Positions 1-64,000 of a DNA stretch of 64,000 bases are shown here, piece by piece. Position 1 is the first letter of the stretch. Each line of letters starts with the position of its first letter. The DNA is from Patescibacteria group bacterium (GTDB lineage: Bacteria; Patescibacteriota; Patescibacteriia; Patescibacteriales; UBA12465), in contig JBAZZR010000001.1 of NCBI GenBank assembly GCA_041658665.1, forward strand, positions 128,576 through 192,575, in the 5' to 3' direction. The notes beneath the pieces were generated by a model. The model saw only the letters and a program-made list of their open reading frames with translations. It ran no database searches and was not told the origin of the DNA. The position numbers were made by a program, and so were the translations under genes.

Positions 1-1
1 G

Positions 2-3000
2 TCTGATGAAGGTTGCAGCGAGCTTATGCGCGTTAAGTCGACTTGGGGTAGTAATTTAGTGATGGCGGCTGATTTTCGCTATGACGAAATCGGCGACTCT
101 AACCAGGGAGGAGATATGTTAAATAGCTGGCCGCTTATTAATAATCAAACAGCAACTATTGTCAGCGCCGCCGCAGAGTCTATTCCGGAAGGAGATAAGG
201 TTTTAAAACTGACCGCCACGCCGGCCGCGGCAAAAGCCGGAATAAGTTCTAGCGCTGTGCGTTCTTTATTACCAGCCGATTTTCAAATTATTCCCGGTCA
301 GGCCTATGCTCTTAGTGCTGATGTTTATTTAGTGAGCGGCAGCGAAGTCGAACTAGCTTTAGGTTCGGCGGCGGCTGGTTTTAGCACGACTACGCCGCTT
401 AAAAATTCTTGGCAACATTTAAGTGTTGTCCGCCAGGCGGAAAACGGTTATAACGAACCTGATTTTAGCATCGTCGGTTATGGACCCGAAGTTTTATTCT
501 ATTTAAAAAATGTAAAATTTGAATTAAGTGAATGGGCGACGGGATTTTCTCCTTATGGTTCGTTTAAAACTTATGAGAAATTATTACCGCCTTATTTAGA
601 AGCTAGTTGTTACGTCGATACGACGGCCGCCCTCAAGGATTATAGCTTAAAGTCGAACGCTCCAGCGGTTTGTAATAAATATGCGCGTAAATGTAATCAA
701 GAAGAGGTTGGTTGCGAACTATTTAGTTCGGTTAACGATAAATTTTCGATTCCGGCTAAGGTTATCAGTAGTGATTACTGTCGCGATGCGTGTTTAGGTT
801 ATGACGCTTATATTTCTAAAACTAATTATTTTAATTCACCTTACTCAGAAAATTTAATTCCGGCTAATTCGACGAGTTGTAGCGCGGAGGCGGCGGGCTG
901 TAATGAGTTTACTAATTTAGATGAATTATCGCAGGGAGGAGAACAGCGCGAATATTATACGTCTCTTAAACAATGTATTAAACCAAATCCTGACAAATGT
1001 GCAGATTTTTATTCTTGGGAAGGTCAGGCTGACGGGTATCAATTACAAGCTTATTCTTTAGCTAAGAAGACGGACGGTTCTTTGGCCGTTGCTTCAAATA
1101 GCGGGGCTTTATGTGACGCTACTACTTATAATTTAGTGCCGGATGATCCGCGCTACAACGCTGATTGTCGGCAATTTTATAACGTGGCCGGCCAAGATTT
1201 TTATCAATTAATGTCGAATACAATTACTTGTTCGAATAATTGTCACACTTATCGACTAAGCGAAAAAAATATTGATTCTACTATAATGGCGTCGAGTACG
1301 TGTGTCAGCAGTAGTCGGCATTGGGACGCTAATACTAATAATTGTTATTCTTGTTTGAACGGCGGTTTATGGGACAGTCAACATCAGGCCTGTATTTATC
1401 AAGCTATTCCCGGCGAAGGGAAGACTTGTCAGGCGAGTGATAATGGCTGTCGGGAATATAACGGCAATAACGGCAGTAACGTTCGAGTAACGGCTGTTTA
1501 TGATTTTGAAAATAATTTAAGCGATTGGTCGTCTAATTGTTCGAGCGGCGTAAGCTCTAGCACGATTTCTAATAGTAAAGATGGTCATTCCTTATGGTAT
1601 CATGATACGAATTATGGTAGATGCAATACAATTGGTAGCCAGTCGTCCGCTTCGTATACTTCCTTAAATTTTCCGTTAATTAAGAAGATTTTGGCCGGTG
1701 AAAATGTGGCGGCTCAACATTCTATGGCTAATATTGCCCGGGCCGGTGCCGCTTATACGGTTAAATTTATCGCTCGGGCGGCCGTTAACACGAATATAAA
1801 AATTTATTTCTTCAATAATGATTCGGCGACTCCCGCTAAAACTTATTTTAACGCTTCGGGCTCTTTAATTATAAAAGGGGGGAACGGCTGGAATGTTTAT
1901 CAAGCGAATTTAGCTAATCTCGATCATGCTATCGGCCCTAAAGAATTATTAGTTATTAGCGCGGATAGTGATTTTTATTTAGATAATTTTGTTTTATCGG
2001 AAATTACTGATCGTTATTATTTAATTAAAAATTCGAGCCAAGTACCCGCGGTTTGTTCTTATGATATTTTTAATACCTATCAAGGCCCGGAATATAATTT
2101 AGGCTGTTCGCAGTATACCGATCGAAACGGCTCAAAGCATGATTTAAATCGTTTTAACCAGCTTTGCGCTAGCTCGGCGGTCGGTTGCGAGCAGATGATT
2201 GATACGAGGAATTCTACCGACTATCGAACCAATTTTTGGTTCGACCGCCAAGCCACGACTACTTGCGCTATTAGCGATCCTAATTGTGTTAAAGTTGAAG
2301 GCGATCGAGCGCTTTATGCCGTTTATGACGCTAATAAACAATGTGGGGAGGTTAATAAGGGTTGTAGCCGTTTAGGCCAAGGGCAGGGCGGCGCGCTAGT
2401 TTCTTCTTGGTTAGATTTTTATGGTTTAAATAATCCTGATCAGTATACTAATATTTTATGTAGTCAAAAGAACGCTGGTTGTGAAGAATGGCAGAGCGAC
2501 AATAATAGTAAAAGTTATTTCAAAGATCCTGGGGCCGGGACTTGTAATTATCGCAACAGTAATAATCCGGCGGTTGTCGGTAAGGCTTGGTATAAAATCC
2601 CGGTTAAACGCTGTGATCGGAATAATAATAGTCAAATAGATGGTTCAGAAAAAGGGAGTCCCATTTGTCTTAGCGATAGCGACTGTAGCGTGGGCAAATG
2701 TTTAATTGATAATAATGATTATCTTTGTTCGACTTCGTATTTAAAAACTATCGGTTTAGGCGGAGCGAATAATCAAGTTCCGACGCCGGATAAAGACGCC
2801 GGGCTTTGTAATGGTAACCAGGCGGGCTGTCAGGAATATATTGATCCCGTCAGTCGTTTCTCCGCTAATTTAGTTAATAATCCGAGCTATAAAAAGGGTA
2901 GTGATAATATTATTGTCGGCTGGGGTCCCTCGATTAATAAATGGCCGACAGCAGTAGCTGCCGACCAGCAGGTTATTCGTTTAGAGCCGAATAAATTATA

Positions 3001-6000
3001 TAGCTTCAATATTAACGTGAGTACTAATGCGGTAGCGAGTCCAGTAGAATTAACTTTCTTAGACTCGGTTCGTCTTTTACAAGCTGATAATAATTTTAGT
3101 GCCCCCGCTAGTTCTTTATTTATTAATAGCGCGAGCGCGGGCGGCATTAATCAACCCCTAATTTTTAATTCTTTGAATAATAAATTAGCTCTAGTGAGCT
3201 ATGGTAATAATCAGAAGAATATTGAAGTTAAGGAGCTGGCGATTAATTATCAATTAGCTAATAGTGTTGATAAAGAGACTTGTGAAAACGTGAAGTTTGA
3301 TAGTGGCTGTGTCTTGTTTAATGAGCGGGCGATTGCTGGCGCGTCGGGATTTACTCCTTTAAGTGCCGATGCTTATAATACGCCGGAAACTGCGAATGGT
3401 TCGCCAATACAATCTTGTACCGCCCCTTATTGTCAAGCTAATCAATTAATTAAAGTTCATCCGGATAGAGTTTGCGCGAAATGGTTAGACTGTCTTACTT
3501 ATTTTAAAGACCCGTCGACGCAACAGAAAACTTGTTATTCTTTCGGACAATGCGACCGTTTAGACGATCAAGGCGAATGTTCTAATTTTATCACCAATGT
3601 CTCGGCGGACAGTAAATTTAATGTGCAAAATGATAAAAATGCTTCCGGGTACGCTTTAGCCGACAGTTATAATTTTAGCACGATGAAGGAAGTCGGCTCG
3701 AAAATTTCTGGGTTTAATGCTTATGATTTTGAAGGGAGCGATCCGGCCTTCCCGAAAGAATGTGCGACTACGGTAGATTTTGTCTCTAGCGAATCTTGTG
3801 AAGGTTGGGATAATCCGGACAGATCTAATTCCGCTAAAGTAATTAAAGAACCGAAGGGAGCGCCGACTGATTATCCGGCGGAAGGATCCGCTTACTTACA
3901 AGTTCCGGCGCGTCTCCAGCTCGGTCTTTTAGCGGCGAATTCGCCGCTAACAGTTTTAAGCAGCGGTGATAATTTTTACCTTCGTTATTTAATTAATACA
4001 AAAAATTCTAACGGCCTTAAGACAAAATTAATAATTACTGACGAGAATAATGTTGTTTGGAAGGATAGTAATAATCAGCCTCTGGTTTTTTATGCCGATT
4101 CGCCTAAAGGTTGGACGCGGGTGGTTAAACGTTTTAATTTAGGTACGGGGGTTAAACAAATAAAAATATTTTTAAGTTCTAATACGCAGGACTCTAAAGA
4201 CAGTAGTTCGGTATATTTTGACGATATAACTATTGAACCGGTTCTAGACATGGGTAATAATAACTACGCCGCGCGCGACTGCCGTCTATATCCGGCCGGA
4301 GATAGTTTAGCTTGTATTAATACGGATAATAATGTTATTAAAAATGGTTTAGAAGGATATTGTCTAAAATATGATCCCGCTAATCCTCGGGTTTGCTTAT
4401 TATGGTACCCGATGGATAGAATCGCCGGCGCTACTGATAAATTAAGTGTTTCCGGCTATCAAGGAAAGTTCCCGCTTAATTATTGTACTGAAGCGAATGG
4501 TAATTTTCAGGTGGTGGAGAAGAGAACGCAGTATTTAGACAGCGCTTCCAAGGCTTATAGCGGTGACTGTCAAAATGCTGGAGAAGCTAACGATGGGAGA
4601 AAAAATGATTATAATAGTTGTAACGGTAATAATAATTACTGGAAATTATATTTTGAATTTAGTTGCCATGAAGGTAATGATTGTTGCCATACAGAATGGT
4701 GTATACCAAAAACTAGAGGAGAGATTCAAGCCATGGCTTATCATAACACTAACTTCCATACACCCACGATTACACATGATTTTGGCAATTTAGAGGGTTC
4801 TACGGGAATATATGATAGCAGTACGCCCATGCCTGAATATAACGATATTTTTGGTGAATATGTTAAATTATACCTTAATTTAAAAAATGATGTACAGCAT
4901 AACTCCAGCGGTTGGTACTATCCGTTTAATGGTTTTTCGGGTAATGAAGGAGATTCCCCTATACGTATTTATGACCCGACAAAAAATCCTGTGACTGAGG
5001 CGGATTTAAATTATCTTCCCAATGACACCAATGCCAATAACCCTTATCGTTTAACTTGTAATCGGTTTACCTCCGTAGTTGATAATAACGGCGACAATAA
5101 AGCTTGGGTCGGGCGCGTATCTACTCCTACTACGGTCACAACTACGCCAGCTTTCTTCTATAAAGAATTTTCTCAGTGGCCGTCTGGTTTACTATTCTCT
5201 TCTTATTTAGCCTATCATTATAACCGTGAAGTCGGCGATATCCCTTTCGGCGCCGCGAGCTGGCCGACTAATTTTAGTTTGCAGAATAATAATTCTCGGG
5301 TTAATTTGCGGGCGAAAGGGGATTCTAGCGAGGATCCGGCGGCGGGTCGCCCTTATGGTTGTAGCGGGCCAAGTTGTAATATGATTGGCTCTTGTAGCAA
5401 TAATCCGAATATTTATTGTTTAGCGACTTCGTCGGATAATAATTTTTTAGCCGATGAAACTTGCGGCGGCGGGACTGGTCGGTGTATTCGTTTATGGGAG
5501 AAAATAGGTATAGTCGGCGGTTCGATACCGAATTATTCTCAAACGCAATATCTCTTAGCTAATGTTTTCTTAAAGTCTAATAGCTCTTATTCATTTAATA
5601 CCGGTTTAAATAAGTATTTGGTTGATAATTCTTCTTTCGATTTTAGCAGTAGCATTAGCCAATGCGTGGATAATATTCGCGACAAAGGCGAGCCTAATAT
5701 TTTCTGTGTAGTTTATCCGACCTTAAGTAATGTTAGTTTGTACTATGGCGATAATAAGGAACCGATAAATCCGATTAATCCCGGCGATATCTTTAATATT
5801 TCTCAGCGAGGTATATATCGCTTGGAATTTAATACTTCCGTCGATTCGGAACAGCTGCCGCTTAAACAGATTGATATTGACTGGGGCGACGGCAATACCC
5901 AGATAATTAATGACCAGGATCAAAAGCCCGCCGCCGCCGCGCCGCATTCTTTATATCATTATTATCGTGAGGCTGGATCAAGAACGATTAAGCTTAAAAT

Positions 6001-6043
6001 TACGGATAACTGGGGGAAATATGATGATAGTTATAATGATTAA
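2..6043 (+). CDS. Giant Cys-rich secreted/surface protein, 5'-truncated by the window edge, with a C-terminal PKD-like domain
   Basis: Uninterrupted 2005-codon ORF. The frame stays open upstream of the first ATG: nt 2-25 read SDEGCSEL, matching the recurring x-G-C-x-E/x-aromatic motif (VGCELF, AGCNEF, NGCREY, VGCEQM, AGCEEW, AGCQEY). The true start is therefore probably off-window. The C-terminus has a PKD-type signature (IDIDWGDGN...HSLYHYY...IKLKITDNWG). Confidence 0.8.
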   Translation, partial: SDEGCSELMRVKSTWGSNLVMAADFRYDEIGDSNQGGDMLNSWPLINNQTATIVSAAAESIPEGDKVLKLTATPAAAKAGISSSAVRSLLPADFQIIPGQAYALSADVYLVSGSEVELALGSAAAGFSTTTPLKNSWQHLSVVRQAENGYNEPDFSIVGYGPEVLFYLKNVKFELSEWATGFSPYGSFKTYEKLLPPYLEASCYVDTTAALKDYSLKSNAPAVCNKYARKCNQEEVGCELFSSVNDKFSIPAKVISSDYCRDACLGYDAYISKTNYFNSPYSENLIPANSTSCSAEAAGCNEFTNLDELSQGGEQREYYTSLKQCIKPNPDKCADFYSWEGQADGYQLQAYSLAKKTDGSLAVASNSGALCDATTYNLVPDDPRYNADCRQFYNVAGQDFYQLMSNTITCSNNCHTYRLSEKNIDSTIMASSTCVSSSRHWDANTNNCYSCLNGGLWDSQHQACIYQAIPGEGKTCQASDNGCREYNGNNGSNVRVTAVYDFENNLSDWSSNCSSGVSSSTISNSKDGHSLWYHDTNYGRCNTIGSQSSASYTSLNFPLIKKILAGENVAAQHSMANIARAGAAYTVKFIARAAVNTNIKIYFFNNDSATPAKTYFNASGSLIIKGGNGWNVYQANLANLDHAIGPKELLVISADSDFYLDNFVLSEITDRYYLIKNSSQVPAVCSYDIFNTYQGPEYNLGCSQYTDRNGSKHDLNRFNQLCASSAVGCEQMIDTRNSTDYRTNFWFDRQATTTCAISDPNCVKVEGDRALYAVYDANKQCGEVNKGCSRLGQGQGGALVSSWLDFYGLNNPDQYTNILCSQKNAGCEEWQSDNNSKSYFKDPGAGTCNYRNSNNPAVVGKAWYKIPVKRCDRNNNSQIDGSEKGSPICLSDSDCSVGKCLIDNNDYLCSTSYLKTIGLGGANNQVPTPDKDAGLCNGNQAGCQEYIDPVSRFSANLVNNPSYKKGSDNIIVGWGPSINKWPTAVAADQQVIRLEPNKLYSFNINVSTNAVASPVELTFLDSVRLLQADNNFSAPASSLFINSASAGGINQPLIFNSLNNKLALVSYGNNQKNIEVKELAINYQLANSVDKETCENVKFDSGCVLFNERAIAGASGFTPLSADAYNTPETANGSPIQSCTAPYCQANQLIKVHPDRVCAKWLDCLTYFKDPSTQQKTCYSFGQCDRLDDQGECSNFITNVSADSKFNVQNDKNASGYALADSYNFSTMKEVGSKISGFNAYDFEGSDPAFPKECATTVDFVSSESCEGWDNPDRSNSAKVIKEPKGAPTDYPAEGSAYLQVPARLQLGLLAANSPLTVLSSGDNFYLRYLINTKNSNGLKTKLIITDENNVVWKDSNNQPLVFYADSPKGWTRVVKRFNLGTGVKQIKIFLSSNTQDSKDSSSVYFDDITIEPVLDMGNNNYAARDCRLYPAGDSLACINTDNNVIKNGLEGYCLKYDPANPRVCLLWYPMDRIAGATDKLSVSGYQGKFPLNYCTEANGNFQVVEKRTQYLDSASKAYSGDCQNAGEANDGRKNDYNSCNGNNNYWKLYFEFSCHEGNDCCHTEWCIPKTRGEIQAMAYHNTNFHTPTITHDFGNLEGSTGIYDSSTPMPEYNDIFGEYVKLYLNLKNDVQHNSSGWYYPFNGFSGNEGDSPIRIYDPTKNPVTEADLNYLPNDTNANNPYRLTCNRFTSVVDNNGDNKAWVGRVSTPTTVTTTPAFFYKEFSQWPSGLLFSSYLAYHYNREVGDIPFGAASWPTNFSLQNNNSRVNLRAKGDSSEDPAAGRPYGCSGPSCNMIGSCSNNPNIYCLATSSDNNFLADETCGGGTGRCIRLWEKIGIVGGSIPNYSQTQYLLANVFLKSNSSYSFNTGLNKYLVDNSSFDFSSSISQCVDNIRDKGEPNIFCVVYPTLSNVSLYYGDNKEPINPINPGDIFNISQRGIYRLEFNTSVDSEQLPLKQIDIDWGDGNTQIINDQDQKPAAAAPHSLYHYYREAGSRTIKLKITDNWGKYDDSYND

Positions 6044-6123
6044 TTAGACCTTTGGTTTTAGTAGCGGATCCCAGCCGTTTATTATATAATTTAAGGGGAG
6101 AAGATTTAAGACGTATATTAATT

Positions 6124-6744
6124 ATGAGTATTGACGATCGGTTGTTACAAGCTAACCCAGCCGCTTCTAGAGGCGCTAATAGTAAGGATAGTTCTGGTCG
6201 GTCGGGAGAGTTAAGAGCTAATCGTCGGCGAACTAGTCAAGCGAATAAAGATACAGAACGGGCCGTAGATTTTCGCACGAGAATTCAAGCGGCGAAAAGA
6301 GAGAAACAGAAGCAAGAAGCTAAAGAAACCCAAGAGGGGGGCGGTAGCCTCGGCGCTATATTAGCTTCACCGGCGAAAAAAGTAACTTCTAATTTATTAC
6401 AACAATCCTGGGTGAATATCTTCTCGAGTTGGGGCCTAACACTACTTTGGATAAATTGTCATGTTTTTTTACATAATATAATACCGAGTCTATTTTGTAA
6501 GTTAGGCGATGAATGTAAGCCAGAAAATTGTGGCTCAGCTAGCATGACTAATCTTTTTCTTCAGACGATCTTCGGAAAACATGGTTTATCAGAGCCGATG
6601 GCCTTAGCAGTTATTGACGGGATCGCTTTACTAATTTTATTTTCCCTATTTTGTTTAGTGGCTTTAATCGTTGGTTTTTTTAGCAATCCCTTCGAAGCGA
6701 TTGTTAGTATCTTGAAAGATATCGTTGGTAATATGTGGAAATAA
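6124..6744 (+). CDS. Hypothetical membrane protein (basic N-terminus, hydrophobic C-terminal segments)
   Basis: ORF track 6052-6744 begins at a TTG. The first in-frame ATG is 6124 (MSIDDRL). C-terminal hydrophobic stretches WGLTLLWINCHVF and ALAVIDGIALLILFSLFCLVALIVGFF. The start is uncertain. Confidence 0.5.
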   Translation: MSIDDRLLQANPAASRGANSKDSSGRSGELRANRRRTSQANKDTERAVDFRTRIQAAKREKQKQEAKETQEGGGSLGAILASPAKKVTSNLLQQSWVNIFSSWGLTLLWINCHVFLHNIIPSLFCKLGDECKPENCGSASMTNLFLQTIFGKHGLSEPMALAVIDGIALLILFSLFCLVALIVGFFSNPFEAIVSILKDIVGNMWK

Positions 6745-6792
6745 TTTATTGAATATTATATTTAATTTTAGAATTTTTATATTAATATCCGC

Positions 6793-9612
6793 ATGAAATT
6801 TAGGAGTCATAAAAAATATTTAATTTTGTTAGTCGGTCTTTTAGTTATATCGGGAGTTTTTGTATTCGGTCATTTGACTAGCGCCTCAACTACTTGGGCT
6901 GAGGATGTTATATCCGGAATTTTAGGTATTTTTGTTTGGGCTTTAGGCGGAATTTTATCTTTAGTAATTAAAGCGCTCTTAGCCGTTGCTCAGTACCAGG
7001 AATTTATTAAAGTCCCGGTGGTAGAAAAAGGTTGGGTTATTGTTCGAGATCTCTGCAATATGTTTTTTGTGGTCGTTCTGATGGTCATTTCTTTCGGGAC
7101 GATTTTGCATTTAGAGGAATATAGTTATAAAAAATGGTTGCCTAAGTTAGTCCTAATGGCTGTTCTTATTAATTTTTCGAAAACTATTTGCGGGCTGTTA
7201 ATTGATGTTTCGCAAGTAGTCATGTTAACTTTCGTTAACGCGTTTAAAGATATCGGCGGTGGTAACGCGACGGAGATGTTAGGAATAACGAGTATTGTAA
7301 CCGCTTCTCAGGGGAATTTAGAGAGCGCTTTTAATACGGCGGGCGCCTATGTTTTAGGGATAATTTATTTATTAGTAGCGATTGTAGTTTTTGGAACGAT
7401 GGCGATGATGCTCGTTATGCGTCTAGTTATTATTTGGATATATGTTGTTTTATCACCTTTCGCCTATTTAATGTCGGCTTTTCCCGGCGGGCAAAAATAT
7501 GCTTCGCAGTGGTGGGATGAATTTATTAAGAATTTAATCGTCGGTCCGGTTTTGGCTTTCTTTATTTGGTTGTCTCTTGCCGCTTTACAGACCGGTAATA
7601 ATATTACCGTTGATGATAACGGGGTTTTCGGTACGGCCGGTTCTACTACCGCCGCGCTCGTAAAGTTTATTGTCGCTATTGGGATGCTCGTTGGTGGCCT
7701 AACAACAGCCCAGCAAATTGGCGGCAAAGCCGGTAGTATCGCGGGCAAGGGGATGGCTAAATTACAAAAGGGAGCGGCTTTTGCCGGTGGTTTAGCAACG
7801 GGAGCGGCGACTGGTCTTAAAAAATGGACAGGAAACAGGTTGGGAGATATTAGAGATGTTACTAGTGAAGCGATAGGGGTTGATTTAAATGTTGCCGCGG
7901 CCTGGAAAAGACGGAATGAGCAGGCGGAAGCTAATCGTCAGTTGCGCTTACAGCGTATCCGTAAAGGAACTTTAGAGACGGCGACGGGAGAAATGCGGCC
8001 AGACGGTACTCGACCCGGTTGGCTTCATCGTAAGGCCGCCTTAGCTAGCACTGGTGACGTGGCTTGGCAGAATTTAGCTGATAAAAAATTTGGTATTTTT
8101 AAGGCGGGATCGCCTAAGGTAGCAGAGGAAGCTTTGGCAAAGATTAGAGAAGCGGAAGAGGGTAAGGCCGAAGCTCAGACTGATATTGAAGATATGAATG
8201 GTCAGTCTTCAAGAATAACCACCGTTGCCGAACATCAAGCAGACCTTGGTCGGGCTAAGGAGCTAGAAGCTTCTAATATTAAACTAGATAATGATAAGCG
8301 AGCGATTGTCGAATCCAAAGAGTATATTGGTTTAGAGCAAAAGCATAAAGACGGTCTGTTAACTAAAAAGGAGCAAGAATCTTTAGATGAAAAACGCTCG
8401 GTTATTGAGGGTATTGACGCTAAGATTGAAGAAAATGATAAGGAAATAACATCCATACAACAGCCGACAGTAACTTTAGAGCAAGGTCAAAAAGAATCAG
8501 TTACTATTAAGCAATTAAGGGAAAATAATACTAGTTTAAACAAGAAAAAGTCAGATATTGTAGATAGTAAGGTTTATCAAGATTTAGAGACAAAAGAGAA
8601 AAAGAAAACTCTAACTATTGCTGAGAGAAAAACTTTAAAGGAAAAACGCGACGAGGTAGCAGCGGCTGACGCTCAGTTAGAAACAAACAATAAGGAAATA
8701 GAGACCTTGAGTAGTCACCGTATTCTAGTTGATGATGATGCTAAAAGAGAAGATGTTCGCAGAGGACTCGCCACTGCTATCAGTAGTAAAGAAAGTAAAT
8801 TAGAAGATTTTGATAAGGAAATCTTTAAGCAAACTGAAATTTTGCAGGAGAATAAATTATCGGAAACTGAAACGTCGCGGGCGCATGTTGACTCAACGAT
8901 AGAAGCGGAAGCTAATAAGAAGATCGCTACTTTTACTAATCCGGATCAATTAGTCGCTATATTTAAAGAAGCGATTAAAGCTAAAGATCAGGGTTTAATT
9001 GCGGCCACCTATAAAAAATTAACTAAGACCGGAAATTATAATGATGTTCATCGGGCGTTAGGTATTGGTACAGGTTATGATGGTATGATTACCATGTCTA
9101 AATATTTGCAAGAGGAGGGCGGCTTTAGTCAGCAAGATTCGCGCGGTTTGATCGCTGAAGTCGGAGAAATCGCCAAGTCGGTCAATCATTACGAGGCCTT
9201 TGGCGCTATGACTATGAATAAAGCAGGCCAATGGGAGGAGACTGGCAAAGATCAACAGGAAGCCTCTATCCTTGGTGAAAAATCTAAGATGCAAGTTCAG
9301 CAATTTGTCAGAAACGTTAATCGTTTAGGACAAGGGTCTTATCGTAATGGTCAGCCGCATACTGATTCCAATTGGGAGCTTAGCCGATCGACTATAGCTT
9401 TATATGCTTCTAAGGATGAAAAATATGCCGAGGAAATGTCGAAAACTGGTAATATTAATAGTATTCAGTTTATCGGCGCTAACGCAGAAAACATTCAGAG
9501 GTTGAGAGACGCCGGGGCTAAACAGGTTGCCGATGTCATTGAACGTATCATGAAGAAAGCTAAAAACATAAATGTTGCTGATCCGCTTAATGCTATTCGA
9601 GAGGTCTCTTAA
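6793..9612 (+). CDS. Polytopic membrane protein, VirB6/TrbL-like N-terminal domain plus a long charged coiled-coil-like C-terminal region
   Basis: 939-aa ORF. About eight hydrophobic segments in the first ~330 aa, then a K/E-rich repetitive region. It sits in a genome that also encodes PrgI-like and VirB4-like genes. The family call rests on architecture only. Confidence 0.45.
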   Translation: MKFRSHKKYLILLVGLLVISGVFVFGHLTSASTTWAEDVISGILGIFVWALGGILSLVIKALLAVAQYQEFIKVPVVEKGWVIVRDLCNMFFVVVLMVISFGTILHLEEYSYKKWLPKLVLMAVLINFSKTICGLLIDVSQVVMLTFVNAFKDIGGGNATEMLGITSIVTASQGNLESAFNTAGAYVLGIIYLLVAIVVFGTMAMMLVMRLVIIWIYVVLSPFAYLMSAFPGGQKYASQWWDEFIKNLIVGPVLAFFIWLSLAALQTGNNITVDDNGVFGTAGSTTAALVKFIVAIGMLVGGLTTAQQIGGKAGSIAGKGMAKLQKGAAFAGGLATGAATGLKKWTGNRLGDIRDVTSEAIGVDLNVAAAWKRRNEQAEANRQLRLQRIRKGTLETATGEMRPDGTRPGWLHRKAALASTGDVAWQNLADKKFGIFKAGSPKVAEEALAKIREAEEGKAEAQTDIEDMNGQSSRITTVAEHQADLGRAKELEASNIKLDNDKRAIVESKEYIGLEQKHKDGLLTKKEQESLDEKRSVIEGIDAKIEENDKEITSIQQPTVTLEQGQKESVTIKQLRENNTSLNKKKSDIVDSKVYQDLETKEKKKTLTIAERKTLKEKRDEVAAADAQLETNNKEIETLSSHRILVDDDAKREDVRRGLATAISSKESKLEDFDKEIFKQTEILQENKLSETETSRAHVDSTIEAEANKKIATFTNPDQLVAIFKEAIKAKDQGLIAATYKKLTKTGNYNDVHRALGIGTGYDGMITMSKYLQEEGGFSQQDSRGLIAEVGEIAKSVNHYEAFGAMTMNKAGQWEETGKDQQEASILGEKSKMQVQQFVRNVNRLGQGSYRNGQPHTDSNWELSRSTIALYASKDEKYAEEMSKTGNINSIQFIGANAENIQRLRDAGAKQVADVIERIMKKAKNINVADPLNAIREVS

Positions 9613-9642
9613 TAATTTAAATTTAATTTATTTTGGTTTACT

Positions 9643-10590
9643 ATGGCCACTCTTACTCTAGAATTATTACAACAAGAAATAGAATACGCCGCCCTTAATA
9701 ATGATTGGGCGGGGGCTTTTGAAGCCTATAATATTGTTCGTCGCTGGTTAAAAGAGAATGACCTGGCTAAAAATAACCCACGAGAGTATAATCAGTATTT
9801 AAATTATGCCATGAAGTTAAAATTTTTAGCTCTTAATTATTTTGATGATGTTAACGAATATCACGATTTGTTAAAAAATTATTTTTCACTTTCTCAAGAA
9901 ATACCTGATTTTGATCTTTGGTCTAAATTAGAAGTCCAACTAATAACTCTCAAGAATATTAATGAGCGTGATACTTTTAAGAATAAATTAAGAGAAGCTC
10001 TGGAAAAATCCGATAATTTATTGATTGGCCGTCGAGCGGAGACTGATGATAGTAACGCGCCGCATAAGGTAAGCGAATGGATTAAAGATTTTGTAGTTAA
10101 TTTAGGATTAGATAGTTTTGATAAGCTCAAGAAAATGGAGTATATTGCTAATGGTAAGTATATAAAAAGATTAACAGAGGAAGAGAAGAATAAGGTAAGA
10201 AATTTGTTGGATGTTTATGAAAAATTAAGATTTTCTTCTAAAACTCCCGCCGGATATGAAAATTCTGTGGTCATGAATATCGACGGTAAAACAATTATTT
10301 TCAACCATGGTGAAATGGAGGAGGTATCTAAAGATTTTCTTAAACAAATTCAAGATAAAAAGATTAGTCCTCAGTCTCAAGATAATTTATTAATTAATAG
10401 TCATCTCGATCAACTAGCGCCAGCGCCGTCGCCGTCCGCAGAATTTTTAGCCAATCCTTTAGCCGAACTCGAACAAGTCCTGCAAAATTATTCCCCCGGC
10501 AGTCTCGAATATAAGGCGTTAGGCCAAGAAATCAGTCGTTTAAAGAAGGCGGAATTAAGACAGGCTCAAAAATCCGATGCGCTCAAATAA
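9643..10590 (+). CDS. Hypothetical cytoplasmic protein
   Basis: 315-aa ORF, same strand, 30 nt after the previous gene. No motif recognised. Confidence 0.6.
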   Translation: MATLTLELLQQEIEYAALNNDWAGAFEAYNIVRRWLKENDLAKNNPREYNQYLNYAMKLKFLALNYFDDVNEYHDLLKNYFSLSQEIPDFDLWSKLEVQLITLKNINERDTFKNKLREALEKSDNLLIGRRAETDDSNAPHKVSEWIKDFVVNLGLDSFDKLKKMEYIANGKYIKRLTEEEKNKVRNLLDVYEKLRFSSKTPAGYENSVVMNIDGKTIIFNHGEMEEVSKDFLKQIQDKKISPQSQDNLLINSHLDQLAPAPSPSAEFLANPLAELEQVLQNYSPGSLEYKALGQEISRLKKAELRQAQKSDALK

Positions 10591-11536
10591 ATATTCGAAC
10601 TTAATAGTCTCAGGCTCTTTAGCCTATGACCAGATTATGGATTTCTCTGGTCTTTTTTCTAATCACATCCTGCCAGAGGCTATCCATAAATTAAATCTGA
10701 GTTTTATTCTCAATAATTTAAGGACCAGTTTTGGTGGCACCGCCGGTAATATTGCTTATAATTTAACTCTATTTAAAGAAAAACCGATCGTTTTAGGCAT
10801 AGTTGGTTCGGATTTTGTTCCTTATGCCCAGTGGCTCGAGAAACATGGGGTTAATTTGCATTATTTAGCTAAAGTGGCTAAAGTTCATAGTGCCGCCGCT
10901 TATATTATTACTGATCATAATGATAATCAGATTGCCGCTTTTTATCCCGGTCCAACTCGCTTAAATTATGGGCGGACTGTCGCTTTAAAATTTAAGAAAA
11001 ATGATTTAGCGATTATTGCTCCCGAAGATAAAAACCGGATGTTAGAATATGCCGCTATTTATCAGCAGAAAAAGCTTGATTATATTTTTGATCCCGGCCA
11101 AGCGTTAGGCGCCTTTTCCGCTTCGGAGCTCAAGAAAGCGATTCCGGGAGCGAAAATTTTAATCGGTAATGATTACGAAATCGAAGTTATTCTTAATAAA
11201 TTAAAAATTGATCAGGCGGCGCTTAGAAGAATGGTCGACATTTTAGTAATAACTAGAGGTGCTAGAGGTTCGGAAATTTATCAGGGAACTAAAAAAATAT
11301 TAGTTAAAGCCGCTCGGCCGAAAAATACGAGCGATCCGACCGGCGCCGGCGACGCTTATCGAGCGGGTTTTATTAAAGGTTTTATTCTCGACTTTGATTT
11401 AAAAATTTGTGGCCAAATCGCTTCTCTCGCCGCTGTCTATACGGTAGAAAAATTTGGGACGCAAACTCATAAATTTACGCTGGGGGCTTTTAGAAAAAGA
11501 TACCAGGAAAACTTTGGAGAGATTTTAAAAATTTAA
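10577..11536 (+). CDS. PfkB/ribokinase-family kinase, probably a nucleoside (adenosine) kinase
   Basis: GGTAGNIAYNL near the N-terminus and PfkB signature DPTGAGDAYRAGF near the C-terminus. It lies directly upstream of ahcY/metK, which suggests adenosine removal (inference). Confidence 0.75.
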   Translation: MRSNKYSNLIVSGSLAYDQIMDFSGLFSNHILPEAIHKLNLSFILNNLRTSFGGTAGNIAYNLTLFKEKPIVLGIVGSDFVPYAQWLEKHGVNLHYLAKVAKVHSAAAYIITDHNDNQIAAFYPGPTRLNYGRTVALKFKKNDLAIIAPEDKNRMLEYAAIYQQKKLDYIFDPGQALGAFSASELKKAIPGAKILIGNDYEIEVILNKLKIDQAALRRMVDILVITRGARGSEIYQGTKKILVKAARPKNTSDPTGAGDAYRAGFIKGFILDFDLKICGQIASLAAVYTVEKFGTQTHKFTLGAFRKRYQENFGEILKI

Positions 11537-11548
11537 TTTGTTAAAAAT

Positions 11549-12805
11549 ATGATAAGTCACGTTAAAGATTTAAAACTGGCGGCCTTAGGCGAGAAGCGTT
11601 TGGCTTGGGCCAGTCGGGATATGCCGGTTTTAAATATTATTAAGGAAAAATTTAAGAAAGCGGAGCCCTTTAAGGGAAAAAGAATTTCTGCCTGCATGCA
11701 CGTGACTGCGGAAACAGCTAATTTAATGTTAGCTTTAAAGGCCGGCGGCGCAGCCGTTACTTTAGTCGCTTCTAATCCTTTATCAACTCAAGACGATATC
11801 GCCGCGGCGCTCGTAAAAAATCATGGCTTAAAAGTAATGGCGATTAGAGGCGAGGATAATAAAACTTATTATACTCATCTTAATCAGGCTTTAAAAAATA
11901 AACCGCAAATAACGATGGATGACGGGGCGGATTTAATTTCGCTTTTACATAATCAATATAAAGAGCAAGCTCCAGATATTTTAGGCAGCCTGGAGGAAAC
12001 AACGACTGGTGTTCTTCGTCTCCGAGCTTTAGCGGCGGCCGGCAAATTATTATTGCCAGTCGTGGCTGTTAATGACGCTAAAACTAAGAATTTGTTTGAT
12101 AATCGCTACGGGACAGGGCAGTCGACTTTAGACGGTATTATTCGAGCGACAGGCATTTTAATTGCCGGCAAGAATATTGTTGTGGCCGGTTACGGCTGGT
12201 GCGGTCGCGGTTTTGCGACGCGGGCCAGAGGAATGGGCGCTAAAGTTATTGTGACGGAAGTTGATGAGATTAAAGCTTTAGAAGCGGCCATGGACGGTTT
12301 TAGCGTTATGACGATGAAAGAAGCGGCGAAGGTCGGCGATGTTTTTTGTACGATTACTGGCGATATTAAAGTTATTGATCAAAATCATTTTAAATTAATG
12401 AAGGACGGCGCTATGCTTTGTAATTCCGGACATTTTGATGTTGAGATAAATATTCCGGCTTTGAAAAAATTAGCCAGTCGGGTTAATTATCAAATTAATA
12501 ATAATGTTGATGAATATTTCGTGGGTAAAAAGAGGATTTATGTTTTAGGCGCGGGGCGTTTAATTAATTTAGCGGCCGCGGAAGGTCATCCTTCGAGCGT
12601 CATGGATATGAGTTTCGCGACTCAGGCTCTCGCCGCTCAGTACGTCGTAAAAAATGCCGGCCGCTTAAACGCCCAGGTTTATAATGTTCCGGAGAGTATC
12701 GAAAAACAAGTGGCGACTTTAAAGCTTAATTCTTTAGGGTTAAAAATAGATAAATTAACGAAAGAACAGGCGGCTTATTTAGCGTCTTGGGAACTAGGGA
12801 CTTAA
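11549..12805 (+). CDS. ahcY: Adenosylhomocysteinase (S-adenosyl-L-homocysteine hydrolase)
   Basis: 418 aa. [14 protein letters not shown] signature, NAD-binding [12 protein letters not shown], and a GHFDVEI motif. Confidence 0.92.
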
Positions 12806-12869
12806 ATTTTATTTGATTGTTTTTATTAATTATTTCTATTAATCTCTGCTACCCGAGCGGAACAAAAAT

Positions 12870-14021
12870 ATGGATATTAAATTAATTACTTCTGAGTCAG
12901 TGACCGAGGGTCACCCAGATAAAGTTTGCGATCAAATCAGCGACGGTATTTTAGACGAGATGTTGAAGAAAGACCCTTTAAGCCACGCCGCGGTCGAATG
13001 TTTCGTCACTAACGGTTTAGTCGTTGTCGGCGGCGAAGTTAGGACTAATTGTTATGTGCAAGTTGATGATTTAGTGCGCAAGATTTTGAAGAATATCGGT
13101 TATAATGGAGCGGAATCGGGTTTTGATTGTGATAGCGTCGGAATCGTTTCTGCCTTGCATGCGCAGAGCGCGGAAATCGCTCAAGGCGTCGATGAAGGGG
13201 CAGGTGATTATAAAGAACAGGGGGCTGGTGATCAGGGGCTAATGTACGGGTTCGCCACTAAAGAAACTAAAGAGCTTATGCCCTTACCAATCGTTTTAGC
13301 GCATAAATTAACCGCGCGTTTAGCGGCGGTTCGCCATAAAAAAATATTACCTTACTTAAAACCGGACGGTAAAAGTCAGGTAACGGTCGAGTATCGTGAT
13401 GGCGTTGCTACAAGGGTAGAGACAGTGGTTATTGCCGCCTGTCATAGCGAGCAAATAAAATTAACCAAGGTTCGAGCGGATATTTTAAATAAAGTAATTA
13501 AACCAGTTTTGGGTCGGCTACTTGATAAGAAAACTAAAGTTTATATTAATTCTACCGGCGCCTTTACTTACGGCGGACCGGCCGCCGATACCGGCTTAAC
13601 CGGTCGGAAGATTATTGTCGATACTTATGGCGGCGTCGCTCGTCATGGCGGCGGCTGTTTTTCTGGTAAAGACGCTTCTAAAGTCGACCGTAGCGGCGCC
13701 TATATGGCTCGTTATGTCGCTAAAAACGTCGTGGCGGCGGGATTAGCCGATAAATGCGAATTGCAAGTCGCTTACGCGATTGGCGTCGCCAAACCAGTTG
13801 GGATTTATATTAATACTTATGGCACTAATAAATTTTCTGAAGATAAAATATTAAGAGCAATTGAGAAAATTTTCGATTTCCGACCGAAAGCGATAATCGA
13901 CCAATTAGGTTTGAAAAAACCGATCTTCTTAAAGACCGCCGCTTATGGTCATTTCGGTCGAGCGGAGTTTTCTTGGGAAAAAACGGATAAAGTAGCGGTT
14001 CTGAAAAAAGCCGTTAAATAG
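12870..14021 (+). CDS. metK: S-adenosylmethionine synthetase
   Basis: 383 aa. GHPDKVCDQISD, GAGDQGLMYGFA and GGGCFSGKD signatures. Confidence 0.95.
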   Translation: MDIKLITSESVTEGHPDKVCDQISDGILDEMLKKDPLSHAAVECFVTNGLVVVGGEVRTNCYVQVDDLVRKILKNIGYNGAESGFDCDSVGIVSALHAQSAEIAQGVDEGAGDYKEQGAGDQGLMYGFATKETKELMPLPIVLAHKLTARLAAVRHKKILPYLKPDGKSQVTVEYRDGVATRVETVVIAACHSEQIKLTKVRADILNKVIKPVLGRLLDKKTKVYINSTGAFTYGGPAADTGLTGRKIIVDTYGGVARHGGGCFSGKDASKVDRSGAYMARYVAKNVVAAGLADKCELQVAYAIGVAKPVGIYINTYGTNKFSEDKILRAIEKIFDFRPKAIIDQLGLKKPIFLKTAAYGHFGRAEFSWEKTDKVAVLKKAVK

Positions 14022-14077
14022 GCCAGGAGTAAAAAGTGATTTTATCTTGATAATTCAAAATTAAAGCAAATTGGATA

Positions 14078-15631
14078 ATGATTATCAGGCTAAGAAATAA
14101 ACTAATGGCTAGTACTCAAAAGACGCAGAAAGTAATTAATAACTCTCTAAAAAAAGATTGGTTTTTTTTGACGGAACGGCCAGATATGCCACCTTTGCCA
14201 GTCTGGTATAAAATAAAAAATAGTGCTCTCAGCCAGCTAAATAAAGAAATTTATGGAATCGGCGTACCGTGGGCCTGTTTTTGGCATGATAATAAAGTTG
14301 AACATTACCTACATAGTCGGGAATATCGTTTCGCTATCCAACGAGCGTCCAGGATTCTTTATTCTCAGAAAAATTTAAGCGAATATTTAGTACGGTTGGA
14401 GCAATCATGTGCGCAAGTAAAAATCGCCGCGGAAAATTTTAATAAGCTGTCTGGGCGGAAATTTGATAATCAGCAGCTATTTGATAGGTATGACCAGGTG
14501 GTCGATAAATATATCATATCTTATATTTATGGTTTTTTAACTTGGTGTACCCGAGCTTTGGAGTATGATGCTAAAACGGCGATAGATAAATACGCCGAAG
14601 CTTTAAACAAGCTAGACGTCTCTTCGGACCAGGCTTTGAGCATTTTAATTGTCCCGAGCGAATTAACTCTCTATCAGAAAAAAGATAAGGAGTTGAGTAA
14701 GTTAGCTAAAGATTACCGACGCCTTCTGGATAAGCCGTCTAGCGAGAAATATATCCGTCACCATCACCCAGATTTATATGCCGCGATAAAGAATTTTATT
14801 AATAAATATTATTGGGTGGGTTTTAATTACGACGGCCCGGCTTTAAATTTTTCTACGGCGGTCAAAGAATTGTGGCAAACTCATCCTAAAGTTATTTCTC
14901 GCGTAATTACCAAGTCGGATATTTACCGCGTCTGCCATTTCACTGAAAAAGAAAAACAGTTTTTTCGGGCCTTAGAAATAATTTCTTATACTAAGGATTT
15001 ACGTAACGTCACTGATGATTATGTTCATTATTGTTTTAGCAATTTTTATCAGGAAGTCGCTAGAAGGACGGGTTTAACTAAGTCAGAAATCAAATTTCTC
15101 TGGGACGAAGAACTAAAAGAATTATTAATCGGAAAAATTAAAATTACTCACGGATATTTAAAAAAGAAACGAAAATTTTGCGCGGCAATCGCCAAGTCTA
15201 AAGCGGTAGGTTTAAAGCAATATTATCTTGGTGATCAGGCCCAGACTTGTTATAAGAATGTTTTAAAAAATAGCAATAAATCATTAAAAATTTTTTCCGC
15301 TTCGGTTATTAATGGTACCATCGCCGCTTCGGGACGCGCTACCGGAAAAGTTAAAATTATCCGTTCGGTTATTGATATTAATAAGGTTAAGAAAGGCGAT
15401 ATTTTAGTAACCAGCATGACCAGCCCGAAGTATATGCCCGCTATTTTTAACGCCGCCGCTCTAATTACTGATGATGGCGGTTTGACTTGCCACGCGGCAA
15501 TTATTGCTAGAGAAATAAGGAAACCTTGTATTATTGGCACGAAGATAGCGACTAGTGTTTTAAAAGATGGGGATTTAGTAGAAGTAAACGCCGAAGAAGG
15601 CGTAATTACTATTATTAAGAGAGGAAAATAG
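14078..15631 (+). CDS. Swivel phosphohistidine (PEP-utilizer mobile domain) protein, paralog 1 of 8
   Basis: C-terminus: KKGDILVTSMTSPKYMPAI...DDGGLTCHAAIIAREIRKPCIIGT...DGDLVEVNA. N-domain anchors KKDWFF, KYYWVGFNYDGP, TKDLRN. An alternative start is M10 (14105). Confidence 0.85.
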   Translation: MIIRLRNKLMASTQKTQKVINNSLKKDWFFLTERPDMPPLPVWYKIKNSALSQLNKEIYGIGVPWACFWHDNKVEHYLHSREYRFAIQRASRILYSQKNLSEYLVRLEQSCAQVKIAAENFNKLSGRKFDNQQLFDRYDQVVDKYIISYIYGFLTWCTRALEYDAKTAIDKYAEALNKLDVSSDQALSILIVPSELTLYQKKDKELSKLAKDYRRLLDKPSSEKYIRHHHPDLYAAIKNFINKYYWVGFNYDGPALNFSTAVKELWQTHPKVISRVITKSDIYRVCHFTEKEKQFFRALEIISYTKDLRNVTDDYVHYCFSNFYQEVARRTGLTKSEIKFLWDEELKELLIGKIKITHGYLKKKRKFCAAIAKSKAVGLKQYYLGDQAQTCYKNVLKNSNKSLKIFSASVINGTIAASGRATGKVKIIRSVIDINKVKKGDILVTSMTSPKYMPAIFNAAALITDDGGLTCHAAIIAREIRKPCIIGTKIATSVLKDGDLVEVNAEEGVITIIKRGK

Positions 15632-15642
15632 TTTAATACCTT

Positions 15643-16056
15643 ATGCGTGTCATGGTTTTTGGGACATTTGATAATTTACATCTCGGCCATTTAAATTATT
15701 TTGAACAGGCCTGGCGTTTTGGTGAGGAATTAATAGTTATAGTTGCGCGCGATCGGAATGTCTTAAAAGTTAAAGGACATTTGCCACAAGAAAGGGAAAA
15801 AATTCGTGTTCGTACTATCAGGATGGTTTTACGAAAGTCGGAAGAAAAGGCTCGGGTGGTTTTAGGGGGACTAACTAATCAGTGGCTAGTTTTAAAAAAA
15901 TATCGTCCGGAAGTAATAGCTTTAGGCTATGATCAATTAGTTGATTTAGATAAACTAAAAAGCGAAATTAAAAAATTTCGTCTTTTTTGTAAGATTAAAA
16001 GGTTAAAACCTTATTATCCAGAGAAATATAAGTCAAGTTTGCAGAGAAATAATTAA
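15643..16056 (+). CDS. Cytidylyltransferase-superfamily nucleotidyltransferase, RibL-like (FMN adenylyltransferase-like)
   Basis: 137 aa. The N-terminal GTFDNLHLGHLNYF (T/HxGH nucleotidyltransferase motif) followed by ELIVIVARDRNV closely resembles archaeal RibL-type enzymes. Confidence 0.65.
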   Translation: MRVMVFGTFDNLHLGHLNYFEQAWRFGEELIVIVARDRNVLKVKGHLPQEREKIRVRTIRMVLRKSEEKARVVLGGLTNQWLVLKKYRPEVIALGYDQLVDLDKLKSEIKKFRLFCKIKRLKPYYPEKYKSSLQRNN

Positions 16057-16063
16057 GATAATT

Positions 16064-17491
16064 ATGAAATGGTATCCTTGGGTCAGAGGAACAATCCATC
16101 CTCATCGCGCCGATATAATTATGCGCGGTTTAGCCGAGGCAAAACTGCCTGGTTTTAAGACTGTCCGCGCTTTGTATATTAATAATCAGGGGAATTTGTG
16201 GTGGTCCTGGCATCGTCAAGATTTTTTAGAGCTCGGCGAGAAATTAAAAATTGTTTTGAGCTCGACCGCTCGAGCCAGTAAACATTTTAAAATATTCGAT
16301 AAATATTCGGCGGCGGCTTTTACGGAGGCGGAGTTGATCAGGAATAAGGACTTAACACGTTTAAGTAATAGAGAAATAATTAAGTTATACGATCAACTTT
16401 TTTTTGCCGCTTATCCGGTTAATATTATCTTAGCCGTCGATATTGATGCTTTTGATACTTTACTAGAAGATTTTTTGCATGAAAAAATTTTTGGAGAGTT
16501 GGTTGGCCGTTGTTCTTTGCCGGCCGCCGAAAAAATATATAGAATTTTGGCCGCCACGACTTATCGGACGTATGTTAATCGGCAAGAAGCCAAGATTATG
16601 GAGCTCGCTTTTAAAAAAGACTATTCTAACCGAGCAGTTCAGAGATTGTGGAACGAATTTTGGTGGACTAATTTAGGTTGGGAAAATATGCAACCGCACT
16701 CCTTAAATTATTTTAAAAATTTAATAAGACGGCGAAGTCGAGAAAAAGGCCTGGCTCAGAAAATAACTTTTTTAAAAAATCTTACCCGGCGCAACAAACA
16801 AACACGTTCGGTCTATTTTAAAAAATTAAATTTATCTCCTCGCCTTGAACATTGGTTAGATATTCTTGATCGTTATGTTTATTATCATGATTTAAGGAAG
16901 GAGCTGCAGTGCCGTACTCTTTATGCTTTTCATTTATTAATGTCTGAAGTTGCTAAGCGGCTGAGAGCCAGGCCCGAAGATTTACAGTGGCTTTGGCATC
17001 ATGAAATTAAGGCTTTATTAAATGGTCAGCAAATAGATTGCGGAGAAATTAAGCGTCGGAAAAATTGGGTAGCGGCAATCTCTTGGTCGCCACGCCTGAC
17101 TTTTTATAGTGGTTTAGCGGCTAAGAGAATTAAAGATAGAGAATTGCCGGTTAAAAAAGAATTTGGACAGGAACTCAAAGGATTAGGCGTTACAGCCGGC
17201 TTGGTTAGGGGGAGAGTTAAGGTCTGTGTCGGCGTTATTGAAGCTTTAGGGAAGATTAAAAAGGGCGATATTTTAGTGACTAATATGACCACGCCGGATT
17301 ATGTGCCGATAATGAAAAAAGCGGCCGCAATCATTACTGTTCAAGGCGGCATTACTTGTCATGCGGCGATTATCGCCCGAGAGCTAAGAATACCTTGTAT
17401 CGTTGGTATGAAAATTGCTACTCAAATTTTGAAAGATGGAGACTTGGTAGAAGTTGATGCCGAGAAAGGAATAGTTAAAATTATTAAATAA
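16064..17491 (+). CDS. Swivel phosphohistidine domain protein, paralog 2 of 8
   Basis: C-terminus: KKGDILVTNMTTPDYVPIM...VQGGITCHAAIIARELRIPCIVGM...DGDLVEVDA. Anchors MKWYPW, FWWTNLGWEN, HDLRKE. Confidence 0.85.
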   Translation: MKWYPWVRGTIHPHRADIIMRGLAEAKLPGFKTVRALYINNQGNLWWSWHRQDFLELGEKLKIVLSSTARASKHFKIFDKYSAAAFTEAELIRNKDLTRLSNREIIKLYDQLFFAAYPVNIILAVDIDAFDTLLEDFLHEKIFGELVGRCSLPAAEKIYRILAATTYRTYVNRQEAKIMELAFKKDYSNRAVQRLWNEFWWTNLGWENMQPHSLNYFKNLIRRRSREKGLAQKITFLKNLTRRNKQTRSVYFKKLNLSPRLEHWLDILDRYVYYHDLRKELQCRTLYAFHLLMSEVAKRLRARPEDLQWLWHHEIKALLNGQQIDCGEIKRRKNWVAAISWSPRLTFYSGLAAKRIKDRELPVKKEFGQELKGLGVTAGLVRGRVKVCVGVIEALGKIKKGDILVTNMTTPDYVPIMKKAAAIITVQGGITCHAAIIARELRIPCIVGMKIATQILKDGDLVEVDAEKGIVKIIK

Positions 17492-17495
17492 ACAT

Positions 17496-19022
17496 ATGGC
17501 TAAATATCAAACCGGGCTAATTGCTAAAAATATAAAATTATTAAAAAGGAAGCAGTGGTATAATCAGCGTTTTGACGGGTGCTTAAATTTAATTTGGATG
17601 ATCGCTGAATTACAGATCAAGGCGGAAAAGCGCAAGATGGTTGGCGGAAATTGTACTTCCCATTTTTGTATTTTTGAAGGCCAAAAGACAGATTGGTATA
17701 TGGATTGGGCCGATATCAAACGGATAACTAACATTTTTATTAAAAAATCAACGGCCGACGATTCTTTGGGTAAGAAGTTGATTAAGCGCTGGTCGGCTGA
17801 TGACAGGGAGTTGATGAAATTTTTTGCCGAACTAGACCATATTAACTTAACTAAAGTAAGCACTAAAGAATTAGAAAAATTATATTCCGGTCTGACTGAT
17901 CGCTATCAGAAGGCGATCAGTTATTCTTCGTTGATTGATGGTTTTGCACTCGGTAGCGATGAGATCATCCAGATCGCGGTCAATAAGTTATTGGATCAGC
18001 GGGGAATTAAGCAAGGCCGGGGAGTAATCTTTTCCGCTCTTACCGCTTCGGTTCATCAATCATTCATCAATCAAGCGGAGATTTCTTTATTAGCCATCGC
18101 CTTACGGATCAAAAAATTTAATACTTTGTCGATTGCTTTGAAAGATCAGGCCATCAAGAAATTATTAGCCGTCCATGCCGCCCGTTATTATTGGACTAAG
18201 AATAATTATTTTGATCGTTATGTCTTGACCACTACCTATTTTATCAAAGAGTTAAAAAGCATCTTGCGCGGCTCTGTAAATTTGCGTCGGGAAATAGCTC
18301 GGGTAAAAAATATGCCGCTCGCTAATCAAAGGGCAAAACAAAAATTAATAAAAGAATTAGCGCCTAGTCGTTCTTTGCGTAATCTATTAGATGTTTCCTC
18401 GGATTTTACTTTTTGGCAGGATGAGCGTAAGAAAAGGACGGTCTTGTTTACTAATTATGCCTTCGGTTTTTTACAGGAGATCAGTCAACGTTTCAAGATT
18501 CCCTTGGCGGAAGTTAAATGCCTGTCACAAGGAGAAGCTAGCGCCCTGTTGGCGAATGGCAAGATTGATCGCGTCGAAATCAGTAAGCGCGTCGGTAAGT
18601 CATTTATTTATCAAAAAGGGGATTGTTATGAAATTTTGTCTGGAGCGCGGGCTGAAAAAGTTATCAACGCAATATTCAAGTATCAGGATCAGTCCCATAT
18701 CCAGGATTTCCGCGGTTTGACCGCTTCTGCCGGTAAGGTACGGGGGAGAGCTAAGATAGTGACTAGTGTTAAAGAAATTGATAAAGTTAAAGCAGGGGAT
18801 ATCATGGTCGCGGTCATGACCCGGCCGGACTATATCATGGGCATTAAAAAGGCCGCTGCGATCGTGACCGATGAAGGAGGGGTTACCTGTCATGCCGCTA
18901 TTATTAGCCGAGAATTAGGCATACCCTGTATTATCGGGACGAAAATTGGGACTAAAATCCTTAAAGACGGGGATCTTATAGAAGTTAACGCTAACCATGG
19001 CTGGGTTAGGAAGATAAAATAA
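17496..19022 (+). CDS. Swivel phosphohistidine domain protein, paralog 3 of 8
   Basis: C-terminus: KAGDIMVAVMTRPDYIMGI...DEGGVTCHAAIISRELGIPCIIGT...DGDLIEVNA. Anchors KQWYNQ, RYYWTKNNY, FWQDERK. Only a 4-nt gap from paralog 2. Confidence 0.85.
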   Translation: MAKYQTGLIAKNIKLLKRKQWYNQRFDGCLNLIWMIAELQIKAEKRKMVGGNCTSHFCIFEGQKTDWYMDWADIKRITNIFIKKSTADDSLGKKLIKRWSADDRELMKFFAELDHINLTKVSTKELEKLYSGLTDRYQKAISYSSLIDGFALGSDEIIQIAVNKLLDQRGIKQGRGVIFSALTASVHQSFINQAEISLLAIALRIKKFNTLSIALKDQAIKKLLAVHAARYYWTKNNYFDRYVLTTTYFIKELKSILRGSVNLRREIARVKNMPLANQRAKQKLIKELAPSRSLRNLLDVSSDFTFWQDERKKRTVLFTNYAFGFLQEISQRFKIPLAEVKCLSQGEASALLANGKIDRVEISKRVGKSFIYQKGDCYEILSGARAEKVINAIFKYQDQSHIQDFRGLTASAGKVRGRAKIVTSVKEIDKVKAGDIMVAVMTRPDYIMGIKKAAAIVTDEGGVTCHAAIISRELGIPCIIGTKIGTKILKDGDLIEVNANHGWVRKIK

Positions 19023-19025
19023 ATT

Positions 19026-19700
19026 ATGTTGAAAGAACAATCTAAGAAAAAAATAATAATAAAACAGAGCGCATTATATGTTTGGGATTTGGCCAATACC
19101 TTGTTCCAGGAAGTTTGGAATAAAGAGAGAAGTGGTTTTGCTTCTTATAGCGATTGGTTACAGAATAAATTAGGCAAGACACTGGACCAAATTAGTCCCT
19201 GGGAATATGAGAATAATTATAAAATACCTTATTGTGCCGGTTGGTATTTTAATCTCGATATCAAACCAGGTTTTCGGCAGACTTTAGCTTGGACTAAAAA
19301 TAATGAAACATTTAGTACGGGAAACCAAGCGCAAATGACTTGGCGCGGTCGATATCTGAATAAAAAGTATAATTTTAAATTAAGTAAATATTTTAAAAAA
19401 TTGAACTCTACCTTTGATTACGGTGACGCTAACGTTAAAAGTATAGCCATGTTTAAATCTTATTTAAAAGATAAATATCGAGCAGGATATCAAACAATAG
19501 TTTATAGTGATGATAAACTAAGTAATCTCCAATTTTTTAAAGAAGCGGTCGATAAATATCAGAAGATTTTACCAGCCCTGGATCTCCGTTTATATTATGT
19601 TTTAAATAAGAGTCAGGGGATCAAGGATAAAAAGTGGTATTTCAGTGTCGGTACTTTACATGATTTATTAAAAAATGAAAAAAAATTAAAAAATAATTAA
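19026..19700 (+). CDS. Hypothetical protein, possibly HAD-like fold
   Basis: 224 aa. Candidate HAD motifs: I YVWDLANTLF (a D-x-A-x-T variant, comparable to the YihX-type DLGNV), II TFSTGN, IV VYSDDK. The assignment is weak. Confidence 0.4.
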   Translation: MLKEQSKKKIIIKQSALYVWDLANTLFQEVWNKERSGFASYSDWLQNKLGKTLDQISPWEYENNYKIPYCAGWYFNLDIKPGFRQTLAWTKNNETFSTGNQAQMTWRGRYLNKKYNFKLSKYFKKLNSTFDYGDANVKSIAMFKSYLKDKYRAGYQTIVYSDDKLSNLQFFKEAVDKYQKILPALDLRLYYVLNKSQGIKDKKWYFSVGTLHDLLKNEKKLKNN

Positions 19701-19715
19701 TTAATCAATAAATTT

Positions 19716-21212
19716 ATGTCAGCCGTTGCACATTTTGGCAAATGGCGGATAAAACCGTCGGGTCAACTTACCATTTTTATACGTTTCATGATAAATTCTT
19801 CATTTACTGAAGAAACCGCGAGAAAATCAAAAATAAAAACTGTTTTAAAGAACCGGACCTATTTAAATCACATGATGTATTGGAAGGCGACGGAATATAA
19901 TAAATTTGAAAATGAGATAATCGGTCATTTAAAAAAGAATGATGGTTGGTTTGAGGATTATTATAAGAGGGAATTAGCCAAAGCCGAAAAACTTTATAAA
20001 AAAGGTTCAGAATTTCAGAAAACTGATTGGCGCGGGAAACGCTCGGAAGAAATTAAAGTGATTTTACAGAATTTATTAGCCGAATATCGCGATATTACTT
20101 GTCCCTGGTATGTCCAATATCCTCTAGACGAATATTTTGAAAAAACTATTGAGCAGGAATTAGAAAAATATCTTTCTCCGGCGGATCATAACTTTAGAAA
20201 TTACGTCTTGATTTTTACCGATCCGATGGCGGCGACAGAAGTTAGCCAGGAAAGATTAAATTTAACTTTATTATTAAAAAAATTTATTGTCCGGAAAGAA
20301 GATTTGAATAAATTATCAGTCGCGGCGAAAGATGATATTAATAAGCATTTAGATAAGTTCGCTTATATCAATCGGGGTCTAGCGACTAGTAAGCCTTATA
20401 ATTTTCGCGATATTCTTAATCGGTTGAAAGAAATGAAAAAATTAGTTAAAGAAGGCCAGCCTGTTAAGGGCATGATTTATAATGCTTCGGAAAAAAAGAT
20501 AAAAGATGATTATCTGAGCGCTCTGAAACGGATTAAGCCCAATCGTAAATTTAAGGTGATAATAGAGAAGGCGCGTCGGCATTCTTATATGCGTAATCGT
20601 CGCGTGGAGGCTTTTATTAAAGCCGATTATGGCGCAAGCTTCATGTACGCAGAAATCGCCAGGCGAGGAAATTTCAACCCCGATTGGATTATGGACGTTA
20701 CAACCGAAGAAATGTTTGGCGCTCTTAGCGGTCAAAAACTTCCTAATAAGCTAGAAATGAAAAAAAGATTTACTAATTATGCGATGGTTGTTAAAAACGC
20801 TAAGACCAAGTTGATCTCCGATCCCAAAGCTATAAAAAAATTAGAAAAAGAATATTTTGTGGATACTATTTCAGCGGAAGAAATAACCGGACGAGTAGCT
20901 TGTATGGGCGGGATTATACAAGGGCGAGCTAAGATTTGTCTGGATAAAAAAGAAATCGGGAAAGTTAAAAAGGGCGATATTTTGGTGGCTCAATTTACTA
21001 CCCCGGATTTTGTGCCGGCGATGGAGCGAGCGGTAGCGATAATTGCCGACCAGGGCGGAGTTTCTTCGCACGCCGCCATAGTTTCGCGGGAATTAGGCGT
21101 CCCCTGCGTTATCGATACTAAGAACGCTACGCGAATCATCAAAGACAACGACCTCGTGGAAGTTAATGCCAAGACCGGATTAATCAAAATTTTGAAAAGA
21201 TATGGAAAATAA
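19716..21212 (+). CDS. Swivel phosphohistidine domain protein, paralog 4 of 8 (most divergent N-domain)
   Basis: C-terminus: KKGDILVAQFTTPDFVPAM...DQGGVSSHAAIVSRELGVPCVIDT...DNDLVEVNA. The anchors are degenerate (FAYINRGL, SYMRNRR). A possible later start is M25 (19788). Confidence 0.8.
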   Translation: MSAVAHFGKWRIKPSGQLTIFIRFMINSSFTEETARKSKIKTVLKNRTYLNHMMYWKATEYNKFENEIIGHLKKNDGWFEDYYKRELAKAEKLYKKGSEFQKTDWRGKRSEEIKVILQNLLAEYRDITCPWYVQYPLDEYFEKTIEQELEKYLSPADHNFRNYVLIFTDPMAATEVSQERLNLTLLLKKFIVRKEDLNKLSVAAKDDINKHLDKFAYINRGLATSKPYNFRDILNRLKEMKKLVKEGQPVKGMIYNASEKKIKDDYLSALKRIKPNRKFKVIIEKARRHSYMRNRRVEAFIKADYGASFMYAEIARRGNFNPDWIMDVTTEEMFGALSGQKLPNKLEMKKRFTNYAMVVKNAKTKLISDPKAIKKLEKEYFVDTISAEEITGRVACMGGIIQGRAKICLDKKEIGKVKKGDILVAQFTTPDFVPAMERAVAIIADQGGVSSHAAIVSRELGVPCVIDTKNATRIIKDNDLVEVNAKTGLIKILKRYGK

Positions 21213-21813
21213 TCAGATAAAAGCTATTTTTTTTGATGTCGCCGATGTCTTGGCGGTAGAAAGTTTTACCCTCGGTATCCGGCAGTATGAATATTTACAT
21301 AATATTCCGTCCGGCGAGTTATATGCCGCTATTCATGACCATAGTTATTGGAAAGATTTTTCTTTCGGGCGGATTAACGAAACCGAATATTTGCAGTCGG
21401 TTCAAGACAATTTCGCTGACCAACTAGATATTAATGAGCTGAAAGAATTAATTCTGGCCGGACTATTGCCTAATGACAAATTAATTGATTATTTAAGGAC
21501 TTTAGCTTCGCGCTATACACTAGGAATTATTTCTAATAATCCTAAAGAATGGTTTGATTATTTTTATGATTTAAATAAATTGGAAGAAATTTTTAAAGTA
21601 AAAGCGGTCTCCGGTTACTTAGGCGTCAGGAAACCGGATCAGGCGATATTTATTGAGGCCTTGAAGATGGCTGGCGTCAAACCGACGGAAGCGATTTATG
21701 TCGATGATCGCGAGGAGATGACTAGTGGAGCCGCTGGGCTTGGGATCAGAATCATCGTCTATAAAGGTTTGGAAAATTTTAAAAGTGAGCTTAAAAAATT
21801 TAATATAATTTAA
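21202..21813 (+). CDS. HAD-IA family hydrolase (YihX-like phosphatase type)
   Basis: 203 aa. Motif I IFFDVADVL, II GIISNN, III RKPD, IV IYVDDRE. Overlaps paralog 4 by 11 nt. Confidence 0.75.
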   Translation: MENNQIKAIFFDVADVLAVESFTLGIRQYEYLHNIPSGELYAAIHDHSYWKDFSFGRINETEYLQSVQDNFADQLDINELKELILAGLLPNDKLIDYLRTLASRYTLGIISNNPKEWFDYFYDLNKLEEIFKVKAVSGYLGVRKPDQAIFIEALKMAGVKPTEAIYVDDREEMTSGAAGLGIRIIVYKGLENFKSELKKFNII

Positions 21814-21818
21814 AAAGT

Positions 21819-22853
21819 ATGTCAGAACAAATCAATAATTTATTTTCAGAAAAAACGCAAGAAAAAGAGGTTCCGGCTGTCAGGTATCGGATCATCCGCC
21901 ATGAAGAAAGGACCAATACCGGCGAATTGACCGCAGACGGAATCAAGAATGCCCAGCGGCAAGGACAAAATTTACAGACTACAGCGGAAATAACTAAAGG
22001 TTATGCCAGCCAGGAAAAGAGCGATCGGGCCTATAAGACCGTGGATGCGATTAGCGAGGCATCAGGCCTTAAGTCTCCGCTGACCGAAAAAGCTTATGAG
22101 ACTCGCCGTCGCCCTGGTTTGTTTTATGATTTATCCGGGCCGCTAATGCCGCGGATAGACGGCTATTCTAAATTGATCAATGAGGCGGTTAAGAGAGATT
22201 ATCCTGATTTTGATTCGAAGTCTAGTGACCCGAAATGGGGCAAGATCCGGAAAGAATATCAGCCGATCGGGGTCAAGAAAATGATTGTCGATGACCAAGA
22301 ATTGTCTCATATTTTTTCCATGGGGGCAGCGCATGAACTAGCTGATTTGATGAAAATCGGCGAGCGCTATTCCGATTACCGTGATAAAAAGGCTCAGGAA
22401 GGCACGGGGCAAAATTTAGAAAAAGATTTAGTTATGATGGAAGGCACGTACGGCGGATTTTTAGAGAGCCTATTAAAGAAGACTTTAATTAGGGTTGATA
22501 ATCAAGGGCAGGAGAAGGTCGGTTTTGATACTTTTACCGATGCCAAAGGCAATCCGGAATTAGAATCGGCCCTCGGCGGCATGTTCAAACCGGGTGAGTC
22601 TTTCGATATCGTAGAGAAGATCGGTCAAGAAAAATCGCACCGTTTACCGGTGGAGTTTGAAAATCCGGCGCGGCTGGCGGGAGAAAAATGTTTTTTAGAT
22701 TTAGATCGGGTCAAAATTTTGGCTGATCAATTTAATATTTATTATGAAAAGTTCCAGGCTTGGCAGAAAGATAATGGCCAGGAGGGAGAGTTATTAGCCT
22801 GCCTAGAAGACCTGAAAGCTGATTGGGCGAAGAAATATGAGGGGAATAAATAA
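21819..22853 (+). CDS. Hypothetical protein with a histidine-phosphatase (PGAM-like) type N-terminal motif
   Basis: 344 aa. YRIIRHEERTNTGELTADGIKNAQRQGQNL resembles the RHGE...LT..G..QA..LG opening of histidine phosphatases, with RHE in place of RHG. The rest is unrecognised. Confidence 0.4.
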   Translation: MSEQINNLFSEKTQEKEVPAVRYRIIRHEERTNTGELTADGIKNAQRQGQNLQTTAEITKGYASQEKSDRAYKTVDAISEASGLKSPLTEKAYETRRRPGLFYDLSGPLMPRIDGYSKLINEAVKRDYPDFDSKSSDPKWGKIRKEYQPIGVKKMIVDDQELSHIFSMGAAHELADLMKIGERYSDYRDKKAQEGTGQNLEKDLVMMEGTYGGFLESLLKKTLIRVDNQGQEKVGFDTFTDAKGNPELESALGGMFKPGESFDIVEKIGQEKSHRLPVEFENPARLAGEKCFLDLDRVKILADQFNIYYEKFQAWQKDNGQEGELLACLEDLKADWAKKYEGNK

Positions 22854-22874
22854 AAATGTCCAGATAAAAAATGA

Positions 22875-24350
22875 GTGATGCGGATGAAGGCGCGATTAGA
22901 ATCATCATTTCCGAATAATATGTCTAACGATTATCAATTGTTTAAAAGGTATTTAAAACGAGATTGGTATGTCCAAGGTTTTAGCGCTGTACCGCTTTTT
23001 TTGTCGACGGCCGCGATCAGCGGGACTTTTATGAAGCGTTACTTGGGTTTTGGCTACCGCCATTTCTTATTCAGTTATCATGACGGCTATGGCGAGATGG
23101 CTTATGATCCGGCTGATTTTAAGCATGTCTGGCGGATGGTTAAGCGTCGGCTAAAAGCCGACCCGACATATCTAAAAAAAATCAAAGCGCTTTATTTTCG
23201 TAACTTGCGTCGCTACCAATCTTTTTTAAAAAAATTACAACCGGCCATCTTAGCTCGGGTTTCAGATCAAGAATTGCTTGTTATTTTTCAGCAATTAATC
23301 CTCGCTCAAGTAGATTATGTCGGCGTCGCTCATATCATCGACGCGATCGGTATGGAAATCGAGGGGGAACTCCGGCAACATTTAGGGCGAGAACTGCCCC
23401 CGAGCGCTCGCTCGCGCTTTAATGAAATCTTTTCCGCTCTGATTACACCAAGCCGTCCTTCCTTCGTGAGCCAAGAAGAGCAGGCCCTCCTGGCTATCCG
23501 CGGCGGCGTCAAAAATCAAGCCGCCCTAGAGCGTCACGCGACTAAATATTTTTGGCTGCAGAATAGCTACGCCGGACCGAAGAATATGACGGTGGCTGAT
23601 TTCAAGAAGCGGCTCGTAATCTTACGTCGCGAGAAAACTAAGGCCGCGACAAAAACTAAGATTAAATTTCCTTTTCGTCTTAGCCCCGAGCTAAAAGCTC
23701 TGCGAGCTATTACTGATTATTGTGCTGTCTGGCAGGATGAACGGAAAGCTTTGATATTCAAGAATATTTCTTATACCGGATTTGTCCTGAAAGAGTTAGC
23801 GCGTCGCCTAAAAAAACCGCTGGAATATTTCTGTTATTTAAGTTTGAGCGAAGTACGATCTTTACATTCTCTAGCCGATCTTAAGGGGATGATTAAAATT
23901 TTACAAGAAAGAAAACAGGGCTGTCTGATAGTCATCTACGGGATGACTGATAAAGTTATCAGCGGCCACGATTATAAGCGTTTGCTCAATGGCCGGCATC
24001 GGTTGATAAAACAGCAAGATTTTGTCGCGCAGGAGCTCCACGGCACGGTGGCAAATATCGGTACGGCCATCGGGACGGTACGGATAATAAAGAACCTGTC
24101 GTCTCTAAAAGATTTTGCCGTTGGCGATATTCTAGTTGCTTCTATGACCAGACCGGAATTCATGCCGGCGATTAAGAAAGCGGCGGCCATCGTCACTGAC
24201 GAAGGCGGGGTTACTTGCCACGCGGCCATCATCGCCCGAGAACTTAATATTCCGACAATCATCGGCACCCGTATTGCGACCCAGGTCTTAAAAGACGGGA
24301 TGAAGATAGAAGTTCGGGCTAATCACGGGATAGTTAGGATCATTAACTAA
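22875..24350 (+). CDS. Swivel phosphohistidine domain protein, paralog 5 of 8
   Basis: C-terminus: AVGDILVASMTRPEFMPAI...DEGGVTCHAAIIARELNIPTIIGT...VRA. Anchors KRDWYVQ, KYFWLQNSYAGP, VWQDERK. The track start is GTG; ATG 22920 (MSNDYQ) fits the paralog alignment better. Confidence 0.85.
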   Translation: MMRMKARLESSFPNNMSNDYQLFKRYLKRDWYVQGFSAVPLFLSTAAISGTFMKRYLGFGYRHFLFSYHDGYGEMAYDPADFKHVWRMVKRRLKADPTYLKKIKALYFRNLRRYQSFLKKLQPAILARVSDQELLVIFQQLILAQVDYVGVAHIIDAIGMEIEGELRQHLGRELPPSARSRFNEIFSALITPSRPSFVSQEEQALLAIRGGVKNQAALERHATKYFWLQNSYAGPKNMTVADFKKRLVILRREKTKAATKTKIKFPFRLSPELKALRAITDYCAVWQDERKALIFKNISYTGFVLKELARRLKKPLEYFCYLSLSEVRSLHSLADLKGMIKILQERKQGCLIVIYGMTDKVISGHDYKRLLNGRHRLIKQQDFVAQELHGTVANIGTAIGTVRIIKNLSSLKDFAVGDILVASMTRPEFMPAIKKAAAIVTDEGGVTCHAAIIARELNIPTIIGTRIATQVLKDGMKIEVRANHGIVRIIN

Positions 24351-24351
24351 C

Positions 24352-25785
24352 ATGCTTAAAAATAAAATTGAAAAATTTATTATTTGGGAGAGGCCCTGTT
24401 ACCCAGGTTTAGTTTTTATCGCCGGTGAAGCGGTGGTTATTCCGCATCAGCGCGAGTTTGGCCGACCCTGGGCGAAAACCTATGCTTTTTGGTCAAAAGG
24501 AATGGTCAGATTCATTTGGCCAAAAAAGGAGTTTTTAGCCAATTCGCGTTTTATCGCACAGAATTTTTTAATTGATAGATATCTTATTTCTAAGTTAAAT
24601 AAATTTAAACAACTGGAGCGCAGATTAACTGACTGGCAAAAGAAATTAACTAGGGTAGATTTTAAGAAGTTGTCTGATCGTAATTTTTTGACGCTTATTC
24701 GACAATTTAATCAAGTTTATCTTAATTGGTGGGGCTGGGCGCAGGTAGCCGAACCGGCCGCCGCCGGCCTAGAATCAATTTTACGGGAAAAAATAAAATT
24801 GAGTCATGAGGAATTTAGTATTTTGACTACGCCAACTAAGAAGTCTTATACCATGGTCGAGGAGGAAGAAATTTTTACCTTAGCTTTAATATATAAGAGG
24901 ACTAGATCAATATCGGCCAAGAGGTTAGATCGACATGTGAAAAAATATTTTTGGATTAATAATGGTTATGATCATACTTATTTTCTTGATGCCGATTACT
25001 TCGCTCAGCGAGTGAAAGAGGCGGCCGCTAAGATGAGTGCGCGTCAGATTTCTAGGGCCTTGGCCGGTAATCAAGCTAGACTGTCGTCTAGCCAAGATAA
25101 GATAAAACAGTTGATGCGGCAACTTGGAGTATCGGCCGATATTAAGAAAGTCCTAACATTAATTGATTGGTTGGCCGATTTCCAGGATAAGCGAAAAGCG
25201 ACGTCGTTAAAAATTCATTTTTATCTGGATAAATTTATTAAAGAAGTGTCACGGCGAAGTTATATCACTTATGAGTCGGCTCGTTATTTAATTCCTCAGG
25301 AATACGCAGATGCCATACATGATAAATTGTTTTTGCCTTCTTTTCGACAAAGGCAAAAATATATGGGTATCGTTTATTCGGAGCAAGGTTTAAAATTATA
25401 TGTCGGGTTGGTTGCTAAAAAGATGGAAGAGAAGCTTTTAGGCCGCATTCAAGGATCCGAGACCAATGAAATCGAAGGCGCCCGAGCGATGGGCGGAAAG
25501 ATAGTTGGTCGAGCTAGATTAATTTTAAAAAAGGGTGATATTAATAAGATAAAAGCCGGTGAAATATTGGTGACAACCATGACTTCTCCAGACTTTATTG
25601 CCGCGATGAAGAAAGCCGCCGCGATAGTAACCGATGAAGGCGGTTTAACCTGTCATGCGGCGATAATTAGTCGGGAACTTGGCCTGCCTTGCGTTATCGG
25701 GACAAAAATTGCTACGCGGGTTATCAAAGATGGTGACTGGCTTGAAGTTAATGCTAATCATGGGATAATAAAAATTATCAGATAA
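24352..25785 (+). CDS. Swivel phosphohistidine domain protein, paralog 6 of 8
   Basis: C-terminus: KAGEILVTTMTSPDFIAAM...DEGGLTCHAAIISRELGLPCVIGT...DGDWLEVNA. Anchors FIIWERP, KYFWINNGYDH, FQDKRK. Only a 1-nt gap from paralog 5. Confidence 0.85.
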   Translation: MLKNKIEKFIIWERPCYPGLVFIAGEAVVIPHQREFGRPWAKTYAFWSKGMVRFIWPKKEFLANSRFIAQNFLIDRYLISKLNKFKQLERRLTDWQKKLTRVDFKKLSDRNFLTLIRQFNQVYLNWWGWAQVAEPAAAGLESILREKIKLSHEEFSILTTPTKKSYTMVEEEEIFTLALIYKRTRSISAKRLDRHVKKYFWINNGYDHTYFLDADYFAQRVKEAAAKMSARQISRALAGNQARLSSSQDKIKQLMRQLGVSADIKKVLTLIDWLADFQDKRKATSLKIHFYLDKFIKEVSRRSYITYESARYLIPQEYADAIHDKLFLPSFRQRQKYMGIVYSEQGLKLYVGLVAKKMEEKLLGRIQGSETNEIEGARAMGGKIVGRARLILKKGDINKIKAGEILVTTMTSPDFIAAMKKAAAIVTDEGGLTCHAAIISRELGLPCVIGTKIATRVIKDGDWLEVNANHGIIKIIR

Positions 25786-25794
25786 TATTTATAT

Positions 25795-27240
25795 ATGTCA
25801 GATAAATTTAATCCAATTATCTCCCGAACCACTAAGTTTTCTTTCGCCGACTGCTTGCGTAGCCTACGGAATGATAAAGAATGGATTGTTCAAGAAGCCC
25901 CGGCCGCTCCTTGGTATTGGTGGATTTCTTCAGCCGCCTGGATCCAGGGTTTGACTCAGGCTGGTTATTCACCAGGTAATTTTGTTACCTATTGTTCGGA
26001 CGAAGTTGGCACTTTAGTGGTTAATCGTTTAGTTTTTTTAAAATTAGCCAAAAAATTAATAAAAAAAGAGCTGGCTGGTAATTCAGTTATCAAAAGATGG
26101 CTGGTCCGGTGGAAGGGGACTAATAAAAAATATAATAAGCTCGCTACCCAGATACTTGATATGCGCCTAGATGGTTTATCGGAGTCGGCTTTTCTAGAGT
26201 TATTTGAAAATTTTTGTGCTCTTTATTTCGCGGTAGAGTCCTTACCGCTCGTTAATGAATTTTTTATTCCTTACTCCGACCAACTCTTAGGACGCTTGCA
26301 CGCGCAGTATCCTAATCAAATGGAAACTATCGCCCAGTTGATCGCGCCGCGCCAAAAATCATTTATTCAGATCGAGGAAGACGAATTGAAAAAAATAAAT
26401 AAATTGGTCGGCCGAAGTCAGGCGAAAGCGCTAACTAGACATTTAAAAAAATGGTTATTTATAAATGGTGGCTATGACGGACCTCACCCGGTAACTAAAC
26501 AGCAATTGCGTGCCAAGCTTAAAAAATTAAAAAATAATGAATCAGCTCGTCCGGTTAAGATCGGCTTAACTTCTTTTTTAGATCAAGAAACGAAAACCAT
26601 CCTGCGATTAATCAGCCTAGTTTCTGGTTGGAAAGATCAGCGTAAAAGGAATAATATGCTCGGTTCGGTCGTCCTAGACCGTTTTGCTAAAGCCTTTGTG
26701 ACCCGTTATCAGCTTGATTACCGGTTAGTCAGGTACGCTGTTCCAAGCGAATATCGGCTATTAGTTAAGGCCGATACTAAATTTTTAAAAACTCTGGAGC
26801 AACGAGTTAAGAGCGGCGCCGCCTGGGCTATCAGTCGGAATCGTTATTCTGGAATATTCTCGGAAGCTGAGTATCATAAGTTGCGGAAAGTAATTACTGC
26901 CCTTAAGCAACCCCAGGATATTTTAACCGGTTTGGCCGCTAGCCCAGGACGAGTCCGCGGTCGGATCCGAATTATCCATAATCCGGCGCGGGAGAAATTC
27001 ACGGCCGGCAGTATCCTTTTAACTTCGATGACTCGGCCAGAATTTGTCCCCTTGATCAAGAAAGCTAAGGCAGTCCTATGCGACGAGGGCGGATTATTAT
27101 CTCACGCCGCTATCGTTAGTCGCGAATTTAAGAAACCCTGTATCGTCGGATTGCATCAGGCGATGGCTAGCCTGCAGGACGGGGATCACGTAGAGGTTGA
27201 TGCTAATAGAGGTTTGGTTAAGATTTTAAAACATAATTAG
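25795..27240 (+). CDS. Swivel phosphohistidine domain protein, paralog 7 of 8
   Basis: C-terminus: TAGSILLTSMTRPEFVPLI...DEGGLLSHAAIVSREFKKPCIVGL...DGDHVEVDA. Anchors KEWIVQ, KKWLFINGGYDGP, GWKDQRK. Confidence 0.85.
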   Translation: MSDKFNPIISRTTKFSFADCLRSLRNDKEWIVQEAPAAPWYWWISSAAWIQGLTQAGYSPGNFVTYCSDEVGTLVVNRLVFLKLAKKLIKKELAGNSVIKRWLVRWKGTNKKYNKLATQILDMRLDGLSESAFLELFENFCALYFAVESLPLVNEFFIPYSDQLLGRLHAQYPNQMETIAQLIAPRQKSFIQIEEDELKKINKLVGRSQAKALTRHLKKWLFINGGYDGPHPVTKQQLRAKLKKLKNNESARPVKIGLTSFLDQETKTILRLISLVSGWKDQRKRNNMLGSVVLDRFAKAFVTRYQLDYRLVRYAVPSEYRLLVKADTKFLKTLEQRVKSGAAWAISRNRYSGIFSEAEYHKLRKVITALKQPQDILTGLAASPGRVRGRIRIIHNPAREKFTAGSILLTSMTRPEFVPLIKKAKAVLCDEGGLLSHAAIVSREFKKPCIVGLHQAMASLQDGDHVEVDANRGLVKILKHN

Positions 27241-27248
27241 TATTTATT

Positions 27249-28787
27249 ATGTCTCTTTTTATAACATCAGATTCGATCAAATCTAAAAAATGGTACCGTC
27301 AGCAGACCGAAGCGACGCCTTATTTTATTTATCTGCCTTGTCGTGGTGTAGTAGATTATTTTAAGAATAAGAAAGAAATAATCTGGTATTGCAGCTTAGA
27401 TGAGGCGCGGGGATATTTGGAACAGAATTATATCCGTGAATTGGCGGAAAAACATCTTGCGGCGGAAAAACATCGGCCCGGTTTTTCTAAGAAGCTGTAT
27501 GTTGGGTTTAGGCGCGATATTCAGGAGAAAGATCAGCGTTTATTCCAGGCGATCGACGGAATTGATCTAACAAAGATTAGTGATCAAAAATTATTAGCTT
27601 TTAACCGGTCTCTCGGCCGGCAGGCGTATGCGATGTGGTTGAAATTTTTCATGGATATTTTCGATGTCGACGCCGAGAGCCTGATCGAGCGGGAACTTAT
27701 TAGAGAGAAAAAAACTTTGACGGCGGAAGAGAAGAATCTTCTGACCACGTCGACTCAGCCCTTAGCGAACCAGGAGCAGGAATTGGAATTATTAAAGATT
27801 GTGAAATTAGTGAAAGATGACCCGGACTGCGTTTATCTATTGAATCGGATCCAATCCGCGGATAATATTCATCGTTTGATGTTACACCCCCGGCTTTTGC
27901 ATGGTCTGGAAGCTTATATTAAAAAATACCATTGGATCAGAAATAGCTGGGCTCATGTCAACTTTTTGAATGTATTTGATGTTGTCGATCAGATCAAACA
28001 GATTGTTTCCGGATCCAGAGATATAGACGCCGAAATCAAGCAATTAGAGAATTATAGTCAGGAATTGACCAGCCGGAAGAGAATAATTAGTAAGAAACAT
28101 CATCTTTCTAATTGGCTGGTTCGGATGTTTGAGATGTTCGGTTTCTTGGCGTTTTGGCGCGATAGTCGGAAGGTCCAGATGCAACAGCTGCATTATTATT
28201 TGCAGCTCGTCGGAACGGAGATCGCCCGGCGTAGCCAGTTGAGCTGGGATAAAATTAAATTTTGTGATCCTTTAAGTATCCAGACGATCCCGGTCAAGTC
28301 GCTAGTCTTGGCTCGTTGTTATAAATTTCATAAGAATAGTCGTTTGATGTATTGGGACGGGCGGGTGACTCGACATTTTGATCCGGCTTCGAGTAAGAAA
28401 TTAGTCGCCGCTCTAGAAAGTACATTCAGCACGGAAATGACCGAAATCCGCGGTCTGATTGCTTGCCCTGGCAAAATCAAAGGGGAAGTAGTAGTCATTA
28501 ATAAAAAAAGCGAGTTCAGAAAGATGATGCCGGGTAAAATTCTAGTGACGACGATGACTCGCCCGGATTTTTTGCCCCTGATGAGACAAGCGGCCGCGGT
28601 CGTAACTGACGAAGGCGGGATAACTTCGCATGCGGCTATCGTTTCTCGGGAGCTGAAGATTCCTTGTATCATCGGGACCCAGGTCGGCACTAAGGTTTTA
28701 AAAGATGGATATCAAGTTGAAGTTAATGCTAATCATGGGGTAGTTTTGGTTTTAGATAGCAAAGACCGTCCTCATCGCCAAAAATAA
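27249..28787 (+). CDS. Swivel phosphohistidine domain protein, paralog 8 of 8
   Basis: C-terminus: MPGKILVTTMTRPDFLPLM...DEGGITSHAAIVSRELKIPCIIGT...VEVNA. Anchors KKWYRQ, KKYHWIRNSW, FWRDSRK. Confidence 0.85.
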   Translation: MSLFITSDSIKSKKWYRQQTEATPYFIYLPCRGVVDYFKNKKEIIWYCSLDEARGYLEQNYIRELAEKHLAAEKHRPGFSKKLYVGFRRDIQEKDQRLFQAIDGIDLTKISDQKLLAFNRSLGRQAYAMWLKFFMDIFDVDAESLIERELIREKKTLTAEEKNLLTTSTQPLANQEQELELLKIVKLVKDDPDCVYLLNRIQSADNIHRLMLHPRLLHGLEAYIKKYHWIRNSWAHVNFLNVFDVVDQIKQIVSGSRDIDAEIKQLENYSQELTSRKRIISKKHHLSNWLVRMFEMFGFLAFWRDSRKVQMQQLHYYLQLVGTEIARRSQLSWDKIKFCDPLSIQTIPVKSLVLARCYKFHKNSRLMYWDGRVTRHFDPASSKKLVAALESTFSTEMTEIRGLIACPGKIKGEVVVINKKSEFRKMMPGKILVTTMTRPDFLPLMRQAAAVVTDEGGITSHAAIVSRELKIPCIIGTQVGTKVLKDGYQVEVNANHGVVLVLDSKDRPHRQK

Positions 28788-28790
28788 AAA

Positions 28791-28815
28791 CCCCCTATTC
28801 GGGGGAATTTATTTC
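28791..28815 (+). terminator. Hairpin terminator after paralog 8
   Basis: CCCCC-tattc-GGGGG (28791-28805) followed by aatttattt. It lies 3 nt after the stop codon. Confidence 0.55.
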
Positions 28816-28908
28816 TACACCAGGTAATTTGTTGGCTTAAACTTAACTATATTATTATAGCAAATTAATTTTCGATGCGTCAAATTTTTGATAATAGGCT
28901 AGCAACTG

Positions 28909-28976
28909 TGGACCCGCGGGGATTCGAACCCCGGAGACTTAATTGTTAAGTTTAAGTTCGCTACCTGGCCGGGCCC
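28909..28976 (-). tRNA. Aberrant tRNA-like gene (68 nt): intact acceptor stem and T-arm, reduced D-arm, oversized anticodon loop. Identity undetermined (central triplet UAA).
   Basis: Minus strand reads GGGCCCG-GCCAGGTAGCGA-ACTTAA-ACTTAACAA-TTAAGT-CTC-CGGGG-TTCGAAT-CCCCG-CGGGTCC-A. The acceptor stem is 7 bp with one G-U pair and the T-arm is perfect with a TTCGAAT loop. Only 12 nt are available for positions 8-26, and the anticodon loop is 9 nt (or 7 nt closed by an A-A mismatch). No encoded CCA. Confidence 0.5.
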
Positions 28977-29033
28977 ACAGCAAAATTTAGCTTAACAAAA
29001 TAAAGATTAAGAAAAAATAAATTATTTAATTTT

Positions 29034-29972
29034 ATGTTCATCAAATTTTTTAAAGACATTAGTAAAAAAAGCGTCGCTGAAGCTGGTGGCAAAGGAGCCT
29101 CTCTTGGCGAAATGACTAAAGCTGGTATCCCAGTCCCGCCCGGTTTTGTAATTTTAGCTGAGGCTTTTTATCGCTTCCTAGAAGAGACTGATTTGACCCA
29201 AGCGGTCCAGGCGATTTTGGACAAGATCAATTATAAAGACATCAATGCCGTCGACGGCGCTTCCGTTCAGATCCGATCCTTGATTCTTAAAGCGCCGATG
29301 CCGAAAGACTTGGAAAAGGATATTAAGGCCGATTTTAAAAAATTAAAAACAAAATTTGTCGCCGTTCGTTCCAGCGCGACGGCCGAAGATTCTTCCTCCG
29401 CTTCTTGGGCCGGCGAATTAGAAACTTATTTAAATACGACTGATAAAACGTTACTTTTGAATGTCAAAAAATGTTGGTCGTCTTTATTTACACCGCGTGC
29501 AATTTTTTATCGTCATGAGAAAAAATTATTAAAGACTAAGGTCGGCGTCGCGGTCGTTATTCAGCAAATGGTTGACTCAGAAATTTCCGGTATCGCTTTT
29601 ACGGTTCATCCGGTAACTCAAGATAAAAATCAAATGATCATCGAGGCAGGCTACGGACTCGGCGAAGCCATAGTTTCCGGCTCAATTACGCCCGATTCTT
29701 ATGTATTAGATAAGCGCGATTACTCTTTTTTAGATATTAATATTGCCGAACAAGCTCGGCAGATTGTTAAGGGAGCGACTGGTGGCGTTAAATGGGTTCC
29801 GGTTATTAAAAAAGCCCAGGCGAAGCAAAAATTAAACGGTCGGCAGATAGTTGAATTAGCAAAAATTTGTGCTGGCATTGAGAAGCATTATCAGTTTCCT
29901 TGTGATATCGAATGGGCCTATAAAGGGGGTAAATTTTATGTTACTCAGAGTCGTCCAATTACCACTCTTTAG
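29034..29972 (+). CDS. Stand-alone PPDK_N-type ATP-grasp (nucleotide-binding domain of the PEP synthase / pyruvate phosphate dikinase family)
   Basis: 312 aa. VAEAGGKGASLGEMTKAGIPVPPGFVI, FVAVRSSATAEDSSSASWAGELETYLN, and an ending YVTQSRPITTL typical of the end of this domain. It contains no His-swivel motif and no C-terminal PEP-binding domain. Confidence 0.88.
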   Translation: MFIKFFKDISKKSVAEAGGKGASLGEMTKAGIPVPPGFVILAEAFYRFLEETDLTQAVQAILDKINYKDINAVDGASVQIRSLILKAPMPKDLEKDIKADFKKLKTKFVAVRSSATAEDSSSASWAGELETYLNTTDKTLLLNVKKCWSSLFTPRAIFYRHEKKLLKTKVGVAVVIQQMVDSEISGIAFTVHPVTQDKNQMIIEAGYGLGEAIVSGSITPDSYVLDKRDYSFLDINIAEQARQIVKGATGGVKWVPVIKKAQAKQKLNGRQIVELAKICAGIEKHYQFPCDIEWAYKGGKFYVTQSRPITTL

Positions 29973-30017
29973 GCGGGAAATCTCTTTTCTCTTTTTGTAA
30001 AAATATGCTAAAATAAA

Positions 30018-30050
30018 AACAGAATGGCTAATTCTGTTTTTCTTTATTTT
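30018..30050 (+). terminator. Rho-independent terminator after the ATP-grasp gene
   Basis: 8-bp stem AACAGAAT (30018-30025) / ATTCTGTT (30031-30038), loop ggcta, followed by a T-rich run (ttttctttatttttt). Confidence 0.7.
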
Positions 30051-30058
30051 TTGGTTTA

Positions 30059-31498
30059 ATGTTCGATTATCTTCAACAATTTAATAAATTAGCTAAAGAC
30101 CTGCGTGACCGGGTTTCTTCGCCGTCGGTCATGGCTATGGTCACGGAACTCGAGGCCAAGTATCAAGTCGACTTAGCCATGACGATTATGAAAGTCATGA
30201 TCAAGAATTTGGCGCTGGCGAGTTTACCGACTTATTTTGTTAGTGAATTTGGTTTAAGCGTCGATAAAGCCGAGTCTTTGACGAAGGAGTTGAAAGAGAA
30301 AATTTTTGCGGCCGCCGCCGGGCATCTTGGTTTAGCCTCGGAAATTCGAGCCTTTAATCTTGATCAGGATATTAATATTTTAATTAAAGAGGCGGGCTTA
30401 ACTTTGTCTAGCGAAATTTTAGTTCATCGTTTAAAAAATATTTTATCGACCTATATCCGAGGGGTCCGGGCTAAAATCGATACGCGGCTTTCTCTCGCTA
30501 AAGATGTAAAAATAGGGGGATTGAATTTAAGTGATATTGAGATTGATCGCGTACTTAAAATTTGTGATAGTCAGAAGTTTAGTAGCGAAGATGATTCTCG
30601 TTATAAAATAGCGGCGACTCCGGCGCCGGCTTTAGCGTCTAATAGTTTAGATAAAATTATTTCTTCCGCCGACCGTTCCGCCGCCGCGGTTAATTTAGCC
30701 GGAGAATATAATTTAAAAAAAGCTTTAGCTAGTGGGCAGGTAAAACCGTTAGCGGCTAATCGATTAGATTTGAGTCATGAATTAGCGAGTCCTGCGCCCC
30801 AATTAGATTTACCGGGCGTTACCTCGACGCCGAACCCAACTATTGTAAAACAAGTCGTATCGGTTAGTCCGGACGTTTCCACAAAAAAAGTTACTCCGGC
30901 TACTCCGATCGGTCCGCTTAGTTTAGTTAAGCGGACAATCCCTATTCCGCCATTTCCTTCCCGGGTGATTCCGCCAGTTGTCGCCGTTCCTAATCCCGTG
31001 GCTTCTTCTTTAAAAGCCGAGGTTGTTTCAGTCGCTCCTCCCTTAAAAATCGGAGTTGCTTCATCCGCCCCGCGGCCAGTAGTGGCTAACATTACCCCCT
31101 CGCCTGCCAAACGTCCGATTTCACCGCCAGTGAGCGGTCGCCCGCAAATGCACGATATTAAACCCATGCCTAAGATTATCGGTCCGTTAGAAGAGCTACA
31201 ATTTTTAGATTTAGTTAATTTTCGGCGTTTGGGCCAGAATCCGGCCGAGATAAGCGCTAAAATATTAGCTAAGGTAAAATTGTTGGAAAGAGACGGCTAT
31301 GATAAGATGATTTTAGGCGTTAAGGCCTGGCGGCAGAGTTTAGTTAACCGGGCCTATTTACGTTTAGGGCAGGAAGCCCTGGCTAAAGGCGTCGGCTTAA
31401 AAGATTATATTGTTAGTCAAAAGCAGACGGGTAAAGATTGTTTAAGTCTAGAAGAGATTGAGGAAATTGTGAAGCTCAATAGTCAATTAATATTTTAG
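30059..31498 (+). CDS. Hypothetical protein with a central Pro/Val/Ser-rich low-complexity region
   Basis: 479-aa ORF. Its central part reads PAPQLDLPGVTSTPNPT...IPIPPFPSRVIPPVVAVPNPV...PPVSGRP. It lies directly upstream of the PrgI-like gene. Confidence 0.65.
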   Translation: MFDYLQQFNKLAKDLRDRVSSPSVMAMVTELEAKYQVDLAMTIMKVMIKNLALASLPTYFVSEFGLSVDKAESLTKELKEKIFAAAAGHLGLASEIRAFNLDQDINILIKEAGLTLSSEILVHRLKNILSTYIRGVRAKIDTRLSLAKDVKIGGLNLSDIEIDRVLKICDSQKFSSEDDSRYKIAATPAPALASNSLDKIISSADRSAAAVNLAGEYNLKKALASGQVKPLAANRLDLSHELASPAPQLDLPGVTSTPNPTIVKQVVSVSPDVSTKKVTPATPIGPLSLVKRTIPIPPFPSRVIPPVVAVPNPVASSLKAEVVSVAPPLKIGVASSAPRPVVANITPSPAKRPISPPVSGRPQMHDIKPMPKIIGPLEELQFLDLVNFRRLGQNPAEISAKILAKVKLLERDGYDKMILGVKAWRQSLVNRAYLRLGQEALAKGVGLKDYIVSQKQTGKDCLSLEEIEEIVKLNSQLIF

Positions 31499-31506
31499 GG
31501 TATTTT

Positions 31507-31932
31507 ATGCAGCAATTTACGGTGCCTCAATTTATTGATGTAGAAAACCAGATTATCGGACCGATAACGACTCGGCAATTTTTAATTTTTTTAGTCGCCG
31601 CGATAATTATTGGTTTAAGTTATAAGTTATTTGATTTTACTCTGTTTGTGATTATCGGCATTGTTGTCTTTTTAATTTCGGCTATTTTTGCTTTCGTTAA
31701 AATTAATGGCCGGCCTTTCCATCTATTTTTACTCAATACGATTCAAACTTTTCGTCGTCCAACTATTCGGGTTTGGAGCAATCAAGGGGCAATCGCCGAA
31801 AAAATTGAAAAGTCACTGCCGCTTGTCGCTGGTTATCAGGCCGCGCCGCCTAAATTTTATAAGGAATCTCGTTTAGCCGAACTGGCGCTGATTGTCGACA
31901 CCGAGGGGAAATATAAAGGCGAACAGTCTTAA
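31507..31932 (+). CDS. PrgI-like small membrane protein (Gram-positive-type T4SS component family)
   Basis: 141 aa. The N-terminus QFTVPQFIDVENQIIGPITTRQFLIFL is followed by two hydrophobic segments, the pattern I recognise from PrgI-family proteins. It sits two genes upstream of a VirB4-like ATPase. Confidence 0.6.
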   Translation: MQQFTVPQFIDVENQIIGPITTRQFLIFLVAAIIIGLSYKLFDFTLFVIIGIVVFLISAIFAFVKINGRPFHLFLLNTIQTFRRPTIRVWSNQGAIAEKIEKSLPLVAGYQAAPPKFYKESRLAELALIVDTEGKYKGEQS

Positions 31933-31942
31933 GTAATATCAT

Positions 31943-32623
31943 ATGTCAGCTAAAAATTTAGCCAAAAATAAAGTTAGCAACTATACTCAGGAATATTTGA
32001 ATATTGCGGAAATTAAGGATAATACAGTTGTTATGAAAGACGGAACTTTGCGCGCCGTTCTTTTAGTGTCTAGTATAAATTTTGCTTTAAAAAGCGAGGA
32101 TGAACAGAATGCCGTCATTAGCTCTTATATTCGTTTTTTAAATAACATCAGTTTCATGATGCAAATAGTCATTCAGTCGCGCGAATTAGATATTGATAAC
32201 TATTTACAATATTTAAAGTCGAAGGAGAAAGAACAAACCAATAAGCTTTTGAAAGTCCAGACCGCTGACTATATCGAATATATTCAGGAGCTTACTTCGC
32301 TAGGGAAAATTATGAATAAGCGTTTTTATGTCATTATTCCTTATGATCCTTTAACCGATAAGCACAAGAATTTTTTTAGTCTCATCGGGGAAGCGCTGAA
32401 GCCGGCGACTATTATTAAATTAAAAGAAACTACTTTTCAGAAATATCAGGATATGCTTGATCGCCGCGTCGAGAGCGTTTTAAATGGCCTTGAATCGATG
32501 GGGGTAGCGTCTATTCGTCTCGACACGCAGAGTTTAATAGAACTGTACTATAAGACCTATAATCCCGAGACGGCGAAGAATCAGGAGTTAGTCGATTTAG
32601 ATAAGCTTCGCGTTGAAAAATAA
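31943..32623 (+). CDS. Hypothetical protein between the PrgI-like and VirB4-like genes
   Basis: 226-aa ORF with tight spacing (10 nt and 5 nt) to its neighbours. No motif recognised. Confidence 0.6.
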   Translation: MSAKNLAKNKVSNYTQEYLNIAEIKDNTVVMKDGTLRAVLLVSSINFALKSEDEQNAVISSYIRFLNNISFMMQIVIQSRELDIDNYLQYLKSKEKEQTNKLLKVQTADYIEYIQELTSLGKIMNKRFYVIIPYDPLTDKHKNFFSLIGEALKPATIIKLKETTFQKYQDMLDRRVESVLNGLESMGVASIRLDTQSLIELYYKTYNPETAKNQELVDLDKLRVEK

Positions 32624-32628
32624 ATTAT

Positions 32629-34530
32629 ATGATCGATTTCAGTAAGCAAGAAGAACAAAATAATAAGATTAAATTAACTACCCCGTTAACTTTAACTGGT
32701 CAGCCGGTTAAGCCGGCTATTGAAGATAATCCGGAGATGACGAGGGAAATTATTGAGGAAGAAAAGGCTTTTCGACGCGGGGTTTTATCCGTTCGCGATA
32801 TTATCGCGCCGGCCAGCCTGAAAGTTGAGCCGACTTTATTACGGCTCGGTAATAAATTTTTGCGAACGATTTTTGTCGTTAGTTATCCGCGTTATATTTC
32901 GGTCGGTTGGTTCGCTCCGATTATTAATCTTAATTTTAGCTTTGATGTTTCGATGTTTTTTTATCCGGTTAAGAGCGCGATAATTTTAAAACAGTTAAAA
33001 AATAAAGTCGGCGCGCTAGAAGCGCAGATAGTCGGCGACGCGGAGAAGGGGGCGGCGCGCGATCCTTTACGGGAAACCGCCTTACGCGATATTGAATATT
33101 TACGCGACGCGCTTACTCAAGGTACGGAAAAATTCTTTCAATTCGGTTTGTACGTTACTCTTTACGCCGATAATCAAGAAGAGCTCGACCGTTTATCGGA
33201 TCAAATTGAAGACGTTTTCGGCTCCCGCCTAGTTTATTCTCGCCGGGTTTACTACCAATCTGAACAAGGTTTTAACTCGACTTTGCCTTTAGGCGACGAT
33301 GAGCTTTATATTACTTTTAACATGAACTCATCGCCTATTGCTTCGTCTTTTCCCTTTATTTCCAGCGAGCTGACGAGTGATCGGGGAATTCTATACGGGA
33401 TTAACCGGCATAACAATAGTTTAATTCTTTTTGATCGTTTTAGTTTACAAAATGCTAACTCCGTAGTTTTTGCTACTTCCGGGGCGGGGAAAAGCTACGC
33501 GATAAAATTAGAAATTTTACGCTCTTTAATGTTAGGGACGGAAGTTATCGTGATTGATCCGGAATATGAGTATAAACATTTATCGGAAGCCGTGGGCGGG
33601 ACTTATATTAATATTTCTTTGTCTTCGGAAAATAAAATTAATCCCTTTGATTTACCGCGTTCCATCGGCGGTGAAGCTAAACCTAAAGATATAATTAGGA
33701 GTGCGGTGATAACTTTAAAGGGTTTAGTTCGTTTAATGCTCGGTAATTTAAGCTATGATGAAGATTCAATTGTCGATCGCGCTTTGTTAGAAACTTACGC
33801 TAAGAAAGATATTACGCCGGACTCGGATTTAAGTAAAATAGAGGCGCCGATTGTTTCTGATTTTGAACAGATTCTCGAGGGGATGGAGGGCGGCGGCGAT
33901 TTAGCTTTGCGTCTTAAAAAGTTTACGCAAGGGACCTTCGCCGGGTTACTGAATAACCAGACTAATGTCGAGATGGATAATCAATTGGTTTGTTTTTCAG
34001 TTCGCGATTTAGAAGATGAACTTCGACCGATTGCGATTTATACGATCGTCAATTATATTTGGAACGTAGTGCGCAGCGAAATGAAGAAGCGGATTTTAGT
34101 GATTGATGAAGCCTGGTGGATGATGCAGCATGAAGATAGCGCTAAATTTATTTTTGCTTTAGTCAAACGTTGCCGTAAATATTATTTAGGGGTGACGACG
34201 ATTACTCAGGACGTTAATGACTTTTTGACTTCGCCCTACGGCCAAGCGATTGTTACTAACTCTTCGCTCCAAATTTTATTGAAGCAGTCGCCGGCGGCGA
34301 TTGATCTAGTCAAAAAAACCTTTTTACTAACTGAAGGCGAAAAATATTTATTATTAGAATGCGGGGTCGGAGAGGGAATATTTTTTGCCGGGAATAAACA
34401 CGTGGCTATGAAAGCAGTCGCTTCTTATTCCGAGGACCAATTAATTACTTCGGATCCGCGACAGCTCCTAGAAATAGAAGAAGCGAAAAAAGAATTTGAT
34501 GAGAGCCAGGCGGCGGAAACGACGACTTAA
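32629..34530 (+). CDS. VirB4/TrbE/PrgJ-like T4SS-type ATPase
   Basis: 633 aa. Walker A FATSGAGKSYA, Walker B RILVIDEAWWMM, then GVTTITQDVNDF. Confidence 0.8.
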   Translation: MIDFSKQEEQNNKIKLTTPLTLTGQPVKPAIEDNPEMTREIIEEEKAFRRGVLSVRDIIAPASLKVEPTLLRLGNKFLRTIFVVSYPRYISVGWFAPIINLNFSFDVSMFFYPVKSAIILKQLKNKVGALEAQIVGDAEKGAARDPLRETALRDIEYLRDALTQGTEKFFQFGLYVTLYADNQEELDRLSDQIEDVFGSRLVYSRRVYYQSEQGFNSTLPLGDDELYITFNMNSSPIASSFPFISSELTSDRGILYGINRHNNSLILFDRFSLQNANSVVFATSGAGKSYAIKLEILRSLMLGTEVIVIDPEYEYKHLSEAVGGTYINISLSSENKINPFDLPRSIGGEAKPKDIIRSAVITLKGLVRLMLGNLSYDEDSIVDRALLETYAKKDITPDSDLSKIEAPIVSDFEQILEGMEGGGDLALRLKKFTQGTFAGLLNNQTNVEMDNQLVCFSVRDLEDELRPIAIYTIVNYIWNVVRSEMKKRILVIDEAWWMMQHEDSAKFIFALVKRCRKYYLGVTTITQDVNDFLTSPYGQAIVTNSSLQILLKQSPAAIDLVKKTFLLTEGEKYLLLECGVGEGIFFAGNKHVAMKAVASYSEDQLITSDPRQLLEIEEAKKEFDESQAAETTT

Positions 34531-34576
34531 TTATCCAGCCGCGGTCGTTAAATTATTTTTGATTATCTCAAAATAT

Positions 34577-35206
34577 ATGCTAAATAATCGTAAACAAACA
34601 GGGATTTTACTTATCGTCTTAGGCTTATTATTCCTTTTAGTTATTCTTTATTTTATTCTGGCTAAAAGTCCTAGCGTCGCGCCTAAGCTTGAGCCAGATA
34701 TCGCGAGTTCGAGCGCGTCACTACCGTCTAGTTCAACGAATGGGACAACAACGCCTAGTGACAAACCGCTAGATGGCCGTCAGTATGATATTTCTAAAGA
34801 GAAGCCACTCCCGGTAGGCGCCGCTGATTTAGCGAAGCGGGCAATGCTTTATAGCGAAAGATTTGGTTCTTATTCCAACCAATCCGATTATGGTAATTTT
34901 ACGGATCTAAAGATATTCATGACGGCTAGTTTCCGCGAGTGGGTTGATAAATATGTGGCTGATCTGAAAAAAAATCCTCAGGCGGTCGAGGGATATTATG
35001 GAATTGAAACGAAAGCACTGACGACGGAGTTAAAAAGTTTTGCCGATAAGGACGGTACCGCGGAAATTACGGTCACAACGGAAAGACGCGAGAGTAATAG
35101 CCAAATTGGGGGCGGAGAGCCTTATATTCAAAAAATCGATTTCGGTTTTGTAAAAGTCGGTAGTGATTGGTTAATTGATAAAGCTTATTGGCAGAAGAAT
35201 AAGTAA
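34577..35206 (+). CDS. N-terminally membrane-anchored hypothetical protein
   Basis: The ORF track starts at 34496, inside the VirB4-like gene. The internal ATG 34577 (MLNNRKQTGILLIVLGLLFLLVILYFIL) gives a typical signal-anchor and removes most of the overlap. Confidence 0.6.
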   Translation: MLNNRKQTGILLIVLGLLFLLVILYFILAKSPSVAPKLEPDIASSSASLPSSSTNGTTTPSDKPLDGRQYDISKEKPLPVGAADLAKRAMLYSERFGSYSNQSDYGNFTDLKIFMTASFREWVDKYVADLKKNPQAVEGYYGIETKALTTELKSFADKDGTAEITVTTERRESNSQIGGGEPYIQKIDFGFVKVGSDWLIDKAYWQKNK

Positions 35207-35231
35207 CTAGGTTAAAGAAAAATAAGTAACT

Positions 35232-36578
35232 ATGTCTAATTTGAAAACAATTTATGTTTGTTCTAATTGTGACGCCCAGTCTCCGAAATGGAGCGGGCGT
35301 TGTTTGGAATGTGGCGCTTGGGGAACTTTAAAAGAAGAAATGACCGACTCGCAGCAAGCGAGAAAAGCTGAGGCTAAAAAAGTCGGAGGGGCCTCTTTAG
35401 TTGATTTAGGACAGATTAAAGATATGGATCTTAATCGTTCTCTGACTGGGCTTGCGGAAATAGATAGAGTTTTAGGCGGCGGCTTGGTCCCCGGATCTTT
35501 AGTCCTATTAAGCGGCGAACCAGGCATTGGCAAGTCGACTTTAGTAGCGCAAATTGCGAACGCTTTAGGCACGGATAAGTCTGTTCTCTACGGTAGCGGC
35601 GAAGAGTCGGCCGCGCAGATTAAGTCTCGTTTATTGCGGCTCAATTGCCGTTTAGAGGGGTTCGGTTTTATGTCGGAGACCAATGTCGAGAAGATAGTGG
35701 CCACGACGCTTAAAGTTAAACCCGATCTTTTAATTATTGATTCTATTCAGACTGTTTATTCTTCAATGATTCCGACGGAAGCCGGTAGCATTACCCAGAT
35801 TCGGGCGGCGGCGGTTAAATTTTTAGAATTAGCTAAGACTAATAATATAGCGGTTTTGCTCATTGGCCATATTACGAAAGACGGCCAAGTGGCCGGGCCG
35901 AAATCGCTCGAACATATCGTTGACACGGTTTTATATTTAGAGCATGAGCCGAATAATAATTATTGTCTTTTGCGGACGACTAAAAATCGGTTCGGCTCGG
36001 TTAATGAATTAGGTGTTTTAGAAATGACGGGTGCCGGTTTTCAAGAAGTTAAAAATCCCAGTGCCGCCTTTATTGAGTCCGGCGCCGGCAATATTTCCGG
36101 CTCGGTCATTAGTTGTTTAATCGAAGGGACGCGGCCGTTTCTCGCGGATTTACAGGCTTTAGTTACTAAGACGATTTTCGGTTATCCGCAGCGCAAGGCG
36201 AGCGGTTTTGATTTAAACCGTTTACAGGTTTTAAGCGCGGTTATTTCTAAACGGACTAGAGTTAATTTAATTAATCAGGATATAATTTTAAACGTTGTCG
36301 GCGGTTTGAAAGTTAATGACCCGTCTTTAGATTTAGCGGCTTGTGCGGCCATTATCTCTTCGAATTTAAATAAGAAATTTGATCGAGAAACCTTAGTTCT
36401 CGGCGAGGTCGGATTAGGCGGGGAAGTTCGTAATGTTTTTAAATTAGCGGAACGGCTCCAAGAAGCGGAACGTTTAGGTTTTAAAACAGCGATTATTCCT
36501 AAAGTTGAAATTAAGAAAACCAAATTAAAAATAATCGGCCTTGATAATTTAGAAAACTTAATCGAAATAATTCGGTAA
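35232..36578 (+). CDS. radA: DNA repair protein RadA/Sms
   Basis: 448 aa. N-terminal zinc ribbon CSNCDAQSPKWSGRCLECGAW, Walker A GEPGIGKST, a KNRFG motif, and a Lon-like C-terminal domain. Confidence 0.92.
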   Translation: MSNLKTIYVCSNCDAQSPKWSGRCLECGAWGTLKEEMTDSQQARKAEAKKVGGASLVDLGQIKDMDLNRSLTGLAEIDRVLGGGLVPGSLVLLSGEPGIGKSTLVAQIANALGTDKSVLYGSGEESAAQIKSRLLRLNCRLEGFGFMSETNVEKIVATTLKVKPDLLIIDSIQTVYSSMIPTEAGSITQIRAAAVKFLELAKTNNIAVLLIGHITKDGQVAGPKSLEHIVDTVLYLEHEPNNNYCLLRTTKNRFGSVNELGVLEMTGAGFQEVKNPSAAFIESGAGNISGSVISCLIEGTRPFLADLQALVTKTIFGYPQRKASGFDLNRLQVLSAVISKRTRVNLINQDIILNVVGGLKVNDPSLDLAACAAIISSNLNKKFDRETLVLGEVGLGGEVRNVFKLAERLQEAERLGFKTAIIPKVEIKKTKLKIIGLDNLENLIEIIR

Positions 36579-36600
36579 ATTAATTATTTAAAGTAATAGA

Positions 36601-36628
36601 AAACGGGCAGCCGAGGGGCTGTCCGTTT
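36601..36628. terminator. Bidirectional hairpin terminator between convergent genes
   Basis: AAACGGGCAGCC-gagg-GGCTGTCCGTTT: a 12-bp stem with one G-U pair, flanked by A-rich and T-rich sequence. Confidence 0.7.
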
Positions 36629-36641
36629 TAAGTTTCTGAGT

Positions 36642-37040
36642 TTATTCCGACATGATTTTTTCGGATAACTCTTCAATCGCCAAGATGATTTCTGGCGTTT
36701 GATTGGGGGCTAAAACTCCACGTTTCTGGTCGATGAGGATAGCCGTGTCGACCGAAAAGTTAAAGCATTTTTCAAAAGCCGCTTCCGCGTCTTTTTCACT
36801 GGTAAATTTTATTTCCCAGACTGATGTTGATTCTCGCGGGAGAATTGTTTCCGCCGGTGCATATTCGAACAGGAACCCCTTTTTTTCCAATTGACAGCCA
36901 TAAAAGATATCAATAGGAATTTCACCGTTTAAATAGGCGCGGCAAATTATAGCCGTTTCGTCTCTGACGGGGAAGTGAGGGTCTTTTTTAACAATTTGAG
37001 CAGTATCGCGAGTATTACCAGTAGCCATTTTGAACTCCAT
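36642..37040 (-). CDS. Hypothetical protein
   Basis: 132-aa ORF on the minus strand, convergent with radA. No motif recognised. Confidence 0.55.
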   Translation of the reverse strand: MEFKMATGNTRDTAQIVKKDPHFPVRDETAIICRAYLNGEIPIDIFYGCQLEKKGFLFEYAPAETILPRESTSVWEIKFTSEKDAEAAFEKCFNFSVDTAILIDQKRGVLAPNQTPEIILAIEELSEKIMSE

Positions 37041-37193
37041 GTTTTTTGAAAGAAAGTTAATTGCCTTTGTATATTAATATTGTTTATATAATATGTCAAG
37101 TTATGGCCTGTTGATAATTTTTAGCTAATTATAGTTAATTATTTGTTAGATATTTAGTTTTTATTAAGTTTTTTAGTCATTTTTAACCATCTA

Positions 37194-37222
37194 TTGACAT
37201 TATTTTCTAAAAGTGTTATCAT
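37194..37222 (+). promoter_or_regulatory. Sigma70-like promoter for 37279-37731
   Basis: TTGACA (37194-37199), 17-nt spacer, TATCAT (37217-37222) preceded by TGt (an extended -10). Confidence 0.5.
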
Positions 37223-37278
37223 TGAGATATTGAAATTTTAATTGTAATAATAGAGCAATCATAAATCAGGAGTCAGAA

Positions 37279-37731
37279 ATGTTAAGTTCTTTGATAAATC
37301 GTTTAGGTTATATTCACTTTATTTCTTTCAGTCAAGCTATGGCTGAATTAAAAGAAGGGGTAAAAATCTTTTTGGAGGATATTTTGTTTTGGGACTTCGT
37401 AGCCCTGCTACCTCGAGCTATTGTTCGCCTTGTAAAAGGAATCGGAGGAATCTTAGCATTCATCGGAGGAATCAACATCATTATTACCGCTATTTCTTCA
37501 GTGGTCGTAATGATTGCCACGATGGTCGTTTTTTTCTTGGGCTTGAATAGTCTAAGTAACGCCGGAGCCTTTTTCACGATCCAGGCCATAGAATATGCCG
37601 AATGTATTTTCGGCAATATTTATGGTGTGATGCTTTTCGGCCTATCGGTAGCGGCGTTCGTTCTCTGGTGGAACATGCGCAAAGCGGCGTTAGCTAAGGC
37701 TGCAACAGCCAAACTATTTACCAAATCTTAA
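37279..37731 (+). CDS. Hypothetical integral membrane protein
   Basis: 150 aa with about three long hydrophobic segments (GGILAFIGGINIIITAISSVVVMIATMVVFFLGL and others). Confidence 0.6.
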   Translation: MLSSLINRLGYIHFISFSQAMAELKEGVKIFLEDILFWDFVALLPRAIVRLVKGIGGILAFIGGINIIITAISSVVVMIATMVVFFLGLNSLSNAGAFFTIQAIEYAECIFGNIYGVMLFGLSVAAFVLWWNMRKAALAKAATAKLFTKS

Positions 37732-37740
37732 AACAAAAAA

Positions 37741-37766
37741 AGGGCATTCTAATTGAATGCCCTTTT
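37741..37766. terminator. Bidirectional terminator between 37279-37731 (+) and recG (-)
   Basis: Perfect 9-bp stem AGGGCATTC / GAATGCCCT, loop taatt, with an A-run upstream and a T-run downstream. Confidence 0.75.
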
Positions 37767-37787
37767 CTCTTTTATAAATATTTTAAT

Positions 37788-39824
37788 CTATTCTAGATGG
37801 ATACTTTCCTCCCATTCGCCTAGTTTTTGTTTTAAAAGAGGATAGTTATTTAAATTCGGATCTTGAGAGACTAAAGCGCTAGCCTCGGCTTGGGCTTTTT
37901 TTATGTTTTCATAATCAAAGAGGGAGGCGATTTGTAGCTCGGGGAAACCGCTCTGGTAGCTTCCATATAATTCGCCAGCGCCCCGCATTTTTAAATCTAT
38001 TTTTGCTAGCGTCAAACCATCTTTATATTTAGTTAGTGCGGTTAAGCGAGCGATAGTTTTTTCGTTGGTTATTTCTTCTTGCGATGGGAATAATAAACAA
38101 TAGGATTGTTCTTGCCCGCGTCCGACGCGTCCCCGGAATTGATGAAGCTGAGCTAAACCGAAACGTTCGGCTCCCTCGATAATCATGATTGTCGCGTTAG
38201 GAACGTCTACGCCGACTTCTATTACGGCCGTGGCGACGAGTACTTGGGTTTTATTATTTAAAAAGTCCTGCATGACTTTTTCTTTGGCGGCAGCTTTCAG
38301 TTTACCATGCAAGAGGCCGACCCGTAATTCCGGAAAAATATCTTTAGCTAATTTTTCGTGTTCTTTTTTAACAGATTTTACGCCCAGCGTATCGGACTCA
38401 TCGATTAGCGGGCAAATTATAAAAGCTTGGTGGCCTTTTTTAATTTCTTGGCGAATAAAATTATAACTGGCCGAGCGCTTTTCTTCCGTTATTATTTTAG
38501 TTAGCACTGGCCGGCGGCCGCTCGGCAGTTCATTAATAATTGATAAATCTAAATCGCCATATATGGCTAGCGCCAGAGAACGGGGAATCGGCGTCGCGGT
38601 TAGAGATAAAAAATGTGGCGCTTGATTAGTCTCTTGATTATAATTTAAAATTCTTTGTCGCTGTTTAACTCCGAAACGATGTTGTTCGTCGACTATCGCG
38701 AGCGCTAAATTTTTAAACTTAACTTTTGTTTGAATAAGCGCTTGAGTACCGATAATAATATCGGCCGTCTGAGCCTCTTTATCGCGGTGGCTGCTTGTTA
38801 AGAGAGAGATTTTAAATTTATAAGGCGCGAGCAGCTTGCTGATATTATTATAATGCTGTTCGGCTAAGATTTCGGTCGGCACCATGAGCGCCGCCTGTTT
38901 TTTATTTAGGACGACATTAAGCAGAGCAATAACGGCGACTAAAGTTTTGCCACTACCGACTTCGCCTTCGAGAAGGCGGCTCATCGGTTGATCTTTTTTT
39001 AGGTCACTCAGTATTTCCCAAGCGGTTTGACGCTGAGCCTCCGTTAATTTAAAGGGCAGAGAGTTAACAAAATTTTTAGTCGTTTCGACTTGAAATTTAA
39101 TCGGAATCGCTTGCCGTCCCTTGAGTGCCGCTTTAATTATTTGTGCTTTTAGTTGACGTAAGAAAAGTTCTGCGAAGCCGAGGCGCTCTTGGGCTTCTTT
39201 AATTTCGGTTAAATTTTTAGGAAAATGAATTTGGCGTAAGGCGCGGTTTAAATCGAGGAGTTTTAGACGATTTTTTATTTCCTGAGGCAGCCAGTCAATT
39301 TCTTCATCGGCGAGCGCAATTATTTCTTTTATTAAAAAACGGATTTGTTTTTGACTTAGCTTAGCGGTTAGATGATAGTTAGGGATTAAGCCGCTGGTAT
39401 GGATTAAGTCAGTCGAATATATTTTTTCGGCGGATGGCGAAAGCATGACTAGCTGTCCATAATTTTCACTAACCCGACCGGCCAGCGATATTTTATCGCC
39501 GACGCGATAATTTTTGGCTAAGAAGGGCTGATTGAACCAAATTATTTTTAGAGAATCACTTTCGTCGCTTACTAAAGCCTCGGTGACGGCTAAGCGGCGT
39601 TTAACGCTTTTACGATTTTGTATTAATTCAATGGTTCCGATAATGTTAGCATTATCGCCGACTTTAAGATCGGTGATTTTGGAATGATGAGAAAAATCTT
39701 CATAGCGAAAGGGGAAATAAAAAAGCAGGTCATGGACAGTTTCCAGACCTAGCTTTTTTAAGAGAGAAGAAGTTGTTTTGCCAACGCGGTATAGTTCAGT
39801 AACGCGGGAGCGGCTAGTCAACAT
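37788..39824 (-). CDS. recG: ATP-dependent DNA helicase RecG
   Basis: 678 aa. N-terminal wedge/OB region, helicase motif I EVGSGKTLVA, motif II VDEQHRFGV, and QFRGRVGRG. Confidence 0.9.
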   Translation of the reverse strand: MLTSRSRVTELYRVGKTTSSLLKKLGLETVHDLLFYFPFRYEDFSHHSKITDLKVGDNANIIGTIELIQNRKSVKRRLAVTEALVSDESDSLKIIWFNQPFLAKNYRVGDKISLAGRVSENYGQLVMLSPSAEKIYSTDLIHTSGLIPNYHLTAKLSQKQIRFLIKEIIALADEEIDWLPQEIKNRLKLLDLNRALRQIHFPKNLTEIKEAQERLGFAELFLRQLKAQIIKAALKGRQAIPIKFQVETTKNFVNSLPFKLTEAQRQTAWEILSDLKKDQPMSRLLEGEVGSGKTLVAVIALLNVVLNKKQAALMVPTEILAEQHYNNISKLLAPYKFKISLLTSSHRDKEAQTADIIIGTQALIQTKVKFKNLALAIVDEQHRFGVKQRQRILNYNQETNQAPHFLSLTATPIPRSLALAIYGDLDLSIINELPSGRRPVLTKIITEEKRSASYNFIRQEIKKGHQAFIICPLIDESDTLGVKSVKKEHEKLAKDIFPELRVGLLHGKLKAAAKEKVMQDFLNNKTQVLVATAVIEVGVDVPNATIMIIEGAERFGLAQLHQFRGRVGRGQEQSYCLLFPSQEEITNEKTIARLTALTKYKDGLTLAKIDLKMRGAGELYGSYQSGFPELQIASLFDYENIKKAQAEASALVSQDPNLNNYPLLKQKLGEWEESIHLE

Positions 39825-39866
39825 ATAATATTAATATTGGTTGATTATATCTAGCTCGTTTATTAG

Positions 39867-39938
39867 TGCTTCCGCCAGGAATCGAACCTGGATTACAAGA
39901 TCCGCAATCTTGTGTCCTATCCTTTGAACGACGAAAGC
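39867..39938 (-). tRNA. tRNA-Arg (anticodon GCG)
   Basis: 72-nt cloverleaf on the minus strand: GCTTTCG-TC-GTTC-AAAGGATA-GGAC-A-CAAGA-TTGCGGA-TCTTG-TAAT-CCAGG-TTCGATT-CCTGG-CGGAAGC-A. Confidence 0.85.
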
Positions 39939-39982
39939 CTCTTAAACCGGAATTACCCAGTTTAAAAACTGCTTTTATTCTA

Positions 39983-40501
39983 TTACAGTTTTAGTATTTT
40001 AGTCAATTGTTCTGATAGAGGCATCTCGATTCGCTCGAGGTCTTCGTCTAAGTAGCGCACTAAAAAATTACGAATCATTAGGGCGTCCATATGGCGCAAG
40101 GGGATAGATAGACGCGGGCGCAAGTTATTTTTAAATTCTAAGTATAAATTTTTAAGGCTTTGCTGCGGTTTATAAAGAACCGTAAAATTTTTAAATTCAT
40201 CATAGTCATAAAATCTTCGGCCGATTTTTATGCCCTCAGGTCCTAGTTCGATATTAACCATTAAGGGTTCTCGGCCATCGTTAATAATCATTATAATAGA
40301 AGCGATGATGATTATTAAAGCAAATAGGAAATTAGAACTGAGGCCTAAAAAGATTATTTTCCAGTTTTCCAATGAGAAGAAGGAGCCGAATAGACAGATA
40401 ACGACAAAAATTCCTGCGGCGATATACCAATTACGACTGCGTTCCGGACGGTGATATTCCGGTACCGGCCATTTTAGGTATTTATTAAGGTCTTGTGGCA
40501 T
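39983..40501 (-). CDS. Hypothetical membrane protein
   Basis: The ORF track extends to 40612, abutting the tRNA-Ser gene. The internal ATG at 40501 (MPQDLNKYLKW...) is more plausible. Two hydrophobic segments follow. Confidence 0.55.
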   Translation of the reverse strand: MPQDLNKYLKWPVPEYHRPERSRNWYIAAGIFVVICLFGSFFSLENWKIIFLGLSSNFLFALIIIIASIIMIINDGREPLMVNIELGPEGIKIGRRFYDYDEFKNFTVLYKPQQSLKNLYLEFKNNLRPRLSIPLRHMDALMIRNFLVRYLDEDLERIEMPLSEQLTKILKL

Positions 40502-40614
40502 ATTTTTGTTATTTTTTAGCCCAGTTTGACAAGCCAGGCCATATTTTATATAGTGATTATAACATAAAAAATAATTTAGCGGAAGTAATCGTTTAAGAAT
40601 TATTAGCATCATTA

Positions 40615-40705
40615 GGAGAGGTGGCTGAGCGGTTGAAAGCGGCAGGTTGCTAACCTGTTATACGTTTTTATTAGCGTATCAAGGGTTCGAATCCCTTCCT
40701 CTCCG
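40615..40705 (+). tRNA. tRNA-Ser (anticodon GCT), class II with a long variable arm. Its 3' end is the island integration site.
   Basis: 91 nt. GGAGAGG acceptor stem, anticodon loop TTGCTAA, variable-arm stem ATACG/CGTAT, T-arm AAGGG-TTCGAAT-CCCTT, 3' strand CCTCTCC plus discriminator G. Confidence 0.9.
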
Positions 40706-40707
40706 CA
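40688..40707 (+). repeat. attL-side copy of the 20-bp direct repeat (tRNA-Ser 3' end)
   Basis: CGAATCCCTTCCTCTCCGCA is identical to 55336-55355. Confidence 0.9.
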
Positions 40708-40735
40708 ACATCGTGCTAGCACGAGGTACTTAAAA

Positions 40736-40761
40736 ATAGAGCTTATTTAGGCTCTATTTTT
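40736..40761 (+). terminator. Island-borne terminator for the reconstituted tRNA-Ser
   Basis: ATAGAGC-ttatttag-GCTCTAT followed by TTTT. Confidence 0.6.
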
Positions 40762-40834
40762 GTTATAAAGTCGGTTTATTAAAATTTACAAAATAGGTTT
40801 TATTTGATAAAATTATAGGTATAAAGTTTTATAT

Positions 40835-41050
40835 ATGGACACACGTAAAGAACAGAGTAAAATTGGTAAACGTATAAAGGAACTTCGTTTGAAAAAGGGA
40901 TTGTCTCAGGATTTGGTGTCGAAAAAGGCAAATTTATCTTTTCAAACAATATCAAAAATAGAGTCTGGATCAACATCCAGCCCTACTATTGATACGGTTA
41001 TTAAAATCGCTAATGTTTTAGGCATTTCACTTGATGAATTAATGAAATAA
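40835..41050 (+). CDS. XRE-family HTH regulator (possible R-M controller, C-protein-like)
   Basis: 71 aa. IGKRIKELRLKKGLSQDLVSKKANLSFQTISKIESG is a Cro/C1-type HTH. It ends 4 nt before the Mod gene. Confidence 0.8.
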   Translation: MDTRKEQSKIGKRIKELRLKKGLSQDLVSKKANLSFQTISKIESGSTSSPTIDTVIKIANVLGISLDELMK

Positions 41051-41054
41051 AGTT

Positions 41055-42926
41055 ATGGCCAAAAAAGATTATACAAACTGGGATAGAAAGGAGTTGATTA
41101 AAGAGATTGATCAACTTCGTAAGCGCAAAAAATATGGGCTTGTTTGGGAGGAAAAGCTTGAAAATGTTGTTGAGCAATGCAAAACAGAATTGCCAGTTTT
41201 AGAAGAAGTGAAAAGTAAAGAAATAATTACTGATACTGCTAAACCTATAAATTTACTAATTGAGGGTGACAACTTTCACGCCCTTTCAGTTTTAAATTAC
41301 ACTCACAAGGGCAAGATAGATGTAATTTATATTGATCCACCGTATAACACAGGCGCTAAAGATTGGAAATACAATAATGATTATGTTGATGGTGAAGACC
41401 CATACAGACATACAAAATGGATTTCTTTCATGAGTCATCGTTTAAATATTGCCAAAAACCTTCTTAGCCCTGATGGAATAATTTGCGTGACTATAGATGA
41501 TTACGAAATGCCTCGTCTTTGGTTACTCATAGAAGAAATATTTGGTGAATTTAATCATTTAGGAACTGTTGCAATTAGGAATAATCCAAAAGGAAGGATG
41601 ACGAAGCGAAAGGTGTCGTTAATACATGAATATGCTGTTTTTTTTGGTAAATCGCAAAAGTCATTTATTAAAAAACTTGGTGTTGATCCGTCCGAAAAAA
41701 CTCACAACTATAAACAAGATGAGGATGAAACTTGGTATTTACCAGTAAATTTAAGAAAACAAGGTGTGGACAGTAACGCCTTTAATAAAAAAGGTAAATT
41801 ATCTGATCGATATTATCCAATATATTTTGATAAAAAGACTGGTAGAGTTAGTTCCGTGGAAAAACTAGGCATTGAAATTTTACCGATAGACAGTAGAGGT
41901 GAAAAAAGAATATGGAGAAGATCGAAAGATGTAATCGACGAAATGTATAAAACTGGCGATCTTATTATTAAACATACAAAAAATGATTATCAAATATACT
42001 TTAAATTTAGAGGTGGACTGGACGGAAGAATGACCCAATCTCTATGGGTAGACCCCGAATTTTCAGCTAGTGATTATGGTACAAAAATTTTGGACAACAT
42101 TTTAGGGGAAAGGGAGTTGTTTCAATACCCAAAAGCTCCCGCTGCAGTAATGCAGTCTATCCAAGCAATGAGTAATAAAAAAGATTCAATAATATTAGAT
42201 TTTTTTGCTGGGTCAGGCACAACAGGACAGGCTGTTTTGGAATTAAATCAAATAGATAAAGGCAGCAGAAGATTTATTCTTTGCACAAATAATGAAAATA
42301 ATATAGCGGAGGAAATCACTTTTACAAGAATTAAGAACGTTATTAATGGTTATAAATTTACTGGACAAGAAAAAAAAATAATCTATGAGCAAAAGTTAAA
42401 CGAAAAAGTTTTAACAGATATCGATGTCACTTTTGATGATTTAGAAAAAGTAAAAGAAAGCAATAAGAAAAATTATGATAAATTAGAAGTTAAAATAGAG
42501 GACAATGCTTTGCGTTTATATGGGGTAAAAAAAATTAATGGCAAAAAACAAGGCTTAGGCGGAAATCTTAAATATTTTAAAACCTCTTTTGTCCCCGCTG
42601 ACGCTACAGATAAAAACAAGATCGCTTTAACTGAAAAAACGACAGAGATGCTTTGTATAAAAGAAGATATTTTTGAAGAAGTTAAATTAACAAAGCAATA
42701 TAAAATTTTTCGAAACAAAAAACGGTATCTTGGAATTATATTTGACCATCAATCGATAGATGATTTTAAAAAGGAAATTGAAAAAATAGACGGTAAATTT
42801 AGCCTTTATATTTTCTCGCTGGGCGATGATACTTTTGACGATGAGTTTGGAGATATGAAGAAAAAAGTAAAATTATCACCAATACCAGAAGCAATATTAC
42901 GAGTTTATCGCAGAATATTTAAATAA
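41055..42926 (+). CDS. Type III R-M methyltransferase (Mod-like, beta-class N6/N4 DNA methyltransferase)
   Basis: 623 aa. Motif IV VIYIDPPYNTG precedes motif I ILDFFAGSGTTGQAV. It is followed directly by a Res-like helicase-nuclease. Confidence 0.85.
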   Translation: MAKKDYTNWDRKELIKEIDQLRKRKKYGLVWEEKLENVVEQCKTELPVLEEVKSKEIITDTAKPINLLIEGDNFHALSVLNYTHKGKIDVIYIDPPYNTGAKDWKYNNDYVDGEDPYRHTKWISFMSHRLNIAKNLLSPDGIICVTIDDYEMPRLWLLIEEIFGEFNHLGTVAIRNNPKGRMTKRKVSLIHEYAVFFGKSQKSFIKKLGVDPSEKTHNYKQDEDETWYLPVNLRKQGVDSNAFNKKGKLSDRYYPIYFDKKTGRVSSVEKLGIEILPIDSRGEKRIWRRSKDVIDEMYKTGDLIIKHTKNDYQIYFKFRGGLDGRMTQSLWVDPEFSASDYGTKILDNILGERELFQYPKAPAAVMQSIQAMSNKKDSIILDFFAGSGTTGQAVLELNQIDKGSRRFILCTNNENNIAEEITFTRIKNVINGYKFTGQEKKIIYEQKLNEKVLTDIDVTFDDLEKVKESNKKNYDKLEVKIEDNALRLYGVKKINGKKQGLGGNLKYFKTSFVPADATDKNKIALTEKTTEMLCIKEDIFEEVKLTKQYKIFRNKKRYLGIIFDHQSIDDFKKEIEKIDGKFSLYIFSLGDDTFDDEFGDMKKKVKLSPIPEAILRVYRRIFK

Positions 42927-42936
42927 TTGAAAAACT

Positions 42937-45150
42937 ATGCAACTAAAAGACTACCAAAGTACAGCTATAAAAAAACTTCTCTCAAGAAGCAAGGAATTAC
43001 TGGCTCAAAGTGGTGAGAAGAAAGTCATTTTCAAGGCCCCGACTGGCTCAGGTAAAACCATAATGATGGCGGAATATTTGAAGCAGCTTATTGATGATAA
43101 AGAAATTAGAACCCCCCTTTCGTTTATTTGGACCGCTCCAAGAAAACTACACACTCAAAGCAAGGAGAAGCTAGAAAAATATTATGAAGATACAAGAGCT
43201 TTAGAATGTTCAAATTTTGAAGATTTGATTAATAAACAAATCAGCGAAAATGAAATTCTATTTTTGAACTGGGAAAGTATAAACAAGAGAGACAAAAACA
43301 CCATAGTTAAAGAAAATGAAAAAGAATTTTATCTTGGTAAAATTGTAGAGAACACAAAAGAAGAGGGGCGAGAAATTGTTTTAATTATTGACGAAAGCCA
43401 CCACCACGCAACGAGCGAAATTTCGCAAGATTTAATTTCTGATATTTCTCCAAGATTAACGATTGAAGTTTCCGCTACTCCGATTATTTCAAATCCTGAC
43501 GAAATTGTTTCTGTGTCATTGGAGGATGTAAAACTGGAAGGAATGATTAAAAAATCAGTAATCCTTAACCCTAATTTTAAAAATTTTTTGTCTGGCGATA
43601 GTTTAAAAACCGCTCTTGCTGACGGAACAGATGCAATGGTGCTTGAGGAAGCAATGAAAAAGAGATTTGAAATTGTTAAAACATATAAAGATGCGGGGTT
43701 AAATATAAATCCACTTCTCTTGATTCAATTACCAGACAGAAAAACACAGCAGGAAGATTTGATAAAAGATGAAGTTGTGCGAATTTTGAAAGATAAATAC
43801 GGACTGACTACTGAAAATGGAAAACTGGCAATTTATTTGTCTGAAGAAAAAGAAAATCTTGAAAATATTGCCAAAAATGATCATGAAACCGAAGTTTTAA
43901 TTTTTAAACAAGCAATCGCTTTGGGCTGGGATTGTCCTCGCGCTCAAGTGCTGATGCTTCTTAGAGATTGGAAAAGTCTCTCATTCTCCGTGCAAACAGT
44001 CGGGCGAATTATGCGTATGCCAGAACCTGACTCGGGACACTATAAACAGGAAATCTTGAATCACGGATTTGTGTTTACAAATCTTGCTGATATTGAGATT
44101 AAGGAAGACATGGCAAAAAACTATGTAACGATTTATACCAGTCAAAGAGCAGATAGCTACGAGTCAATTAAATTAGAATCTGTTTATCGTTTGAGACAAA
44201 GAGAAAAAACTCGTTTAAGTCCGAAATTTATTAATATCTTTTTAGATGAGGCAAAGTTATATAATCTAGAAAAGAAAATCGAAACAAAAGGCCAAAAACT
44301 TGAGCTATCTTTAATTTCGGATTATGAAGCGGAGGGTGTTGATAAACTGACAAATGCGGAAATTAGAGGTGAAGCTAAAATTAACACTGAAAATGAAACA
44401 GATTTACAAAAACTCTATGATTTTTTTGTAAAAAACAATCTTTCCCCATTTTATCCCGAAGACCGTTCAATTGGCAGATTAAAAGAAGCGATTTATTACT
44501 TCTTTAGAGTTTGCCTGGGCATGGAATATACCGATCGCTTTACTGAAATAATAAATATTGTTTTAAGTCCGAAGAATGGTCAGCATTTTGTAAATGTTAT
44601 TGATAGTGCTAAAGAAAAATATATTGCCGAAACTAAAAAACGCGAAGCAGAATTGCAAAAATCAGCCGACTGGGAAGTGCCTGAAATTTTGAACTATGGC
44701 GGAAACTTCATGGAGCTTAAAACTAAATTATCAGTAATGAAGCCTTTCTATTATGATAATAAATGGAAAACAGAAGGGGCGTTTATTAAATTTCTTGAAA
44801 AATCAAATCAAATTGAATGGTGGTTTAAGAATGGCGATAGAGATGCTACGTTTTTTGCCGTGTCTTATATTGAGAATGAAGAACAAAGACCTTTTTATGT
44901 TGATTTCATAGTAAAGTATAAAGATGGAAAAATAGGTTTGTTTGATACAAAAAGTGGAAATACAATTAAAGACGCACGAGAAAAAAGTGATGGATTACAG
45001 GAATATATAAAAAAACACAAAAATATTTTTGGTGGCATTGTGGCAAATACAAATTCTAGGGATTTTTCTGGTCGATGGATGTGCTACAAAAAACAAGGCG
45101 CAGAAATTAACGCCGAAGATTTTTCCACTTGGGAATTATTGGAAATATAA
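42937..45150 (+). CDS. Type III restriction enzyme Res-like subunit (SF2 helicase plus C-terminal PD-(D/E)xK-like nuclease)
   Basis: 737 aa. Motif I FKAPTGSGKT, motif II LIIDESHH, QTVGRIMR. The C-terminal YVDFIV...GLFDTKSG resembles a D...(D/E)xK nuclease core. Confidence 0.8.
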   Translation: MQLKDYQSTAIKKLLSRSKELLAQSGEKKVIFKAPTGSGKTIMMAEYLKQLIDDKEIRTPLSFIWTAPRKLHTQSKEKLEKYYEDTRALECSNFEDLINKQISENEILFLNWESINKRDKNTIVKENEKEFYLGKIVENTKEEGREIVLIIDESHHHATSEISQDLISDISPRLTIEVSATPIISNPDEIVSVSLEDVKLEGMIKKSVILNPNFKNFLSGDSLKTALADGTDAMVLEEAMKKRFEIVKTYKDAGLNINPLLLIQLPDRKTQQEDLIKDEVVRILKDKYGLTTENGKLAIYLSEEKENLENIAKNDHETEVLIFKQAIALGWDCPRAQVLMLLRDWKSLSFSVQTVGRIMRMPEPDSGHYKQEILNHGFVFTNLADIEIKEDMAKNYVTIYTSQRADSYESIKLESVYRLRQREKTRLSPKFINIFLDEAKLYNLEKKIETKGQKLELSLISDYEAEGVDKLTNAEIRGEAKINTENETDLQKLYDFFVKNNLSPFYPEDRSIGRLKEAIYYFFRVCLGMEYTDRFTEIINIVLSPKNGQHFVNVIDSAKEKYIAETKKREAELQKSADWEVPEILNYGGNFMELKTKLSVMKPFYYDNKWKTEGAFIKFLEKSNQIEWWFKNGDRDATFFAVSYIENEEQRPFYVDFIVKYKDGKIGLFDTKSGNTIKDAREKSDGLQEYIKKHKNIFGGIVANTNSRDFSGRWMCYKKQGAEINAEDFSTWELLEI

Positions 45151-45211
45151 TTATGAGAATTAATGTATCTCCAGAAGTATTATAAAATAGTAAAAAAATA
45201 AATGGAGAGAA

Positions 45212-45874
45212 ATGAATTTAGAAAAAGCTATTATAAACATCAATCGCTCTTTAACCAAAAAACAACCAGTTTCATTTAACTCAGTCTGGATAAAATATCG
45301 CTGCAAAGTATCTTATATATTCATAATAAAAAATATTAAGACTGAATTTAATGATCCAGATTGGGATTATGTTGTTTCTCGGTTAGAAAGATGTAATCAG
45401 AAACTTTGGCTAAAGACTAGAAGAAGAAATAAAAAAGATATACCGATATATAGCGACAAAGATGAATTAGAGGTAATTTTAAAAAAGTATAATAGTAAAT
45501 TATATACATTCCTGGCTTGCCAAAATAAAGACGATAAATGTATATGTGATTGGATTAGTATTAGGCTGGTACGTATCGCCCAAAAAGGCAATTTATTGGC
45601 GAAAGATAAGATTATTATTCTGTTAAAATATCTTGTTGATCAATGGATTGAATATGACCGTAGCTTATTCAGCTGGAAGGGTTATAATGAATTAATTAAT
45701 GAGCATATAGAGGCTTATATCCGCCGTTTTCGCTATGCAGGGTCATTTATCGGATATCTTTATAGAACTCTTGAATATTCCGGCAGAGGTTTAACACCTT
45801 TAGAAAAGTTTTCTCTTGATGATATATCAAATGTTTCAGGAAAAAGGATTATTGATATTTTTATAAAAAAATAG
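45212..45874 (+). CDS. Hypothetical protein (island cargo)
   Basis: 220-aa ORF between the R-M module and the recombinase. No confident motif. Confidence 0.5.
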   Translation: MNLEKAIININRSLTKKQPVSFNSVWIKYRCKVSYIFIIKNIKTEFNDPDWDYVVSRLERCNQKLWLKTRRRNKKDIPIYSDKDELEVILKKYNSKLYTFLACQNKDDKCICDWISIRLVRIAQKGNLLAKDKIIILLKYLVDQWIEYDRSLFSWKGYNELINEHIEAYIRRFRYAGSFIGYLYRTLEYSGRGLTPLEKFSLDDISNVSGKRIIDIFIKK

Positions 45875-45885
45875 TTAATATTATT

Positions 45886-47169
45886 TTACTTAATTTCAAC
45901 CATCTTATTCTTCAACAAAATTTCTCCGTTTAAACAAGTAAGTAATTCTCGCTTCTCTTGATCATCACCCTCTTTTAATAAAAATTTAATATAGTTTTTA
46001 ACATCGACGTCGCTCACGTCGATGTTTTGATTTTTGCCAGTCGCCATCATTTGAAATTTCTTGAATCTTTTAATTTCACCCTCAATCTTATCTTGAACGG
46101 GTAACTTTTTAAAATCTAATTTCTCAACCTGTTTTTGTAATTGTTTAATTAAATCTTCTTCACTAATATAGCCAGATTTACAATTTTTATCTTTCGCCTT
46201 AGTACAGCCATAATAAATATGACGGTTAAAACCTCCATTTTTTAATTTCTTAAATTTTTCGGTTGCCGATATGCCAGAACCACATAAACCACAGGTCATA
46301 ACTTTAGTAAAAGCGAACTCGATATTTTCTCGCCTGACTAATTGGGAGTTTTTCATTTGATCCTGAACTAAATCAAACATCTCCTTTGTGATTATTGGTT
46401 CATGTTTTCCTTGATACCAATTGCCGCTTCCTCGTGGGTATTCAAAGGGGCCATAATAGAAGGTATTTTCTAATAGGCGGTAAATGTTACCTAAACTTAA
46501 ATGCTTTTTTCCGAGTTCTGTTCTAAAATTTAAATCAAATCGCAGCCAATTGTAAATCTTACGACCTGACCACTTTTCATAAGCGACTTTTTCAAACATT
46601 TGTCTGATAATGTGACCCCTGTCAGGATCGACTAAACATTGTCCTTTATGGTCAACTCGCTTTTCTTTGAAGTAACCAGTTGGTGGACAAGTCGGCCATA
46701 AGCCCATTTCGCATCTTGCCCTTAAACCTCTTTTAACGTTTATCCCTCGATTATCATTTTCTAGTTTCGCTTGAGAGCATAGAATCATGAGCAAAAACTT
46801 TTCGTTTGGGGAGTTGCTAAATGTTTGGCCAAAGGTACGAATGCTCATTAATTTTTTCTCATCCATTAAATCAACGAGTGATCCTAAGTCGCCAGCATTT
46901 CTTGAAAGTCTATCAGGGGCCCAAGTAAGAATTGAATTAAATTTCTCTTCCGCTATGTCTTTTAATAATTCCTTAAAAATAGGACGATTACCAGAATCTT
47001 TTGCAGACTTTGATTCTCGTCTAATATCAACGATTTCTAAATTTTCTCTTTCGGCAATTTGGAGCATTTCTTTAACTTGAGAATCAATTGATTGAACTTG
47101 TCGTTCGTCTGATTCAGTGCTTTTTCTAGCATACAGACAATACTTTAAGGGAATATCTAATGGAGGCAT
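45886..47169 (-). CDS. Large serine recombinase (resolvase/invertase N-domain, recombinase domain, zinc ribbon)
   Basis: 427 aa. LYARKSTESDERQVQSIDSQ (catalytic Ser region), WAPDRLSRN, and a Cys cluster CGLCGS...YYGCTK. Confidence 0.88.
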   Translation of the reverse strand: MPPLDIPLKYCLYARKSTESDERQVQSIDSQVKEMLQIAERENLEIVDIRRESKSAKDSGNRPIFKELLKDIAEEKFNSILTWAPDRLSRNAGDLGSLVDLMDEKKLMSIRTFGQTFSNSPNEKFLLMILCSQAKLENDNRGINVKRGLRARCEMGLWPTCPPTGYFKEKRVDHKGQCLVDPDRGHIIRQMFEKVAYEKWSGRKIYNWLRFDLNFRTELGKKHLSLGNIYRLLENTFYYGPFEYPRGSGNWYQGKHEPIITKEMFDLVQDQMKNSQLVRRENIEFAFTKVMTCGLCGSGISATEKFKKLKNGGFNRHIYYGCTKAKDKNCKSGYISEEDLIKQLQKQVEKLDFKKLPVQDKIEGEIKRFKKFQMMATGKNQNIDVSDVDVKNYIKFLLKEGDDQEKRELLTCLNGEILLKNKMVEIK

Positions 47170-47292
47170 ATGATTATACTTAATTATTAGTTAAATCTAC
47201 GCCTCCATTAATGACACACTTTTAAGCTTTTGCTAAGCAGTTAGCTGTTGGCAACTTGTCGATAACTTTCCCTTTAATATTAAAGGAAATAA

Positions 47293-48759
47293 CTATAAAA
47301 AATAGATTCTTGGTGGGTTTGGATAATGATCCAACAAACTATTAGCTAAATTAACAAAAGCGTCAGCTAAGTCATCATGCTTTTCAACGCCAAAGTGGAC
47401 TATTTGTTGAATTAATTCTTCTGCACCCTTTCTTGGGAAAAGTATTTGTCCACCTTTAATCATATTAGCGGTTAATACTAATCGACTACGTTTATCTTGG
47501 CTTCCTGGACGAGTTGTCATTACATTTTGGATGCCCTCAACTTTTAGTTGTTGCGGTAAAGCTTTTTGATAGGCGACATCTTCAACAACTAATCTAACAA
47601 GGTCATAGTCTTTTTTGTAGCTTTCATACATTACTTTACAAGTATCAGTTGTTTCTGGAAAATTAAGCCGTCTATTAATTATCTTTGGTAAGATATAAAT
47701 TCTATATCCTGTTTTGGTTTCAAATAGTAATCCTGGGACCATAGCAGTATAATCGGCCACGTCACTTTGTGAAATAGCAGGGTCGATGCCGATTCTAACT
47801 TCTAAATGAGATTTATAGCCTCCGTACATACCCATTCTTTCTGGAATTTCATCGTAGTAATTTATCCATTCAGGATAAATAGCTTGGTCTTCTGATGGTA
47901 CGATGTTAAGCAGATATTCTTGTTGCCAGGTAATTTCATTGCCGACCTTTTTCCTTTCAATTTCTACATCTTTTTCAGTTGGATATTTGCCAGGCCAAAG
48001 ACAGACACCTTTCTTGTTTATTAAAGGATAATATAAAAAGTGGCCATCAATAACGTCTTTTTCTCGTTCTTCTTTTAGTCTCATAAGCAGCGAATCTTCA
48101 TGCAAAAGATTGCCGACTATAACTAGCCTTGTATCTTTATCGCCAGCAGGGATTACTTCGCCTTTAAGCCATTGATAGGTTTTATTGCGACCATCTCTAG
48201 TTTTAGTTGAGCTAATATCTTCCACATCGTCGCAAATAATTAAGTCAGGTCGGTTTTCGTAATGCCTAATACCTCGAATGCTTTGATCAACTGAAGCAAC
48301 GGTAATTCTAGCATCGGTATTTGAGAAAACGATTGATTGTGCGCCCCATTCATCGCTATTTTCTCGAAATGGGCCCAAGTCTTTTTTAAGCAGGTCATTA
48401 TCTTCTAGTTCTCGGCGCAAGTTCATCATGTGCTGTTTGGCTTGGGCTTGAGTTTGGCAGAAGATAACAACAAACTTCTTTTGCTGTTTACCAAGGATTG
48501 CCCAAATCGGATAAGCGGCGGTGATAATTGTTGATTTACCTGATCCTCTAAAAGCCACTACAAACAAATTTTCTTTGTGACTGGATTCAATTAAAGAAAT
48601 TATGTTTTTCTGAAAATCCGCAGTTTCATACTTAACATAATGGGCGTAATAGAAGTGAAAGAAATAGGAGAAACTTTCTCTAGTTATCGCTGTTCTTATC
48701 TTCTTGTCTTGGGTCATCTGTTCCACCATCTCCTGGGGAATCATTTTGTTTACCATCAT
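47293..48759 (-). CDS. Phage terminase large subunit
   Basis: 488 aa. Walker A-like AFRGSGKST, Walker B LIICDDVED, and acidic residues of the C-terminal nuclease region (VVEDVAYQ, HDDLADAF). The true start is probably an internal Met, because the ORF overlaps the upstream gene by 80 nt. Confidence 0.85.
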   Translation of the reverse strand: MMVNKMIPQEMVEQMTQDKKIRTAITRESFSYFFHFYYAHYVKYETADFQKNIISLIESSHKENLFVVAFRGSGKSTIITAAYPIWAILGKQQKKFVVIFCQTQAQAKQHMMNLRRELEDNDLLKKDLGPFRENSDEWGAQSIVFSNTDARITVASVDQSIRGIRHYENRPDLIICDDVEDISSTKTRDGRNKTYQWLKGEVIPAGDKDTRLVIVGNLLHEDSLLMRLKEEREKDVIDGHFLYYPLINKKGVCLWPGKYPTEKDVEIERKKVGNEITWQQEYLLNIVPSEDQAIYPEWINYYDEIPERMGMYGGYKSHLEVRIGIDPAISQSDVADYTAMVPGLLFETKTGYRIYILPKIINRRLNFPETTDTCKVMYESYKKDYDLVRLVVEDVAYQKALPQQLKVEGIQNVMTTRPGSQDKRSRLVLTANMIKGGQILFPRKGAEELIQQIVHFGVEKHDDLADAFVNLANSLLDHYPNPPRIYFL

Positions 48760-49180
48760 ATGTATTTTTATTATTAATTATTAATTGCTCATCGGCTGGC
48801 AATAGTTTAGCCAGTTTCAAAGCGTGTTTTACTACTTCTGCTTGCGCAGGAGTTAGTTCGTCGGTATCTTCTGTTTTTGAAGTTACCTCAATCTTATCTT
48901 TAAACCTTGGATTGCGATGTCTAAGCCAAAAGCTAATCGCTGACCAGTTTTTCTCTTTGATCATCGTTAAGAGCTGGCTTTCACTCATATCGTTTACCAA
49001 AGCTTCGCCTTCGGCTAAGGCTTCATCCATTGCTTTCGAGAATTCTTTGTCCTCTCGTTTCCAGCGATAAATGCTGTTACGAGATACGCCTGATTTTTCG
49101 CAAGCAACTAGAACGATTGGTACTTTTTTGAGTTCGTTAAAGAACGCTTCTTGAAGTCTGCTTTTCTTAGACATGCTCAA
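48680..49180 (-). CDS. HTH DNA-binding protein in the terminase small subunit position
   Basis: 166 aa. GVSRNSIYRWKREDKEFSKAMDEA is an HTH-type motif, and the gene lies immediately upstream of TerL on the same strand. Confidence 0.55.
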   Translation of the reverse strand: MSMSKKSRLQEAFFNELKKVPIVLVACEKSGVSRNSIYRWKREDKEFSKAMDEALAEGEALVNDMSESQLLTMIKEKNWSAISFWLRHRNPRFKDKIEVTSKTEDTDELTPAQAEVVKHALKLAKLLPADEQLIINNKNTYDGKQNDSPGDGGTDDPRQEDKNSDN

Positions 49181-50441
49181 CCACCTCCTTTCTGCCTGTT
49201 AATTTTCGATATCTCGCTATCGCCAAATCACAGAAAACTGGCTCAAGCTCCATTGCATAAACTTTTCTCTTTAATTGTTCACCCGCTATAATCGTGCTGG
49301 CTGATCCAGAGAAAGAATCAAGGATAATGTCGCCTGGCTTGGTACAGCGCCTTATAGCCTTTTCGTAGAGCTTTGGGGGCTTGCTGGTGGCGTGTTCGTA
49401 GTCTTTGCCTGAAATACGCCTGGTAGGCCAAATATCTAAAGAATCATAGACATCTTCAAACATTTCATTACCCGTACCCAGCTCTTTATTTAAAACCTCG
49501 TTATAATTTTTAATGTCAGGATTGATGTATGGTTTGCCTTTAACACCATAGACAGCAGGTTCATAGCATTTATTAAATGCGACCTTTGGTGTTGGATTCT
49601 GTGAATTTTTAAGCCACAGACAAACCCGTTTATTAATTATTCCTAGTTCTCGATATAGTTCTTGAAATAAGCCAATGTATGTTTGGTCGCACCAGTAGAA
49701 GATATGAGTATCAGGTTTAGTGTTTGGTAGAGCGGCTAATAGGGAGTTCTTGATGAACTGCTTATATTCCTCATAACTCCTGTTGTCATTTACAGCGCCA
49801 CCATAATCGTTTTTACCACCAATACCCTTGGAATAGTCCAGCTTAATGTTATAGACAGGGTCACTAAATATCATTGAAGCCTTATCGTCGCCAAATAACC
49901 GTTTGAGATTATCGGGGTTAGTAGAATCACCACAAAGTAGGCGATGTCCGCTTAAATGTATTAGGTCGCCTGGTTTAGTTTTTGGTGTCTTTATCTTTTT
50001 TAACTCCGCCTCAACATCAAAGTCTTCGTCTTTAACTTCTAATTCCTTATCCCAGAAATGAGATAAATCGACCTGGTCAAAACCAATGTCAACCAATAGA
50101 TCTAAATCAAAAGATTTTAGCTTTTCAAAATCCCAGTCACCACCTAAAGCATTACTGGCAATTAAATATCTTTTTGCTTCATCTTCGGTTAGTTGACGAT
50201 TAGGAATTCTCACGTCAATTAGTTCTTCGCCTCTACCAAGGATTTGAAGGGCCTTAACCCGCTGGTGGCCGGCCAAAATTTTGCCATTTAAGTCGATGGC
50301 TGGAATTTCGACTAAATTAAATTTAGCCAAGCTCTTTTTAAGGTCCGACATTTGCTTGTCGTTGATTACTCTAGGGTTAACTTCTTGGGGAACCAGGTCG
50401 TTAACTTTTTTTTGCACTGTGTGCCATTCTAATTTCTTCAT
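49167..50441 (-). CDS. ParB-like nuclease domain fused to a DNA methyltransferase (phage-type orphan methylase)
   Basis: N-terminal ParB-like LAGHQRVKAL. Methyltransferase motif IV-like FSDPVYN and motif I ILDSFSGSASTIIAGE. The start is taken at the internal ATG 50441 (MKKLEWH) rather than the track start at 50519. Confidence 0.8.
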   Translation of the reverse strand: MKKLEWHTVQKKVNDLVPQEVNPRVINDKQMSDLKKSLAKFNLVEIPAIDLNGKILAGHQRVKALQILGRGEELIDVRIPNRQLTEDEAKRYLIASNALGGDWDFEKLKSFDLDLLVDIGFDQVDLSHFWDKELEVKDEDFDVEAELKKIKTPKTKPGDLIHLSGHRLLCGDSTNPDNLKRLFGDDKASMIFSDPVYNIKLDYSKGIGGKNDYGGAVNDNRSYEEYKQFIKNSLLAALPNTKPDTHIFYWCDQTYIGLFQELYRELGIINKRVCLWLKNSQNPTPKVAFNKCYEPAVYGVKGKPYINPDIKNYNEVLNKELGTGNEMFEDVYDSLDIWPTRRISGKDYEHATSKPPKLYEKAIRRCTKPGDIILDSFSGSASTIIAGEQLKRKVYAMELEPVFCDLAIARYRKLTGRKEVVEHV

Positions 50442-50605
50442 AGAATTTTTAGTTAAATTAATTAAATTATTTTTTACAAACAAAAAAGCCCATCCCACAC
50501 ATGAAACAGGCCCAGACATGAAGTCTAAGACTATTTCTTGCGCGGAATAGGCATGGCTTTTGGCGCTACTCTATTCTCTTTGCGACGCTGTTATTAGGTT
50601 TTTAA

Positions 50606-51004
50606 TTATCTTTTTTCTTTTTCAATTCGTCTATGTATTCTTCGTCCCTGTTTACTGTCCATAAATTGCGTGGCGTCCTTTCCAAGAAAAACGGGCATGT
50701 TATGAGGCACAGATATAATCACTCTTTTACCCTCTTTTTGATACTTTTCAACCATTTCTAACAGATGCGGATCATTAGTTATGTTCATCATTAGATTGAA
50801 TTCGCCATTCTTTAAATTAGTCTCTTGCTCGGGTATAGGGAATATAGCTCTTCCTGGCTCCATGGCTTCTATTTTTTTACTCATGCTTTTACCCGCAAAT
50901 TCTGGTACTCGGATGTTTGTATGTAATTGAATATCTGTGAGCTGGATGATTACATCCCCATTTTTAGGTGGTGTTTGTGCCGTTTTTATATCTAATATCT
51001 TCAT
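50606..51004 (-). CDS. Hypothetical protein, first gene of the leftward island operon
   Basis: 132-aa ORF divergent from the repressor gene. Its start lies 2-3 nt downstream of the predicted TSS of a consensus promoter. Confidence 0.6.
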   Translation of the reverse strand: MKILDIKTAQTPPKNGDVIIQLTDIQLHTNIRVPEFAGKSMSKKIEAMEPGRAIFPIPEQETNLKNGEFNLMMNITNDPHLLEMVEKYQKEGKRVIISVPHNMPVFLGKDATQFMDSKQGRRIHRRIEKEKR

Positions 51005-51013
51005 ACAAAATCA

Positions 51014-51042
51014 ATTATATATTAAGTAGTGTAAAATGTCAA
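51014..51042 (-). promoter_or_regulatory. Consensus sigma70 promoter for the leftward operon
   Basis: The minus strand reads TTGACA (51042-51037), 17 nt, TATAAT (51019-51014). The ATG is at 51004, so the transcript is nearly leaderless. Confidence 0.6.
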
Positions 51043-51053
51043 ATAGTTTGACA
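51037..51053. promoter_or_regulatory. Palindromic operator candidate
   Basis: TGTCAAA-tag-TTTGACA is a perfect 7-3-7 inverted repeat. Its left half is the -35 of the leftward promoter. Its right half is a TTGACA on the plus strand. Confidence 0.5.
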
Positions 51054-51060
51054 AAAAGAC

Positions 51061-51089
51061 TTGAAAAATAATTAATAGTGTGCTATAAT
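51061..51089 (+). promoter_or_regulatory. Sigma70 promoter for the repressor gene
   Basis: TTGAAA (51061-51066), 17 nt, TGcTATAAT (extended -10, TATAAT at 51084-51089). The ATG is at 51098, so the transcript is nearly leaderless. Confidence 0.6.
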
Positions 51090-51097
51090 TAAGACAT

Positions 51098-51736
51098 ATG
51101 AATATAATACAAACCCAATTATTAAATCTTATCGCTTCTACTCCAGAAATGGGGTCGTTCAGCCTTAGAAAGATAGCTGAATTATTAGGGGCAAAAGGAA
51201 AGCCTCAAATCGCTAAATATCATCTTCAGCAATTAGAAAAACGAGGCTTAATCCAAATGAATTTAGACGAAGGTGTGCTGAAACTAGTCCAGAAAGGATA
51301 TAATCATACCACTAAAAGTCCGTTATTTGCCATCCCAGTTGTTGGAGCAGCCAATTGTGGTCCAGCCGTCACATATGCTGATCAAAAAGTGGACAGCTAC
51401 CTAAAAATATCTTCCAGTCTTCTGCCGAGAAATAAAAATCGTTTGTTTGCCATAAAAGCCGATGGTGATTCCATGAACCGAGCAAAGATTAATGAAAAAA
51501 ATATTGAAACTGGTGATTATGTTTTAGTTGATAGAGAGGCTAGTAAGTACAGTGATGGTGATGTCGTTCTAGCTATTATCGACGGGCTGGCAACAATAAA
51601 AGAGTTTTATCCTGATAAAGCTCATAACAGAATTATATTAAAAGCTAATTCTGACCATGAGTATATGCCAATTTATATTGGTGAGGATGATCAATTTATT
51701 ATTAATGGAAAGGTCGTTGATGTAATTAAAAATTAA
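51098..51736 (+). CDS. LexA/CI-like repressor (winged-helix N-domain plus S24 peptidase domain)
   Basis: 212 aa. N-terminal KIAELLGAKGKPQIAKYHLQQLEKRGLI. C-terminal ADGDSMNRA (Ser nucleophile) and a later conserved Lys region (RIILKAN). Confidence 0.85.
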   Translation: MNIIQTQLLNLIASTPEMGSFSLRKIAELLGAKGKPQIAKYHLQQLEKRGLIQMNLDEGVLKLVQKGYNHTTKSPLFAIPVVGAANCGPAVTYADQKVDSYLKISSSLLPRNKNRLFAIKADGDSMNRAKINEKNIETGDYVLVDREASKYSDGDVVLAIIDGLATIKEFYPDKAHNRIILKANSDHEYMPIYIGEDDQFIINGKVVDVIKN

Positions 51737-51746
51737 CTATAAAAAT

Positions 51747-51962
51747 ATGAGTAACCTAAATTATTTAAGAAATGCGGGTAAGCAATGGACATCAGAAGAA
51801 GTCAAGCAACTAAAACAGCTTGCAAAAGACAATACTCCGACTAGAGTTATTGGCTTTAAGCTTGGCCGTCCAGTTGGTGGTGTGCAAAGCAAAGCCTCTG
51901 AATTAGGCGTTGGATTAAAACCAGTTAATCAATCGCCATATAATCGTACAAAAAAGAAATAA
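51747..51962 (+). CDS. Small basic hypothetical protein
   Basis: 71-aa ORF, 10 nt after the repressor gene. It is followed by a perfect 10-bp hairpin (51981-52003). Confidence 0.5.
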   Translation: MSNLNYLRNAGKQWTSEEVKQLKQLAKDNTPTRVIGFKLGRPVGGVQSKASELGVGLKPVNQSPYNRTKKK

Positions 51963-52137
51963 TTATTTGAAAATCTAAATAAGCCACCAAATTTTGGTGG
52001 CTTACTCAGGTGTTCATTGAATTAGAATTCCTTTCCCTTGGTTCTAGGTCGGTATTCAATAAAATCAGCACAGTATACTTAGTAATTGTATTGTACATGA
52101 TTTGCACCGATTATTCAAATTCTAGCATTAGACCAAT

Positions 52138-52281
52138 ATGTCCAATTCGAAGTCATTTTTACTGGGCAGGGATTCTAAAACTGGTGAGTTTATTCCTGTT
52201 GACGAAGCTCGTCGCAGACCGAATACAACTACCGTTGAAAGAGTTCCTAAGCCTGGACGCGGCGACACTGATCGAAAGTAA
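52138..52281 (+). CDS. Small ORF (47 aa) absent from the supplied track, paralogous to the C-terminal part of 52322-52744
   Basis: ATG 52138 to TAA 52279-52281 translates MSNSKSFLLGRDSKTGEFIPVDEARRRPNTTTVERVPKPGRGDTDRK. The neighbour has LLGRDSRTGEFIPVSETRRRPNTTSVERIPKPG. Differences look mostly synonymous or conservative, which supports this reading frame. Confidence 0.6.
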   Translation: MSNSKSFLLGRDSKTGEFIPVDEARRRPNTTTVERVPKPGRGDTDRK

Positions 52282-52321
52282 TAGGATTAAATCCTAAAAT
52301 AATGTTTCTGAGAATTGCTCA

Positions 52322-52744
52322 ATGGAAAGGATGAGCAGTTCTCAAAACAAATTTAAATTATATATGAAAAAGAAAAACGATATATTCTTTATCGCTTCAA
52401 AATCTGGTCGAGATAGTAATACCAGAGCTTCTTTTTATGATGAAAAAGGACACAATATTGAACATGGTGATGTAAAAATATCGTACAAATCATCAGTTAG
52501 TGGACGCTTTGTTACTAGACCTTATACAACTTTATTGGGCAGAGATTCTAGGACTGGTGAATTTATTCCAGTTAGCGAAACTCGTCGTAGACCAAACACA
52601 ACTTCTGTCGAGAGAATTCCAAAGCCTGGTTATGGTGGAAGTTCTAGAACTATTATTAAAAAAACATCAAAGAGTAAGGCGGAAAAATCAAGCCCCGTTT
52701 TTAAGGATATGAAAAAGGGTTCGTCAATTAGCTTTAAAAAATAG
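52322..52744 (+). CDS. Hypothetical basic protein carrying the GRDS-TGEFIPV...RRRPNTT-VERIPKPG motif
   Basis: 140-aa ORF. The motif is shared with the small ORF upstream. Confidence 0.65.
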   Translation: MERMSSSQNKFKLYMKKKNDIFFIASKSGRDSNTRASFYDEKGHNIEHGDVKISYKSSVSGRFVTRPYTTLLGRDSRTGEFIPVSETRRRPNTTSVERIPKPGYGGSSRTIIKKTSKSKAEKSSPVFKDMKKGSSISFKK

Positions 52745-53242
52745 ATGGAGGCCAAAGAATACAGTCTAATAATGAAGGGCATTATCCCGGCAACCCAGGA
52801 AGCTTTTAAGGGTGGGGATAAAATTGATCCAGAAGTTAGAAAAGGTGAAAAAGAGTGTGTGAAAATTTTTAAAAAAGCAGTTTCAGATTATGTCGCCAGA
52901 GACAAGCCGTCTGACTTATTTCCATCAAACGGCAAATTGTATGTGGCTATTGTTCAATTTTTTATTTCAGATAAAAAAGATTATCAACATCGTGATGTAG
53001 ATAATATGGCAAAGACTGTATTAGACGCTTTAAACCAAGGAGGATTGTATGGAGATGATAGCCAAGTTAGAACACTATTAGTTAGTAAAATAATTGATTT
53101 GAAAAAAGTTCCTCAGAATTTAGGATTTATTTATATAAAAATTTTAGACGACGGAGAAGATGAAATTTTTACCGAAAATATTATTGATCAAGCCGTCGTG
53201 ATGTATAATGATATGAGAGATAAGAATGTTGAAGTTTCATAA
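52745..53242 (+). CDS. rusA: RusA-family Holliday junction resolvase
   Basis: 165 aa. HRDVDNMAKTVLDALNQGGLYGDDSQV matches the RusA core (RRDLDNLQKAAFDAL...DDAQV in E. coli RusA). Confidence 0.8.
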   Translation: MEAKEYSLIMKGIIPATQEAFKGGDKIDPEVRKGEKECVKIFKKAVSDYVARDKPSDLFPSNGKLYVAIVQFFISDKKDYQHRDVDNMAKTVLDALNQGGLYGDDSQVRTLLVSKIIDLKKVPQNLGFIYIKILDDGEDEIFTENIIDQAVVMYNDMRDKNVEVS

Positions 53243-53984
53243 ATATATGATTTATCACGATAAAATTAATAAGAATAATGCTGTAGAATGGGAGCTTGTT
53301 GCTTTTCTTTTATATTTTATATTCTTAGTAATAACAATTTTTACTATTAAGAATTTATTAGCAGTTTTATATATACATATTGCTTTAATGATATTATTCA
53401 GTATTTATTATTTTGGTAGAGAATTATTTTATATTTTGATTGCCCCACTATTTGTAATATTGTATCCATTAAATTCTTTTCAAACTAAGAGATTTCTAAA
53501 AAAAGTTCAATTAAATAAATCTTGCCATACGGTTGTTGTGTTAGCTCATTCAAATTGGCGCAAACTTGAGGCTTGGATAAAACCGAATTTTAATGTTAGT
53601 GAGATAAAATTATTATATAAATATTTAAAAAAGAGAGGTGATGATTTTTCTTTTTACCCAAAAGCAACACTGGATGACGTGAATGATTTAATGGCTGATC
53701 CTAACATAAAAGAGATTTATTTCTATGGTCATGGGTCATCACATGTTTTTCAGCTAGGCACAGGAGAATATCTTTATTACTGTGAATTTAGTAATGGTAA
53801 ATACGAAAAAGATTTTGTTCATCAAATGCATTGTGGCACAGAAGATGGTAAAAGCTTAGTTGATTATGTTGTGCCAGATAAAAATAAAAAGGAATGTTTT
53901 TGGGTTAAAAAATCTATTACGGGTCCATATATAGAAAAGATTCTAAAGAAAAAAATAAAAGAAATTGGCAAGGACAAAGTATAA
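53226..53984 (+). CDS. Hypothetical membrane protein with a soluble C-terminal domain
   Basis: 252 aa. Three N-terminal hydrophobic segments. The C-terminal domain contains IYFYGHGSSH and later Cys residues (YYCEF, QMHCGTEDG). Confidence 0.55.
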   Translation: MLKFHKYMIYHDKINKNNAVEWELVAFLLYFIFLVITIFTIKNLLAVLYIHIALMILFSIYYFGRELFYILIAPLFVILYPLNSFQTKRFLKKVQLNKSCHTVVVLAHSNWRKLEAWIKPNFNVSEIKLLYKYLKKRGDDFSFYPKATLDDVNDLMADPNIKEIYFYGHGSSHVFQLGTGEYLYYCEFSNGKYEKDFVHQMHCGTEDGKSLVDYVVPDKNKKECFWVKKSITGPYIEKILKKKIKEIGKDKV

Positions 53985-54029
53985 AATTAACGAAATTTGG
54001 AAACAATTTTCTATTATTAAAATAAATAT

Positions 54030-55004
54030 ATGTTCAAAAAAAATTTAAATAAAATACCTAAGGATATTATTGAAAAAATTAGTCGCATAGAAGGCAATAA
54101 TATAATAGTTGGCTGTGCAAAGAAATTTAAAGCAGATTATTTATCATCTGGTGGCCTTAATCATTTAGGAATATTTTTAAATGATAGCGGTCTTACATTC
54201 CCTGCGAGTATTATTCCTTCTGCGGAACAGGGAAAATACTCTGGCAGAAACATTTACGGTTATGAAGAAATTCGCAAGGATCTTCCCAAAGAGACTCATT
54301 ATAATAGCGTAGAATCTCCTAACTATGGTGATTCATACAATGGTACTCACACAGTGAATCTTCCTTATGAAAAATACCCAAGAGATTTTCACTCACCAAA
54401 AGAATTAGAAATTTTGATAAATTGTGAAAACGGTCGACCAGGCTTACAAGAATATGTTATTACTTTTCAGGTTCAAGAAATTATCAATAAAGATGATGAA
54501 AAATTTAATTCTAGCTTACTTGAAAATCTGAATATTTTACAAGAAAATATTGGATTTTGTGATATTGAGTCAGCAGATACGCCAATGGAAGAATATGCAA
54601 AATCATTACATGTTTCTTGGGAAATATTACCACCAGGCACGGCCGACGAAGCAATTGAAAGAATATTCCGTGGTAAAACACCAACACAGCAACAAAAAGA
54701 TACAACAAAAGAGAGGTATGATTTTTTTCAATTGCTTAAACCAAAAAGTTTTGTTTTTGGTCAGAGTGGTTTTAGGAGATACTTTGGAGCACTTTTAGAG
54801 GATGATTTAGTTGTTTTTGAAAATATTGAATATGGTAACGCTGTGTATATTTTATATGATAACTGGGAAGAGCTTAGTAAACTCACTCGTTTAGATTTAA
54901 TGTCTGGTAGGTTTGGTGATTCATTCGAAAGAGTAATACATAATTCTGGCTGGAAGGGTAAGGTTAGGACAATTATTGCTCATAGACGAGAATTAGGATC
55001 TTAA
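54030..55004 (+). CDS. Hypothetical protein (last island gene)
   Basis: 324-aa ORF. No motif recognised. Confidence 0.6.
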   Translation: MFKKNLNKIPKDIIEKISRIEGNNIIVGCAKKFKADYLSSGGLNHLGIFLNDSGLTFPASIIPSAEQGKYSGRNIYGYEEIRKDLPKETHYNSVESPNYGDSYNGTHTVNLPYEKYPRDFHSPKELEILINCENGRPGLQEYVITFQVQEIINKDDEKFNSSLLENLNILQENIGFCDIESADTPMEEYAKSLHVSWEILPPGTADEAIERIFRGKTPTQQQKDTTKERYDFFQLLKPKSFVFGQSGFRRYFGALLEDDLVVFENIEYGNAVYILYDNWEELSKLTRLDLMSGRFGDSFERVIHNSGWKGKVRTIIAHRRELGS

Positions 55005-55181
55005 TCCAAAGATTACATTATCTTGTAACCTTTTTCTTTATTGTCGTGTCACTTTTGTCACTTTTAAGAAAAACCATAGCGCACGAGGATCTTATTTATT
55101 AAAGCCTCAAAAAATCACCGAAAAGCCTTGCTGGGCTTGCCGAAATAACGGTTCCAGCCCGAGGTAGCCCGCTAACAAAAA

Positions 55182-55203
55182 AGACCCAACCTGCGTTGGG
55201 TCT
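55182..55203. terminator. Bidirectional hairpin terminator inside the island right end
   Basis: Perfect 9-bp stem AGACCCAAC / GTTGGGTCT, loop ctgc, flanked by AAAAAA and TTTTTT. Confidence 0.7.
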
Positions 55204-55211
55204 TTTTTGTT

Positions 55212-55335
55212 AATGTTGAGGTTCGGAAGAGATTCGAAAGCCGGAGGCGATGCGCACTTGTGCGCCGCCGAGGCCGGGTCGGGGCGCTTGCTTTTCGCCG
55301 AGCGAAGCGAAAGTGAAAAGCTTAGCGACCGTGAC
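55212..55335. other. GC-rich, hairpin-rich non-coding segment at the island right end (possible structured RNA or recombination site region)
   Basis: Composition contrasts sharply with the A/T-rich surroundings. Hairpins: GGCG-at-GCGCA-cttg-TGCGC-CGCC (about 55246-55269) and GCTTTTC...GAAAAGC (55290-55296 / 55315-55321). Only low-complexity ORFs overlap it on both strands. Confidence 0.3.
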
Positions 55336-55355
55336 CGAATCCCTTCCTCTCCGCA
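55336..55355 (+). repeat. attR-side copy of the 20-bp direct repeat
   Basis: CGAATCCCTTCCTCTCCGCA is identical to 40688-40707. Upstream sequence does not continue the tRNA T-stem. Confidence 0.9.
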
Positions 55356-55363
55356 GTTTGTAA

Positions 55364-55388
55364 ATAGCCCTAAACATGGGCTATTTTT
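55364..55388 (+). terminator. Displaced original tRNA-Ser terminator
   Basis: ATAGCCC-taaacat-GGGCTAT followed by TTTT, 8 nt after the attR repeat. Confidence 0.65.
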
Positions 55389-55392
55389 AATA

Positions 55393-55426
55393 GGAGGTTT
55401 ATCACTTTGGAACGTCATGCTATAAT
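55393..55426 (+). promoter_or_regulatory. Promoter-like motif copy 1 (GGAGGTTTAT-N18-TATAAT)
   Basis: GGAGGTTTATCAC...TATAAT (55421-55426), 20 nt upstream of ATG 55447. Copies at 60576 and 62106 have the same spacing. Confidence 0.5.
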
Positions 55427-55446
55427 ATTAACATAAATATTTATAT

Positions 55447-56055
55447 ATGAAAAAAAAGATTATTTTATTTTTACTACTATCGATTATTCTTATAGCTGAA
55501 GTATATTATTTATTCGCCAAAGGTGATTTTAAAATTACTAATAATTCTATTGAATTTTTTCAGGGTAGTATAACTAGTAGAGATGAAGAAAATAAAATAT
55601 CCGGACTAACAAGTTTAAATGAATCTAAGACAGATCCTAAAACTGGAGTTACTTCCATTTCAGTTGAAGAGGGCTCTCTTTTTATAGAGCCTATTGAATT
55701 AACTCTGCACGATCGAAAGGTTTATTTTGTAAATAAAAGTGACAATAGAACAATCTCAATTCCCATAAATAAACCTACTAACTCGCAGATTACACCAGCC
55801 ATAAGTAACCCGTATATAAAATACCCATTTGTATTTTTTGCGTTTATTGATTTTATAAATACTAATAAGACTGATTATACAATTTTAGTTTATAACTTAA
55901 CCTCACAAAAAGAAACATTTCTTGATGTAGTGACTTGTAAAGGAGCTTTTATAACAGATGTTGCCTATAATGATGGTATTCTATATTGGAGCCAATATAA
56001 AACATGGTCTGATTCTTGCTCGGGAAATTTTAAGAAAAAAGTTAACTTAGACTAA
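55447..56055 (+). CDS. Hypothetical secreted/membrane-anchored protein
   Basis: 202 aa. N-terminal MKKKIILFLLLSIILIAEVYYLFA signal/anchor. Confidence 0.6.
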   Translation: MKKKIILFLLLSIILIAEVYYLFAKGDFKITNNSIEFFQGSITSRDEENKISGLTSLNESKTDPKTGVTSISVEEGSLFIEPIELTLHDRKVYFVNKSDNRTISIPINKPTNSQITPAISNPYIKYPFVFFAFIDFINTNKTDYTILVYNLTSQKETFLDVVTCKGAFITDVAYNDGILYWSQYKTWSDSCSGNFKKKVNLD

Positions 56056-56070
56056 TACTTCTATTAAAAA

Positions 56071-56100
56071 TCGTTCCAACTACGTCCCCCACTCTCCGCA
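56071..56100 (+). repeat. Degenerate tRNA-Ser 3'-end-like remnant (copy A)
   Basis: CGTTCCAACTACGTCCCCCACTCTCCGCAG. Its last 17 nt match the 3' end of tRNA-Ser(TGA) (63930-63947) at 15/17 positions by my alignment. It is 24/30 identical to the copy at 60509-60538 and is followed by a hairpin terminator. Confidence 0.55.
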
Positions 56101-56108
56101 GATTAAAA

Positions 56109-56131
56109 ATCGCCAATTTGGCGATTTTTTG
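56109..56131 (+). terminator. Hairpin terminator
   Basis: ATCGCC-aattt-GGCGAT followed by TTTTT. Confidence 0.6.
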
Positions 56132-56209
56132 TTATAATTTTTGTATAATTATGCCATTATAATATTTCAAACTAATTATAGTTAATATAATTAGGCATAC
56201 TATTTTATT

Positions 56210-57916
56210 ATGAAAGTTTTTACTTTTAAGATTGGTGGACCAGCTGGAGCCGGCATCACTTCAGCCGGTCTGATGTTTTCTAAAATTGCCGCCCGTTCTG
56301 GCTATTACGTTTTTGATTATATGGAATATCCTTCCATTATTCGTGGTGGTCATAACGTGATGCAGACTAGTGTTTCCGATGAACCGATTGCTACTCAGTT
56401 GCAGTCGACGGAATTTTTGGTGGCGCTTAATCAGGAAACTGCTGATCGTCATGTTGGTGAGTTGGCTAAGTCTGGTGTCATGCTTTATGATACGGACGAA
56501 AATATTGTAGTCAAAAAAGTGCCGACAGGAGCAATAGCGCTTGGTTTGCCTTTACATAACTTGGCCAAGCGTAGCGCTGGTAACATTATTGTTATTAATA
56601 CCGTCGCCCTAGGAGCATCTTTATATCTATTAGGAGGAGATTTAAAATATTTGCAAGATTTATTGAGTGAACAATTTCTTGAAAAGGGCGAGAAAGTATT
56701 ACGACAAAATCTTAATGCTGCTTCTCTTGGATTTAAATATGCTCAAGATAATTTTTCAAAATATATTACATTGCGTTTGACTAAGCGTAAAGGGAAGTCA
56801 CCCGCTCTGGTTATCAACGGGAATGAAGCTGCAGCTTTAGGATCTATTGCCGCTGGTCTGCAATTTGCTTCAATTTATCCAATGACCCCAACTTCCAATA
56901 TTTTACAGATATTGGCACCGCTCCAACAAGAATTTGGTTTTATTTATAAACAGCCGGAAGACGAGATTTCTGCTATCAACATGGCCATTGGCGCTTCGTT
57001 TGCTGGGGCGAGAGCGATGACTGCGACTTCGGGCGGCGGTTTTTGTTTGATGGCTGAGGGCTTAGGGCTCGCTGGTATGACGGAAACTCCAGTTGTAATT
57101 ATTGTTGGACAACGCCCCGAGCCAGCTACTGGTTTGCCGACTTGGACTGAACAGGGTGATCTCCGCTTTGTTTTACATGCGCACCAAGGCGATTTTCCGC
57201 GCCTAGTATTAGCCCCTGGAGATGTTACGGAAACTTTTCACTTAACCATGCAAGCTTTTAATTTGGCGGACAAATATCAGACACCAGTAGTAGTTTTGAT
57301 TGATAAACAGATTTGCGAAGGTCATGAAGGCGTGTCTCCTTTTAATTATGCTAAATATAGAGTTGATCGTGGCAAGTTTACGACTAAAAAGGTGGCTAAT
57401 TATAAGCGCTATGCTTTGAATACAGATGGAATATCTCGTCGCGCTCCGGCTGGTTCTGGGAATCATGTCATTGCCAACTCTGATGAACATACGGTTTTTG
57501 GTTATTCTTCCGAAGAGAGCTCTGTGCGCCAAGAGCAGATGAAAAAACGGATGCAGAAATTAATTACTTGTGAACAAAAAGATATGCCTGCGCCGACTCT
57601 GTATGGCCCGGCAAAAGCGGATTTAACTATTGTGTCTTGGGGCAGCAATAAAGGTGCAATTTTGACTGCTTTAAAAGAATGTCCGGGAGTTAACTTTTTA
57701 CATCTAACTTGGCTCAACCCCTTTCCAACAGCAGCCGTGGCTAAGATTTTAGGAAAAGCTAAAAAAGTTTTGAATATTGAAGCTAATTATACTGGTCAAT
57801 TGGGTGGTTTAATTACGGAAAAGACTGGCTTGGTTTTAGAGCATAATTTTTTAAAGTATGACGGCCGCCCTTTCTATCCTGAGGAGATTATTAATAAAGT
57901 TAAAGAATTATTATGA
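56210..57916 (+). CDS. 2-oxoacid:ferredoxin/flavodoxin oxidoreductase, fused gamma-alpha subunit
   Basis: 568 aa. N-terminal gamma-type domain (GGPAGAGITSAGLMFSKIAARSG), then an alpha domain (INGNEAAALGSIAAGLQFASIYPMTPTS). The ATGA overlap with the beta gene indicates coupling. Confidence 0.85.
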   Translation: MKVFTFKIGGPAGAGITSAGLMFSKIAARSGYYVFDYMEYPSIIRGGHNVMQTSVSDEPIATQLQSTEFLVALNQETADRHVGELAKSGVMLYDTDENIVVKKVPTGAIALGLPLHNLAKRSAGNIIVINTVALGASLYLLGGDLKYLQDLLSEQFLEKGEKVLRQNLNAASLGFKYAQDNFSKYITLRLTKRKGKSPALVINGNEAAALGSIAAGLQFASIYPMTPTSNILQILAPLQQEFGFIYKQPEDEISAINMAIGASFAGARAMTATSGGGFCLMAEGLGLAGMTETPVVIIVGQRPEPATGLPTWTEQGDLRFVLHAHQGDFPRLVLAPGDVTETFHLTMQAFNLADKYQTPVVVLIDKQICEGHEGVSPFNYAKYRVDRGKFTTKKVANYKRYALNTDGISRRAPAGSGNHVIANSDEHTVFGYSSEESSVRQEQMKKRMQKLITCEQKDMPAPTLYGPAKADLTIVSWGSNKGAILTALKECPGVNFLHLTWLNPFPTAAVAKILGKAKKVLNIEANYTGQLGGLITEKTGLVLEHNFLKYDGRPFYPEEIINKVKELL

Positions 57917-58767
57917 CTTGGCAAGATTATTTAACGCCCAATAAATGTAATTGGTGTTCAGGTTGTGGCAATTTCAGCATCTGGTCGGCTTTTGAGCGCG
58001 CCGCTTTAAAAGCGGGCTGGAATAATTCCAATACGGCTTTAGTGGCTGGTATTGGTTGTCACGGACACATTGTTAATTTTATTGGTTTAACTACCTTTGA
58101 GGGTTTACATGGTCGTCCAATCCCAGTTGCCTCTGGTTTGAAGATGGCTAATCATAAATTAAATGTTTTTGTCTTTACTGGCGACGGCGATTGCTTAGCA
58201 GAAGGTGGTAATCATTTTATTCACGCGGCACGCAGAAATCAGAATATTACTGTGATCATTCATGATAATGCCATCTATGGATTGACCGCCGGTCAGGCTT
58301 CACCACGTTCGCCCAAAGGATTGAAAACAAAATCAACGCCGGATGGTAATATCGAGGAGCCCATCCATCCTTTACGCCTGGCACTAGCGGCCGGAGCAAC
58401 TTTCTTGGCTCGAGTCTATGCCGGGAATATTGATGAATGTACCGATATTCTTATTAAGGCTAATAAACATGACGGCTTGGCGGTTGTCCAGATTTTACAA
58501 CCCTGTGTTACTTTTAATAAAGAATATAGCCATATCTTTTATCAAGAGAATACTTATGCGCTTGGCGATGATTATGACGCAACCGATAAAGTCGCCGCTT
58601 TTGTTAAAACTATGGAATGGGGAGCCAAGCAGATTCCCGTGGGGATTCTTTACCAAGTTCAGGAGCCAAGCTATGAAAGTCAGATACCACAGCTTCAAAA
58701 ACGTGCCTTAGTCGCGACCGCTGCCCAAAAACAAAATATTAGCAAAGTCTTAAAAAAATATTTATGA
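57913..58767 (+). CDS. 2-oxoacid:ferredoxin/flavodoxin oxidoreductase, beta (TPP-binding) subunit
   Basis: 284 aa. CNWCSGCGNFSI near the N-terminus and the TPP motif FTGDGDCLAEGGNH. Confidence 0.85.
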   Translation: MTWQDYLTPNKCNWCSGCGNFSIWSAFERAALKAGWNNSNTALVAGIGCHGHIVNFIGLTTFEGLHGRPIPVASGLKMANHKLNVFVFTGDGDCLAEGGNHFIHAARRNQNITVIIHDNAIYGLTAGQASPRSPKGLKTKSTPDGNIEEPIHPLRLALAAGATFLARVYAGNIDECTDILIKANKHDGLAVVQILQPCVTFNKEYSHIFYQENTYALGDDYDATDKVAAFVKTMEWGAKQIPVGILYQVQEPSYESQIPQLQKRALVATAAQKQNISKVLKKYL

Positions 58768-59228
58768 GCAAAAAGATTATTATCATCTATGCCAGTAATT
58801 CCGGATCTACTTTTTTAGTTGGCGAGATAATCGCTCATATTTTGGGTCGTAAACATCAAGTAGTTATGCAAAAGGCCGCGGATACTAGTCCAGATGATTT
58901 GTTAAAATATGATATTTTTATTCTTGGTTCGCCAAGTTGGAGTACGCCTGGCCTCGGAGAGGGTTTCCCTCAGGAAACAATGCTCGCTTTTATAAAGAGT
59001 TGTGCCGGTTTAGATTTATCTGGAAAACAGTGTGTAGCTTTCGGCTGTGGCGATTCTTCTTATACTTTATTTTGCGGGGCGGTTAATCAATTAGAAAAAT
59101 TTATGGCTGATTTAAAAGGCACCCGACTTATAAATTCTTTGCGCGTTGACGGCTATTTTTTTGATCTTCCAAAAAATATTGCCTTGGTAAAAAAATGGGC
59201 ACAGGCGCTATTAGCTCATATTTCTTAA
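58764..59228 (+). CDS. Flavodoxin
   Basis: 154 aa. N-terminal KIIIIYASNSGSTFLVGE (flavodoxin FMN-phosphate loop), later GSPSW and FGCGDSSY. ATGA overlap with the beta subunit gene. Confidence 0.8.
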   Translation: MSKKIIIIYASNSGSTFLVGEIIAHILGRKHQVVMQKAADTSPDDLLKYDIFILGSPSWSTPGLGEGFPQETMLAFIKSCAGLDLSGKQCVAFGCGDSSYTLFCGAVNQLEKFMADLKGTRLINSLRVDGYFFDLPKNIALVKKWAQALLAHIS

Positions 59229-59278
59229 TGTATTCGTTTTCTCTGATTTAACAGAACGACGTGATATAATAAAAATAG

Positions 59279-59887
59279 ATGAAATTAATTAAATATATAA
59301 CCAGGAATTATAAATTAAGAGATCATGTATTGATTGTCCAGTCTTTATATAAGAAAAATACTTCAATTCCGGAAATATACTATACCAATGTTGCCGATGT
59401 ATCTGTTAAAGGGCTAATGGATATATATATTGGACAGTTGGATTCCCAAAGTAATGTAAAAAGGTTACAAAAAGTTATTAATCAGCCTGGTTATATATCT
59501 AATAAAATTAAAGAAGGAGAGATTGCTGTTAAAAATTTGTATGATTTGCCCCTAAATTTAAAAAATAAAATCCCCACGCTTAGTAAAAGAGAAATTATAA
59601 AAATCATAAAAGAAGTAAGAAAAAGATTGTTTGAATTCGGAGGCTTTTTTGAATTTACTCATTATATTGGAAGAACAAATGTAAAGTTAACTCTGGTACA
59701 GATTAAAAAGTTAGGCAGTTTTCATGATCGTCGGAAGGATGCGTTTTTAAATAGTTTTAATTTTTTAAATATTCTTTTTGAAAAGACATTGAAGAATACT
59801 AAAATTGTTAATAAAAAATTGAATTTTTTAACTGTCGAAGAGATTATAGATTATTTTAATGGCCAGTATGAAAAATTTAAAATATAA
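59279..59887 (+). CDS. Hypothetical protein, possible truncated relative of the N-domain of the swivel paralogs
   Basis: 202 aa. SFHDRRKDAFLNSFNFLNILFEKTLKNTKIVNKKLNFLTVEEI aligns with identical spacing to paralog 5 (VWQDERKALIFKNISYTGFVLKELARRLKKPLEYFCYLSLSEV). It has no swivel His domain. Confidence 0.5.
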   Translation: MKLIKYITRNYKLRDHVLIVQSLYKKNTSIPEIYYTNVADVSVKGLMDIYIGQLDSQSNVKRLQKVINQPGYISNKIKEGEIAVKNLYDLPLNLKNKIPTLSKREIIKIIKEVRKRLFEFGGFFEFTHYIGRTNVKLTLVQIKKLGSFHDRRKDAFLNSFNFLNILFEKTLKNTKIVNKKLNFLTVEEIIDYFNGQYEKFKI

Positions 59888-60452
59888 ATCAGGCTTACCC
59901 GCTAATGCCAAGCTTGTCTTTACCGGAAAAATTTTTGAAATTTGGCAATGGGAACAAGAAATGTTTGATGGGACCAAGCAAATTTTTGAAAAAGTCTGGC
60001 GGGAACCAGGTGTAGAGATAATTGCTACTGTTGGAGATAAAATTATTATTGAGGATCAAGATCAGCCGGATCGTAAAAATACGATTAGTCTACCAAGTGG
60101 TCGTGCCGACCAGAGTGAAAATTTGCTGGCTGAGGCTAAAAGAGAATTGTTAGAAGAAACCGGTTATTCCTCAGAAGATTGGGTTGAACTTTTTAAATTT
60201 TGTCGAGATTCTAAGGTTCTTCACGAGGTCCAGGTTTTCGTCGCGCGTAATTGTCAAAAAATTCAAGATTTACAGCTGGACGCAGGTGAAAAGATAGAAA
60301 CTAGGCTTATAACTTTTGAAGAGTTGATTAATTTAACAGAGGAGCCGCGTTTTTGGGTGGCCCCAGAATTCATAAGTTTTCTATTAAGACTTCAAATTAG
60401 TAAACAAAAAAGGGAAGAATTCAGAAAGCTGCTTTTTTCGGATAAAGCTTAA
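59859..60452 (+). CDS. NUDIX hydrolase
   Basis: 197 aa. Perfect Nudix box GRADQSENLLAEAKRELLEETGY (Gx5Ex7REUxEExGU). Confidence 0.85.
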   Translation: MASMKNLKYKSGLPANAKLVFTGKIFEIWQWEQEMFDGTKQIFEKVWREPGVEIIATVGDKIIIEDQDQPDRKNTISLPSGRADQSENLLAEAKRELLEETGYSSEDWVELFKFCRDSKVLHEVQVFVARNCQKIQDLQLDAGEKIETRLITFEELINLTEEPRFWVAPEFISFLLRLQISKQKREEFRKLLFSDKA

Positions 60453-60508
60453 AGTATTGTAATTAAGAAACTATATCAATCGGATTTGACAGAAGTAAAA
60501 TCTAAAAC

Positions 60509-60538
60509 CGTTCCAACTGCGTTCCACCCTCTTCGCGG
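60509..60538 (+). repeat. Degenerate tRNA-Ser 3'-end-like remnant (copy B)
   Basis: CGTTCCAACTGCGTTCCACCCTCTTCGCGG. Its last 17 nt match the tRNA-Ser(TGA) 3' end at 14/17 positions by my alignment. It is followed by a weak hairpin plus T-run and a promoter motif. Confidence 0.5.
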
Positions 60539-60575
60539 ATTAAGACAGTTCTAATATTAGGGCTGTTTTTTAGTA

Positions 60576-60609
60576 GGGAGTTTATCACCGTAGAAAGGAG
60601 TGATATAAT
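60576..60609 (+). promoter_or_regulatory. Promoter-like motif copy 2 (GGGAGTTTAT-N18-TATAAT)
   Basis: GGGAGTTTATCAC...TATAAT (60604-60609), 6 nt before ATG 60616. Confidence 0.5.
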
Positions 60610-60615
60610 ATATAT

Positions 60616-61113
60616 ATGAATTCACAAATCGAGGCCACAACTAATATAAAAGATTTAGTCAAAGATATTAAGAGTCCCATAACCGTGGACTCCCTTATTA
60701 ATATTAGGGATTTAATGTATTCAAGGATAACAATACGGCCATATGACGACTCTACGAAAAAGCATGAAAAAGAAATAAGATGGAAAAGAACAGCCAGCGA
60801 AATTATTGATGATGGTTATGTGTATAGCGGAAAGGCTTGTACGGATTTAACTGTTTTGTTTATTGCTTTATGTAAAGCGCTTGGGTTAGAAACAAATTTT
60901 GTTAAAGTGACAAATGATGAAAAAGTCCATTCTATCGCCGAGATCAGATTGGATGACGGCTGGTATATATTTGATGTTTCAAGAAAAAATATTCCATTCA
61001 AGGGGTTAGTAACAAATGAGACGCCTTATCAAGAATGGAAATTATGGAAAAAAGGAAGAGACGCTTGGGATTTAGGGCTTATAGATTTCGAAAGTATTTC
61101 ACGAATTTCTTAG
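60616..61113 (+). CDS. Transglutaminase-like (Cys-His-Asp) domain protein
   Basis: 165 aa. GKACTDLTVLFIALCKALGL...VHSIAEIRLDDGWYIFDVS fits the transglutaminase-core C...H...D pattern. Confidence 0.7.
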   Translation: MNSQIEATTNIKDLVKDIKSPITVDSLINIRDLMYSRITIRPYDDSTKKHEKEIRWKRTASEIIDDGYVYSGKACTDLTVLFIALCKALGLETNFVKVTNDEKVHSIAEIRLDDGWYIFDVSRKNIPFKGLVTNETPYQEWKLWKKGRDAWDLGLIDFESISRIS

Positions 61114-61315
61114 TCTTTATATAAAACTATTCCAAAGTCAGGCTTATACCGCTAGCGATACCGCCATCAGGGAATATGAATTTAAGTTAAAAAATATTAA
61201 GAATAAGATTTTGACTCAGGCGGGGAAGAAATTAAGGGGCTTAAGTAGATTATTTATCAGAGGATTAATAAAAATGACCCAATTTTTTTGGGCCATTTTT
61301 TTATAAGAACAGAGT

Positions 61316-62014
61316 TTAAAAATCTAAATGTTCATTTTTATTTTTCATTTCCTTTAAAAGTTCTAAATATCCGGCGCAGGACTCCGGATTAACATAAGAT
61401 AGTTTTTTGACGGTATCAGTGAACTGAGTATAACGGTAATAACAACCGCTACGCTTCCAGCCGAATAAATCGAAATTTTTTTCGATGTTGCCTAGAATAG
61501 CCAAGATATTCTCTTTTAGTTCGCTTTCGAATTTAGAGTCGAGCCGCGAGTCAAAACCGCAAACACCAACTAAGGTACATAAATCGTTATACTCCTTAAT
61601 AAGAGAAAAGAGGTTTTCGGAGTTTTTAAATTCTTCCGACTGAAAATAGTTAGCGTATTCACATTCGCTGATTAAGTCAGGGATACTCGGTAAAGTTTCA
61701 TTTTCGATGTTCATGATTTTTTTGATTCGTCGGGATAATCCTTTATCGGATTCGGAAAAAAATATTTCTTGTAATTCTAAAATCTCGACGTTGGTCGTTC
61801 TTCCTTTTTGAATGGCTTCGACTAGGAGATCGAGGGTCGCTTGTATTACCTCGAAATTTAATGATTCACGCCGGCTGTAGAGAAAAAGAATTTTCCAGGC
61901 TTTGTTCCTAAAATAGGCTTGTTTGTATTGGAGCAGTTTATAACATACAAGGGATAGAATTGATAAGAGAAGAATGGCTAGAGCTAGAGAATAGGGGCTG
62001 GTAAGAGTTTCCAT
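61316..62014 (-). CDS. Hypothetical protein with an N-terminal membrane anchor
   Basis: 232-aa ORF. The N-terminus contains LALAILLLSILSLVCYKLL. Confidence 0.6.
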   Translation of the reverse strand: METLTSPYSLALAILLLSILSLVCYKLLQYKQAYFRNKAWKILFLYSRRESLNFEVIQATLDLLVEAIQKGRTTNVEILELQEIFFSESDKGLSRRIKKIMNIENETLPSIPDLISECEYANYFQSEEFKNSENLFSLIKEYNDLCTLVGVCGFDSRLDSKFESELKENILAILGNIEKNFDLFGWKRSGCYYRYTQFTDTVKKLSYVNPESCAGYLELLKEMKNKNEHLDF

Positions 62015-62105
62015 CTTAAGATCCTTTCATTGTTAAAGAATATTTATTGTTTAATAAATTAGATTAATATAGATAGAATAATTTGTCAAATTTAGTTTTT
62101 TAATC

Positions 62106-62139
62106 GGGAGTTTATGGCTTTATTATGGTATGTTATAAT
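62106..62139 (+). promoter_or_regulatory. Promoter-like motif copy 3 (GGGAGTTTAT-N18-TATAAT)
   Basis: GGGAGTTTATGGC...TATAAT (62134-62139), about 140 nt upstream of ATG 62278. Confidence 0.45.
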
Positions 62140-62277
62140 TTAGATATATAATATCGATATTAATTATCCTATATTCTAAATTCCGGAAATTTAAAAATGG
62201 GGTTGCTTATATTGGAATAAAAGGAGATACTTAAATGGATAGCCAATATTAATTAAAATAATACTATTGTTACCCTT

Positions 62278-62691
62278 ATGAATTATCGTAAATTTAAGAC
62301 CCAGCGTTTTTGGGGTCACCTTTTTTCTTTTCCTTTTATTTGGTTCCCGCTTCTGGCCTTGTTTATATTAGATATTTTGACCTCCGTTTATCAAGCAGTC
62401 TGTTTCCCAATTTACGGCTTAGAGAAAGTTAAGCGAGCGGAGTATATTTTAGTCAGAGATCGTAATAAATTAGCTTATTTAAGACCGCTAGAAAAATTAG
62501 ATTGTATGTACTGCGGCTACGCCAATGGTCTTCTGCTATACTTAAAAGAAATCGCGGGTCGAACCGAGAAATATTGGTGCGGAATAATGCATGAGAATAA
62601 ACCAGGCTTTAAAGTCCAAGCGAGTCAAGTTCAACAAAATTTTGCTAATTTTGGCGATGAGGAAGATTTTAAGAATAAATACTCTGTTTAA
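62278..62691 (+). CDS. Hypothetical membrane protein with a Cys/His cluster
   Basis: 137 aa. Hydrophobic N-terminal part (FWGHLFSFPFIWFPLLALFILDILTSVY), then CMYCGYANG...YWCGIMH. Confidence 0.6.
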   Translation: MNYRKFKTQRFWGHLFSFPFIWFPLLALFILDILTSVYQAVCFPIYGLEKVKRAEYILVRDRNKLAYLRPLEKLDCMYCGYANGLLLYLKEIAGRTEKYWCGIMHENKPGFKVQASQVQQNFANFGDEEDFKNKYSV

Positions 62692-62769
62692 GTTATTATT
62701 TTTTTGATTGAGCGGTTTATTTATGATATAATTAATACATATTAAGATTAACTTATTTATTTTAAATTT

Positions 62770-63735
62770 ATGAAAAAGATTATTTCTTTTTGGTTGATGA
62801 TTTCTGCCGTAGTAGCGATCATCAATTTAGCGCCGGCACGAGCGGAGTCTTTAGAAAAAATTTCTTCGCCGGATCAGATTAAGTATTATCAGAAGATTGA
62901 AAGACGGGGGAATGTACTATATGGCGTAAAGGTTAAGATGGAAAAATTAGAACTAAAAGATGCGGCGCCCCTTTCATCGAAGGTATCTTTAGAAAAAATT
63001 TCTTCGCCGGATCAGATTAAGTATTATCAAAAGGTTGAAAGACGCGGGAATGTACTATATGGCGTAAAAGTTAAGTCAGAAAAATTGGAGTCAGAAAAAA
63101 ATAGTGATTCGTCGGTATCGAGCCCAACTCAAAACGAGCCAACTACCGCTGTTACAACTAGCCAGATCGAAACTCCGACCACTGCGAATCCCGGTAGTGC
63201 TAGCGTGAGTGCCGGAACTTTAGAGAAAATAGCGGAGCCAGCTAGTATCCCCTTATATGAGAAGATTAAGAAAATAGGTGCTAGTCTTTGGGGCGTGAAG
63301 AAAGCGAATGTTAAAACTACTCCGGCGATCAAAATTCCTTCTTCATCGACGATTCAAAATAACGTGTCAACGGTTAAAGTCGTTCGAGCGGAAATATCCG
63401 GATGTGTCGCAACGGTAATTGATACCAAAGATAAAGCTTTAATAGAAAAAGAAAGCGCTTTTTCTTCGGAGTTAATTTCTTTAATTAGTGAGCGTAGTGT
63501 TTGTCAGCAAGCAGCGGTTAAATCTTTAGATAATCAGAAAAAAAATCTTGATGTTTGTGTTCAAGATTTTAAGAAGGGTAGGGATCAATTACAGGAGAGC
63601 GCTAAGTTAGGGCGCAAGGCTATTCAAGACGTTTACAAAAATAGTTTGAAGGCTTGTTCTAAGAGCGTTTTAGCAACTAGCACTAAGAGTATAGAAGCGG
63701 AAACTGTGATGATTGAGGACGGGAGTGAAGACTAA
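62770..63735 (+). CDS. Secreted protein with internal tandem repeats
   Basis: 321 aa. Signal peptide MKKIISFWLMISAVVAIINLAPARA. Two near-identical LEKISSPDQIKYYQK(I/V)ERRGNVLYGVKVK units plus a degenerate third (LEKIAEPASIPLYEKIKKIGASLWGVKK). Confidence 0.7.
   Translation: MKKIISFWLMISAVVAIINLAPARAESLEKISSPDQIKYYQKIERRGNVLYGVKVKMEKLELKDAAPLSSKVSLEKISSPDQIKYYQKVERRGNVLYGVKVKSEKLESEKNSDSSVSSPTQNEPTTAVTTSQIETPTTANPGSASVSAGTLEKIAEPASIPLYEKIKKIGASLWGVKKANVKTTPAIKIPSSSTIQNNVSTVKVVRAEISGCVATVIDTKDKALIEKESAFSSELISLISERSVCQQAAVKSLDNQKKNLDVCVQDFKKGRDQLQESAKLGRKAIQDVYKNSLKACSKSVLATSTKSIEAETVMIEDGSED
62848..63075 (+). repeat. In-frame direct DNA repeat (2 x ~90 nt, period 138 nt) inside 62770-63735
   Basis: 62848-62937 and 62986-63075 differ at only a handful of positions. 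Confidence 0.85.
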
Positions 63736-63859
63736 ATTATTTATTTTGTAAATTGAATTTAATAAAAAAGGGTCAATTTAGTTGATCCTTTTTTGTTTGT
63801 TTGGGGCTAGTTCTTGTTTTTCAAATTATCTTATGTTAGAGTATTTTTAGTTAAATTTA

Positions 63860-63946
63860 GGAGAGGTGCCAGAGCGGTCGAATGGAACAGTCTTGAAAAC
63901 TGTCGTCGGTGCAAGCCGACCGTGGGTTCGAATCCCACCCTCTCCG
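63860..63946 (+). tRNA. tRNA-Ser (anticodon TGA), class II
   Basis: 87 nt. GGAGAGG acceptor stem, anticodon arm ACAGT-CTTGAAA-ACTGT, long variable arm, T-arm GTGGG-TTCGAAT-CCCAC, 3' strand CCTCTCC plus G. Confidence 0.9.
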
Positions 63947-64000
63947 CAGAGACAAATTAGCATTAAGCTAATCAAGTATATAATAAAATCTATATGAGAT

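Follow-up and report, generated by a model that had tools for sequence, protein, structure and literature searches.

Sites resembling tRNA-Ser 3′ ends in a Patescibacteria contig are probably attR-type scars of serine recombinase-driven cassette and island integration

Sequences that resemble the 3′ end of tRNA-Ser recur downstream of an island in this Patescibacteria contig, each followed by a hairpin and a promoter-like site, and the question is what left them there. The original prediction, made on the window, which is the whole stretch of 64,000 nt analysed here, read them as tandem accretion of older islands at tRNA-Ser att sites followed by decay of the repeats, or else as a reused tRNA-like 3′ processing or termination module. 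The features of the window are the following.

40615..40706, + strand: tRNA-Ser(gct), head of array 1, a tRNA-type ("B-type") site (ARAGORN, Rfam)
40707..55146, no strand assigned: island A, an integrative element with left end AACATCGTGCTAGCACGAGG (Pfam)
45886..47169, - strand: large serine recombinase (LSR) gene, with Resolvase, Recombinase and Zn-ribbon domains
55147..55172, + strand: possible decayed element AACGGTTCCAGCCCGAGGTAGCCCGC, from a weak alignment with the L058, L099 and L104 copies
55173..55355, + strand: GC-rich unit of G2 type, 183 nt, 79% identical over 153 nt to metagenome copies
55356..55430, + strand: "(a)-type" cassette left end (promoter scan match at 55399-55426; metagenome parallels)
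55447..56055, + strand: sole gene of cassette B, 202 aa with an N-terminal hydrophobic segment
56067..56099, + strand: E1, P-type element AAAATCGTTCCAACTACGTCCCCCACTCTCCGC, 28/30 against the family consensus
56105..56138, + strand: terminator hairpin and overlapping promoter-like site, preceding the oxidoreductase operon
56210..60452, + strand: block C, oxidoreductase operon region (Pfam)
60504..60536, + strand: E2, P-type element AAAACCGTTCCAACTGCGTTCCACCCTCTTCGC, 26/30 against the family consensus
60537..60609, + strand: degenerate "(a)-type" module after E2, with hairpin, T-run, GGGAGTTTATCAC and TATAAT (aligned with the attR flank)
63860..63947, + strand: tRNA-Ser(tga), head of array 2 (ARAGORN; locus L006, same ENA contig)

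The observation behind the prediction is confirmed, apart from small numerical slips. The segment 55336-55355 (CGAATCCCTTCCTCTCCGCA) is indeed an exact tRNA-Ser copy, identical at 20/20 positions to 40688-40707, which covers the 3′ terminus of tRNA-Ser(gct) and one base beyond it. E1 and E2 share the reported 24/30 positions when 56072-56101 is set in register with 60509-60538, while 56071-56100 gives 10/30, so the start first assigned to E1 was off by one. Their last 17 nt do resemble tRNA-Ser(tga), at 14/17 positions for E1 and 13/17 for E2 and not at the 15/17 and 14/17 given before. With up to three mismatches, CCCACCCTCTCCGCAG matches five places in the window, all on the + strand (both tRNA-Ser genes, the attR copy, E1 and E2), against 0.06 expected from shuffles, and CGTTCCAACTRCGTYCC matches E1 and E2 only (0.22 expected; 1/100 shuffles gave two). 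A profile HMM, trained on 84 independent metagenome copies of the element, gives 31.1 bits for E1 (E = 2e-8) and 28.0 bits for E2 (E = 2e-7), with no other significant match over the 64 kb. The similarity to tRNA-Ser, on which the original prediction depended, is thus above chance. Neither ARAGORN nor Rfam reports a tRNA at E1, E2 or the attR copy.

By their sequence, E1 and E2 are diverged members of a family of ~33-nt putative recombination-site elements with the consensus A-N-N-A-Y-CGTTCCAACTACG-TCCCACCCTCTCCGC. The element is found in >100 distinct contexts on low-GC Patescibacteria metagenome contigs, and a 20-base pattern search gives 74 copies on 65 metagenome contigs of 29-44% GC. Conservation in 57 non-redundant copies spans positions -5 to +27 and ends exactly at the tRNA 3′ end. 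The 5′ half is not decayed tRNA sequence but a non-tRNA arm that is strongly conserved, is constant as far as position -5 and contains a T-loop-like motif, GTTC(C/G)AA. An arm of this kind, in which the motif is shifted relative to the tRNA, indicates that E1 and E2 come from element-borne att sites and not from copies of the host tRNA. Chance likeness, or duplicated tRNA-Ser genes decaying in place, would fit the mere 13-14/17 positions at which E1 and E2 match the tRNA, but is scarcely credible given the shuffle and profile values above and >100 independent copies with the same non-tRNA arm, none of which has upstream tRNA sequence. This explanation was rejected on the shuffles, the 74-copy pattern search, the conservation profile and the HMM scores together.

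The family is linked to tRNA-Ser. In ~20 loci the element is preceded, on its own strand, by a tRNA-Ser gene (anticodon tga, cga, gga or gct), which is never found on the opposite strand. Up to 10 co-oriented sites per locus form arrays, mostly 0.4-1.5 kb apart, in which each site closes a mostly single-gene, co-oriented cassette; the longest ORF lies on the array strand in 68/70 cassettes, with a median of 200 aa. The cargo consists of diverse accessory enzymes, such as methyltransferases, GNAT, HAD, Fic, DJ-1, SDR and others, and most cassettes have no recombinase gene. It is at the element that related contigs part. L062 and L071 agree through one cassette as far as ...CTCTCCGCAG and differ after it. 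A two-cassette block of 1.77 kb, 98.4% identical between L073 and L121, has a tRNA-Ser before it in one locus and a P element in the other, with different cassettes after it. No free (circular) attP was found, and the viral collection holds no element copies.

The genome of the window has two copies behind tRNA-Ser(gct) and 5-6 P-type copies behind tRNA-Ser(tga). The latter follow shortly after the window ends and, in window numbering, stand at 64441, 65024, 66217, 66935, 67806 and 68491 (partial). The common context described for the three tRNA-like ends was located as well: extended -10 promoter-like sites are at 55399-55426, 56110-56138 and 60582-60609 by promoter scan, the terminator scan flags 56105-56129 only, and the hairpin and T-run after the attR copy and after E2 are seen in the sequence, unflagged by that scan. 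At the (a)-type left end the order is terminator hairpin, GGAGGTTTATCAC, TTTGGAACG and TATAAT, where TTTGGAACG (55407-55414) is an inverted copy of the element's CGTTCCAA; this module stands behind 22 distinct P-type and 5 G-type ends in the metagenome loci.

Elements that always lie between stop codon and terminator hairpin on the coding strand, with a 3′ half identical to the tRNA-Ser 3′ strand, could also act at the RNA level, as a tRNA-like tag at the 3′ end of cassette mRNAs that serves their processing, stability or termination. This alternative, which the original prediction had kept beside accretion, is very improbable: the acceptor/T-stem strand has no partner, the subtypes have no conserved pairing in common, neither tRNA nor Rfam matches occur, the profile HMM finds zero copies in the first 55 kb of the window despite dozens of gene ends, the linkage to tRNA-Ser and LSR genes is strict, and the breakpoints between related contigs coincide with the element.

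The segment 55336-55355 belongs to another structure than the one proposed. It had been called the exact attR of the island, and is instead the 3′ end, tRNA-Ser(gct)-identical and unshifted, of a separate 183-nt GC-rich unit, which is found elsewhere without the island. The unit begins with a palindromic terminator-like hairpin (55173-55213), followed by a GC-rich structured core (55214-55335). G2-type copies occur in L058, L069, L108 and L112, all in other contexts (79% over 153 nt), and the sister G1 family has strong covariation; the unit family has no match in Rfam. GC-rich units match the resident tRNA from the T-loop onward in the window and in L118, L088, L104, L065, L068 and L091. The segment 55147-55172, which is below significance in the profile HMM search, stands where other GC-rich units show a proper ...CTCTCCGC end, and island A proper may end at this possible decayed element.

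The left end of island A directly meets the 3′ end of tRNA-Ser(gct). The island encodes a Type III restriction-modification module, the LSR, a terminase-like gene, a DNA methyltransferase, an S24 repressor and RusA (Pfam). LSR genes with Resolvase, Recombinase and Zn-ribbon domains also lie 250-500 nt past the tRNA-type end, antiparallel, in L113, L058, L094, L119 and L080, and are 35-49% identical to the window LSR. The window LSR has >120 homologues at 89-98% identity across Patescibacteria bins. In six further independent loci, selected through the protein alone, a window-type LSR (96% identical) is at tRNA-Ser(gct) with an identical junction, ...CTCTCCGC/AACATCGTGCTAGCACGAGGTA. The left arm characteristic of the LSR genes in L113, L058, L094, L119 and L080 follows tRNA ends in 3/18 distinct contexts and P ends in 0/107. 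The unit at the right end of the window island has no shifted motif; this, and an identity of only 35-49% between the window LSR and those of the P-type arrays, speaks against the LSR reading favoured below.

The spacing of the T-loop-like motif separates the two kinds of site. The motif is separated from CTCTCCGC by 7 nt in 19 distinct tRNA-Ser genes and by 12 nt in 91 distinct elements, with 10, 11 or 13 nt in 7 elements only (11 nt in 5 of them), and the motif is thus 5 bp further out in the element than in the tRNA. The 12-nt spacing is kept across subtypes with unlike spacers (CTACG, GTGCG, TAGCG, TATAA and TATGG). In LSR sites the ZD motif occupies bp 16-24 in attP and bp 11-19 in attB (PMC3783163), so the 5-bp shift matches the half-site difference published for these enzymes and would place the crossover at CCCTC/TCCGC. 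Independently of that rule, 40 pairs with the same downstream and different upstream flank have element differences at positions 0-11 and 16-21 and zero differences at positions 22-27. Against LSR sites it must be said that the right-hand halves, at the left ends of cassettes and islands, have no inverted motif copy at the canonical distance, so that the quasi-symmetry which LSR att sites usually show is missing.

The sites could also be tRNA-Ser recombination scars of another enzyme, a tyrosine integrase or other recombinase encoded elsewhere, which would recognise the shared core and recombine any two sites in an integron- or lox-like manner, the 5-bp shift being incidental. The region from the T-loop onward, over which the GC-rich units are identical to the resident tRNA, is the classic crossover region for T-loop-targeting tyrosine integrases; the scarcity of recombinase genes in cassettes, the asymmetry of right against left halves and the integron-like arrays of co-oriented single-gene cassettes point the same way. 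This reading is nevertheless unlikely. LSR genes are the sole recombinases seen beside the sites, and Phage_integrase is absent both from the most frequent Pfam families in 125 large ORFs of the 65 loci and from the individually scanned island ORFs (4 from L113 and L094, 16 from the window island). The 5-nt spacer length is held despite varied sequences, which a core-only recombinase would not need, and the element has no attC-like inverted repeat.

E1 and E2 are therefore best read as attR-type scars from LSR-driven integration of cassettes and islands at tRNA-Ser 3′ ends in tiny bacteria of the candidate phyla radiation, which we consider probable. The tRNA linkage, the arrays, the junctions at the element and the adjoining LSRs agree with the tandem accretion first proposed; its account of repeat decay and its exact attR are wrong or incomplete in detail. 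The left part, A-N-N-A-Y-CGTTCCAA with the 5-nt spacer, would be an element-borne "P" half-site, and the right part, TCCCACCCTCTCCGC, the sequence common to the T-stem and acceptor 3′ strand of tRNA-Ser. The enzyme is most likely an LSR, whose zinc-ribbon domain would recognise two versions of the motif: GGTTCGAA of the tRNA T-loop, at attB spacing, and the similar CGTTCCAA of the element, placed 5 bp outward, at attP spacing. Strand exchange would take place within ...C/TCCGC. Repeated insertion at the tRNA-type end would shift older cassettes distally, so that the units, all in one orientation, would follow the gene in the order tRNA-Ser, cassette-P, cassette-P and so on. The window array would then run tRNA-Ser(gct), island A, GC-rich unit, cassette B-E1, block C-E2, in which E1 and E2 would be the oldest and most eroded sites, and a fresher second array would begin at tRNA-Ser(tga).

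To our knowledge, canonical LSRs do not recombine attP with attL, so re-insertion at an occupied tRNA would need a relaxed right half or GC-rich units serving as fresh attB-type sites. Since most cassettes have no recombinase, their mobilisation would have to be in trans. The 202-aa protein of cassette B has no Pfam match. Block C may formerly have been mobile and encodes the alpha and beta subunits of a 2-oxoacid:ferredoxin oxidoreductase, a flavodoxin, a 202-aa protein and a NUDIX protein. Its oxidoreductase operon has the look of core metabolism, and in the relative L100 this operon lies 1.7 kb past the array end, without flanking elements. Among the close relatives compared, the variable presence of the 55.36-56.10 and 56.10-60.54 kb blocks was not demonstrated.

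The integration principle is known, and as far as could be found the dense cassette arrays and the structured GC-rich element have no earlier description. Nearest to it among described systems are the Dehalococcoides ssrA islands, SCCmec and the tycheposons. The ssrA islands follow a tRNA-like gene in tandem, and each is delimited by a ~20-bp direct repeat of the target's 3′ end with a conserved ~15-bp non-target motif just upstream; the large serine recombinase DsiB, which is CcrB-like, is on the reverse strand beside attL, and some islands without a recombinase are thought to be cis-mobilisable (McMurdie et al. 2011, PMC3146451). The present system shares the LSR by attL on the reverse strand, the tandem units and the non-target motif before the direct repeat. 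It differs in its host, Patescibacteria, in its target, which is tRNA-Ser of four isoacceptors and not tmRNA, in its mostly single-gene cassettes of 0.4-1.5 kb instead of multi-kb islands, in a non-tRNA motif readable as a T-loop look-alike shifted by 5 bp, and in its interspersed GC-rich structured units.

SCCmec and SCC composite islands lie at rlmH (orfX) and are moved by the serine recombinases CcrAB or CcrC. On the present reading, both systems use a serine recombinase to enter a housekeeping gene at its 3′ end; both form tandem composite arrays split by short direct repeats, with many units that lack recombinase genes; SCCmec has a protein-coding target, large units and no tRNA mimicry. 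This comparison draws on general knowledge and on the discussion in PMC3146451. In serine-integrase attP/attB pairs (Rutherford et al. 2013, PMC3783163), both partners have the same short motif, and the element-borne partner has it 5 bp more distant from the crossover. A shifted common motif and a zinc-ribbon LSR encoded beside the site are found here too, but the rule applies to the left half-site only, the right halves are asymmetric, and attL-like targets would have to be tolerated for array growth.

Tycheposons of Prochlorococcus are cargo-carrying elements at specific tRNA genes, including tRNA-Ser(tga), in which newcomers push older elements inward and leave partial-tRNA repeats and degraded remnants, and 910/937 have tyrosine recombinases (Hackl et al., bioRxiv 10.1101/2020.12.28.424599). 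Insertion at specific tRNA genes and, on the present reading, displacement of older elements by newer ones are common to both, whereas here LSRs are seen and the arrays are dense, with single-gene cassettes each closed by a well-conserved site. As in integrons, the cassettes are co-oriented and mostly single-gene, carry small accessory enzymes and are closed by a recombination site, and the array is headed by a fixed site beside a recombinase gene. Unlike integrons, no IntI-type tyrosine recombinase and no folded attC are found here, many cassettes have their own terminator and promoter, and the head site is a tRNA gene.

The window contains two tRNA-Ser genes, and behind the first of them the genes are arranged in blocks that end in sequences similar to the 3' end of tRNA-Ser. 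The island that abuts tRNA-Ser(gct) is followed by a GC-rich unit, by a cassette with a 202-aa gene that closes with the tRNA-like element E1, by a block that extends from the 2-oxoacid:ferredoxin oxidoreductase operon to NUDIX and closes with the element E2, and by a transglutaminase-like gene preceded by a module similar to the common left end of cassettes, here called the (a) module. The operon includes flavodoxin, 202-aa and NUDIX genes. The ends of these units are located at 40706, 55354, 56099 and 60536, and a second array starts from 63947, which is the succession expected from tandem accretion. The tRNA genes were located with ARAGORN, and the main features are:

40615-40706, plus strand: tRNA-Ser(gct), heading array 1
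40707 to about 55150: island of 14.6 kb, with a Type III restriction-modification module, a large serine recombinase (LSR), a terminase-like protein, a DNA methyltransferase, an S24 repressor and RusA
45886-47169, minus strand: LSR gene, with Resolvase, Recombinase and Zn-ribbon domains
55147-55172: decayed element-like sequence AACGGTTCCAGCCCGAGGTAGCCCGC, preceding the GC-rich unit
55173-55355: GC-rich unit of 183 nt, whose 3' end is the 20-nt repeat
56067-56099: E1
60504-60536: E2
60616-61113: transglutaminase-like gene
63860-63947, plus strand: tRNA-Ser(tga), heading array 2
minus strand: tRNA-Arg(gcg)

The 20-nt sequence at 55336-55355, described in the original prediction as an exact attR copy, is indeed identical to 40688-40707. 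The 24/30 identity between E1 and E2 holds with E1 placed at 56072-56101, one base from the start first proposed, and the similarity of their last 17 nt to tRNA-Ser(tga) is real, with counts of 14/17 for E1 and 13/17 for E2 that are slightly under those predicted. This similarity exceeds chance, as the 16-mer CCCACCCTCTCCGCAG with up to three mismatches has five matches, all on the plus strand, against 0.06 expected, and the non-tRNA half of the element occurs within the window only at E1 and E2. Promoter-like sites were found by a promoter scan after all three ends, as had been proposed; of the hairpins said to accompany them, the terminator scan flagged only the one after E1, the other two being visible in the sequence. 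ARAGORN and Rfam (E <= 10) gave no tRNA or pseudo-tRNA match at E1, at E2 or at the 20-nt copy with its unit (55173-55355).

These shared ends had been read in two ways, as tandem accretion of islands at tRNA-Ser or as a reused module for RNA processing or termination. The search for further copies, in which occurrence at many gene ends would speak for a terminator-associated motif, returned additional ones that are tied to tRNA-Ser, and none at the many gene ends of the first 55 kb of the window. The second reading is left without support, and tandem accretion proved essentially right, on the basis of the family linkage, arrays and junction polymorphism described below.

The window belongs to a Patescibacteria genome, its sequence is also present on an 822-kb ENA contig (ERZ27247322 k141_157777), and its relatives are Patescibacteria bins. 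A 20-base pattern built from E1 and E2 recovered 74 copies in 65 metagenome contigs with 29-44% GC. The consensus of 57 non-redundant copies is A-N-N-A-Y-CGTTCCAACTACGTCCCACCCTCTCCGC, and in these copies the conservation starts abruptly at position -5 and stops exactly at the tRNA-Ser gene end, with unrelated flanks on both sides. The last 17 nt of the consensus are the 3' end of the tRNA-Ser(tga) of the window. E1 matches the consensus at 28/30 positions and E2 at 26/30. With a profile from 84 copies, E1 reaches 31 bits and E2 28 bits (E about 1e-8 to 1e-7), and the rest of the 64 kb gives no significant match. When the loci were scanned for any ...CTCTCCGC end, more subtypes with this design appeared, distinguished chiefly by the 5 nt that separate their halves (GTGCG, TAGCG, TATAA and TATGG, with a 4-nt variant AAAC); no internal inverted repeat of the kind expected of attC is conserved across the subtypes. 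A viral origin was considered and rejected: three IMG/VR scans gave only chance matches to a 15-base pattern, and the longer P2-type and G-type patterns had zero matches there.

In the approximately 20 loci of sufficient extent, the elements lie downstream of a tRNA-Ser gene (tga, cga, gga or gct) and on its strand, and in none is the gene on the opposite strand. The elements form co-oriented arrays of up to 10 sites per locus, spaced mostly by 0.4-1.5 kb. Of the 70 non-redundant segments between sites, 68 carry their longest ORF on the array strand; the median ORF length is 200 aa, and the cassette products are mixed small accessory enzymes. The second array of the window has five to six elements directly behind tRNA-Ser(tga), in the 7 kb past the window end (L006 13317-17876, equivalent to window positions 63932-68491). 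It is better preserved than array 1, one of its elements is the exact consensus, and each element closes one gene, the cassette genes being glyoxalase, GNAT, PEP-utiliser, S51 peptidase and SDR, followed by RelB/ParE and Ham1. At L064 (296-8690) and L090, a tRNA-Ser(tga) gene lies inside the array with element-type (P-type) sites on both sides, and it may be cassette cargo or mark the meeting of two abutting arrays.

The order and presence of units vary among family loci with breakpoints at the repeats. L062 and L071 have a cassette in common up to ...CTCTCCGCAG and diverge beyond it. L073 and L121 have in common a 1.77-kb two-cassette block (98.4% identity); a tRNA-Ser(gga) lies ahead of it in one locus and a P element in the other, and the cassettes behind it differ. 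L060 and L075 carry one cassette that lies once behind a tRNA gene and once behind an element. Left-end modules found behind tRNA-Ser genes are also found behind elements, such as the (a) module, which is composed of a terminator, GGGAGTTTATCAC, TTTGGAACG and TATAAT and is present in the window after 55355 and, in degenerate form, after E2. The elements are therefore identified, with high confidence, as recombination-site scars at tRNA-Ser.

Within the window itself, exact-protein look-ups for the 202-aa block with E1 and for the oxidoreductase-to-NUDIX block with E2 returned only near-identical strains, in which the arrangement is unchanged. In a locus whose operon is 57-80% identical (L100), the operon is located 1.7 kb past the array end without flanking elements, and more distant oxidoreductase homologues (L001 and L002, 67-69% identity, from the nearest GTDB genomes) have different neighbours and no element. 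The transglutaminase-like gene lies in a different run of small genes in each relative, with few surviving elements, and in one relative it lies 3 kb behind tRNA-Ser(tga) with one element surviving. The sets of neighbours in L130, L132 and L134 are NYN, cupin, GNAT and HD; GrpB and a methyltransferase; and NUDIX and Exo_endo_phos. This gene behaves like a cassette whose sites are mostly eroded, and its contexts fit arrays that erode at their older sites, a process begun in E1 and E2.

The 20-nt repeat taken for attR is the 3' end of the 183-nt unit at 55173-55355, in which a long palindromic hairpin resembling a terminator is followed by a GC-rich core and then by an unshifted end similar to tRNA-Ser. 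Copies with 79% identity are found in other contigs and contexts without the island, and the arrays often contain members of a larger sister family, G1 (about 170 nt), the window unit belonging to the G2 subfamily. Units of the two subfamilies, of 130-215 nt and each with an unshifted mimic of the tRNA-Ser 3' end as its terminus, are located as follows:

window 55173-55355
L080 8259-8472 and 10336-10549
L067 2277-2486
also in L058, L065, L066, L068, L074, L075, L088, L091, L092, L102 and L118

They always lie behind a tRNA-Ser or a P element, and their 3' ends often match the resident tRNA-Ser in its T-stem/acceptor variant. One such unit, in L080, has an LSR island directly behind it. Other units are preceded by a proper ...CTCTCCGC end, and that of the window by the decayed sequence at 55147-55172, where the right end of the island may actually lie.

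In an alignment of 12 G1 copies there are 34 consensus pairs, with compensatory changes in 24 of them; pairing is kept in 88.5% of cells, compared with 68% for shuffles and about 41% for slid controls. The observed covariation was reached by none of 500 shuffles. Since AAGGGATT of the first helix pairs with AATCCCTT, the unit looks like a tRNA-Ser T-arm and acceptor 3' strand with a structured T-loop insertion of approximately 140 nt. Rfam has no match to it in the window (E <= 10) or in six loci (E <= 1), and it is well supported as a structured element, one with no known family. It may be the gene of an RNA, a structure formed by single-stranded DNA or a portable site of attB type. Other identities were rejected. 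To be a TnpB/IscB-style guide RNA, a bridge RNA, a tmRNA piece, an intron-bearing tRNA or a primer-binding site, it lacks an associated protein, an acceptor 5' strand, an anticodon arm and an Rfam match; and as a single-strand origin of rolling-circle LSR elements the unit would be expected behind the island end, where it is found in just two of five LSR islands.

The candidate enzyme for these sites is the LSR. In L113, L058, L094, L119 and L080, LSR genes (Resolvase, Recombinase, zinc-ribbon) lie antiparallel at 250-500 nt past the tRNA-type end, and in four of these five a rolling-circle Rep (ORF2/G2P-RepSA type) comes next. The LSR of the window has more than 120 homologues with 89-98% identity across many Patescibacteria bins. 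In six loci picked by the window-type LSR protein alone (L123-L129), the island abuts tRNA-Ser(gct), the left end AACATCGTGCTAGCACGAGGTA is common to them and the window island, and the LSR gene lies 8-9 kb from the tRNA; the module between the two is swapped, being Type III restriction in the window and Type I in these loci. The left arm of LSR islands is found behind tRNA-type ends in 3 of 18 distinct contexts, and behind P-type ends in 0 of 107.

Some side observations concern these LSR genes. L113 (4510-10538), L058, L089 and L094 are integrative elements of 5-8 kb at tRNA-Ser. Their products are an LSR of 490 aa, a rolling-circle Rep (PF23343, RepSA-like) and a conserved protein of approximately 315 aa with no Pfam match, and the elements resemble miniature pSAM2-like integrative replicons. 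Some records of window-LSR homologues carry archaeal or other-phylum labels, which may be due to mis-binning. Directly 5' of the window LSR start codon (47161-47244, minus strand), a weak Rfam match to RAGATH-27 (27.8 bits, E = 5) is probably due to chance.

The element itself can be read as a serine integrase site. The GTTC(C/G)AA in its non-tRNA half is a look-alike of the T-loop GTTCGAA, and this motif stands 7 nt from CTCTCCGC in 19 distinct tRNA-Ser genes but 12 nt from it in 91 distinct elements, the spacing being 10, 11 or 13 nt in only seven elements (11 nt in five of the seven). In serine integrases the zinc-ribbon motif lies 5 bp further out in attP (bp 16-24) than in attB (bp 11-19) (PMC3783163), and the same 5-bp offset is found here, in the left half-site only. 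This spacing applied to the elements predicts a crossover between CCCTC and TCCGC. In 40 element pairs that agree in the downstream but not in the upstream flank, the mismatches fall at positions 0-11 and 16-21 and none at 22-27. This independent comparison places the breakpoint 3' of position 21, somewhere within the last six bases (22-27), which are invariant.

Other points weigh against the LSR. The right half has no quasi-symmetry, as neither the LSR-island left arms (ATTGAAGAAAAATCGCT...) nor the (a) modules have a TTGGAAC-like motif at +16 to +24, and no convincing dyad symmetry surrounds the predicted crossover. An inverted AACCGTTCCAA (read as TTGGAACGGTT) does lie approximately 55-65 nt after the junction in (a) modules and may be a second site for the recombinase or for a regulator; within the cassette promoter it falls between the -35-like box and the -10 box, for example at window 55405-55414, at L006 15655-15665 and in many (a) modules in L058-L122. 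IMG/VR scans found no free attP, and most cassettes would have to be mobilised in trans. Canonical LSRs are not known to accept attL as a target, and an extra assumption is therefore needed for the arrays to grow. A tyrosine recombinase acting in trans could conceivably have made the sites instead, and would be compatible with cassettes that lack their own enzyme; neither a tyrosine recombinase nor IntI figures in the 25 Pfam families most frequent in 125 large ORFs of the loci or among the island ORFs scanned individually. Given the weak points of the LSR model, the identification as scars at tRNA-Ser carries high confidence and the proposal that an LSR made them moderate confidence.

These results can be joined in a tentative model, possible rather than probable, of a tRNA-Ser-anchored cassette platform driven by a serine recombinase, in which GC-rich units keep the arrays open. 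Such a platform would be a functional analogue of the integron built from different parts, in Patescibacteria. Single-gene cassettes, each with its own terminator-promoter module and 33-bp P-site, would be inserted and shuffled at tRNA-Ser 3' ends, and the GC-rich units would be portable mimics of these ends that re-create an attB-type site, or would encode a tRNA-like RNA, thereby keeping the array open to further insertion.

Patescibacteria, the candidate phyla radiation, have tiny genomes, and the mechanisms of gene exchange characterised so far in these bacteria are, to our knowledge, few. The arrays would be a concrete route by which they gain and shuffle accessory genes. The signature of a tRNA-Ser followed by repeated 33-nt elements can be used to recognise the flexible part of genomes in metagenome bins and to detect contigs that were mis-binned. 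The natural half-sites of attB and attP type, in which the 5-bp offset is fixed while the spacers vary, are a ready test set for the serine-integrase site-recognition model and a source of compact tRNA-targeting integrases.

Among known systems, the Dehalococcoides ssrA islands agree point for point with the anatomy of this family. These islands are in tandem behind a tRNA-like gene, have a 20-bp repeat after a conserved 15-bp motif that is absent from ssrA, and carry a CcrB-like LSR on the reverse strand beside attL, while their recombinase-less units are thought to be cis-mobilisable (PMC3146451). The arrays are also similar to SCC composite islands and to tycheposons, in which older elements are pushed distally at tRNA genes including tRNA-Ser(tga), although tycheposon enzymes are mostly tyrosine recombinases (bioRxiv 10.1101/2020.12.28.424599). 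Integrons are defined by an IntI-type tyrosine recombinase beside the array and by attC, an imperfect inverted repeat folding in single-stranded DNA; the elements lack such a repeat. Full-text literature searches found no description of such arrays in Patescibacteria. Three aspects appear new, namely the host group with its target, how densely single-gene cassettes are packed in an integron-like manner, and the structured GC-rich unit; a fourth is that the "non-tRNA" arm can be read as a T-loop look-alike at attP spacing.
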